A DNA stretch of 55,611 nt, the filler included, from Sphacelaria rigidula (taxonomy: Eukaryota), in the NCBI GenBank assembly GCA_964200075.2. It is 4 parts of 4 records of this genome, joined end to end, with 100 filler letters (N's around TTAATTAATTAA, not from the genome) between each part and the next. Parts side by side here need not be neighbours in the genome. Positions count along the whole stretch, not along the records: positions 13,930 to 27,757 come from CAXNAA020002641.1; 3 more parts are not named here. One strand, given 5' to 3'. The notes under the pieces are model-generated. The model was not told the origin of the DNA, searched no databases, and saw nothing but the letters and a program-made list of their open reading frames with translations. The translations under genes and the position numbers were made by a program. Of the stretch, positions 1 to 55,611 are shown piece after piece. Each line of letters starts with the position of its first letter. Positions within the stretch are counted from its first letter, which is position 1.

Positions 1-1466
1 CTGGGAATTCTCACGCTTGGGTTCGTTCTAGCCAATGTCACCAATATGAGGCGCTTCATGCAGCCTGAACCCGAACATCAGCCGCTGTATGGCTATTTTT
101 TTCGCGACACATTTAGCTGGGGTTTTTTTGGGGGGGGGGGCTATCGTATAAAGTGTCCTCCCTGGGCATGGGCGTTCCTTGCGCAGTTCTTGATTTCAGT
201 GTGCTGCTGCCCCAGCATAAACAGGATTTTGTTAAATAGGGTGGGGGACGATCGTCTGTGGAGGGGCAAGTAAGCACAATGTGAACAACTGGAGGCAGGA
301 TTGACCCAGTATACCTACGGCCTGACCGTCCCGCTCTCGAAGGCCTTCTCGGAAACACGCGACCACTCTAGATACCGAAGTGAGTGCACCGAAATGTACT
401 CCTCACCTGATGGAACATGAAAACATTCATACATGATTCGTGGATTTTCCGCCCCAAGCATTCACGTGAAAATAATATATTATAGTAGTCCGCAGCAGTG
501 AATCCAACATAGAACCAGACTCAGTCCGACACAGCCCAGGCATCAGCGAGTAGTTTTGAGTCATTATGTAATTACGCCACTACACCTATTTCGTCTCCAA
601 TCCAAGTATCAAAAAAAGGCTTCGTGGGTCCGATGCTTGAGCAACACCTGTATTGTTGTCGCTCGACAATGCCGGCCTTTTCTGTTACTTGAAATAAAAA
701 AGGCCAACTAATTCGCTCAGGCGTCTCAGACACGAGAGGAAATGCCGTCCTCCTTTTCCATCATTCCTCGAACGATGGAGCGATCCTTCCGAGCTTCCGC
801 AATCAAGTCAGGGGAAGCACGAGGTAAAATCAACCCAGCAGTGCATGAACATCTGGTTGTCTCCTGCGTAAGACTCACGGCTTCGCATTTGCGTATGCAC
901 GCACACAGCACCATTGCAATAAAACTCGGTCATACTCCACCATGCTAGAACATGACATAGATCAAGAGCGCTTGGTATCGCGATCGGTTGCTGCGATTCT
1001 CGTAACACTCCTAGGGTGAGGCCCGCAGGAACCACCAAGCGACCCTTGACTGCACAACAACCCTCCAGCTCGCACGAAACCCGCGTTCGACGCGAGGCAA
1101 CACAGATTTAAACATCTTCCCGAGCGAGTCCAAGTAGCTGTTATGTACTTTCCGGTATCGCAACTCGAAACATTCGAAGTACAAAAAGGTTCTCAATGTC
1201 ATGTTCTACCAGCCCGTCCCCAAAACGCCTGAAGAAAAAACGTCAACCAAAAGAAGACTCCCTGTCACAACGTATTTTATCTTAACCCTGCCCCACCCTC
1301 CCCCAGGCGCTTCTCGTCTCTTTTCCCTCTCCCCAGCGACCAGCTAGCAGGTATTTTATGTGTGAACATGCAACGCCATCACTGAAACCGTAGCTACATG
1401 CTGGGAAGCGAACTTTCGCATTGAATGCCAAAGCTCATTTCCGCAGTAAACGCGTCATTTCAGAGG

Positions 1467-1606
1467 CTAGTCGAATTCCCTGCGGGCGAACTTATCCTCA
1501 TTCACGTATTCTACCTTTACGATCCGCTGTGCAAACTGGCGACCGGCGAGAGAGAGAGCTGCCCTCTGAGCGCTTTCTTTCGAGTCGTACTCTACGAAAA
1601 CTTTGC
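1467..1606 (-). CDS. U2AF2: U2AF65 last coding exon, UHM C-terminus
   Basis: cgtcag|GC; GKVFVEYDSKESAQRAALSLAGRQFAQRIVKVEYVNEDKFARREFD*. Confidence 0.94.
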
Positions 1607-4600
1607 CTGACGGTGATAAAGGCGACGATTGAAAGCAAACGGCAGACGAAAAAAAGAGGGGCCTTCAGCGAAAACAGAAAATGGTCAGGGCTTCAGGAGA
1701 AACACTCTCCCAACAATCACATCCAAGGAGGAAATATATACTCCTCCGACATGCGTTTTAACGGTAATGTGGAACGGAAAGCATACATCCCGACAAGCCT
1801 AATGACCGACACTTTCATGACTGATGTCAAACATGGATATCAGGCGCCTGTAGTAACTCATGTCGTTGAATTTGCCAAGGACAAAGTGACACGTTCCACT
1901 TCAGAAACCGTTCGGCATGCAAAAGCTCACCTACTGCAGCGCTGGCGTCTGCTTCTCCGGGGCGGGGGATGATGATGGACACAACCGTGCCGTGCGTGGA
2001 GCATTCCTGCTGGATGTCGTCCACGATGTCCTGCAAAAGACAGCACCCCCCGCACACACCACACACTCTGGTTGAAGTGAAATATGTCGATTCTCTCAGT
2101 ACATGACGCACTCGAAGGTAATTTTCCACCACCTACTTATTTTTATTTACTATTGGAAAAGTGAAAGCTCTGTCATCAACACCCACTTCCAGGCAACAAC
2201 TCCACGCACACATGAAACTCGGACGCAACACAGACACACCGAATGAACTTCATCCAAAACGTCACGATATAGAGGAAACCGAATGATAATGTAGTTTTCA
2301 GGGCCCTTGTCGGTGTAACGCAACCCCTCACCATGACTAACCACCCCTGGACCGGACGGCAAAATTGAAAACCTCACATAACCATATCCGAACCGGTTCA
2401 GAAAACAAGGAGACGTCAACAACGCACGCGCAAAGCCGGCTATGCGAACAAACTCGGGAGTTTCTTGAATAACACAAGACTATTCCAACTTCAGATCCCA
2501 TACTTCCTGCAACAAAACCGAAACCGAAGAAAAAAAATCAAGAGAGGGAAAGAGAGAGAGTGCCTAGTACCTCCGATGTGCATCTATACTTTACACCACA
2601 CCCAACGGGATTCACCGCCTCTTACTTGACAACCCACGCAAAATGCACAGCGAAAAGAGTGTGTGCTCCATCTTCGGTACTTGGTTCTTACCTCGTACTC
2701 TTGAGGGTCCGTTAGCTCGTCCTCGGTCACCATGTTGAGCAGCACTAGCACGCGCGTTGGAGGCACCGCGCGGATCAAGTTGGCAGCCACGGCAGACTCT
2801 GCGGCGGCCGATGGTACTCCCGGCTGAGGCATCGAGGCGGCGGGGGCCATGGCCGCGGCCATCGCGGCGGCAGCGGCGTTGGGGTCGAGCGCCGCCATAG
2901 CCTGAGAGCCATGCAGCGATACGGGAGCAAGGGGTGTGAGAAAAGCAGTGCCGTGAGGCTACGCACTCGGAGATGATACTAAGCTCTAGCATATCCCCGG
3001 TAAAAAAAAACATCAATAAATCGAAGGGCGTCGTCATTGCTCACGGTTGCATGCTGGCATTGTGCAAAACGTTGGCAGCAGACAAGCTGTCCTTCCCCCT
3101 CTGCAAGACGAGGGTTGAGAACTAGAGTAGTGAAAAGACGTACGAGTAGGGTTCAGATCACAGTCTGGTGAGGGAGGGATTGCTGGTTGGTGGAAATCAC
3201 ACTAAAATAGTGCTTGTGCGGGAATAGTGTCTGAGCTCTTTGACTGCGAGCGTCGCCTCGGAACAGTTTCACCGACTGACAACTCAGGGTTATTCGGGGG
3301 TTTCCGGGGGGGGGCGGGGTGTACTCATGATCTTGCATGCCGTCGTCATATGAACATTGATCTCGCATCCCTACAAAGCCGGGACGTAGCACGCCGGGTT
3401 CTCGCCGGACCAGGCCCGCAATCAATCACCAGGCGCGAAGCGCCGTGATGTGTTTGGCGAGTTGCATAGAGGGTGAGCTGCATCCTGTTAAGATTGTTCA
3501 GCCCGAGGCGTACTGATCATCTTGCATGTGGATGACGGCCCACGATGAGTTGCTTCGTTTTCTGGTATCGTCACTTCTAGAGACAGCCACGGCATGCACA
3601 CTGCCTCATGGGCGTCTCAACATTTCAAACCCTACGTAGTATGACCATCCTCTATGCGCGGAGTTGAGGTTCTCCAATCCGCACAATATGATGCCTCTAT
3701 TAACAGAGCAGCATGGCGTCATGATGTCATCATATTTACCGCAAAAAAAAACAGGAACCTGGTTGCCTAGCTTGCGCAGTGAGAGGCGTGTTTTACAGCG
3801 CCATTGCCAACCGACGACAACCCTATCGGGGGTCCGTCCCTACAAAACCGGGACGGAGCACGCCGTACCAGGGGGGCGGCGAGGGGATCGACAGGTGGGT
3901 CGGGGGCCTTTTCGCAGAACAGCCGAGAAGCTCACTATTACTAAGTCAGTCATGTGTGTTCAAGAGTTACCTACGGAAAATGACCAGTCAGGAACGAGAC
4001 CCAAGAGGAGAAAAGTGACCATTTTGATGGCTGTGGTTGGTCAGGATGGTCACCCCAGATGGACTGAGATGGACTACCTCGCAGCCGTATTTCCCATTTT
4101 GGACAACGACCTTTCAACCATAGATATCATGCGCATGAACAACGTACTTTTTACTGTGCTCGTAGTCTCTGCCGCCTGCCTGACTCCTCTCGCGTAGCCA
4201 GCATAGCTTCACACTGTAGTGTTGTGCAACACTAAGCAGAGACATCAGCAGCGTGCAACAGACTGTGTTCAATGGAGAGCGATGACACGCTCACAGTCTC
4301 TTGCCGTTGTATCCAGCACAGACATACAACATACCAGTGTTGTGTTCTGTAGGGTATGAGATGCCGTACCGAACTTACAGAAATAGTGGGTACCGCTATG
4401 AAAAGTCTTGACATCATTTACACAACTTGTCCCGGTACGGTACGGGAGGTTTACAGGAAACCCTACCAGCAATAGGGGATTTTTCAAGGGCATACCCGCG
4501 CTCCGGGTACGAGAACTCACAGAAACTGTCGGGTCGTGTATGGAAGCTGCGCAAAAAACCGCAACCGTCACTGAGTATCTCATCAAGAGCAAACCCGTGC

Positions 4601-7600
4601 CCCCGGTAACTGTAGGGGAGGCTTGCAAAACCCACAGAACTATCGGGTAAGGGTATGAAAGTCTTACAGAGGTCACAGTACTGTCGAGTACGGTAAATAC
4701 CCGATATAATACCCCGGGTATACAGAAAAACGTACCCTACAGAACAAGACCTGGCAATTAGAGCCTTTACAGGCTGGGCCGCGCAGGACGCGTAGAGGGA
4801 TGTGAACACGCGATTTAGCATCTCAATTTTGGGTCGTTTCTATGAAATTTTGACAAAATGTACAGGACGTAAGCACGAAGACTCAAATTTCGCCCCCCCT
4901 AGATTTTTTTCGCGTTATTCACGATTTTGTTCCGAAATGAACTGTTTTGAAATGTTTGGTCGCCTGTAACTCACGGAGGGCAAGAAAAATGTACGGGGCA
5001 GCGGGCGGCGTCTTTGCACATACATCCTGTACATCGTGACAAAATTTCATAGAAAACGACCCGAGATTAAGCAGCTAAATCGCGTGTTCGTGTCCAAGAC
5101 TGGTTCCTATGTGGAGATGGACCAGCCACGAGAAAAATGAAACGCGGTTACCCTGTCCAACTCCAAGTCTTCTTCACGAAATTACGACACGATGCGCATG
5201 AGGTATGTTGTCAAGTCCCTTTGTCCCCCCTTGACATTTTTTTTCAATGAGTTGTCGACGCTTTTAAACCAGAAAACTGTTCCGAAATTTAGATCACCCA
5301 TGACTCACGAGGGAAAAACAAACAGAGGGGCAAAAGGTAGGGGATTCACATATACCTCATGTATATCGTGTCAGAATTTCATGGAAAACGACTTCAAATT
5401 GAGCAGTGAAATCGCGTTCTTCTGCCGAGAATCGGTTCACTTCCTTCAAGAGTACAACAACCTCAGCCGGAACTTTGACGTCTTCTACAAGCCCGACGCC
5501 TTGGCGCGCTGGAGGTCTCGTCCGCGTGCCATCTCAGACACTTTGCGCCTACGGTACGACATGCTTTGTTGTACAACCACAACTAGTGCAGCACTATCAC
5601 CTTGCGGCCGCGGCACAACCGAATGTAACCGTAAATGCGATTTCAGCCGTTTTATTCCCTAATTCCGCCGCACATGCCGGCCTCAACTCTCTACACTTCG
5701 CAGCTGACTACAGTTTGATATTTCGTTTGATGGGAACTTGTCAGATCGCAGTGCTACGTGAAGTGAAAGACGCGCGTTGATTTGCAGATTACCACGATGT
5801 GTCATAGTAGGCACAACTCGCGATAGATCGTCAGTTAGAACCGGCTGAAGGAAAGTCTGCTTCTCAGGCGGCCCAGCCTGTACTAGGTGCATACACGTTG
5901 TTATCGTTCTTGATCGTAATGCTACTGCTGTCTGCACTTCACCACACCTAATCATCGTAAGGTCGTGTTTTAACATACAACACGCATGGGAGTGAAGGTG
6001 ATTCTAGCGGTTTTGGTGGGATTTTTTTTTTTTTGTCCTTCCAATTGATTGCCAATCAGCTGTCGGGCCAATCAGAAGGACAACAAGCGCCAGAATCATC
6101 GTCACTCTCACAACGCGTTCTCACTTTTCTTGCCTCGTTAAAACGAGCCCTTCCTTGGAGAAGGTACGTTTGCTGAAGTCATCAACACAGCTGCCAGTAG
6201 TGTGGCACAGGTCCCAACCAATACCAGGTACTGATGTGACACGGCGATACGTACATAGAGGCGAGAGTATCACAGGAAAACGCGTAATATGTCACATACA
6301 TGGTAATATATGACTATACATGCGATGTATCACAATATTACGTTCAACATGAGACAGATATCAGGTGATCTATTATCGTATATATAGTGTCAGGCAATAG
6401 GTATGGATATGATATATATATATATACCATACATGACATGATACACCATACACCTCAGATATATCGCATTCATAGTGATGTATAAAAAATGTGGGGAACA
6501 TGAAGTTGACTGCAAATAAATCAACTTTTATGACGTACAATGTTTTGTGGAGGAGTATGCACAGGTATCATATACCCCCCCCCGTTTTTAGGTGATACCA
6601 GACTCTACTTGCAATACCGTACGCATTCTGACCCTGCAAGCACCTGACTGCAGGGTAAAAACCGGTCAGGGGTCCCCCGGAACTTTGTCGAAAAAATATG
6701 TCTTGTGCAGTGATCGGGTACGAGTAGCTGTTCTGAACCCCAAATGTAGCATAGCCCATCTGAGTCAATACGACGGGGGTTTACAGTCCAAGGGTCAACT
6801 GTCGTTGTTTTTTGTGAAGCAAAACAAGGACAGTGACTTCTATTTTGAAATCCGCAACCGACGTTGCAATAGTCATATGGCCGACATTTAATAAAATAGG
6901 ACCAAGAACGAGATTACTGAGCAATATCAAAACCGAGAACAACGATCGATGCATTACTCTGCACTAACCGTGCAAACCCTGTAGCTGCAGCAGTGTCCGT
7001 CTCCTCTCCTAAAAGCGCAGGTCCAGCAAATCATATGGTACGTCACGGTGTTTCGTACATGACATAGGGTAGTGCAAGTCCTCTACCGAAAGACTCTGAC
7101 ATTTTTCTCAAGCACTCACAACTCATGAAAGTTTAAGGGCGAACACTACCCTCCTGTTCCCGTGCGGAGTGACGGGATACTCGGAACAATAACTTGCCCC
7201 AAGGTGGAGTCTGCGCACTCTTTGATCAAAAGTGCACGTCTGTACATGCCAAGGCGCGCTGCTCAAGCCTTCGCCAGTCAGAGTCCTTCAATTGTCCCTC
7301 ATAATAAGGTCGACACGACATGTGTGTACTCTGACGGAGGTCACACATGATGCAGTACAGATACGACGCGTTTGAAGCTGGCACCGTTTCCGCCCGCGCT
7401 GCTGATGTCTCATGTCTCATGTCTCACGTCTGATGTGTGTGTGAGCTTGGTCACCTGAAACAACTACGCAGAAATAGGAGCGCATGTCCATGTACACCGG
7501 TCGTAGGATGCAAACCCGCACTCTAACGGCATCCCGGTTCCGCGCTAACTGAGCCGGGCGAATCCAGGATACGACACAATCAGTTGAAGCACCAGCGCAA

Positions 7601-10600
7601 ACACCAAGCGATGGGTCATAGTGGCGTCGACTGGCCCTACTCCTGGGCCACAGCAGGCAGTAAGGTACTGCAGGCACTGGCCTAGGAGTAGGGTCAGTCA
7701 ACGCCCCTACGACACAACGCTAGGTGCTCGGGCTGGTGCTTTTGTACCAACTGTGTCATGTCCTGGATTAGCCCGGCTCAGTTCAGGCGGAACCGCGATG
7801 CAGGTGGAGAGCGGGCCTGCATCTTGCAACCCGTGTGCGTGATTGTGTGCCGTAACTTCTGCGTACGTAATTGCTTTAGGTGACAAAGCACATACACACA
7901 CATCAGACATGAGACATGAACAACACGAGCGGAACCGGTGCCAGCGTCAAACGCGTCGTAAACATGTACCAGATCATAAAAGACAAACGTATAGGGGAGA
8001 CAGCTGTTGCGAGTAATATAGTGACAATAGTGACAGGACAAAAATTACCCAAGTCGTCGTCACCTGTGCTAGCTGCATGTGCTCCTGTTGGGTAGGAGCT
8101 GCTGTCAATCCCGGCGGCGGACCCGGCATAGCCATCGCATTCATCTGTTGCTGCATCTGCTGCTGGTGCTGTTGCTGGTGGTTTTGAGAAGACGAACTGT
8201 AACACAGGTTCAAAACAAACGGGCACGGAAGAGGCGCAAAGGTTATTTCATTTCATTTGCACTCAAGTACTACTGTGAGCAGCCTTCCATAGTTGGTTGT
8301 AACCATCAAGGGCCCAGAAAATCTTTATATAAATATGTGTGCATGTGGAACTATTCAAGTAACATGAGAGCTACTCGACTTGTTTTCATGTTCCAACACC
8401 TTCGGAAAAGCAACAGGGACGACTGCACTTGAGGCCAACCCTGGACCTCGAAATACGCTCCTTCAACACCAAAAAATGACATCGGAGCGAATATTCGGAG
8501 TTCAGGCACACAGACGGATGGATATCCGCGGAATCCGCGCTTTGAAAAACATCCGTCTTATATCAGGATTTTTATCCGGACGCGGATTCGTCTCCGTCGT
8601 GCACGAACTTGAGGGATCTTGGGGACAATGACAAAAAACGCAAACGAAAGACGTTTTAGATTGTGTGGACGAGTACCGCTACTCCTTATTCGACATGATG
8701 CCATGAAGTGCGTGAATGCCTCACGTCATTTGGCCCGGCGAGTGCAGCACACCCATCGCGGCATTGTCGATCAAGGCAACGAATGACTAAACAAGCGAAG
8801 AAAGAACACCTACAAAATCCGTACGATGAGGCAATGATCCCACCGTCTCCTGGATAATTCTCGAATGCTACATACATCACGGATTGAGAACGGATCGGTG
8901 ACAATGCCCGTCTGTACCCCTCTGGCCCATAACCCCCAACAACATCCAAACATACTTGATACTACCACCATGCGCAACTCCAAACATTCCAACTATAAAT
9001 ATGATACCCCATGCGCAGTCTGGCTACTTCGAACTTTTCATACGCATCACATCCGCCCCAGTTCAACAGTACCTGCACATCAGCTGATGGGACTTCAAGT
9101 ACAAATCGTTTCTCCAATCTGTGTGGTATAGTGGTGTACTGTACTCAGTGCTCCACCACCGGATATGGGGGATTTTTTTTTATGATCTTGATGACACGGT
9201 AGGCTCAGCAAGCGGTGAAATACTCGAATTCGCCGGATCCACAACGGCGAATCCGAATTACCGTTCATCTACGGCCCTCCTCGATCGGGAATATCCGACG
9301 GAGGGTCCGCCCAATCTGGGAATAGCAAGCAGCGAAGATCCAGTATGTGCTAAATCCGGATTACAATACGGATCGGAGCGCATCTCCACCTTGGACCTCA
9401 GACAGTTGGGAGAACTTTGCTGCCAGAGCCGTCGTGTTCAAAGATCGAGACAAATGTTATGGGGAGGCGTTTGCATTCGAGACTTGACCAATTCGAGCGA
9501 TTGGGATGCTTCATGGGCAAACACGCTGAAAGCACCGAATACTCTTTTCCCGCTGGGTACAAAGAATCGCATGGAACAACTTCTCCGTTTGTTTTGTTGT
9601 TTTCAAGGACTCACTTTCGGTCTGTCGCAGGGCGCACGGTAAGCGTCTTGTCTCCAAGGGTCATCCCGTGCAGACCTTCGCAGGCGATGGCCGTCACAGC
9701 AGGATCCACGTACTCGCAGAAGCCGTAACCCTTAGACGTCGGCGATCCAGGGTCCCTCACTAGATGGAAGGACTTCAGAGGCCCGAACGCACCCAAGAGC
9801 TCTCGCACCTACAAATTGCACAGACCGCAAAGATTCGCACAGACAGACACATCACACACCTTCATCCCGTCAACCTCTTTTTGGAGGCAAGCAAACGGGG
9901 GACCTCGTGCTCCAGGAGCATCTGCTGCATTTCCGCTCAACACGCTACAAATGTGACTACGCACAAGATACTGGGCATTAAACAAAAACTTAAAGCCTGG
10001 CTCGTGAACTACTGCAAACTAACTCCTGAGCATCATTGTTTTGGCCAGCCTATTTACATGCAGTGCAGGGTCTCAATATAGTGCGGTGAATCGCCAGCCT
10101 TGCATGACCGCACTATACTGGGACCCTATACAATACTAGAATAGTGCAGTTACTTGATATGGGTACGTGTAGTGGATCGGACTTGTGACACATACTTTTA
10201 ACCGATTTGTGATGGTACCCTCACCGCCTTGAACACGTGGTGGTCAGTTACCCATGTCCGACATTCTTGCAGCCTGTGAAGACCTTCGTGTGCAGTATGA
10301 ACATTTCACATGTCAGAAAACTCATGAGTTACCTCAGTAATGCTATACAACTCACCCGGCCAGAATGTGCATCGCAGTTATGCTGTGTAACTCACCCTGC
10401 CAGAGGATGCACCGCTGAGTATATAAAACTCACATAGTCATTTTTTGCATTGCTGAGTTATGCTGCTATGACTCACTGGTGAGTTAGTGAGTTATGCGAA
10501 AAAGAGTTTACCTGAGTTGAGTTGTCCGACGTGTGCAACATTCAGCTTGCATGGTCAAGCGGTGTAGCGCGGTACATTACGGCTGTATTCATCCACTACA

Positions 10601-12341
10601 CGTGCAAGTACTACATATAAGTATACACATTGAACTGGAACTATAAGTATAGCCAGGTACCGACGAGTGTAGCCTTAAATATTGATTTAATTGATTCAAT
10701 TGATGGATCATCGCACACCAAGTGATCCCCGAGGACCCCGGACCCAGCAATGGTCATCATCAAGGAAATAGACGAGCTCAAGGTAAACAAAACAGAAACG
10801 CGTGCTGAAGAAAAACAAGAATGGAAAAAAACAAAAACACAGAAAGAACACAACAATGGAGGACACTGAGAAACCAAAAAACGAAGCCAGAACCACAGAA
10901 GGAAAGGAGAGGAACAGAACAAATAAACGAGTATAATAGAACAAAAGATATATATGGGCGCGAATGGACCGCCATGGAGGTTAACGAGGTCAACACGTGT
11001 TTCGAAACCTCCGAGTAGCGTCTACGCGGCTCTACACAGGGTACCCCCGTATTTACGCGACAGCCGGGGCTCCCGAAAATCTCGCCTGTTCTTCTGTCAG
11101 GTTGTAGGGAAGGCCGCCGATGAACACCTTGTTGTCACTGTCGGGCACCGTGTTGGATATGATGCCTAATTGGGATACATCCAGCTTGGGAATCGGTCCA
11201 ACGCTAGAGCACACGAGGGCGGCAAACAACACACGAGCAACATGTATGGTGACAGCAAAAACAGCAGTGTCGCGGTCAGGGGCGTCTGCCATCAACGAAG
11301 CACGTTGTTCTGCAGGAGGCTCAAGAGAAAACGAAGCGTTTGGGGAGAGAGCACAGTATGACAAACCACGCCATGTCTATAACGCGATCGACGACTTGGA
11401 GCAATACGTGGCACAGAGCGTTTTCACATGAAATGCGAGCTCCAACACAAAAAGAAACTCAATACAACGATCCAGTCCTCGCAGAGTATGCTCAACGAAT
11501 CCGCACTCACTTGAAGAAAGGCATCGTGTTGAGGAGTGAACAAATGTTGATATTGGCTACCGCAAATGACGACGTCAAGGGAAGCGCGGCCGGAAGTATT
11601 CATACGGAGAACATGCGTCACCATTCGATCGCTCGATGCAGGAATTGGATTCAAAACCGCGAAATTGGAACATGACACACAACTAACTCACTTGGCGGGA
11701 ACCATGGAAGGGTTGTAGTCGCTCGGCCGACGCAACTTGAGCTGCGTATCCTTGTACACAATGCCGTCAAGTTCCAACACGGCTGTCGCGAGCTCTATCG
11801 TCTTCAGCTCCAGAAATGCAAACGCCTTACATGGCACGTCAAGCACAAAAACGACCACGAGGGTTAAACCGTGACAATTGCCGCGTTCTTGGTTAGGATG
11901 GCTAAAGTCACCACAAATGTTTGTGCATACCTGTATACCATCAGAAGGGATACAGCATCGAGCCGCGAAGAAGGGCAATATCAGAATCTAGAAAAAAAGT
12001 TGCAGCAACGCCCAACGCACCCCCGCCAGCATTGCTCCCGCAGCCGCCCCAGTCATTCCTTCATATCCTAAAATGCACTTCCGTCCTCCTCAACCCCCCC
12101 CTCCTACAAAATGAGTCCCCCCGCTCTACTCCTCCAACAGAACAAAAATCCCCACCTTTTCTTGTGAAACGTAAACGGACTGCACCGCCCCGCCATCCAC
12201 CGGGACGTGCAGAGCGCGATTGATGACATCATTGAAGAAGTGAGACATCTCCTCCTCTGTGGTCTTCGGACAAGCGCCGATGTACAGCCGGCGCGCGTGC
12301 CTCGTCTGTTGGTTGCTCGCCCCAGGCAAGCGAGCCATGAT
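1467..12341 (-). CDS. U2AF2: Splicing factor U2AF large subunit (U2AF65), 5'-partial, 8 exons: RRM1-RRM2-Q/A-rich linker-UHM
   Basis: Exons 12156-12341, 11692-11825, 11086-11203, 9615-9808, 8064-8196, 2692-2901, 1931-2030, 1467-1606 join in frame with matching phases. Motifs: TRHARRLYIG, AFAFLEL, LKLRRPSDY, KVFIGGLPYNLTEEQVRELL, SKGYGFCEY, PTRVLVLLNMV, GKVFVEY, stop TAG at 1467-1469. The RS/ULM N-terminus is not on the contig. Confidence 0.96.
1931..2030 (-). CDS. U2AF2: U2AF65 exon, UHM
   Basis: ttgcag|GAC; DIVDDIQQECSTHGTVVSIIIPRPGEADASAAV; |gtgagc. Confidence 0.93.
2692..2901 (-). CDS. U2AF2: U2AF65 exon, Ala-rich linker and start of UHM
   Basis: ctctcag|GCT; AMAALDPNAAAA...PPTRVLVLLNMVTEDELTDPQEYE; |gtaaga. 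Confidence 0.93.
3306..3455 (+). repeat. Dispersed repeat (G-tract...ccctacaaagccgggacg...gcgcgaagcgcc)
   Basis: Similar copy at 13688-13829; partial copies at ~3835-3870, ~15918-15995 (inverted) and ~41600-41684. Confidence 0.8.
4343..4746. mobile_element. MITE with internal GGGTA/TACCC/ACAGAA motifs
   Basis: 14-bp perfect inverted termini tgttctgtagggta / taccctacagaaca; non-coding. Confidence 0.75.
4770..5880. mobile_element. Non-autonomous Tc1/mariner-type element (1.1 kb)
   Basis: Perfect 13-bp TIR CAGGCTGGGCCGC with TA on both sides (4768-4769, 5881-5882); nested internal inverted repeats; homologous to both ends of 17006-21511. Confidence 0.85.
7361..7960. repeat. Foldback (long imperfect inverted repeat), ~290-bp arms, centre near 7665
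   Basis: acgacgcgtttgaagctggcacc...ccctactcctgggcca mirrored by tggcctaggagtaggg...ggtgccagcgtcaaacgcgtcgt. Confidence 0.85.
8064..8196 (-). CDS. U2AF2: U2AF65 exon, Gln-rich linker
   Basis: ttacag|T; SSSQNHQQQHQQQMQQQMNAMAMPGPPPGLTAAPTQQEHMQLAQ; |gtgacg. Needed to bridge the phase 2 donor at 9614 to the phase 0 exon at 2901. Confidence 0.88.
8435..9410. mobile_element. Probable degraded non-autonomous DNA transposon with ATCCG/CGGAT subterminal clusters
   Basis: ATCCG/CGGAT motifs cluster at ~8480-8595 and ~9225-9380; clean TIR/TSD not resolved. Confidence 0.4.
9615..9808 (-). CDS. U2AF2: U2AF65 exon, RRM2
   Basis: ttgtag|GTG; VRELLGAFGPLKSFHLVRDPGSPTSKGYGFCEY...TLTVRPATDR; |gtgagt. Confidence 0.95.
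10290..10545. mobile_element. Probable MITE with ACTCA/TGAGT motifs
   Basis: More than 10 ACTCA/TGAGT motifs, ACTCA mostly on the left and TGAGT mostly on the right. Confidence 0.45.
11086..11203 (-). CDS. U2AF2: U2AF65 exon, linker and RRM2 RNP2; ends at a GC donor
   Basis: ctctag|C; VGPIPKLDVSQLGIISNTVPDSDNKVFIGGLPYNLTEEQ; |gcgaga. Confidence 0.92.
11692..11825 (-). CDS. U2AF2: U2AF65 exon, RRM1 C-half
   Basis: atgtaag|GCG; AFAFLELKTIELATAVLELDGIVYKDTQLKLRRPSDYNPSMVPA; |gtgagt. Confidence 0.93.
12156..12341 (-). CDS. U2AF2: U2AF65 exon, RRM1 N-half
   Basis: gtgcag|ATC acceptor; IMARLPGASNQQTRHARRLYIGACPK...VYVSQEK; |gtgggg donor. Confidence 0.93.
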
Positions 12342-13829
12342 CTGCACCGCCCACGGCCCACAATCGTCGGATTGGCATGTGCGACAAACGGAACGGCATG
12401 AAAAATTCAGGGTCCGTGGGCGAGTTGGGAGGGATTCTTTGCGTGTCAGCTAGACCGTTTGGTCAGCGCATGAGGAAGCCTAGAGGCGGTGCCGTTTGGT
12501 CAGCGCACGAGGAAGCCTAGAGGCGGTGCGCGGACATGTACAGCTACCCATCCTAGCCAGGTGTGAGCAAGTCGCGCTCGGTTTCATTTGTACTGTCGTG
12601 ATCCGCATAGGGCGAATGAATGAGTTGGAATCGGTGTTAGTGTGAGCTTGGCGTACGTAGGTTCGGTTCAGCACCGAATCAGAAAATAGCCACGACAACC
12701 ATTGCCCGTTCGAACATGAGACCACAGTTGAGGCATGCCTCATGCTTCGAGGGCCAGGATACAGCAGGAACACAACAGCAGAGCGAGATACGCAGTGCAC
12801 GGTGAACACACTCAGTACGGCACTTTATGCAATACAACCGAAGCGCCCAGACAAGAAGCGCCTACATGTCAAGTCTCGGCGAAGCTTTGGGTACAAAGCT
12901 GCGGCGTACATGAACAGCGACAATTTTTTCATTCTTGTGTGGCCTGACCTGCGGAAAAAAGAAAAATGAAAACTTGAAAAGGGGTTGGTTACATACTCCC
13001 TCTGTCCCGAAAGTTAGGACCGACTTTTCTGTACGGGTCATCAGCCGCGTCTGTTTCTAGCGTTTCTATTTTTACCATGCGGCCGAGCAGCCAAAATATA
13101 TCAGTTGGCCCGAACACAGCCGTATTTGGCCCTTATTCCAGGGGCAAGGAAAAAAATAGCGAAAAAGACAAAAGTCGAACGTCAGAAAAGTGCTCAAGGA
13201 CGAGGCATACCAAGCCTCTGTACATGAAGTTGCCTGAAACGAATAAGTTTCTAATATATTTTGCCTCTTTCACCGGCTTTTCTTTCCTCTTTGGTATGCC
13301 CTAGGAGTACGGCTAGCTGCGGGATACGGCAATTCTCGAGCCGACTGATTTATTTTGGCCGTTCGGCGGCATGCTTGAAATAGGAACGACAAAAATATAT
13401 GAATGAGTCTCGACTCGAAAAACGCCAGAGAATGCAATAATAATAATTCGAAAAAATCGAAAAAAATCGGACACGGTTATGGGCCTGTACAAACAATTCG
13501 GTCCCAACTCACAGGACAGAGAAAGTACATCGATGATCGAGTCAAGCCTATTTTGCACCACATGTACTGGATGTATATACGCATTATTTGCACTGCATAA
13601 GTTGCTCACACCGCACTAACAAAGGCAAACTGAACCGCACCTGTTACTCTCTTTGATTCATCAAGTCGTGTCACTTGTGACCCTATGTGGGGGGGGCGTA
13701 CTCATTTGTTGCTTGCCTTAGTCGTTCGACCATTGACCTTGCATCCCTACAAAGCCGGGACGGAGCACGCCGAGTTTTCGCCGGACCAGGCTTGCACTCA
13801 AACCACCAAGCGCGAAGCGCCGTGGTGTG

Positions 13830-13929
13830 NNNNNNNNNNNNNNNNNNNNNNNNNNNNNNNNNNNNNNNNNNNNTTAATTAATTAANNNNNNNNNNNNNNN
13901 NNNNNNNNNNNNNNNNNNNNNNNNNNNNN
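13830..13929. other. Artificial contig spacer
   Basis: N44-TTAATTAATTAA-N44 (stops in all six frames). Confidence 0.98.
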
Positions 13930-14389
13930 TGATGTGGAGTATGACACATTTTTTTTTTATCAGTTTCACATGAACATAAAGTAGCTCAGATACAGCACCA
14001 TAACCGATATCAGACCCGCAACGAAGTAAAAAAAAAAATCACGAACAAAAACGCCGCTACTCAACGAACTACGCCACATGGTGCATCCGTGGGCAGCTAC
14101 TAGCTACTGGACATGGGGTACATAATCCCGTTGGAGTATTATATGCGCCAAGTTATGCGTAAAACTTGAGTTTTTTGCCTTTGTTATGCTGGAATCTCCA
14201 AAGACATATGTTCGCATATGCTTATGCGCAGAACCCCGATTGATGCGAAATCATATGCGCGCATAAGAAGCAAAAACCTGCTGTAGTACAAGTTTGTCGT
14301 TTATTTTCTGCTCTTGTTCTTGTTTTTTCCACATCGAAACACACACTTGAAAAACGTTCCTCTACTTTTTCTCATTTATTTTTCTCCAG

Positions 14390-15993
14390 GTGGAATTGAC
14401 GTACGTGAATGGCATTGCCGCCCGGGCTTCGTCGAGAAGGCGAGGTCGTCGGAGAAGGCTGGACAAATCCGATGAAATGACGGATTTGGTGGATCTGGAA
14501 AAGTCTACGTGGGGACGGAATCGACAGCTACAGACCGAGGTATGTATGAGATCGTGACGGCTTTCATGGATTTGGAAGAAGTGGAGCTTTCTCTCATTTT
14601 TTCTTCGGAGCGTTGTAACAATGCCTTTCATGTTTTCTCAACTTTTGGTTGGTCTTTCGAGATTTCGAACGATACTTGAGTAGCTGAGGTTTGATCGGCA
14701 CCTGAAAAACGATTGTTGTTGTTGTCTTCACATTAGAAAATGTTCCGATATCTGCGCGGTACATTCGTACTGGGCATCTGATGCGGACGCCTTCCGAATT
14801 CATGGGCTAGCTTCCTATAAATATGGTATGAGGATATCAGACAAAACCAGAAAAAAAAAAAACCCAAATTCAAGAAAAGTATCGACGATTGCGTCTGCTG
14901 CAATAGACGAGAGATTCCATACTGTACGCAGTTCACTTCTTGACACTGTGATATGTTGTTTAGAGTGTGGTGGGTTTTAGGTTCTGCGGTGCTGGTCTCA
15001 GAAGTTTTATGCAGCGCACGTTTTTTTTTTTCCGGGAAATTGCTCACACTATGGATTGAGAGATAAATGGATGGATTGATCTTGCCCCTGAATTATGCCT
15101 TTGTAAGAGCAGGTCGAGTAGAGTACTGTATGTTCTTCTGCATACTTGGGTGAAATACCCGAGTATTTACTCTACTTAATTCTTGGGTAGATTGGGTACG
15201 GCCTGAATACTCTACTCAAATTTTGAGTAGATTGAGTATGACTTTTAACAATACCGAGTGTTGAGTATACTCTACTCGACCTGCCCTTGAACTCTATGAA
15301 TAACAAGCATTGAAACTGGGCTGGTGAATGGCCTGCAAAATATTGTTTCGAATCCAGGCCGGCCCAGGCTATGAATCGCAGATTCCCACCTCAAGTTCGA
15401 AATTTGCTCTTTGAAATTTGGTGTGGAGAATCGCAAGAGTATTCTAAGGGGCGTGTCTTTGCGCATTAGTTTTCGATCGAAAAATTGCGGTGGAAAACAA
15501 AAATCCCGACCTGATAGGTCGTGATCTCAACCATTGTCGCAAATTTTGAAGATGGTCAAAATCATGACCTGTCAGATCGGGAGTTTTGTTTTTCACGGCA
15601 CAATTCCGATCGAAAGTTGCCGGACCACATTGATTTTCGTCAGTCAAGAATACCCTCGTGACAGGGAGGTATTTTGTACACTAGGACCAGTTCTCATGTG
15701 TAATTTTTTTTTTTGACATGTGCATTCTTGGTCCTTCTCCCTCGGTTTCCGCCCGAAAAGAGGGTTAGGCGGATGTTAAGACGTCGGAGTGACTTGCTCT
15801 ACTCGTTGAGACCGTTTCAAAGCACTTTCACGCTTCCCGTCGGTGACAGTATTGTTCTTGGCCAAACTTTCATTTTGATTAACAAATGATCAAGTCATCA
15901 AAAAGCAAGGGGAAAAACCCGCGTGCTCCGTCTCGACTTTGTAGGGGTCGGAGCTCCTTGGTTTTTATGTCTACGGCATGCAGTATCATAAAT

Positions 15994-16030
<37 letters not shown>

Positions 16031-19000
16031 ACCCCCCCCCCCCCCCCCCCCGCCCCCCNNNNNNNNNNTTTTGTGTGGGGGGGGGTGTTTTTTTTTTTTT
16101 TTTTCGAGCCGCCGGCAAACAAAAACACCCCCCCCCCCCCCCCCCCCCCCGGTCTTTGTGGCGTACCCTCATAATTTACACGATATGCGTCTCTCTCTCT
16201 CCTCTGCTGCTATGGAATTCCCATTCAATTTAGTATCAAAAAAGACTGGAGTATGAGATAATAGCACCCGAGGCAACGGACAGGACGGACATATTGGACA
16301 CCATCGATGCTGGGGTGCGCGGACTCAACGCCATATTCGCCGTTCAGGAGGAAGCTTCTGGCTTCCAGGATGCTCAGGGTTACGTGAGTGTTCTTTGATT
16401 TCTTGCTTGTCCTGGAATCGCTGTCTTTCCGGCAGCGAGTAAGCCATCCGAAAATTCAACCCATGTTGAAGTGGTACATGGGGTAAGTGAAGTTGGTCTC
16501 AGAGACGAATTTGCCGCCAAACGTTTTCAAATGATGAAAAAAAATGGTCATCCACCAAAGAGTCGACACGTGCTACATACAAGAGTGTCGACATCATTCG
16601 CATCGGCATCGTTTTTACTTGAACAGATGGATCCACGAATCCATTTAAGATTAACCACAGTGGCCGTGAAAAGGGTTGAGATGAAGATTATGCTGATCCA
16701 AAATGTCACCTACCCTCGCGGTGAAAGGGTGAAGTAGTGAGGCCATGGTGAGAGTGGTGGTGTCAACCTTCTGAGTACCTACCCTGATAATGAAAGAGTT
16801 GATCTTTGGGGGAGTTTACAGTCCCAAGTACTGCTATTATAGCTCGTCCTAAACGTATTTTGGTCGAAAGTGGGCGTCCCGCAGGCGCCGATTTGAGGTT
16901 TACCAACGCATCTTTTTGCCTAGGACATCCGCTGCACCCTCTGTGTCTGAAGGTTCTCATGCCTTGGTCGGGGTGAGGGTTGGGGTTGGCGGCATCTCGT
17001 GAATACAGGGTGGGCCGCCCAAGACGCGAACAGGAGTATTGGCACTGCTCAACTTCGAGTCGTTTACTATAACATGATATTTTGACACGATGTGCAGGAC
17101 GTATACGCGAAGACCGCACCTTTCCTTCCCTACTTTATGTTTTTCGTAACTTATTTGTGATCTAGTTCCAAAAACTTTTCCCGAGTATTCTGTCGCCAAT
17201 ATCTCACGGCAAAAGGACGCAGGGCGGAAAAAGACGTGGTCTTCGCTCATACGTCCTGTAAATGTTGCCAAGTTTCCACAATAAACGGCCCGAACCTGAG
17301 CAGCATAATCACGTTTTTGTGTCGAGAACCGGTTCCCATGTGGAGATGGACCAGTCACGAACAGTTGAAACGCAGTTACGCTGTTCAGTTTCATGTTGTT
17401 TTCCATGAAATTTTGATAAGATGTGCATGCGGTACGTTCATGGACCCTCCCCCTACCTCCCCCTGGCGCTTGTTTGGGCAACGGTCTAGAAAAGGTATAC
17501 CTTTTTGTATTTTGCCCAAGAAAGGCACGAAAAATGACCAGACACGCGAAAACAACACAGCACACCATCTAGACCGATTACGCCCCGGATTTTTCACGCA
17601 CAGCAATCGGGGGGCTCCTCGGCTCCCGGGCCCCGAAACAAACCTAGAAAACGACTTGTTTCTCGCGAGATGTAGCCGTGCGCAGAAGGACGCCTCGCCT
17701 GCAGCACCCTATAGCCTAAGTCCCTCAAAACTCTGGTGCTCAGATCAGTGGGGTATGTCCGCTATGGAGACGCTCCACTGTGGCCTCAAAACCTGTCGCA
17801 TTGTGAGCAGGGCCTCCTTATCCGTATGGCCAGTGAAGCATTGGGCCAACATGTTGAGGAAGTTGCCCAATGTGGCCTATGCCTTAGTAGGCCAACATTC
17901 TCAGTACCACCAACTCGTCTTCAGTTAACTCCCCTCCCGTGCCCTGAGTTTCCGGTCCCTGATGTCCCTGTTGCTCTAGTTTCCTTCTGTCCTCTTCCTC
18001 TTTGATAGCAGTTCTCTGGGCCACCGAGTGCACCGGAACCTTCTTGCCGTTTGCATCTAAGAAAAAACTAGTTGCAATCTCGTTCAGGTCCAGAGCCCTT
18101 CGTGGTCCCTTAAAAGCTGCATGGGCCTTCAGTTTCTTCAGCAATGAACTCCGTTGACTATCGGCATTGGTGCCCAGTAGGTATCGGTTCACCTTGCCGA
18201 TATCTTAGCTTTCTAGAGCATTAATCTGCTCAACCAACTGGACATTTGGTCGGTGTGGCCTCTTAGGAGGCTCTCTCCGGCTCATGGATATTATACTGCC
18301 GGAACCACTGAGGCTGTCTGATGTTAGTCCTACATAGCAATAGCATGCGATAAACAAACCCGATGGCATACAGCACGTTAGCCCTCCCCTGACATGGTCC
18401 ACCATGGTATTAAATGCCCTGAGCATATCACTGTCATCGAATATGACAGACACACATTGCCCTCCATTTGAGAGCATTAGTGCCATATCTCTCTTAAGGG
18501 TACTGAGTACCTCTCCTATTCTTATCCTGGTGTCTGACTTCACCTTGCTATCCACCAGCTGGGGCAGGGGCATTAGGGTACTTTCAGAAGGGGGGGAAAC
18601 CTTCGTGTGCACATCAGGTCCCAAATGTTGCCACACCTCAATGAGTGCTCCAGCTAGCACATACTTCCACGCTACCCTAGTGCAATGACCAACCTCCTGC
18701 GTGGTTATATGGGACGTTATGCCAGTGGGCACACTTTTACCGGTGGCTATGGCCAACCGTGATACGACTTCCGTGAGGTTGTCCACTCGGCTGATCAGGA
18801 CCTCTACCTTTGATGCCATGACGGCAACGTTGGACGTACACACGCTCGGATGCAGCAGATGAAGCTTGAACCGCGAGGTACACCATGACTCCACGCTTTA
18901 TTACAGGACCAGGGATACCAGTGTTGATAGGAGTTGGTGCACTCGGTTTAGATGGTGGTGGTGCTCCAGATGTCAAACTTTCAACCAGGGTTCTCTCCTC

Positions 19001-22000
19001 CTCGCTAACAACCGAACCACTGTCCGATTATACACCTCCAGTCTTGCCACTTCCAACCTTACCACCCATGCCCGGAGAAACAAAGTATTGTGGCACCTGG
19101 TTGCCTGATCCTACAGCACTGGTGAAAGCACCGGCGTATGCTGCGGTACCAGATGCCAACGGTACACCAACACCGGCATCCATGCTACTCTTGGCTGACG
19201 TGGAGATACGCTTGGCCAGCTTTGCAATGTCACGCTGTAAGTTCTCCATTGTTGCCGGTTGTGCGCTGGTCCCATCATTTGCAGACGACACAGACTTGAC
19301 CGCCTTCACAACCTCATCACCTGCAGCCCTGGTCAACGTCGTAATCTCGCTACTGGATGCGAGGATGTTGTTGTACCGCTCTAATAGATCCCCGATAGAA
19401 ACACCCTTGGTCAGCATGTGGGACGTCATAGCGTCATCACTGACCTTCACCCTAACAGCATCTTTGGCAAATATGGTGAAATGACCAGTGGTGATGTCCT
19501 CATCCGTGACACCCTTTCTAGCACCAACAGTTGGCTGTATCATCTCGTACATCCTGACCACATGACCGCTGTTGCTCAACTTCTCCTTTACTTCATTGGC
19601 CACCATGCAGCCGGTGTTGCCTATACCTACTATGGACACAGTGTCACCAACAGGAACGTCCCCCAAGAGCACACCCGATATGTAGTAGGACATCTGATCG
19701 ATACGACCTATGTAGCTGACACCACGTTCAACCTCGTGAAACATCTTCCCACCTGACATATAATCCACATTTACCATTCTAATGCCTGTAGGTACAGTTG
19801 CGCCGCAGGCAAAAAATGGCGTTACACGACGCAAACGCCTCCTCTTTTACCCCAACAAATCAACAAATCAACAATAAATCAAGTTATTATATATGATTTG
19901 ATTGTTGTTGATTACTTGATGACAACCAACTAATCATGAGAAAGTTGATGCGATGTTGATACACAATCAAATCAATTTTTTAATCATGATCACCCGTGAT
20001 TATTTAGTTGATGAGCAACCCTAGCCACAAACCTACCATTGTAGGGGGTCCAATCCCCGAAGGGCACGGTTCGGACGAATCGCCGCCGGTTCTAATCGTC
20101 AAATCCACGATTTTTCAGGCGTGATTGCTCGGAAGATGGAAAAAAGTTGACCGCTGCTCAAAAAAATCGTCACGCAATTTTTGCGCCATTCGACGTGTCG
20201 GTGGTGCGCGTACCTGAAAACAAAGCCTAAGGATTGATTCGTAGGGCACGAATGAAATACAAAAAAATCAAGTAATATCCAGACGAAATAATTCATTTGT
20301 CCGACCCCTTCAAAAGGGCTAATAATAATCAAGGGTTGTGGCGGTAGGGTTAGTAACATGTTGTCGTTGTGGCGTTCGTGAACGGCAAGTGGACGGGAAA
20401 AAAGCCGAATGTGTTGACGCAATGGTTGGAATTGGCGCGTGAATTCCCTCGCGCACAGTGTGCCGCATCGGGTACAGTGTGGGAAGAGATCGCCCAGGTA
20501 AGGTACGATCGAAACAAAATTCCTATATCAGGTATGCCTTACCGAAATTTGGCCTTGGAAAGGGAATTGGTTTCTGCAGGCGAAGCGTCCTTCTGCGCAT
20601 GGCGACGTCTCGCGAGTAACATGTCTTCTTCTGTGTTTGTTTCGAGGCCCGGGAGCAGAGGAGCCCCCGGATTGCTGTGCGTGAAAAATTCGTAGCGCAA
20701 TCGGTCTAGATGGTGTGTTGTGCTGTTTTCGCATTTCTGGTGACTTGTAGTACCTTGGGCAAATACGAGAAGGTATACCTTTTCTAGGCGATTGCTTTTG
20801 TTTCTGTCATGAATCGCCGAGACATTCGCACCAGGAAACTGTGACGAAATTTTGATCACCAACAACTCACGAGAAACAAGAAAAGAGGTGAAGAGATAAC
20901 AGTGAGGGCTTTGCAAATACCTCGTGTTCATGGTGTCAAAATTCCACAGTGAAATGATGAAAAAATTGTGCTGCCCAGCCGCGTTTTCCTGTCGAAAACC
21001 AGTTGACTCGCTTTTTTCAAGTATAACAAGCTCAGCCGGAACTTCGACGTTCTTTACAAGCTTTCTTCACCCGCTGCTTACCGGTTCGCGCGTTACCACC
21101 AGACGTCTTGGCGTGCTCGGGGCTACATCTGCGTGCTATCTCAAACAGTGCGCGCCTACAGTACGACATGCATTTTTGTACACCACACCACACCAACTTG
21201 TGCAGCAGCACGACTTGCGGCCGCGGCACGCGGCACAACCGACTGTAACCGAAAATTCGATTTCAGCCGTTTTGCCCTCCGTAGTCCCGCCGCACATGTC
21301 AGCCTCAACAATACACACTTTGCAGCTGATCTAAAGTTTGTTATTCCGCTTGATTGGGACTTATCGGATCGCCGTGCTACTACTGTGCGTGGATTGGAAG
21401 ACGTGCGTTGATTTGCAGGTCACCACGATATATGATGGTAGGCACGACTCGCGATGCATCGTTGGTTAGACCAGGCTGGAGGAAAGTGAGCTTGTTGGGC
21501 GGCCCAAGCTGGGTTACACTATTATTTTAACCATTGTTCTCGACCATGTGGTGATCAGCCCTCTAATCCTTTGGGAACGCGACCCCTCAAAACATGATGT
21601 TTGCACGCACGGGCCTTTTTTGAATCGGCATCATTTTCACCTGAAAACGACCTGAGATGAGGTGCCGATTCACTGAAGCCCCCTGCGTGCAAGCCCCGTG
21701 TTTCTGGGAGTCCGCTCCCATGAGGGTTGATATGTAGGCTGTAATGTACTGTCTGTTTTACATCGTGCTATATGCAGACGGTACAACCAATACTATGTTC
21801 TCTGCACTGCACGCTGTTCTATTTTTTGTCACGCCCCCGTCTATATGCAAACAATACAGACGGTGTGTACCATCTGCAGTGCAAGATATTCTTATGTTTC
21901 TCGAATACAGTACAACAAGGCAGTACAGTACTACAAAAATGTACAACACAAGTGCTGCACATCTGGATGCAGGTGCTTCAAGGGGTTGATACTGTATCCT

Positions 22001-25000
22001 GCTATCTGCTGTCTGTGTACAGTAGTTTGGATTGCAGCGTCCTTAGAATACACGTGTCCTTGTGTACAGGGACCCCCTATTAGTTTTTTTCAATCGCTGC
22101 AGTAGCACCTGTGTTCAGACCCGCGGTGATGAGGTAAAAGGTTCCCGGCCAAACCTCAAATTACTTGAGGAAGGCATCGAAACAGCTGCTCCGGAAATAC
22201 CCTCTCGACCCTTAGACCGCTATGCGGCGATGCGGGTTGTCCATCCGAATCATGCATGACTTTTTTCGAGTAAAATTGATGCCGATTCACCTGTTGAACT
22301 ATCCTCGCGGTGAAAGGATTAACCCCTCGACAGCGAGGGTAGTCCATCGGGAGAATGCATACAACAGTATTTCTTCGAAGTGAAATTGCAGGTGATTCAA
22401 CAGATGATCAAATGTTTGCCGACAAAGGATTAACCTTTTGACCGGGAGGGTACTTCACCCGCTGAATCGGCATCGATATCACTTGAACAAAGTATGCTTG
22501 ATCCAGATGGACTACCCGCATCGCGGTCCAAGCGTTGAGGGGTATTTCCGGAGCAGTCGATTTTCATACCTCCCTCAACTAATCTGAGCCAGAGAACCTT
22601 CCAATTCTCCACCGCAAGTCCGAAAATAGGTGCTGATGCTGTGATGGAAAAATAACGCTGTACACAGGGACATAAATACACAGGCAACACAAAATAAGTT
22701 GCTGTACAGAGAGAGCAGAATGTGTACGCCTTGAAGCACCTGCATCCAGAATCCCGGCACTTGTGTTGTGCACTCTTGTTGTACTGACTGTACTGTACCC
22801 TGTTGAACAAAAGCATATCTGCGGTGTGCGGAGCATAAGAGCCCAGCGCGATCCGAGGCTTGCGGATGGTGACCAATCGTCGGAGAACATACAGCAGTTG
22901 GCCTCCTAATTTGCATCGCATTTTGAACGGGGGTATATGATGATATACTTGTCGACTTCATGGTCGACGAGGGAAAGGGATCGCTGAACCCTACACGGGA
23001 TATTATTCAAGGCAAGCACGGCACCAGGAAGGTGTGGTATGAAAAAAAATGAAAATATATGAATATAAAATCTTCTCCATTACCCTTTTCTCGTGTCCAC
23101 ATACGCCGAAGTCTGTAGACTGGTGTCCAGAAAAATAGGGATGACACTACGCACACTCACACAACACACACACCGACGTCGTCGTCTGATATGAAGGAAT
23201 GATCGTCCACTGAAGGAGAGGGAGAGACAGCTGTTGTTGTACTATCTGTATAAGTTACGGTACATAACAAGAAGAATGAAAATGCCTTAACGTGCCTGTC
23301 GAGCAGCACAATCAGCGACAATACAGTACGGATAGTGCAGTACAATATCATGGCATGAAGATCAAATACTCATTGACGTAGCCATGGGTGCCCACTACTT
23401 TCATACAGTGATGCTTTTTATTTTTTCTTCCGCTTGCGCATGCCTGATGCCTGGCGTGCGAAATGGTGTTTGTTTTGAAAAGTCTGACGGACTTTTTTTC
23501 TTGCGTCATATTTCTATTTCGCCTCCGAAAGTATTTGCATCGGTGCTTGATCCCCAACTACTCTCGTGTCTTTTTTGTCAGATATTTATTATTGTATATT
23601 TGCCACAACAGCAAAGTCAGTGACATACGAGCTGGGCCAGCCTAGAGGCGGATTTGAAGTTTGCAGGCCCATGCTCCCGCCAATATTTAGAGTCGGACCC
23701 TGAAATTTGGTATGGACAAAGCATAGAGCATGAAAAAAAATTACGCCGGGACCAGAAGATTTTTCTTCTATTTTTTCACTAGTTGAAGGCATTTTACTGA
23801 TATCTGAAAACTGATTATTTCCCATAACTCATGAAAAAATAATGGAACTTTTGGTAACGCTGTATTTTTTTTCATGCCCTATTCAATGTCCACGCCAAAT
23901 TTCAGGGTCCAACTCTGAATATTGGCGGGAGCATGGGCCTTTAAAAAGCCGGGTCGGTAGAAATTCGGAACATTATTTCGCAGGCCACTCACCGGTCCGT
24001 GTTTGGTTTTCGTGTATTGAAGTTTTGTATGGGCGCTCTCTAAGGCATAAATGACAAAAGAAAGTGGGTCAAGTTGCTTTTTTTAATTTTTTTTCATTGG
24101 TTTAGGGCGTTCTACCATGGTGAAGACCATTTCTCCACGAGAACGCCCTAACCTCTACAAAAAAAAAATGATGGCCCATTTTTTATTTTTATTGGGCACT
24201 CTTTTGTGGTTCTCCACACCAAAATTCGTCGCCCTCTGTTCAATGCATCGATCGGGAGTTTCATGGAGATTTTTGTATTGGCGCTATTTCCCTTAGGTGA
24301 AGGACTTATTAGACATGAGGTTTAATCAACGAGAGAATATGGGCCCAAACTTTTGAGTAGATGGGCACCTTCCCCTTGATTGGACGGTTAATACGATATG
24401 CGGATCACGGCCCAACTCGTCTGTGTCGATGAGATATTGCTTCTCGAGCTTCAAATCGTTTTCAGGCGGTTAATACGATATGCGGATCACGGCCCAGCTC
24501 GTACTGTATTGCTTTTTCTCCCGCTTGCACATGCCTGTGACATGCGAAATAAACGGTGTCTGTTTTGAACTGAATATCACTGACTTTTATTTCCCTTGAT
24601 ACATTTTTTTCGCCCCCGAAAGTAACTGTATTGGTGCTTGTATCCCCAGCTATTATTGGATTTTTTTGTTTTCTCAGACCTTTTTTTATTTGATTCGCCA
24701 TGGTTGCCCACTATTAGTGCTACAACGGTACAGTCAATGGTATATTGCTTTTTATTCCGCTTGCACATCTCTGACATGCGAAACCATGTCTGTGCTGAAC
24801 TGACCGTAATGGACTTTTCCCTCTTGGTGCAAATTTCTCTTGTGTATCCGAAAGTAAGAGCTCTGGTGCTTGGATCCCTTTTTTTTTTTTTTTCAAGGTA
24901 TTTTCGTATTTGATAAGTTTTGTTTTGATGCCTTTATTGTGTCACATGAAGATCCCTCGTTATTGGGGAACCAGCCTTGGTACGTAGCGAGATGGGATAT

Positions 25001-25665
25001 TTTTCAGGTACTTGAAAGAAAATGAGGTAAGCATCAGAAGGTGGAGTAGTACTAAAAACAAAACAAAAAGAGCAACGAAAAAACTCGTTGTGTTGGCATT
25101 CCTCCTGTGTGACCCCGGCTGATGCGCCCGCATCTACCGGAAGGTGTAGAGTGGCGTCCCGGATAGATGGGACGACGACACACATACACACACACAAAAA
25201 TAGAATAGGAACACTCGGAGGGGGAAGAAGCGCAAGGAAAGGAAAGGAAAGAATATATATATATATATATTGACCCCACTCACGAGCCGATGAGCTCTTA
25301 CCCATGAGCCAGTCCTACGGGAGCAAGGCACCAGCACTGCTGCTGCGTATCACTGGGGCTTGAAGAGGACTTTTTTTTTTTACGGGAGGGGGGATGAGCC
25401 ATTATTTGTTGTGCCCGGGGAAATTTCAAAATTTCAAAACTGAGGCTTGTTTTTCATGCTGAAGTCAACCGTGTTGGTTTCTCCTTTTTTGTGTGTTGTT
25501 CGTCTCCATCCCCACCCCTCGCCGGCTTGGTTGCGATGCATTGATCCGCACATATTATCTTCTCCTGGTGAACAAACTCTCAGACCGCAACAGCTGAAGT
25601 GGTGGAGGAAAGCGTAGCCACGGCGGATGTTCCAACAGTGACTATCAGCGGGACCGGATCAGGGG
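14390..25665 (+). CDS. Partial multi-exon gene, unknown protein with RRRL/RQLQ motif; exons 14390-14539, 16234-16383, 25584-25665
   Basis: Splice sites: ttttctccag|...GAG|gtatgt; aatttag|...TAC|gtgagt; ctctcag|...G|gtaagt. Phases are compatible (0-0, 0-0, 0-1) with no stops: VELTYVNGIAARASSRRRGRRRRLDKS...RNRQLQTE/YQKRLEYEIIAPEATDRTDILDTIDAGVRG...QGY/TATAEVVEESVATADVPTVTISGTGSG. Confidence 0.72.
14712..14815 (-). mobile_element. SINE or 5'-truncated RTE LINE 3' end
   Basis: Near-identical to the LINE 3' terminus at ~31080-31175 (…cagatgcccagtacgaatgtac…atgtgaagac(aac)n). Confidence 0.8.
15105..15288. mobile_element. MITE with GAGTA/TACTC motifs
   Basis: Inverted termini gcaggtcgagtagagta / tactctactcgacctgc. 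Confidence 0.75.
17705..19800 (-). pseudogene. Decayed intronless coding block of unknown, probably foreign (RNA-virus-like) origin
   Basis: ORFs 19028-19834, 18737-18976, 18205-18894 and 17884-18192 join through two in-frame TAA stops and one frameshift into ~630 codons of protein-like sequence; CpG-poor; no family motif recognised. Confidence 0.6.
19850..20023 (-). mobile_element. hAT-like transposon end fragment with TGATT/ATCAA motifs
   Basis: Starts TAGGGTTGCTCATCAAC on the minus strand, followed by dense ATCAA/TGAT repeats; only one end visible. Confidence 0.5.
20095..20295 (-). repeat. Dispersed repeat
   Basis: Reverse complement matches ~35320-35510 and ~38200-38385 (cgaatcaatc…ggcgcaaaaa…cagcggtcaactt). 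Confidence 0.75.
21900..22800. mobile_element. Diverged inverted pair of piggyBac-like non-autonomous elements
   Basis: 21900-22322 mirrors 22430-22800; inner ends …cgcggtgaaagga|TTAA and TTAA|ccttttgaccg. Confidence 0.65.
23664..23940. mobile_element. Palindromic MITE-like element
   Basis: ~80-bp inverted arms aggcccatgctcccgccaatat… / …atattggcgggagcatgggcct. Confidence 0.7.
24500..24910 (+). repeat. Degenerate ~200-bp direct repeats
   Basis: tgcttttt…ccgcttgcacat…tgcgaaa…ccgaaagta…ggtgcttg unit at ~24507 and ~24742, third copy at ~23410. Confidence 0.65.
25085..25175 (-). repeat. Dispersed SINE-like repeat (gggcgc…agccggggtcacacaggag)
   Basis: Second diverged copy at ~40275-40365. Confidence 0.65.
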
Positions 25666-26278
25666 GTAAGTTCCACGGGGGTTTCCGCGTTTGGTCGATT
25701 AGAACCTTCCCAGAATTTTATTACTCGATGTCGGTGTAAACAACGATATGTGAAAGATCGGAGCGTAACGAAATCTGCGGTTTGTGGAACCGGTACGAAT
25801 GTGAACAATCTAGGCTAATGTGAGGGCGATCGTGGAACGGTCGATGCTAGCAATTAGGTCAGTCACGGAAATTGAGATTTTGGGGCAACGGGGGAAAATG
25901 GTGCGGCAGCTTGCTTTGAATTATTTATTTTTCACGGAAATAGAGATTCAAGCTGGGCTGACAGCCCCAATTGCCCCTCGCGTGCTCAGAACGCGTTTTC
26001 CTTTTCCGCGAATTCCTCATCGAAAGTCCCCTATCTTCGCAATAATCCTTCTTGTGTGCGGTATGGGGACAACAGTACGGCGTCTGTACCGCATACTGTT
26101 ACAAATCCTTTCCACGTCCTGCTGTGTGTAGACGGTACAGGCAGTACTGTCTGTGCTTTCTGTACTGCACATTTTCCAAGATACTTTTTCTCCGTCTGCC
26201 TGTACGTATGTGTGCGCAGTTCAGACGGTAGACCGTGGTGGCAGACAGCCCGTGCTGTGTCCTGCACCTTGTGTTGCG

Positions 26279-26488
26279 TTAACTTTCGGACCGCGACGGT
26301 AGGTCACTTGCTGAATCGGCATCAATTTTCACTTGAAAAAATGATGCGTGATCAAGATGGACTATCCGCAGCGCGGTCTAAGGGTTAACTTAGACCGCGA
26401 GATTAGTCTTTCTGGATCATGCATACATTTTTTCACTTGAAATTGATGCCGATTCAACAGAAGACTAACCTCGCGGTCCAAGGGTCAA
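26279..26488. mobile_element. Inverted pair of ~100-bp piggyBac-like MITEs
   Basis: TTAA at 26279 and 26385; cgcggtc(t/c)aaggg termini; core gaatcggcatc shared with 22270-22480. Confidence 0.65.
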
Positions 26489-27757
26489 ACAACGTCACAG
26501 GCGATTGACTGCACATTTCCCGCGGAAGACGTCCGGCTGAAATATCATCCCGAAGCGAAATCCGGTGCTCAAGGGTTGGAATACACGGAAACCTCGATTT
26601 TGAAACATATCTCTACGAGCCTGGCGGATCGTGAAACCTATTAAGCGTGGATCTATCACAAACTTGTCAGTTTCCCAAATCAGCCCGATTTGAGCATTTC
26701 GCAGTGAGTTGCAGACCTACGCGGTGGCATACAGCTTCGCCGCTGCTCGATTGCCGCAGTTTTGGTGATGATGTCGTACTCCATTGAGTACCGGGTATGT
26801 TTCATGAGGCTGGGAGCTGCCGCTCTCTTGAAGTAGCTCTAATGGAATACCACGGTATGTAGACCTCGAAACGAACTACTTTCTCACTGGAAATCTCTGC
26901 GTCCAGAGTATCTCTGCGTGCATGTGGAATGCTGACCCTTTTCTTATCTCAGAACAAAATGTATACCGTTTATACCATATTTTGCGTGAGAAGCAGCTCC
27001 GGATCTGCATGCAGGCTTTTTACTTGTTTTCAGCCCCGCTTGGATGCAGGCGACACCCTTCAACGCGTTTCCGCTCAAAAATAAGCCGCACTTGACCCAG
27101 AGTATAATAGGAGGCCCCTTTTGGTCGAGAGTGCACGGTCTATCTCGTTGGGGTTAATGAGGTCGGGGACGCGGCTGTGAGGGAGTAAGATTTGCCTCAT
27201 GAAAACCGGGATCCGTCAGTTTACGGCCGAGATGGTCTACAATCATCAAAACAAAATTTCGGTTGTTTGATTCCTCATTCTAGATGCGGACGTTCTCTTA
27301 CATGATGGTCCGTTCTGCTCATAACACGCCCCAGAGATGATGGCATAGTCCGTTCAGCTCGTGACATACCTCGGACAAGAAGCTGTTTGAACTCTTCGTG
27401 TAGGAAAAGCGAGAGGGGTTGGACCTTTGGACATTGTCGATAAGGGACCAGCCCCGTTGAAGGACGAGAGAGGGGAAGATGTTGAACGTGTAGGTGGGTA
27501 GACAGAAGATAACTGTGGTTTATGTGTGTTCCCTGAGGGGTGGAACGCACACGACCTTCACTTTTTCTTCTTGTTTACTTGTGCACAAATGTTCAATCTT
27601 ACGACCAATTAACCGCGGAGCAGAGCAGTCCAGTGTTGTGTACTCCAGTACATATTATATAACAGTACATGACACTTTCTACGATAGCCCCCCCCCCCAA
27701 AACCAGCTAAAAGTGTCACGAAACAAGTGGCCATACAGCGCCTGATGTTCGGTTTCA

Positions 27758-27857
27758 NNNNNNNNNNNNNNNNNNNNNNNNNNNNNNNNNNNNNNNNNNN
27801 NTTAATTAATTAANNNNNNNNNNNNNNNNNNNNNNNNNNNNNNNNNNNNNNNNNNNN
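27758..27857. other. Artificial contig spacer
   Basis: N44-TTAATTAATTAA-N44. Confidence 0.98.
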
Positions 27858-28573
27858 CGCATCCCTTTCGAGACGGAGCACCGTTCCTACTCCTAATAGA
27901 GACACCTCCAATATTCTGGCGCTCATTTCCCGAGAAGAGGGAGGGATCGAATATGTGACGAAAGAAAAACATATTGCTTGAAACAATAGTAATACTGATG
28001 AGGTATCCAACAACACGCTCCGGGTATTACACAACCATGGACCAACAGGAACCACGCCCCTCGTTAATATTGCGGTGTTGTCGATTTCACGCCGTCCGTT
28101 TCGACGAAAGTCATCCCGTCTTTTCGATTTTAGCGTCAGCGTGGGATCTTTCCGCTGGGCTTGGACGATTGAATGCTGCTTGGTGACGGTCCGGGGCAGC
28201 AGGTCAATCACAGCATCTCCAAAACCCAAAAACAAACGGTTTCAAACCCGAACTCGACCTCGCTCTTCGATTTTGACAAAAATATTAGATGAAAGTTACG
28301 TTCTTCAAGTGGCTTGCCGACAGCATTGTCAGTCAGGGAGGGCGCAAGTGCGCGGAGCGCTTTCTTCGCCTCATATACACAGAAGGACAAGCGCCAAACG
28401 TCATCGTTCATCGTTACCAAGTACATCGTAGACGGACAAGACACCAACGAAAGCAACCCATTGTTAACTCCGACGCAATTGACGCTCGAAACGCTCACAC
28501 AGATGGACGGAAACAACCTCGGACATCCCGACACCCGTCCTGAACAAACACGCACACCACATACGGCACGCAC

Positions 28574-29349
28574 CTGTCGCCGCTACCACTACCACCTGAC
28601 GAATGCAGCGCATGCGACCGCTCTAAAAACCCGACAACCACAGCGCTCTGCTGAGCAAATCGACTGATACTCTCAGGAGTGTGCAGGTTGCCCCTCGCCG
28701 TGTGGCACAGCACGTCCAGCAACAAAAGGCAGATGTGGATCGCCAAACTCTCGTCCACTGGCTCGATGTGCCAGAACAGGTGTTCAAGCACCGCCTGCGC
28801 AGCCCCATACTGCTTCTGTTGAAAGTGCAGGGCCGACAAATTGAAGAGCAGTACAGACGCGTCCGCATCGAGTCCTTCAAGCCCCGCCGCTGCCACAGCC
28901 GCTCCACCCGAAGATCCGGGAGTTCGACCAGCCTCGGCGGCGGCGGCGGTTGTCGCCGCCGCCGTCGCGACCTTACTTCCCCCTCCCCCCGCTCCTGCCC
29001 CACCGTCTGCCGGCTCCACATCCTCGCCTTTACCCTTCAATCGTAGCTGTACCCGTATTGCATCCAATGATTTCTCCAGGCTCGCGGGATCGGTGAAGCC
29101 TTGCAGGGCATGCTGACATAGGGTTTGGTTATGCAGTGTCCTGAAGTCGGCGCTGCCGATGCCGTCCGCCGCCACCCCCGCCGCTTTCCCCGCACCTCCA
29201 TTGCTGTCGGATGGCTCAGTGGTGTTCGGAGTTGTTCCTGTGTTACTGCTGCCGGAGGATGAAATTGAGAGCTGATTGAGATGGGACAGGGCTTCGTGGT
29301 ATTTCCCTGCCGTGTAGCAGGCGTGAGCTTTCGCTGCGATTCCGTTCAT
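28574..29349 (-). CDS. CNOT10: CCR4-NOT complex subunit 10, large 5' exon (3'-partial)
   Basis: AHACYTAGKYHEALSHL, FRTLHN, SVLLFNLSALHFQQKQYGAAQAVLEHLFWHIEPVDESLAIHICLLLLDV fit the CNOT10 N-terminal TPR-like region; donor GACAG|gtgcgt at 28573. Confidence 0.88.
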
Positions 29350-31045
29350 GTCGCTGCCGCCGAGGGCCTTCAGGGTAGTGTGGACTTGACGAGGCAGCCG
29401 TGTGAGTGACGACCTCTAGAACCAAAAAGATGGCTGTCATAGCCCATATACGTTTATGCTATTGTCATACTCTCAAATTGTCATTTTTAATCCAAGTTGG
29501 TTGTACATACCTTCTCTGTCTAGCTTCCTTTATGCTGCTGAATAAGTTTCGCTAGAGAAATGACATCATTTCGATCGTCGTGTCTTTTTTTCAAATCTAT
29601 ATTTGGTATTTGGCCCTTTCGACCGCGGGTCTGCCGTACTTCAGATGGAGCATGACCAAAAGTGCAATATGATGGTGCTCGTGCAGACTGCCAAAGCAGA
29701 GTAAAACTGACACTGGGAAAGCACACCGCAAAGATACAGGGCGGGACAGTATCTAACCTGAGCAGCCATGGCGGACGAACACAGTATCACACCAGATGAG
29801 AGGTATGTATTTTTCGTTTCTGGGAGCGCCACAACTTGATACATCTGAAGGATGGACTTCGCTTGTTGATGGTACAAAAGGGAAAAACAAGGACACAGCC
29901 ACACGAAAAACCTGCCAATTCAGCAAAGTGGTATATCCTCCGGGCCTAATCTGTTGTGCTCATCGGGATTAAGCCCATGGTACCAGTCTGGCCTGACTGA
30001 GGGTTGATGATCCCATGAACATGCGACAATATCTCATGTTTCGCACGCCGCAATCTTCTCCCCCAGCTCAGCCGCTGCGGACATGAATGCTTTATTTGTT
30101 GCATTTTTTTTTTCCCAACTTGCGAGCATTTGTTTGCACAACAAATGTCCAGCTCTACAGACAGCGTAGTTGTACTAGTATACACAGACAACAGTTGATT
30201 TTGTTGTTTTGTGGGTTGGCGTTTTTTCACCAGCTGGAACCCCCGTTTGTGACGATGATCCTGGAGCTCACACGTTCAAGTATGGTACAGAGCAAGCCAG
30301 AAGGGTCTCGTCTGCCTTCTTCTTGCTTGAGCGTTGCGCACAATTGACTTGAGCCCCACTACTTGGCTATATTTTTCAAAGTTTTACGAGCTGCACTACG
30401 CCGAATTACCACAAGTCCGGGGTACCACTCACGCACAGTGCGGTCTGTTTCGGGCTCTCGCCATCTCTCTGTATATCCCTCTCGAGTACCACCCGGCGTG
30501 TCTCCTACCTTCGTGGACTTTGGCCGCCCAGGCGGATCGATCTGCCGAACTGACATCATTTTCACTCGATATTGTATTATAGGCTCGAGTGTCCATTTGA
30601 TAGCTCTGAATGGGTAGACTGGACTCGGGAGAGTTCTACGTAATGTTGACTGTACCGGTAGACATCTCTCTCCGGCCGTACCGTTGTTTCTCATCCTTCT
30701 GAACGCCCTGGGATTCTGTTCCGAGATTTTACGCCGACAAATTTCGCAAGTAAATGGAGCTGACATTTGTATGCGCAGATTGTTGCTAAATATATCTGTG
30801 CGAAGCAAAGGTCATGGAAAAAAAAAAAGAGTCGGCGGGCGGCAAGCATCATTTTGCTAGGGTTGGGCGAGGCGTGCGCACCTTCTCCGTCCTCCGTTCA
30901 TCATCCGGGTGTGAGTACCATAGTGTCGGGTTTACTATTTTAATAGTTTTGAGGCAATGGGTATCTGTCTCCTTTACAGGATAACAGGGATACCCCCATC
31001 ACAGGGGTTGATGACAGCGATATCTCACCGCTGCAGTTCCTTGCA

Positions 31046-31047
<2 letters not shown>

Positions 31048-31079
<32 letters not shown>

Positions 31080-32450
31080 ATTGTTGTTGTCTTCACATTA
31101 AAACCGTTCCGATATCTGCGCAGTACATTCGTACTGGGCATCTGATGCGGACGCCTTCCGTGGTCACAGGCTAGCAAAAAAACTAGAACTAAATTATAAC
31201 TCACACAACGCTGTACAAACAAAACAGGGATAAATAATAAAGAAGAAAAGAGAAAACACATGAGTAACCTCAGAAGATCCGGTGCCGCAGGTGGCCATTC
31301 GGACTTCAGGGGGTGGCACCCGACTTTCCAACTCGACGCGCAACGCTAAGTAGAAATGAACATGGGGTCTGAATACGGGCGAGACTCAAGGTCCCAAATA
31401 CCACCAACCAAAGAACTATGAATCGCAAGGTTCCATCTTTCAACCTCTTGAGGGACAGCCACACGTACAAGCATATCAGGTGTATCAAGACTAGCACTGC
31501 ATGACATAACGTCATCCCTCATCGGGGGGGTTCACCCCCCACCCCCCCCCTTCTCTGGACCGTCGTCATTGCTGTGCTATTTGGGCTTTGTTGGTCTCCC
31601 GTCTAACCGCACGCAGTCGGCTGGCCTCCTCTTCATTTCTGTGCCATGAGGTCATGAACCTGTCCACTCCCTGCAGCACTACCGCGTGCCACGGCAACCC
31701 CCCCTCCTTATTCGCTGCGGAGGGCCATAGGGCGCGGTTGATTCCGAATGTCTGGCGGTTGTCGTCCGTAGAGCCGTCTGTGGCTCCGGAAGCGTGGAGA
31801 TCGTCCCTCAGGCATTTGAGCCAGTTTTTTTCTGGGCACCCTGGTCCTGGATCTTCCCCCCCGACTAGTTTTCCAAATGCTAATCGCTTCGGTAATCGTC
31901 CGTCCGATTGTCTAGCCAGGGCTCCCGCGAACAGCAGTCGTCGTTGCCGGACGATGTCTTCGGCACTTTGGCATCCGGTCTTCTTGAGGGCCTGTGCGTA
32001 CGACAGCTGTCGATATGTGCCGCGCACTCGGCAGTACCCGATAACTTGCAGGAGGAGCCGCAAGTGCACCTTTCTCAGCAATTCGTAGTGTTCGCGGCAC
32101 GGGGCCCACGTCATGCATCCGTATAGTGGGGCCTCCGTCGCCTCCGCCTTCAGCGGTCGGACCTTGAGTCTCCATGGTGCTTGCGGTCGGTCAAAGAGTC
32201 CCCTGAATAATTTCCTGATGCATGCCCACGCTGCTCTACTCCGAATGTTGATTTCTTGCTTGAGTTCGCCCTCTCTGTTGACGAGCCCGCCGAAGTATCG
32301 GAAACTACTTTTCTGGGCGTATTTCTGGCCCGCAGCTTCGATGATCAGCGGTGGGGGAGATGGTGTTGGTGACTCCCCCTTCTTTGGTGCTTGCCTTGAC
32401 ACTCGCATCAAGAGGGTCCCCGTCTTCTCCGATACGGGTACAGGCCAGCA
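31048..32450 (-). mobile_element. 5'-truncated RTE-clade LINE: C-terminal RT/thumb ORF, 3' UTR, (CAA)n tail
   Basis: ORF 31566-32468 with VSEKT, FRYFGG, EINIRSRAAW, LYGCMTW, RQRRLLFAGALARQSDGRLPK, WLKCLRDDL; (ttg)n tail at 31048-31090. Confidence 0.9.
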
Positions 32451-32799
32451 CCATGGTGGTGGAGTCACCCTTCAATTCCGTATTCTGGCGAAGAAGCAGG
32501 AAGGAAAAGTTTTTTGGACATCATTTCTCGATTTTCCTCATTCTTAACCGCCTCTGGGGGGGAGGGGAGGGGGAGGCGGTGTAGAACGTATTCCAGTCTG
32601 TGAGACCCCTTGAATCACTTCAAATCCAGTACATCCTGGACAAAAAAACATTGTGAAGAAGTGTACTGCGTGCAGTATCGATGATTGCGTCTATTGCAAT
32701 AGACGACAGATCACGTACTGTACGCAGTAAAAAATTTGGCAATGTAATCTTTTGTCCTGGGTGTGAAATCAAGCGAAAAAACTAATCAATTTTACTTCC

Positions 32800-34170
32800 G
32801 ACCGAGGGCTTGCTGTGAGATTCCGCTGTCCCAAGCCACCCCGTGCGAATCGTTCGGGAAAATAAACGCATCGATTGCATCATCCCCGAGGTGGTTGCGC
32901 TCTGTGGGGACGACGTTGCCGGCCATTGACCAGATGCTCTCAGACGGTGCCGATGACGGAGAATGACCAAGTATGTGACTTGCCAACCTCGCCAGTGATG
33001 AGCATGCGAATCGGTGCCGGAACCATCAGCTTAGCCCATCCTCTCGCTGGTGCAACTGGGTGCTGATGTCATCCTCCACTGTCTCGTCGCCGTCGTCGTT
33101 GTCCTGAAGCCTCTCTTGAAGTTCACAGCGCCAAAACTCCGTCTCGGCCGCCTGAACTCCTTGCTAGAATTGTGAGCCTCGAAGAAAGAGGAGGAGTAGC
33201 GCATGCTGCGCTCTGTTGAAGTTGAGCGACGACGTCTGACCGATCCCCCGGACCCATAATCCTCGCAGTCGATCTGAATGTCGGAAGTGAACCCCTTCTT
33301 CTGCTTCCTCGAAGCCGGGGCCGCACCGGAGCCCCTGTCACCGGACCCGCCGACACCCTCCACCCGCGTCAAAGGGTATGGCATGAGGAGTTGTGCGTAC
33401 TTTTTTTTTTTCGTTATCATCTATGAATCAGTGCTCTTAGGATTCGATATGAACAGTAAATGTGTAGCTCGGGCCCGCCAGTGGGCCACACGGGCTACAC
33501 TCCGCATGCCCCACACATTCTTTATATTCAGACTTCTCTGATCCCCGAGAGCACTATCATCGAAGCTCCTTTTTTTTTTTCATGTACATTTTGGTATGTG
33601 AATTTCACAACGGAAATAAGTGCACTCCCTTTCCTGCTATGCGATACACTTGGGGGCTCCCATCTCTTTTGCGCTATTCCACCAGGAGTGCAACGCTGAA
33701 AACAAAGACCAAGGGTTGATTCGCATAGTATGACTCAATTTATTTCCAGGCGGGTCATCGCCCGTCCGACCCCTGGAGTTTTGCCCCCATCTACTGAGGT
33801 ACAGCAGCATGTCAAACGTTGATCGCAACAATATTAACCATTATTGCGAAAAGACGATACTGTCGTGTGAATAGTGGCTCGCAAACCAAACCTTCTGCAC
33901 GGGCTTCAAACTCCGCCTGGGACAGAGCAGACTTGTGCGGATGCCCCGCGAGCTCAGACAAGAGGGTAAGCGAGAGACTTGTTCGGGACAGGGGTAGCGA
34001 CGAACTTCGTCGACGCGAGTAGCTTGGTTTTGTGACATCTGCATCCAAGCCATTTGATCCGGTCGGGCATGTGTACCACGGCGACGTTTTTCTGGATCGG
34101 GGCCGTTTGGGTCGTGAAGCAGGTGACAGACTCGTCGACGCCAAGCTTCGGTATGCTGAATAAGGCCGTG
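32800..34170 (-). pseudogene. Degraded hAT transposase
   Basis: Dimerization-domain-like LS*WFRHRF..SLARLASHILGHSPSSAPSESIWSMAGNVV..ERNHLGDDAIDAFIF (~32850-33035); CxxH region VTCFTTQTAP…IKWLGCRCHK (~34020-34150); stops and deletions. Confidence 0.8.
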
Positions 34171-37100
34171 TCTCAGCAAATTATTTTCTCGATCGAGAAA
34201 GTGCGGTGGAAACGAAGAAAATCAGATCTGATAGGTGGTCAATTATGTCAACGTCACTCGTGTTGACGGAAATTTTTATTGTCATATTCGTTACATTAGC
34301 TCGATCTCTCAAATCCGTTGCCACAGAGTGCAAGGAGCGTAACACCCATACCCAAAACTCAAACAGCCTGTTGACGTGAAAAGTTGCGATGGAAAAAGAA
34401 AATTCCGATCTGATACGTCTTCTTGTCAGCACAAGTGACGTCGACATCAAATTACGGCCTTTATCAGATCGTTTTTTTTTCACCTTCCTTCACCCCATTT
34501 TTTTTTTATCGAAGAAATATTTGCTGAGACATCGCCTTAGCTTCGCGGTGTTGCACGCGCCCCGTGTACGAACTAGTCAACGCCTCGCAGGCTGCAATTC
34601 AAGACTAGGCGATGCACACACTAGTGTACTATATGTCATGACCGAACCTCTTGAGACTAGCGCGGCACGTGCACTGCGCCAAGATGATGGGGGTTTAGTG
34701 AGCCGGACCCCCACACTGCCGTGAGGCAGTCTAGCCGAGCCTCCAGGTCATCGGCGCACGAACCTGCTCGCGGTGTAAGTGTTGGGTCAGGTTTCCTCCT
34801 TCCTTTGAGGAAAAGAATGAATAAATAAATAAAGAGCGGTGTACCGGCAATATCTGGCGGAACATTGTAGGATAGCCGCACATTTCAACAGATACTGCTG
34901 TCAGTCCTTGTTCAAGTGTGTTCAGATAGATGGTGCAGCTTTGTACAGCAGCCGCAGCAGCTTACAACTTGTTGATTTAGACTGCTGTCTTTTCAATTTT
35001 CTCATGACGTAAATTGGCTGAATGTATGTCGCATGACTGTTTTGTTGATACATACGAATCAATCAATCGGAACCCTTTCATTTTTTTCGTTTTTTTTTCT
35101 ACGGTACGTCTGGCCCCCGGTGACGGCACAACGTGGACGTCGTTCCCTAATGGTCGCAGTTTTGTACTCACCCCTGAGGCAGACGTCCAAACGTCGGCAG
35201 TCGCGGCTAGGCTCGTCCCTAGCAGCTTATGGCTTCTTCCACGGCCGCATCACTCCTGTTCGCCGATGCCACACTAAAGACTTCGAGGGTCGGACGAATG
35301 AGAATTCGTCTGGAAATTTCTTGGTTTTAGTATATTTGATTCAACTCGTACGAATCGATCCCTAGACTTTGTTTTCAGTGTTGCAACCCAGCTACACGCA
35401 GCCCAGACACGTGGAATGGCGCAAAAGTTGCGTGGATACCCCTTGGACCAGCGGTCAACTTATATTTCCCTTTTGGGCCATCAGGCCGAAGAAATCGTGA
35501 ATTTGGTGATACATAGTTGTGATGATTCGTCCTAACCGTGGAAGACTTTATTTACTCGGGCGGCAAATTTTTCGCTTTCGATTGCCTTCCAGGACGCGTG
35601 CATCAACGCCGGGTGTTGGGAGATGCAACTAGCGACTAGTTGTCCAGGAGCATCCGGTTTAGCAGAGCTTCGTTGACACGCCCGACGTGAGAAGATCTGC
35701 CACTAACTAGTTGGCGTCAGGGTGCAGCACAAATAGACGTATTTTTTTAACGGAAAGAACTGAAGGAGGATAAAACAAAAGTGCACGCCATTTTTAATCC
35801 CTCTGAAACACAACTCCATGATGGCACACGACAACAGCAACTACAGACCTACTCCGTACGAGTTCGCTGCCAAAATGTGGACTTCTCAGACCCATCAATA
35901 CTTGAGCGCGAAGAGCTGAGAGTAGCGGTTACGGCTGGCGATGTCGGTGCTTCTTGTGCTCCGTGTGCGCACCAGTCGGTCAGTGCTGGCAGGGGGAAAC
36001 GGTATCCCGAGCAGCTCCGTGCCTACACCCCCTGTCATCAGTGCACACTAATAACGTTATGCACACCATCACTATACAGCAGTAGCAAAGGGCACAACGT
36101 GTAAGTAGCGCTCTACTGTAGTTACCGTGATGGTTGAGTGCCTTGTGTGCTACTTCCGTAAGTGCCGCAGCTGTGAGTTGGATCAAATGAACGTCGCTTG
36201 GACAAGTGCTGTTATTTTACCGAGTTAGTGGTGAGGATGATGAAACTAATTCGTGCTGAACTGTACGTGCCAAGGTGTGCGTTCCAAGGTCAGAAAGTGG
36301 CTTGCTTGCTTTTTATGTTCGTTGCTTTCATACATGGTGCACAGTAGAGTCAGGGGTGTTAATCGAGGGGGGGGGGGTGTTGGCCTCCGGAAAATGTCCG
36401 ATCTGTTCGACGACATTTTTCTCACCACAGGCAACGTATTGTTCTTCCCTCTTTTCTCACATGGGTTCACTTGATTTTTTACTACACCCCTCGAGTAGAG
36501 TAATCGTGCGTTCAGGCAACGCCCTCCGTAATCAACGCTACATACATCTCCAAGACGCTGATACCGACTGGGCCCAGATCTCTTTTTTCAAGTGCTGTCA
36601 AAGCATATGACTTCAAAATATGCAAAAAGTCGTCATTTTCGGTCTTTTTTTCGTTGAGCGCGGGATGCGGCCCGAAAAATAAGAAACATGCCTACTGCAT
36701 GCAGATTTGAAGGCACGAAACGCAAAAAAAAGCGCTTGAGTGTCACACGTCGCCGAGAAGTGGGGTGCCAAAGTCGGTCCCTCGGAGGAAGCTCTCCACC
36801 AACCCGCCGTCCTCAACGACAGCAAGTGAAGAAGGAAACACAGGGGATGCTGGTGGGGAAACATGGAAGGAGAATACTGAGTCGGAGTAACGTTGTTCCG
36901 TTGCGTGCGTTTCTCCACCTACGAATGTGGCTGTTTTGTACTTCTCTCCTGGAGAGTAATTCCATGTGACGCAACTGTCACGACCACAGCAGGGTGCCTG
37001 TGTTACACGTACATGATACTACATATGTATATACGGCTGTAGATGCCTCATTTGTTCTTCGTCCGCAGGCAAAAGTGACGTCGGTGAAGTAATGAAGCAT

Positions 37101-37280
37101 TCAACCCGGTGGCGCTTGGTCGTGTGGAACTTTCTCGGAACTGTCTCATCTGATTTGAGTGTCAACACCGGTATTCCGATCTTTTCGGGGGCTGGCAGTC
37201 CCCGGGGTTCCTAGCGTGCTCAGGACGTTTTTTTCACAATCGGCGCCTGCGGCGCCGACTTGAGGTCTATCAGTACCAAC

Positions 37281-37693
37281 AACACGGGATTTTACAAATT
37301 GGGGATGAAAACCCGGAGGATTGAAATTCTCGTATCCACGTCAAATCTTCGAAGTATGCTTCCATTTCTTCACTTGCTGGTAGCTATTGACAACTTCTAC
37401 ACGCCTTACAAATTTGGATTTCGAAAATCGAAATGTCGGGGTCCCGGGTAGAAAACCAATTTTGGGGGACTCGAGATGGCCGATCGGACGCCAAAATTGG
37501 TTCTTCACCTAGGACCCCGACATTTCGGTTTTCGAAATCCAAATTTGTATGGCGTGTAGAAGTTGTCAATAGCTACCAGCAAGTGAAGAAATGGAAGCAT
37601 ACTTCGAAGATTTGATGTGGATACGAATATGTCAATCCTCGGGGTGTTCATCCCCATTAAAAGATCCATCCCCAATTTGTAAAATCTCGTGTT
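37281..37693. repeat. Long near-perfect palindrome (foldback/MITE)
   Basis: ~185-bp arms, loop of roughly 20-25 nt near 37480; the same peptide (VSTSNLRSMLPFLHLLVAIDNFYTPYKFGFRK) is read on both strands. Confidence 0.92.
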
Positions 37694-38436
37694 TAACGCC
37701 GCATTTTGCCTAGGGAACACTTTGCACCCCCCTTGCTCGAGTGTTCTCGGTATACGTTGGGTTGGAATTAGGGTTGCCATTAACATCAGTTCGAGATAAC
37801 ATCCTAGAAAATTCCTGTCCAACCAAGCGGCCAACTGAACTCCGAAATGTTCACCCTTCGCCGCAGTATGCGCACACTCTTGTAGCAATACCAGTACCTG
37901 ACAAGTTCCGTACGTTGTGTCGGAAATTTCGTACCGTAGCGGGCATACCTGCACCCCCACATAATACAATCTTGGGAAATTCGGTCGCGTTGGAAGGCTG
38001 TTTGTCCCAAATAAGGGAAGACATAAATCAGAGCCAGAACGTTCTTGAAAATCCAAAATTCATCCACACCCACATGGGTACGGAGTACAGTAGAGTAGTG
38101 TTGTACAGACGTCTGTGTCGACACGCCAGCTCACACTTGATGAAAATCTTGCAACGGTCGGATGAACTCATGGTTCGTCTGAAAATTACTTGATTTTAGT
38201 CTGATTGATTCGTACCGTACGAATCAATCGTTAGGCTTTGTTTTTAGCGTCGCAACCCAGGTACGCGCGACCCAGGCACGTGGAACGGCGCAAAAAATGC
38301 GTGGAGACCTTTTCGACCAGCGGTCAACTTTTTTTCTCTCCTTCCACGAGCAACCAGGCCTGGAATATCGTAGATTTGGTGATCCGAACCGGCGATGATT
38401 AATTCAAACCGTGAATTAACAGCCTTGATGCGTTTC

Positions 38437-38786
38437 TGAGGTTCAACTCGAAAACAGTGCTTTTCCTGACCCAAAGTCATGATCAATGAATTTCATATGG
38501 ACGACCTCATGCCCTCCGACCTCCTTGAAACTATTTTTTGGGGTTGTCCGTCTTCTGTGCCCCCGAAGTGTACGTGCGAAAGCACTTTTTGGCCTCGATA
38601 TCGGGGCGAAAAAGGGGACGTTTTCAGCCCGAAACTGGTGCTTTCGCACATACGCTTTGAGGGCACGGAAGACGGGCAACCCCCAAAAATAGTTTCGAGG
38701 AGGTCGGAGGGCATGAGGTCGTCCATATGAAATTCATTGGTCATGACTTTGGGTCAGGGAAAGCACTTCCTTCGAGCTGAACCTCA
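38437..38786. repeat. Long near-perfect palindrome (foldback/MITE)
   Basis: ~150-bp arms tgaggttcaactcg…gcgaaagcac / gtgctttcgc…cgagctgaacctca. Confidence 0.92.
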
Positions 38787-38922
38787 CCCAAATGTTGAAC
38801 TTCAAAAACGGATTCAGGCTGCCAACAGAAGTGCTGTGCAGCGTCGGGTGTTGCTTGGGTCGTGTTGGAGCGTGAGCTATATTTCCAAGGGGGTGACGAG
38901 GGCAGCAGACAGCAAAGAGTAT

Positions 38923-40062
38923 CACAGGCACCGTAGGTAGGGTAGGTACCCCGGTACCGGTATTCGGGACATCTCATACCCTACCGATACCGGTCCAATC
39001 CGGTATTTGCAAATAACATACTTACAATACCTACGATACCAGGGTATTTCGAGATTTCAATACCTACGATACCTACGCATACCACGTATGGGATACCCCG
39101 GTAAATACCGGGGGTACGCTCGGTACGGTACCTCACATACGGTGCCTATGAAAACTTCGACTACCCAACTTGCAACCAGATCTGAAACGCTTCGTACTTT
39201 CAGATGACAGTTTTGAATTCGGTGTAGAGGGTAAGGCAGGTACCCGGTACCGGTAATCGGGACATCTCATACCCTACCGATACCGTTCCAATCTGGTATT
39301 TTCGAAACTCATACCTACGATACCACGGTATTTCGAGATTTCAATACCTGACGTTCCCGCCCAATCCGGCATTTTGAAATGTCATACCTACGATACCTAC
39401 GCATACCACGTATGGGATACCGCGGTAAATACCGGGGGTACGCTCCGTACGGTACCTTACATACGGTGCCTATGAAAACTTCGACTACCCAACTTGCAAC
39501 CAGATCTGAAACGCTTCGCACTTCCAGATGACATTATGAATTCGATGTAGAGGGTAAGGCAGGTACCCGGTACCGGTATTCGGGACATCTCATACCCTAC
39601 CGATACCGGTCCAATCTGGTATTTTCAAAACTCATACCTACGATGCCTACGATACCACGGTATTTCGAGATTTCAATACTTACCGTACCTGCCAAATCCG
39701 GTATTTTCAAATGCTATACCTACGATACCTACAATACCAGGGTATTTCGAGATGTCAATACTTACCGTACTCGCCCAATTCGGTATTTTCAAATATCATA
39801 CCTACGGTACCTATGGTACCATGGTATTTTGAGATGTCAATACTTACCGTACTCGCCCAATTCGGTATTTTCAAATATCATACCTACGGTACCTATGGTA
39901 CCAGGGTATTTTGAGATTGCAATAGCTACCGTACCCGCCCAGTCCGGTATTTTCAAAATTCAAACCTACGATACCTACGATACCTACGCATACCACGGCA
40001 TGGGATACCCCGGTAAATACCGGGGGTACGCTGGGTACGGTAACTTACCTACGGTGCCTGTG
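38923..40062. mobile_element. hAT-type non-autonomous element built from three tandem units
   Basis: Perfect 17-bp TIR CACAGGCACCGTAGGTA; 8-bp TSD AAGAGTAT at 38915-38922 and 40063-40070. Confidence 0.92.
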
Positions 40063-41184
40063 AAGAGTATGTATTGTAGTGTGAAAGACAATCAACTCCC
40101 TCTCGAGTTGAATAGCAAACAGTAGTACAGTTTACATACATGTGAGGTAAACGAAGAGTGAGCGTGTTGTTGTGGCAAGCTGACGGCAAGCTGTTTTTTT
40201 GCAGCCACAGAAGAAGGCAAGCACCGCAGAAGGAAGGTGGAGACCTAAAACAACATGTACGAAAAACAAAAAAACGTGTGTTGGCCTTTCTCCTGTGTGA
40301 CCCGGGCTGTTGCGCCCACAGACACCGAAAGGTGGAGACTGGCGTCCAGATTAGATGGGACGGCAACGCACAACACATGCACACATAGATGACGCATGGC
40401 CACGCCGACCTTATGACTGCCGCGGGATGGGCCACCTGAGTGTATTGTTTTCGTTTCTTCCGTCATACATGCCGAGAGGGTCGTGGCGACGTACATCCAC
40501 GTGCGACTTTGAGTTTAGATCTGTATACTTGCAAGGCATGCATGAATACTGCTCGTGAATTACTATTGTTCTTTTCATTCTTGGCAGCGACTGTTTATAA
40601 AATAATTGGTTTGGAAAAAAACAAAAAAAACTCCGATGGTCTCGGCATCCCCGAGAAACTGGTGTGTGCCATACTTGATGGTACATGATAACATGGCCCA
40701 TCATGTCTCGGAGAAATTGAAGATGAGTAAAGGTTGACGGAAAGTTTCGTGGGTGATGAACCGAAATCGGTTTATTCGCTACTGCCATCATAGGGGAGGG
40801 CTTGACCAAAGGGTTCTATTGCTCCTCAAATAGGTTCATGCACAATGTTGTAGTGGATGGCGGAGGGTTGGTTGGGTTCGAGGCAAAAGTCTCACCTGAC
40901 CGGCAATAGCAGGGTCGAATCAGTCTGTTGCGTCATGTATATCAACCGATATGTCGAGCTGTTGGAAGAAAAAAATATTCTGTATCCTTTGCTTGTAGGC
41001 TTCGCAAAGTTGAGTCAGCAATGATGGACGCAATTATCCTCCCAAAAACGCGCCGACACCCGTATATATGCGGTATCTAACCACCCTTATCCAGTCATTG
41101 AGATATCCTCAACTTTTTTCCCTCTTGTACTGTACTGTACTGTACTGTACGCACTGCACGCATGTACGAAACGTGATAAGAGCA

Positions 41185-41361
41185 ATGCTGGAGAGGCAGG
41201 ACGTACACCACGTGCAGGAGCACGGTCAGCAGCATCAAGAGCAGATCAAGACTGAACCCGCGGGCGTTCCTACGGCCGAGGCGAAGGCTCTAGAGGCGGC
41301 TGCTGCTGCAGCAGCGGCGGCGGCTGAGGACGACGAGGACTTCGAGAAGGCTAAGCAGGAG
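41185..41361 (+). CDS. Probable coding exon of an unknown gene (Q/A/acidic low complexity)
   Basis: MLERQDVHHVQEHGQQHQEQIKTEPAGVPTAEAKALEAAAAAAAAAAEDDEDFEKAKQE|gtacag; GC3-rich codons; 5' boundary uncertain. Confidence 0.55.
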
Positions 41362-41684
41362 GTACAGTTCTGATCCTCCTCGCAATAAAGTCGTCCAGCT
41401 CAAGGCTGTGTCTTGTCGAGGCGAGAAAAGAAAAAGAGAGAAGAGAAGCGGGAAGAGGAACACGCGCCCATCAGTGTCATGTTCATTAATCGCCGCTACC
41501 CTAGACCCGCCCGGGGATTAATCAGCATGCTCCTTTTGGAAGCTTGTTCCTCTTCCCGCTTTCTGTTCTGCGTGCGATGGGACACAGCCTAAGTGATGGC
41601 CGGGGGGGGGGGGTTACTCATGATCATGTATGCCATAGTCATGCGACCACGGCATGGGGGTGGATCGATGATCATGCATGCCAT

Positions 41685-41784
41685 NNNNNNNNNNNNNNNN
41701 NNNNNNNNNNNNNNNNNNNNNNNNNNNNTTAATTAATTAANNNNNNNNNNNNNNNNNNNNNNNNNNNNNNNNNNNNNNNNNNNN
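41685..41784. other. Artificial contig spacer
   Basis: N44-TTAATTAATTAA-N44. Confidence 0.98.
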
Positions 41785-42869
41785 TACGCCGCATTCGTTA
41801 GGTGCACCTAGCCACAGCTGTTTGACAGCTGCGGACATTTGGGGGGGAAGATGGCTTCGCTCGGTCGCAAGTGTTTCGCGTCTTCCCTGCAAGAGATGAA
41901 TGCCACTTCAACCCCATTTTAGAGATCAACCCCAAAAATTAAGATCCGCTGTTATACGACCTCATCGCCGCTTGTACCGTTTCGACAAAGGGACACGCAG
42001 AACTCATGCCTCTAGCTCCACCTCTCCTCCTGCAGCGTTGCCAGATCCAGTCGCCCTGTGAACATAACCGCATATATAGTGTACATGTATTCCCGATTTT
42101 CCCCCGAGCACTACATGTTAGTGTTATCAACTGAGGCTTACTATAGGATGGTGGCGCAGCAAAACTTCGGGGAATGGGACGTCGGGCCTACATAAAATGC
42201 AAGTAAATGATGGAAAATTCGGGAATCCGAGCCCCGACAACGTAGGCTCTCTTTTGCTTCAAAGGCTTTTTTGTGGGCCAGGGATAGGGTACACCGTCTT
42301 TGCAGTGGCATCACTCCGGGAACAGCCTCCCCCCCCCCCCACTAGTCGTTCTGATGTGGTTGATAAATTTCGCCTACCCCTGATTGGACAGGTCGCTCCC
42401 AGACTTGTTTATTATTATTTACGAGCACGTCGTGAACATATGGTGTTAGTGAGCTTCAGTCCCAAAGTGGGTCAACCTCCCGCTAAAGTTGTATGCATCT
42501 ACGAAACAGATTTATTTCCAACATACACTACCTTGTTCCTTCCCGGTGCCGTAGTTTGATATTATGCAGCCACTTCTTTTCCCGTGCATTGCCTTGTCAT
42601 TACTTATTTAGTACCCATACTTATACGTAGTTTCCCTGTTTTGTCTTTTTGTCCTTCATACCCAGCGTACCATGCAAGTTGACTACGCGACTATATATTT
42701 TGTCTTTGACGGTTCTTACAGTCCCTACATTTAGTTTTCAGGCACTAATTTGCGCTGATATGGTCGCTGATTCCCCTTGGGGGGGGCGAAGTACGAGTTC
42801 CAACGGTTTTGCTGGATGTTGTACAGCGTGCGCACCCTTTGCCACAAAACAACTCGGCCTCCCACCATA

Positions 42870-43350
42870 AGAACGCCCCATAATCAGAGAAGAAATTCAC
42901 AAGCTTCTTGACCGAGGGGTTGCTCACCCCTCAATTTTCTCCTGCAACGTTTGTCGACTCCACGATTTTATTTTTTGACCGAGGTGTTGCTCGCCCCTCA
43001 ACTTTCCCCGGCAACGTTTGTCGACTACACGATTGTACTTTTGGTGAATTCCGCCAAATGCATCTTTACTGCAGGGTCTTAGGAGTTCCTTAGCCTGTTG
43101 ATCGATAATACCGGCACACAACCAGCCCCGTCCAAAGTCGACGCAATTGCCAAGATGTCACGTTCACACACAGTCAGAAAACGACGTTCGTTTTTAGACT
43201 CACTGGGTATACCTTAGACAGTTTGTCCAGAAGCGTAGCATTATAGTCGCCCCGCTGACCTGAGATTCTAATCAAGTAGGAAAACCAACAATATTGCTAC
43301 ACGATATAAGTAAACGCAGGCCCTCCTTTCGCTGTCAAACTCATGTGCCG
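42870..43350 (+). mobile_element. Degraded Ty3/gypsy reverse transcriptase fragment
   Basis: IIREEIHKLLDRGV..PS and VNSAKCIF…EFL…PAPSKVDAIAKM…RSFL/TGYLRQFV…IIVAPLT, with stops and frameshifts. Confidence 0.78.
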
Positions 43351-44004
43351 TACAATTGCAGCAAACTTTCACTACCACAATCCGGTCGCCTCATAATGGC
43401 TCAGCTAGGATATGTCACACGAACTTGAGACCCGCCCAACAACCATCAATGTACAACTCATGCGTGTGGTCATCTTTCTTATCATTTCTGTGCTTTGTCT
43501 CCGTGTTTTTCTTGAAGTACATTGTTTCTCATTATTGTATTGCATTCAGCATGCCTTGTTTATTCTATTTTCTTCATGAACATGTCTACAGTTTTACAGG
43601 ATTCGAGGAATTGAGGGTACGGCTGCTGAAATGGTTACAGAAATGTACAAACGTTGGCCTCAGAGAGGGTATGCTTCACGCACACTCTTGCGCAATCACA
43701 TCCTACCCGACGACCCGACGCCATGCTACCGTCTGACACGTTTCCCTTCGAGCTCTGGACTGGCCGTAAACATGACACACGTACCACAGCTGTCTCATAA
43801 GTAAGAAGTTCCTTCTGTATCCACCCACACCATCTAAAATACTTCATACCCGAAGTGTTTGCATCCCACATTGGGGGGGAAGAAACTGGAGAGTGACACC
43901 CACATTACACCTGACCCCTAAATTTGTCACCGTGTGAGGTTGTCGAAACTCCACGTTGTTTCAGGCGCTGACGGGTGGGGGAAGGGGAAGACTTCAAGGG
44001 GGGG

Positions 44005-44500
44005 AGGGATACTCGTTTGTTTCGAGCATCCAAGTAATCTTCTTAGTGCTATCATCTGTACTGTTTCCAACGTCTTCACCAACTTCACTTTTTTTTTCTG
44101 AGCTGTTGCAATATCTACTGTTACCAATGTCCTCACCAACTTCACTGCATCCAAGTATTCTCTGAGCTGTTGCAATCTCCACTGTTTCCAACGCCCTCAC
44201 TAAGTTCACTGCATCCAAGAATTATCTTAGCTGCTGCCATCTGTACTTTTTCTAATTTCTTCATCAACTTAACCCCTAGCTTTGCTGTTCCTAATGCCAA
44301 TATCAGGTCATCAATGAATACCTCGAGTAGAGTGGGTGATGGCGTACATCCTGGTGCAACTCCTTGCAAAACATCAAAAATTCGATATTTCCCCGTCAAG
44401 CATCATCGCACTTTTGGTACATTTCTGTCATCGTCACCATCGTCCAAGCCTTTCCTTTGACCCCAGTTCCCCATATATTTTCCCACAACCCATTGCTTCA
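44005..44500 (-). mobile_element. Degraded non-LTR (LINE) RT fragment
   Basis: NGLWENIWGTGVKGK, FDVLQGVAPGCTPSPTLLEVFIDDL (QGxxLSP motif), KLEKVQMAAAKIILGCS. Confidence 0.82.
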
Positions 44501-45264
44501 TACTACGTCATGGGCCTTTTGCACCTGTATCACCCCACAGTTTCTTCGACCCCACCATCGTACTCGAAGCACCCCACTCCCCCACGTAGTGATGCCTTGA
44601 AGCTTTTGCTCATAGATGCCACCTCCTGGAAAGGCTGGAGCAGTGCCAAGCTGAAGCGCCAAGTGTATGATTATAGGAATCGCTTTCGGCGAGTACGATA
44701 CGAAGATGGAGACTGGAAAGAGCTATCTCGCCGGGAACTCGATCGCTCCAAGCTGGAATGGAGGAACCAAAGATGGACTGCAGCCAGCGACGTTTACGAG
44801 CAGCTGTTGTGTGATGTGGTATATGATATCATTGCCAGAGGAATGCAATGATGAAATAAGTGAATAAGTAGCTACATATCACTGGTACCGTACGTTTCAG
44901 TCACGAATTTCGAGTATTTCTGTCTTTTTCTTTTGTTGCTTTGTTATATATTGTTCCCATTTGGTAACATACAGGTACATGTGTGAGCCAAGGCGCGTGG
45001 GCTCTAGGTCAAGTAGAAAAGGCGTCAGCAGTTACAGAAGAGCACCCTCGAAAGCTACACTCCTATAACTATTGTTCAGTTCGCGGGAAGGTTGTTTTTA
45101 GCGAGGTTCAAGACCCGCACTACCCCAGAATCCAGTGTAACCAGCCCGGGGTTTTCACGCGCGGTTAAGCTAACTAGCCAATCGTTCTCCAGTCTAACTG
45201 AGATCCCGGGAAAACGACAGCAACCATACTTGTCTGCTGTTTCTGTCGTTGGAAAGGGCTCTAT

Positions 45265-45920
45265 TATGCTGTATTTAGCGCCCATTGCACCGCGGGCAAC
45301 ACGTCCACGCACTCGGTCACTTCTCGACGCTGCTCGAGTAGAATAGAGCGAAGAGCACGAACTACTTCCTTGACCATGCGTTCGCACGTACCGTTAGACT
45401 ACGTAGAATACGCTACCACAAACGGGTAATCAACGCGCAAAGCCTCTCGCAATCGGGCCAAGATCGCGTTCTTGAAATGCGTGGCGGTACCACCCACCCA
45501 CACACGCGGCACCCCTAAAGTTTTGCACCAATTCAGCAAAGACGCAGCACTCGATTCAGCAGTGCACACTGCTACTCGTTCCAGAGCCACAAAGTTGCTC
45601 AAATCATCCATGATTACCAAAATGTATCGGAACCCAGCATCCTCCGACAAACCTTGGGAAGCTAGCGGGCCACTCTCGCCCACGTACAAGAACTCAAAAC
45701 GAACGACTTCATTCGGCGTGGTCCCATGGACCGTTTCACAGAGCAGGCGGGGAACAACATCACCCGCCCTCGAGTCAGCACAGTGAAGACACTGGCGGAC
45801 AAATTCGCGCACATGAGTTTCTATCCCCTGCCAGACACAAAACTCTTGCAAGCGCACGAGCGTCGCAGCCACGCCGCGATGTCCGACATCGCGCATGTGC
45901 GCACGCACAACTCATCAAAC
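45265..45920 (-). pseudogene. gypsy integrase remnant
   Basis: HHCC zinc finger and degenerate DDE core, frameshift near 45400. Confidence 0.85.
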
Positions 45921-46204
45921 GTATGTGCAATTGTTTGTCGGAGCTGGGAATCCACAACACGTTTCGGCCACGTACATGCACACGAAACAGACCTTCATTG
46001 TCCAAAATCGCAGTACCAGCGTCCGACTCGAAAGATTGCACATCCGCATCTTCGGCCCCAAGGTCTTTTCGTTGCGCTTGGCCGACAACAGATTTGGACG
46101 GCGTCGAGTCATCAGGTTCACACGGACCATACACAGCCACAGCGCGCTCAGGCAAAGTGGGAATATTTACCCAGCGCGACAGCAAGTCACCTCACGCGTT
46201 ACGT

Positions 46205-47692
46205 TCACCCTTTTCCATGACAAATCGTGTACCGATACTGGCCTAATACACCTCTCCACCCCTCCAATCGCTGTGCCAAGACCTTGGACACAGACGTCAC
46301 GCATGCCTCCGGGTTGAAAATGTACGCTGGATTTCGGTGATCCGTGAAAATGTGCACGCCATTCCCCAATAGATGCTCGAGACGACGAAAAGTGCTGACG
46401 ATAGCAAAACCTTCCTTGTCAACGGTTACCCAACGCATCTGTGAACCCTTGAAAGTACCACCAAGAAAAGCCAGCGGTTCATGCGTCAGACCTTCAACCG
46501 GCAGCCGTTGTTGCATTTTTGCATCAGGCACCTGCGTTACAAAACTACCCCAATGACACTCGGATGCATCCGGAAACATCGGCACCTGGCAACCGGGGCG
46601 GGGATGGAACAGCGTCACGGCATGAGCCACGAGATCCATCGCTGCCGCCCATGCCTGCATCCTGTCCTCCGCCGCAGCCTTCTTCGGAAACGCCATATCT
46701 TGACTGAACCACCTCGCCTGCAACTTCCGTAACACCAACCCGGGCGCCAAAAGAGCCGCCGTGCACACTGCCAACCAACTCGACCTCACTGGATCGTACC
46801 GCCGCGGCTTCGTCTTCACCGCGGACGCCCCAGGGTTTGGCTGAACACGCATGGGCTCCACGCGCGCAGGGGGTTCACCCCGCACTGCACGACGAAACGC
46901 GTTGACGCGGCGATGCAAGATGTTGCGCAGGCGTTCCGCTTTGAGGACTCTGAGGCCTTTCGCCACAGCATCCGTCACGCTCTCCTCCAGCGCGACCTCC
47001 CGAGCGGACTCCTCTTCCGCCGGGTCCATCAACATATCCAGGCCGCGCTCTACTAAGCGTTCCGCCGCCTCATCACGCTCCTCGGACACCTGCCCCCCCG
47101 CCTCCTGGAGAGCATCAACCGACAAGCTCACTTTGCTTCTGGCCAAAAAAACAGGCGTCTCAACACTCGAACCGGGCGACGGCATTTGCGTTTTTAGGGA
47201 CTCTAACAGCCGATCATACGGATCGACTCCGTGTCCCCGAAGCGTCGGTATGCCCAACAGAACGACACCATCCGTCCCCGGCATGATCGCAAACGATATC
47301 GGGGATAATTTCGCTGGCCCCCGGGTGATCCTGAACGCCAACTGTAGGGGAATCGTCCGCTCCGTGACATTTATACGTTGCCTCGATGCGGTGATGGCCT
47401 GTCGCGCCCCGAGTGAGAACGGAATGCGGATTTGCTCACCGGGGAGCAGACGTTCAGGCATTTCTACAATCAGCACCGACACGCTCGTGAAATGGGTGCC
47501 TGAATCCAACACAGCGTTGACTGATATGGCTCCTCGTGCTCGTTGATTTGGGAGATATAACTCAGCAGGAATATAATTCTCTTGATCCTCGACCGGCACC
47601 CGCTCCGCCGACTGGTTTGTCGTGATCCTCACTTGGCGCCACGGCTGTGCGTGCGGCGCAGACATAGACGCCCCCGCTGGGGTTACCGGCAC
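46205..47692 (-). pseudogene. gypsy pol remnant ORF (protease fused to RNase H)
   Basis: 495-aa ORF with DSG protease and RNase H motifs, no YxDD. Confidence 0.85.
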
Positions 47693-50600
47693 CGCCGGCG
47701 GGTACGAAGCCCCGCCCGCAGAACCAAACTGCAGTGGTACTCCGGCCGACGCAGCAGCGGATCCAATTTCAGCTGAAATCCGGCCGGCTCAGCAGCAGGC
47801 GTCTCGCCTTTCTCTGCTGACGGCGGCGCCGGCACCGAGCCCTACACTAGAGTGGTCGGTCCCACCTGCACCGCCCGTTGCGAAGCAGCAGCCCCTGCGG
47901 CTAAGCCGGACCCAGAACCGGACCCCTGCTAACGCCGCTACCCCTGCTGCTGCTGCTACTGCTGGGAACTCGACTGTACACCTCCGCCGCTGGAGGATCC
48001 ACCGCCGCCGCCACCACGATTACCTCGTATTTTGCCCTTGTGCTGATGATGCTGATGGCGCGCGGCATGAGACTACCCAGACTTTCCACCGGAAGGCGTT
48101 AGGCAATCGCGCGCGTGATGGCCGACCTGGCCACAACAGTGGCAAGTGCCCGCCGCATGCCCAGCATGCTTTCTGATCGCCGCAACCAATTGCGACGGCG
48201 TTATTGTGTGCTTTTCATGGAATCTCGCAAAAACGCGTCGGAGGGGGGTAGGCACGAGTTGCGCCATGGAAACCACCCGATGCCTCACCGCACCCCCCGC
48301 ATTCGCATGCTCCACCTGCCTCTTGTATTCCACGTATATCGTATAAACGAACGAGAAGCAAACTCAGAATAGAAATTCCCGTAACTGGGAGGCCGCAACT
48401 GTTCTCTCAGAACAACTGGAGTTACAGTCGTCTCCGCTCTATTGCCGGTACTTCTGTAGTCGACATTTCTGAGCGGACCTAGTCGAAGGCTTCTGAACCT
48501 TCGCGAACTCCACAGTTCACACCTGCCTTCGTCGCCGCTCCACACAGCCGTGGGGTCCTATAAACTCCCGATGCACGCAGCTCCAGCAAGCCTCCAGTCT
48601 GGATCAGTCACGGGTCGGCCGCCTTTGCAGCTATCTCAGCTTAACCCTTTTGGAAATCACAATGGAAAACTGATCATTTGCAATTGACGGTTTTTGAGCA
48701 GGATATGGATGATGGTTCAAAGCTTAGACGCAACAATTTTGGCCCAACGCGTATTTTTTAGACCCGTGCGAGTGACAAGTGGAACAAGAGAAGGATTCCT
48801 CTTCTCTTGCTGCGGCGAGGTCCCGAACCCGTCGGCGTTTGTTTTCTACATTCAGGAGCTCCTTCCCCGGCCACAGTGCGCGGCAAGTATCTGTGAAGCG
48901 TGAAGCAAGCTTCCCGCCTGACCTGCACGCCCTTTCCGCTGCAGTTTATACTCTTCGCAGCGTCATAGCAACAAGGGCAGCGCCGACGGCACATTCGCCA
49001 TATTTATGAACTGGCAGTGTAATACAATCCCAGGCAGTCACCTTTCCATGCCGCCGGGGGTGCTGTGATACTACCCTGTACAGTACTGGGTGTGTTCACA
49101 GCAGTTAGGGGTAACCTCGACTGCAGACTCACGTCATGCACAACATCGCGCTCATGCACATTCCAACAGCACCATCCCGCCGTTTGAACAAATGCGTAAA
49201 GGCGACGCAGACGCCATGTGCCCTGCAGTTATGTACCGTCACTGTGGTGTAGAGTCTGCCAAGTGCCGTCGCCCCAGGGGTGATGCCTTGCTGCTTCGTG
49301 TTACGTCTGTATTATATTTTGAAAGTATATCATATTTTGAAACAAATCTCTGTAAAACGCGAGGCATGCACAGAACTGGGCTCTGCCAAGCACGTGCCGA
49401 CAACATTATACTGCGGGTTAACTATTACGCAACGGCAGAGCGAAAGGCACAGCTACCCCACCACATCTATACCGCGGGTTGAGCGTTCCCGACCGTTGCA
49501 CCGACATACTTCATGCTGCATGAGATTCATGACGACGGCTACCGCTATCGTCTCGTGCCGTCTACTCTCGTGGCCGACTTTTCACATACTTATATTTATC
49601 TTGCACGGAGTGTAGCCGCAAGTCAATACTGTAACCTACTGTATTTACTGTGGTGTTTTTCATCTGGCCTAATCACGGTAGGCGGTGCCCGTCGGCTCCC
49701 TCCCGTGTGCATGTAGATCGCCTGTGCGGACGCCGGCGATTACGCCCGGCATGTACCGCCCGCACAACCTACTGTGCCTTCCACATTTGGTGACGAGATT
49801 TCGTTGGCCATAATACGCTGCATGTACGGTGTGGCTTGGTAAACTCGCTACCCGATGGTGCAGCCCGTCAAAGCGGTGCTTCCCTTATCAACAAATGCTA
49901 ATATACGAACGTGCCTGGTTGGACCCTGGAGCCCATTGCTGTTTTTTGAATGGAATGTTTCATAGTGGTTTTGCTGATTATTGTCGATGGATATAATTGG
50001 ACACACTTCATCCGTTGCATGGTATGATTCGACAAACCTTACCCAAATTCTCCAGGGAGGACATTCTTCTCCGATCTTCCATTATAAAGATGATCGCGGT
50101 CGGCCTATTCTGTTTCCATGTGTTCCTCTTCGTCAGGGCTTCTCATAATAAGGCGTTTGGCCAGGGGACAGGAGGGGAGGATTCCAAAAGGGTTAAACCT
50201 TCTCACGCGTCCGTGAAGCAATATGTCCAAAGCTATCCGGACTCATCTCTACTGCAATTTTTCCAGCAGTCACTCACGATAGCACAACTACCACGACTAG
50301 CACTATCACTAATATCGATATTGTGACGCCAGCAGGTTGCTAGTACTGCAGCGTCTAGTGCTGTTGAGTGATTCCCCACTTCCACTGGCCTCGGGTTTCA
50401 ATTGTCAGCCTTCACAACACATTTTATTATCCTGGAGTGACTCCCAGGCGGCTCCATCAACCACATCAGGGTATCACCCCTGTGAGCATGTCACCATAAA
50501 TATCATTACTACAGATCTCAAGTCATCATCCAATCATCACTATATACTCAACGTGAAGGCGTGATTTCGTCACACCGGCCTGTTTTCGATCAGTCTGATT

Positions 50601-52808
50601 CCCGGTATTCTAATGTAGAGTTTTCACCGGCGCACCATGCGCCCACTGTTATTGTAGTATCTCGTTCCGGTACTAAGGAGATAGGTTTTTATAGTGAGAC
50701 CCCGAGTGAAGAATAAGATATTTCATACTGTTCCCCCAGTGTTGGCTCACGCCATATTTCCGCCGAAGGCATTGTGTCCCCCCCTTCCGGTTTCTTTGTC
50801 CAGTCCGCTTTCACTACAAGCGTTATGTTTGACGCCTCAAATAGTGGTATCCAGTCTGCTCTTCCGGCAAGTGGTGTACCTTTCGTGCGATCTGTTCCGC
50901 GTATACAGCTTCTGCAACCACCGCCGATACCGCTCGCCGGAAGGGGGGGGTTGTGGAGTTAGTACCGTCGTTGACCCGCCGGCATCCCCGCAGCCGCTCA
51001 TTGACGCGGTGAAACCCGAGCCGACGCCGCCACCGTTATTTTCACAGTATATACTATCTCATCGCCGCCACGACACATCGCCGCGCCGCAACACATATAT
51101 TTCCCCATTACCGCTGCGCCGCCGTCACCATCTCTAGTCACCGCCGCGCCACAACAACCATATTTTACCACTACAACTGCAAGTCCGACGCGACTGATGC
51201 CAACATCACTCCCGTCACCACCGACACAATCGGCAACATATTTTCATGCGAGGCGTCGTTGGCGCCGGTGGAACGGAGCAGGGCGGCGGTACCGATAGCT
51301 TGGAGCAGGGTAGTGATGCCGGTGGAGTGGAGCAAGTATGAGGTGTCAATTCGATCAAGCAGAGGGGCGCGTGACCACGGAAGTGTGCAAAAGTCGGCGA
51401 TGGATTTCGGAGAATAACATACTCCGAATGTGGCCATGTCAGGTGTTTTTTTGTTGACCACTTCAGCTTAATGGTAGATTCATGTATTGGATAATATGAT
51501 TTTGAAGAAAAGGGCATTACCTTTCGGAGAGGCAGGTTACCAGGCCTCAGCTTCCAAGCATATGCTGATGCAGAGTGCGTCGCGATGACCGACGTTTTGA
51601 TGGAGTTGCTCTTTTGAAGTTGATATAGGTGTTCTATGCTCCCGAAAAGGGGGAGGTGATATGGGGTTAGGTCGACATATAATTTAGGAGATGATTTTTC
51701 TTGATGATTTTGGTTTTTTCATTGTGGAGTCTTTTGTGCATGACGGCATTTGAATTGTGAGAATTTGTTTGATTTTACGGGATGGAACCAAGATTTGTTC
51801 CGCGTGATACGACCAGGGTCAAGCCTCGACAAGAGGGGGTATTGGATTATTGCCGAGCTGAACACCAGTGCACATGCACTCTGATTGATTCGGGTACATG
51901 AGGGGGCAGATTGATGGTATATCAAAGGTACCGGATATTGTATGAGGTACCGGATATTGCGTGATGGCTGACTGAGTGTATGACACATACGAGGACACAC
52001 GGTGCAGTCATGCCTACCGGTTGCAATCCTACCGGGTTTTTTTATTGCATACTGCATACTGAATTTTGGGTGAGAGCGCAGCTCGTGTGGAGCTTGCAGG
52101 GTTGGTGCTGGGTGAGTGAAGGGTATCCAATGTATTATTGGGCTAAATGTCTCTCCGCTTGATACTGGAATCAAGTGAGCAAAATGATCCGTCGCTCGAT
52201 ACTGGAATCAAGTAAGCGTATGATCCTTATCGGGACACTAATTTACACCACACGCACGGACTAAAGAGGAGGAAACAGTCACTCTTCTCGATCGGACTGC
52301 AAACGCAGGTCGAAAGATGTTCCGTAACAAACGGTCAAGTTGTATGTATATGGATGAAATCTGATTTTAAAACCCCGTCCTCCCGAGACTACAGATAAGA
52401 CGAACTGCACCCATGCACAGCAATCAGTGCTTTTTGCAGTTTGTCGGCATCGCAAAGCACTGTGCTGTCACCTAACCTGCAACCCCGTCGCCCAACAACG
52501 GGGAGTCCGACGCACGTGCGCTGCTAGAACGCAGTAGGACGCACTGCCATGTACGCTGGTGGCTGGTGGGAAAAGCGTAGTGCGCTGCTGTCGAACGTTT
52601 AGTCATCTTACTGCCGGGTGGTTGTTCCTGCCTTGGGTTTGAAAGTGATTTGTATGTTGTGTGCTGAGCGTCGGGACGTTCCCTCCAAAGGGGGTCGCTC
52701 TCTTTCCAGATTATTTAAGGCGCAGTGTTGTTTAGCCCCCAGGGACAGTGTTGGACTTCGAACCCTACCCGGGCTGCATTAAACTTCACACCGCTGATAT
52801 ATCTCTAA

Positions 52809-53517
52809 TCTCAGTGCTTAACCCCTTCACCGCAAGGGTTTGTGATCTGGGTCTCATATTCAATGTTCAAGTCACTGAAGATGGTGCCGACTCTGCAGAA
52901 GATGGCAGATGACCCACCTGAGCGCTCAAAGGGTTGAACACAATGTACAGAATAGACATACTGTACGCCTCACAAAACAGTTTTCAAAACCAAGTCAGAG
53001 CAACAAATCTCCATCAAGTGGTGAAATGTTTCACTGCAGCAGACACTAATTTTCCGTACATGTTGTCCTGCGGATGTACCCTCACGAAGAGGTCACGAAT
53101 TACGAAGAGACAAACACCGGTGTTCGTGTACCCAGCTGTGCAGTGAAACCAAGGTGAACGGCGTCTCAGTGCTTCCAACCCCTTCACCGCAAGGGTTTGT
53201 GATCTGGGTCTCATATTCAATGTTCAAGTCACTGAAGATGGTGCAGACTCTGCAGATGACAGATGACCCACCTGAGCGCTCAAAGGGTTGAACACAATGT
53301 ACAGAATGGATATACTGTACGCCTCACAAATCGGTTTTCAAAACCAAGTCAGAGCAACAAAGCTCCATCAAGTGGTGAAATGTTTCACGCAGCAAATACT
53401 CATTTTCCGTATATATTGTCCTGCGGATGCACCCTCACGAAGAGGTCACGAATTACAAAGAAACGAACGATGATGTTCGTGTATCCAGCTGTGCAATGAA
53501 ACCAAGGTGAACGGCGT
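52809..53517 (+). repeat. Tandem duplication, 2 x ~355 bp
   Basis: Units start tctcagtgctt at 52809 and 53164; both end aaccaaggtgaacggcgt; high similarity. Confidence 0.92.
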
Positions 53518-55611
53518 GGAGCTCGCTCAAGTGGACAACATATCGCGAAGACTTCTGGATCGGGCGCTTCTGTTGAGTGCAGCTGTTCGCTGTGCGGTCC
53601 CCAGAACCTTCGCGGTGTCAACAGGTCTGAATCGGAGTTACTTTTGTGCGTGTCCCCATGCATCATGTATGATGTGTACCCAGTAACACAGAAGCAGAGG
53701 TAAAGGGTGTGGCGCGTACTACAGTGCAGAAGATATGACCACGGCGACTGAACTATGTCGTCCTGTTTGTTGCAATTGTGTGTGTTTGCTTCGGTTAATA
53801 ATTTGTGAAGGTATAACGTCGTTCACTCATCTGATGCTGTCACGCCCGGTGACATATCCAGACCTGTCTCCGACTGCGGAACAATCACCCGTGTTCCCGG
53901 AAAGCGGTAGCTGGTACACACAGACAGACACTAACTACAGTGCAGCTGGTTTTAGAGCGGGCGGCAAGAGTGACGATCTCGAAAGGAGTAATCTGATACT
54001 CGACGATACCCGCAGAAGAAGGGAGGAATGCGGCGGGGGGCACAGAGAAGATAGCATTGTACTATACTGCGCTGCGCTGCGCTGTACTGATTGTACTGTG
54101 CTGTAGGTGCACTTCGCCTTTGTCTATTTACACAGACAGCAGCCATCTCATGATGGGTCAGTTGTGTTTGTCATGGGAGAACTATTCACTTCACACATGA
54201 ATGCCCACCACAGCCCAAGAACGATTTGTGTAACTGGAGGCAAGAAGGGATGACGGTGTCGGAAAGTTGCGTGTAGTCTCATACTTGATGATAGCTATAG
54301 ACGAACGGAACGAACGCAACGGGTGGGATATAGAAGACAACACTGTACTGTAATGTAAAGTGTTCCACTGCTGTACTTTACCGTGCGTTTTCGATCGGCT
54401 TCGTCTCGACCTATACAGAGGGGCACCTTCAGGGCGGGTCATCTGTATTGCATTGTCACAGTTTTGACGTGAAAATTAATGATGAACAGACCGTGCCGGC
54501 GATGCAATGCAGCAGGGACCTGCGCGTGTCATGGATGCAGATGACCTTCTGCGCTTATTTTCTCAATCGACCGGAAGGCCCATTCGCTTCTTCGCCGATC
54601 GACTGGACGTAGCATTCCCATCTCATTAGCCTGTCTAACAGTACAACAGTACAACAGTGCAGTACCAAGGTGGTGAAACATGCAGGGTATGGTAGTGTTT
54701 ACAAAGTACGACATAACTAACAAACGGAAGAGCACAATATAGACCACTAGATGTTTTCTGTTCCGGGTGTCCGTCACACTCTCCCTTCCTTGAGTGCCAC
54801 GTCCGGCTGGTGGGTGCACACGTGGACGCTCTTTTCAAATCATGATTCTTGATTCATCGGAGGCATTTCTTTCGATCGAAAAAAGGGGGTGATGAAATTT
54901 TGATTTCAGCGAACTCCGTTAGAATACTGTTTCTAGAGCTGGGTCCAGGCGAATTTTGAGGTTTTCGATCGACAGAGGCAAGTGAAATTCGTAAAGCGGT
55001 ACTTCGTTTCTTGTGAACAGTACAGTCCGTACTGTCTGCACTGTTAGCATGCAGGGTGTGTGGAAGTGTCTGTGCGTGTTTCGTACAGTAGGATGTGAAC
55101 GAAAAGCAGGCAACGTGCAGTACAGACAGCGCGAGACCATATGTTCTTTCTGCTGGAATGACCATGAGACGTGAAGAGGACTCGGACAACGAGCAGTTGT
55201 TCACATTTTTGAAAACATCGTACAGTAGTACCACGTATAAAGAATATGAAGTGGTACGCTTTTATGCTGAGACCCGCAACACATGGCAACACGAAACACG
55301 ATAATGGAAATTTGAACCCTTGCACCCTTGAAGCCTGAAGCCTGTCGGTCTGTCTGGTGACGAGTCACGACACATGGAGCATTTGCGGGCAGCTATTAGA
55401 GTCACTGCACGAGGCGAATAAAAAATTATCGCAACGTTATGCGCGTTTCAAGCATATCAAGCCTTTCACAACGTTGAAAAGAGAAGAGCTTACTTGAGCC
55501 AGGGGATAGCGCGGAATTTGTTTCGGACATGTAGCCCCCCCCAATGCGGGAGGTGAACAAAGGTGGCATGAAATCTTTTGATGCATTAGATAGTAGGGAG
55601 AAAACGATGGC

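What the first reader, a model, noticed from the sequence alone, without database searches (positions are those of the whole stretch)
17705..19800. CpG-poor, intronless, decayed ~630-codon coding block: candidate endogenous RNA-virus element
Seen: four minus-strand ORFs join through two in-frame TAA stops (19028-19030, 18205-18207) and one frameshift (~18840). The product has a globular-looking N-terminus, a G/S/P-rich linker, heptad-like helices (TMENLQRDIAKLAKRIS; VEVLISRVDNLTEVVSRL) and a further domain; MSRREPP may start a second gene. There are no introns, whereas host exons here are mostly 80-210 nt. A hand count gives ~11 CpG in 480 nt (18241-18720) against ~18 in 240 nt of the CNOT10 exon, and local TEs are CpG-rich. 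No RT, integrase, DDE or recombinase motif is recognisable. Inference: a foreign sequence, with composition and a disordered-plus-coiled-coil layout reminiscent of non-polymerase RNA-virus proteins. I cannot assign a family.
Basis: partly seen in the sequence, partly recalled or inferred. Interest (0 to 1): 0.75.

Follow-up and report, generated by a model that had tools for sequence, protein, structure and literature searches.

The report
Orphan two-gene cargo inside a transposon
The CpG-poor, intronless coding block is real, but it is two dead genes of unknown origin sitting inside a 3.3-kb inverted-repeat transposon, and nothing ties it to an RNA virus.

Summary
The ORFs, both in-frame TAA stops and the CpG deficit are real. 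CpG o/e is 0.62 for the block against 0.97 for the window, the lowest of 455 two-kb windows.

The block is probably not one 630-codon gene.
- Gene A (19777-19028) belongs to a low-copy repeat family in this alga. Other copies read TCA where this copy has TAA.
- Gene B (18897-17887) is single-copy. It has five unnamed relatives among 1.84 billion representative proteins; the best (E 7e-33) aligns straight across the 18205 TAA.
- B homology and the copy-number drop both begin near 18840-18870. B therefore looks 5'-truncated and abutted to A.

The block lies inside one 3,318-bp insertion (17478-20795). This insertion has 235-nt inverted terminal repeats and a degenerate T-rich duplication at its ends, and it interrupts another repeat whose uninterrupted copy lies at 4768-5875.

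No viral, transposase or other known family or fold matched.

Best reading: dead foreign-composition cargo in a non-autonomous cut-and-paste transposon, donor unknown. An RNA-virus origin is unsupported but not excluded.

The parts
17478..20795 (.). Whole inserted element, 3,318 bp, bounded by inverted repeats
   Evidence: The flanks 17004-17438 and 20830-21506 are colinear with an uninterrupted repeat copy at 4768-5209 and 5268-5875. The inverted arms sit at both ends.
17478..17717 (+). Left terminal inverted repeat
   Evidence: About 235 nt, 83-84% complementary to the right arm. The terminal motif CTAGAAAAGGTATACCTT occurs only twice in the window, once at each end, against 0.03 expected by chance. 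Summed contig depth at the outer part is about 57,000-80,000, against about 30 for single-copy contigs in run X1.
20561..20795 (-). Right terminal inverted repeat
   Evidence: In run X1, 35 contigs diverge exactly behind 20795 (table 7).
17469..17477 (.). Left copy of a putative target-site duplication (CTTGTTTGG)
   Evidence: The uninterrupted repeat copy has a single T-run here. Six of 8 bases match the right copy, but only when the right copy is offset by 1 nt.
20796..20804 (.). Right copy of a putative target-site duplication (TTTTGTTTC)
19028..19777 (-). Gene A: ATG at 19777, 249 codons, TAA at 19028-19030. No known family.
   Evidence: It belongs to a repeat family: summed depth is 108-479 against about 30 for single-copy contigs in X1. 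Other copies read TCA (Ser) at the TAA.
18740..19027 (-). Frame that continues A past its TAA: a G/S/P-rich tail. It carries a weak hAT-like ASSAASERV motif at 18839-18865.
   Evidence: Dimer_Tnp_hAT scores E 0.13 and 12.5 bits against a cut-off of 21.4, so this is a lead only.
18838..18870 (.). Junction: the copy number drops and gene B homology begins
   Evidence: An exact single-copy contig spans 17594-18867. Variant multi-copy contigs start at 18852 and 18876 (table 8). The profile alignment starts at ORF residue 22 (18834), with its envelope from residue 9 (18873). Relative P0009 aligns from query residue 11 (18867).
17884..18897 (-). Gene B: single-copy and 5'-truncated, with an internal TAA at 18205-18207 and a terminal TAA at 17884-17886. 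It is a member of a rare unnamed protein family.
   Evidence: Five hits among 1.84 billion representatives; the best has E 7.2e-33 and 40% identity, and aligns across the TAA to the C-terminus. A profile built from relatives alone hits this ORF at E 5e-22 among 1,854 window ORFs. Its depth equals single-copy depth.
19961..20560 (.). CpG-rich, high-copy internal leader between gene A and the right repeat. It contains a nested repeat at 20065-20253.
   Evidence: Summed depth is about 3,300-64,000 in X1, and family boundaries lie at 20065 and 20253. Copies sit at 38174-38413 and 35287-35540. CpG o/e is 1.2-1.5.

Best explanation
The block is the interior of one 3.3-kb cut-and-paste-type DNA transposon (17478-20795). 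This element has about 235-nt terminal inverted repeats and landed inside another repeat.

It encodes no recognisable transposase. It would therefore have been moved in trans by an autonomous relative that recognises the repeat ends (inferred).

Its interior holds two separate dead genes on the minus strand rather than one 630-codon gene.
- Gene A belongs to a low-copy repeat family of this genome and carries one nonsense change here.
- Gene B is a single-copy, 5'-truncated copy of a rare orphan protein family and also carries one nonsense change.

Both genes are intronless and depleted in CpG at every codon position. The element's own ends and leader, the host exon and the other local elements are not depleted. 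I read the two genes as recently acquired cargo from a CpG-poor donor that I cannot name. I do not read them as host genes or as the transposon's own machinery.

Shown: the anatomy, the copy numbers, the composition and the family membership of B. Inferred: capture, trans-mobilisation and foreign origin.
For: - One insertion: the flanks are colinear with an uninterrupted repeat copy at 4768-5875. That copy has 58 nt where this locus has about 3.4 kb.
- The inverted arms lie exactly at the insertion's ends. The terminal motif occurs only there in the window.
- A T-rich segment, single in the uninterrupted copy, stands on both sides of the insertion.
- A family with deletion derivatives: the outer ends reach a summed depth of about 57,000-80,000, against about 30 for single-copy contigs. 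In X1 and X3 a contig joins 17522 directly to 20564.
- Two units: an exact single-copy contig spans 17594-18867, while 18833-19960 has a depth of 108-879 with variant contigs. Gene B homology starts at the same place.
- B is a real gene family: E 7e-33 down to 6e-5 for five relatives, with alignment across the TAA and to the shared C-terminus.
- Composition: CpG o/e is 0.54 in B and 0.70 in A, against 1.13-1.14 in the arms and 0.97 in the window. At codon positions 3-1 it is 0.33-0.53, against 0.90-0.98 elsewhere.
- No transposase: no Pfam family reached its curated cut-off on any frame of either strand inside the element.
Against: - The target-site duplication is degenerate. It matches 6 of 8 bases, only with a 1-nt offset, and lies in low-complexity T-rich DNA.
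- The arms are only 84% alike. This fits imperfect repeats or an old insertion. An old insertion sits uneasily with frames that carry just one stop each.
- The depth figures are sums over all contigs laid at 85% likeness or more. The tool warns that they are not copy numbers.
- Depth falls steadily from the right end towards gene B. This could equally mean that A and B are the element's own genes, that most copies are internal-deletion derivatives, and that this is the only near-complete copy.
- No donor was found, so 'foreign' rests on composition alone.
- Gene A never received an exhaustive homology search, because the single job went to B.
Confidence: 0.5

Rival explanations
1. A and B are the element's own genes. 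On this reading the locus is the one near-complete copy of an undescribed two-ORF inverted-repeat transposon family, and the thousands of short copies are its deletion derivatives.
For: - Both ORFs point the same way behind a high-copy leader and an AT-rich upstream stretch.
- Summed depth falls stepwise from the right end: about 6,300, then 879, 479, 339, 140, and finally about 31. This is what nested internal deletions would give.
- One deletion joint, 17522 to 20564, is seen in two runs.
- Four of B's five relatives look fragmentary, as decayed selfish copies would.
Against: - Neither protein resembles any transposase, nuclease, recombinase or DNA-binding family.
- Gene A is not basic and is largely G/A/S-rich.
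- The ORFs are CpG-poor whereas the element's ends and leader are CpG-rich. This is unexpected if all parts shared a long history in this genome.
- B homology starts only at the copy-number break, and relatives have about 46 more N-terminal residues.
Confidence: 0.2
2. The cargo derives from a DNA virus or another mobile element of the alga, for example a large DNA virus or a virophage-like or polinton-like element. On this reading it was later carried or interrupted by the transposon.
For: - The genes are intronless, on the same strand and closely packed, with an AT-rich upstream region.
- The composition is unlike the host's.
- Integrated viral genes are documented in algal genomes (PMC9651163, passages read).
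Against: - No relative turned up in IMG/VR in 4 scans.
- BFVD gave 0 matches at E <= 0.001.
- None of the five relatives carries a name or a Pfam domain.
- No viral hallmark gene lies nearby in the window.
Confidence: 0.12
3. This is the first reader's reading: an endogenous element copied from a non-retroviral RNA virus, in the form of non-polymerase proteins such as a nucleoprotein or phosphoprotein.
For: - CpG depletion and the lack of introns.
- A coiled-coil plus helical layout in B.
- Weak Pfam Rhabdo_ncap_2, E 0.019.
- B's 5' truncation would fit retroposition of an RNA.
- Relatives sit on short contigs of 1.4-2.6 kb.
Against: - The Pfam hit is below its cut-off (14.9 against 25 bits) and appears in 1 of 7 family members.
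- There is no viral fold match: BFVD gave none. The VIA search gave Z of about 5 only on a generic three-helix bundle, and the tool says Z below about 13 is common for helical models.
- No A-run lies at the 3' end of B.
- The block lies between the inverted repeats of a DNA transposon.
- Only five relatives exist in a library that includes heavily sampled RNA viromes, and four of them are fragmentary.
Confidence: 0.08
4. These are decayed host genes or processed pseudogenes of a lineage-specific algal gene family.
For: - B is single-copy with only one stop.
- Its relatives are unnamed and could come from other algae.
Against: - The composition differs from the host exon at positions that do not change the amino acid.
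- The block sits inside a mobile element that is itself inside a repeat.
- Gene A is a dispersed repeat whose visible differences are mostly non-synonymous: 10 non-synonymous, 1 stop-to-Ser and 6 synonymous among the 17 shown.
Confidence: 0.08

Closest known systems
Pack-MULEs and other gene-carrying non-autonomous DNA transposons. The defining features are recalled; PMC5861414 was seen as a search listing and abstract only.
   Same: Long terminal inverted repeats. A duplication of about 8-9 bp at the insertion site. No transposase of its own. Non-transposon coding sequence between the ends. Many shorter family members.
   Different: Pack-MULE cargo is fragments of host genes, often with introns. 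Here the cargo is intronless, near full-length and compositionally unlike the host. No Mutator transposase relative could be sought, because no genome is held.
hAT-family elements and their Ds-like deletion derivatives. The features are recalled; PMC3260210 was seen as a listing and abstract only.
   Same: A duplication that could be 8 bp. The left end reads CAACG, which fits the recalled YARNG terminus. A deletion-derivative joint is present. There is a weak hAT dimerisation-motif hit at 18839-18865.
   Different: hAT repeats are short, about 10-25 bp, whereas these are about 235 nt. The right end reads CAATC. The hAT hit is below its cut-off, and no further hAT domain was found.
Endogenous RNA-virus elements of algae, such as the dinornavirus-like RdRp and capsid insertions in Symbiodiniaceae (PMC9651163, passages read).
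   Same: Intronless virus-like ORFs embedded among mobile elements in an algal genome.
   Different: Those elements are recognised by significant similarity to RdRp, capsid or helicase proteins. Here no viral similarity of any kind reaches significance.

Membership tests
Non-retroviral endogenous RNA-virus element | Significant sequence or fold similarity to a protein of an RNA virus | tested here: not met
   Pfam Rhabdo_ncap_2 scored 14.9 bits against a cut-off of 25 and appears in 1 of 7 members. BFVD gave 0 matches at E <= 0.001. Four IMG/VR scans found no relative. Gene A received no exhaustive search.
Non-retroviral endogenous RNA-virus element | Marks of retroposition: a 3' A-run and flanking duplications around the viral part | tested here: not met
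   The 166 nt between B's stop (17884) and the left arm (17717) contain no A-run. B's 5' truncation would be compatible with retroposition.
Terminal-inverted-repeat (class II) DNA transposon | Terminal inverted repeats at the exact ends of an insertion | tested here: met
   Arms 17478-17717 and 20561-20795, 83-84% alike. The insertion is defined against the uninterrupted repeat copy at 4768-5875.
Terminal-inverted-repeat (class II) DNA transposon | Target-site duplication | tested here: inconclusive
   CTTGTTTG against TTTGTTTC, 6 of 8 with a 1-nt offset, in T-rich DNA.
Terminal-inverted-repeat (class II) DNA transposon | Multiple copies sharing the ends, including deletion derivatives | tested here: met
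   Summed depth at the ends is about 57,000-80,000, against about 30 for single-copy contigs. The joint 17522 to 20564 is seen in X1 and X3. Depth is only a rough proxy for copy number.
Terminal-inverted-repeat (class II) DNA transposon | Transposase gene (needed for an autonomous member) | tested here: not met
   No transposase family on either strand inside the element. Hence 'non-autonomous'.
Pack-MULE / Mutator-like | Cargo made of host gene fragments; a Mutator transposase partner in the genome | tested here: not met
   The cargo is intronless and CpG-poor, unlike the host exon. A partner could not be sought because no genome is held.
hAT superfamily | hAT C-terminal dimerisation domain; short YARNG-type ends; 8-bp duplication | tested here: not met
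   Dimer_Tnp_hAT scored 12.5 bits against a cut-off of 21.4, over 24 residues only. The repeats are about 235 nt. The duplication length is not resolved.
Rhabdovirus nucleoprotein (PF03216) | Score above the curated cut-off, shared by relatives | tested here: not met
   14.9 and 14.0 bits against a cut-off of 25, covering 43 of 293 profile positions, and 1 of 7 members.
Unnamed family of gene B (P0006-P0010) | Significant full-length sequence similarity | tested here: met
   E 7.2e-33, 1.2e-18, 5.2e-11, 2.6e-09 and 5.7e-05. A profile built from relatives alone recovers the ORF at E 5e-22.

The most novel reading that the evidence does not exclude
A and B are the remains of an unknown algal virus, RNA or DNA, picked up by or trapped in a transposon. 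Gene B's family would then be a viral structural or replication-accessory protein family. At present that family is known only from five unnamed clusters in public assemblies.
Probability: 0.15. Interest if true: 0.6.

Novelty: new member of a known kind. Interest (0 to 1): 0.3.

Why it matters
The result corrects a tempting reading. CpG-poor, intronless ORFs in an algal genome do not by themselves indicate an RNA-virus fossil.

What is left is a modest but concrete case of a transposon carrying compositionally foreign, orphan genes in an alga. It also yields a rare protein family (gene B plus five clusters) with a confident helical core and no known fold.

If the donor were identified as a virus, the locus would record a past host-virus contact. 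It would also show transposon-mediated carriage of viral genes.

Tried and rejected
**Homology for gene A**
- Pfam, PHROGs and NCBIfam gave nothing.
- PDB sequence search gave only E 2.9.
- The word-index search of 5.8 billion proteins gave none, and covered only lengths of 149-476 aa.
- ESM Atlas gave no usable hit.
- IMG/VR gave none.
- tblastn against phages and plasmids gave none.
- Single-sequence AlphaFold gave pLDDT 36.8, which is unusable, so no fold search was run.
- By eye, residues around VSIVGIGNTG...VVRMYE look like a Rossmann or methyltransferase glycine loop. No tool supports this.

**Homology for gene B beyond its five relatives**
- Word-index searches with the protein and with the alignment gave nothing new.
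- A PDB profile search gave 0 hits.
- Foldseek against BFVD and PDB gave 0 matches at E <= 0.001.
- The VIA wide search gave a best Z of 5.1, from generic three-helix bundles that include paramyxovirus P and filovirus VP35 domains. The tool's own notes place this at noise level for helical models.
- The Atlas search with P0009 gave only scores of 0.85 or less.
- Context for the relatives could not be obtained.

**Frameshift join.** It is not supported statistically.

**hAT remainder.** A search downstream of B found none.

**Lineage marker.** A dinoflagellate spliced-leader relic gave 0 matches. Rfam and tRNA scans gave none.

**Expression**
- No RNA holder is listed.
- Runs X6 and X8, labelled RNA only as a guess, hold variant contigs over 19021-19943 and none over 17705-18832.
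- Their cover tracks DNA copy number, so I draw no conclusion on expression.

**Other checks**
- Earlier findings of the scan gave nothing in 5 look-ups.
- The hairpin upstream of A has a z-score of only -2.2.


Full report

Largely yes. Stop-to-stop listing gives four minus-strand frames: 19028-19846 (272 aa), 18737-19027 (96 aa), 18205-18897 (230 aa) and 17884-18204 (106 aa).

The codons at 19028-19030 and 18205-18207 are TAA, and each is in frame with the next ORF. The middle two frames overlap out of phase.

In 100 mononucleotide shuffles of the window, none produced an ORF of 272 aa or more, and 7 produced one of 230 aa or more.

The composition figures are:
- CpG o/e is 0.62 for the block: 0.54 for 17884-18850 and 0.70 for 18851-19960.
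- The block is the lowest of 455 two-kb windows. The CpG-poor domain runs from about 17700 to about 19800.
- The deficit holds at codon positions 3-1, where the amino-acid sequence does not constrain it: 0.53 in A and 0.33 in the first part of B. The host exon and two other long ORFs give 0.90-0.98.

So the composition really is unlike its surroundings.

**2. One gene or two?**

An exhaustive phmmer search used the 18897-17887 read-through, with X at the TAA, against 1.84 billion representative proteins. It found five proteins at E 7.2e-33, 1.2e-18, 5.2e-11, 2.6e-09 and 5.7e-05.
- The best relative (P0006, 40% identity) aligns from query residue 136 to 333. That is straight across the TAA at 18205 and on to a shared C-terminus.
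- The two downstream ORFs were therefore one gene, which I call B. The TAA is a nonsense change.
- MSRREPP is internal to that alignment and is not a second start.

A profile built from three relatives only recovers ORF 18208-18897 at E 5e-22 among 1,854 window ORFs. It does not touch the 18740-19027 frame. A shuffle test of that frame against the relatives' N-termini gives p = 0.09.

Homology begins at ORF residues 9-22, about 18834-18873, upstream of the first ATG at 18819. The relatives carry about 46 more N-terminal residues. B is therefore 5'-truncated or frameshifted here, and the proposed join to the upstream frame is unproven.

**3. Copy number**

Contigs of four public runs were laid on 17000-21200.
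- An exact contig covers 17594-18867 in two studies. Its depth is 31.6 in X1 and 13.4 in X3, the same as neighbouring unique contigs (27.6-32.9 in X1).
- From 18833 to 19960 the summed depth is 108-879 in X1, and variant contigs start at 18852 and 18876.
- The tool warns that summed depth is not a copy number, so I use it only for order of magnitude: B about 1, A a few to a few tens.
- At 19029 the other copies read G on the plus strand. This turns the TAA after gene A into TCA (Ser).
- Of the 17 best-supported differences shown in the A and tail frames, 6 are synonymous, 10 are non-synonymous and 1 is the stop-to-Ser change. More than 200 further differences were not shown. This looks like neutral decay.

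The copy-number break coincides with the start of B homology. A and B therefore look like two units abutted at about 18840-18870.

**4. Context**

The block is flanked by inverted arms at 17478-17717 and 20561-20795, 83-84% alike.
- The sequences outside the arms, 17004-17438 and 20830-21506, are colinear with an uninterrupted copy of another repeat at 4768-5209 and 5268-5875. That copy has 58 nt where this locus has about 3.4 kb.
- So 17478-20795 (3,318 bp) is one insertion with the inverted repeats exactly at its ends.
- A T-rich segment that is single in the uninterrupted copy stands on both sides: CTTGTTTGG and TTTTGTTTC. It matches 6 of 8 bases with a 1-nt offset. This is compatible with a duplication of about 8-9 bp, but it is not decisive.
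- The 18-nt terminal motif occurs only twice in the window, once at each end.
- The outer repeat ends reach a summed depth of about 57,000-80,000. A contig in both X1 and X3 joins 17522 directly to 20564, as an internal-deletion derivative would.
- Between gene A and the right repeat lies a CpG-rich, high-copy leader with a nested short repeat at 20065-20253.

This is the anatomy of a cut-and-paste DNA transposon family with many short derivatives.

**5. What do the proteins resemble?**

Nothing known.

Gene A has no hit in Pfam, PHROGs, NCBIfam, PDB sequences, the word-index search, the Atlas, IMG/VR, phages or plasmids. Its single-sequence model is unusable at pLDDT 36.8.

For gene B:
- The only viral hint is Rhabdo_ncap_2 at 14.9 bits against a cut-off of 25. 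It covers 43 of 293 profile positions and appears in 1 of 7 family members. I treat it as chance.
- The alignment-based model has mean pLDDT 61 and pTM 0.58, with an all-helical core at residues 40-165 scoring 65-88.
- That model finds nothing in BFVD or PDB by Foldseek.
- In the VIA wide search it finds only generic three-helix bundles at Z of about 5.
- The relatives are unnamed and come from Logan and ENA assemblies on contigs of 1.4-7.5 kb.
- Four of the five look fragmentary against the 310-aa P0009. This suggests decayed genomic copies rather than intact viral genomes, which is an inference.

A 24-residue match to the hAT dimerisation motif lies at 18839-18865 (E 0.13). It is below the cut-off and has no continuation.

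**6. Explanation**

I favour a non-autonomous inverted-repeat transposon carrying two dead, intronless genes acquired from a CpG-poor donor (confidence 0.5).
- The ends and the leader share the host's CpG level, but the genes do not. This argues against a long common history of the genes with the element, and against host origin.
- The main rival (0.2) is that A and B are the element's own genes and that this is its only near-complete copy. The steady fall in depth from the right end fits that reading.
- A DNA-virus or other mobile-element donor (0.12), an RNA-virus donor (0.08) and decayed host genes (0.08) remain possible.
- For the RNA-virus reading there is no positive evidence beyond composition and B's 5' truncation. 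The 3' end has no A-run.

**7. Comparison and novelty**

The locus works like gene-carrying non-autonomous DNA transposons of the Pack-MULE or Ds kind. It differs in that its cargo is intronless, near full-length and unlike host genes. It cannot be filed under Mutator or hAT on the tests available.

It is a new member of a known kind, with an orphan protein family attached. Interest is modest. It would rise if the relatives' contigs or the full genome showed a viral donor.

No supplementary files were consulted. PMC9651163 was read as passages only. PMC5861414 and PMC3260210 were seen only as listings and abstracts.

Noticed in passing
window 43751-44650: A second CpG-poor stretch, with a minimum o/e of 0.40 in 500-nt windows. 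It lies just beside the gypsy-type element, whose RNase H and integrase domains were confirmed at 45402-47788. Its nature was not examined.
   Followed up: no
window 20065-20253, with copies at 38174-38413 and 35287-35540: A short repeat with sharp family boundaries and the highest summed depth in the laid stretch (about 64,000-90,000). It is nested in the element's leader.
   Followed up: partly
window 17486-17509 and 20764-20787: The transposon ends carry a palindrome of about 24 nt around GGTATACC, within about 10 nt of the terminus. This could be a hairpin or a binding site.
   Followed up: no
window 17884-19030, minus strand: All six stop codons that bound or interrupt the block's frames are TAA: 19028, 18901, 18898, 18737, 18205 and 17884. 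At both internal TAA stops the comparison sequence has Ser: paralogues read TCA at 19029, and P0006 has S at the 18205 column. Probably coincidence.
   Followed up: partly
window 17161-17928 (+) and 20539-21066 (-): Long open frames of 255 and 175 aa run through the two inverted arms in the same relative frame. They have no Pfam match. This may be chance in a high-copy repeat.
   Followed up: partly
window 15987-16150: Two long poly-C tracts beside a short N gap at 16059-16068.
   Followed up: no
window 31569-32471 (-): A 301-aa open frame that looks by eye like the tail of a reverse transcriptase. It has no Pfam family at E <= 0.01.
   Followed up: partly
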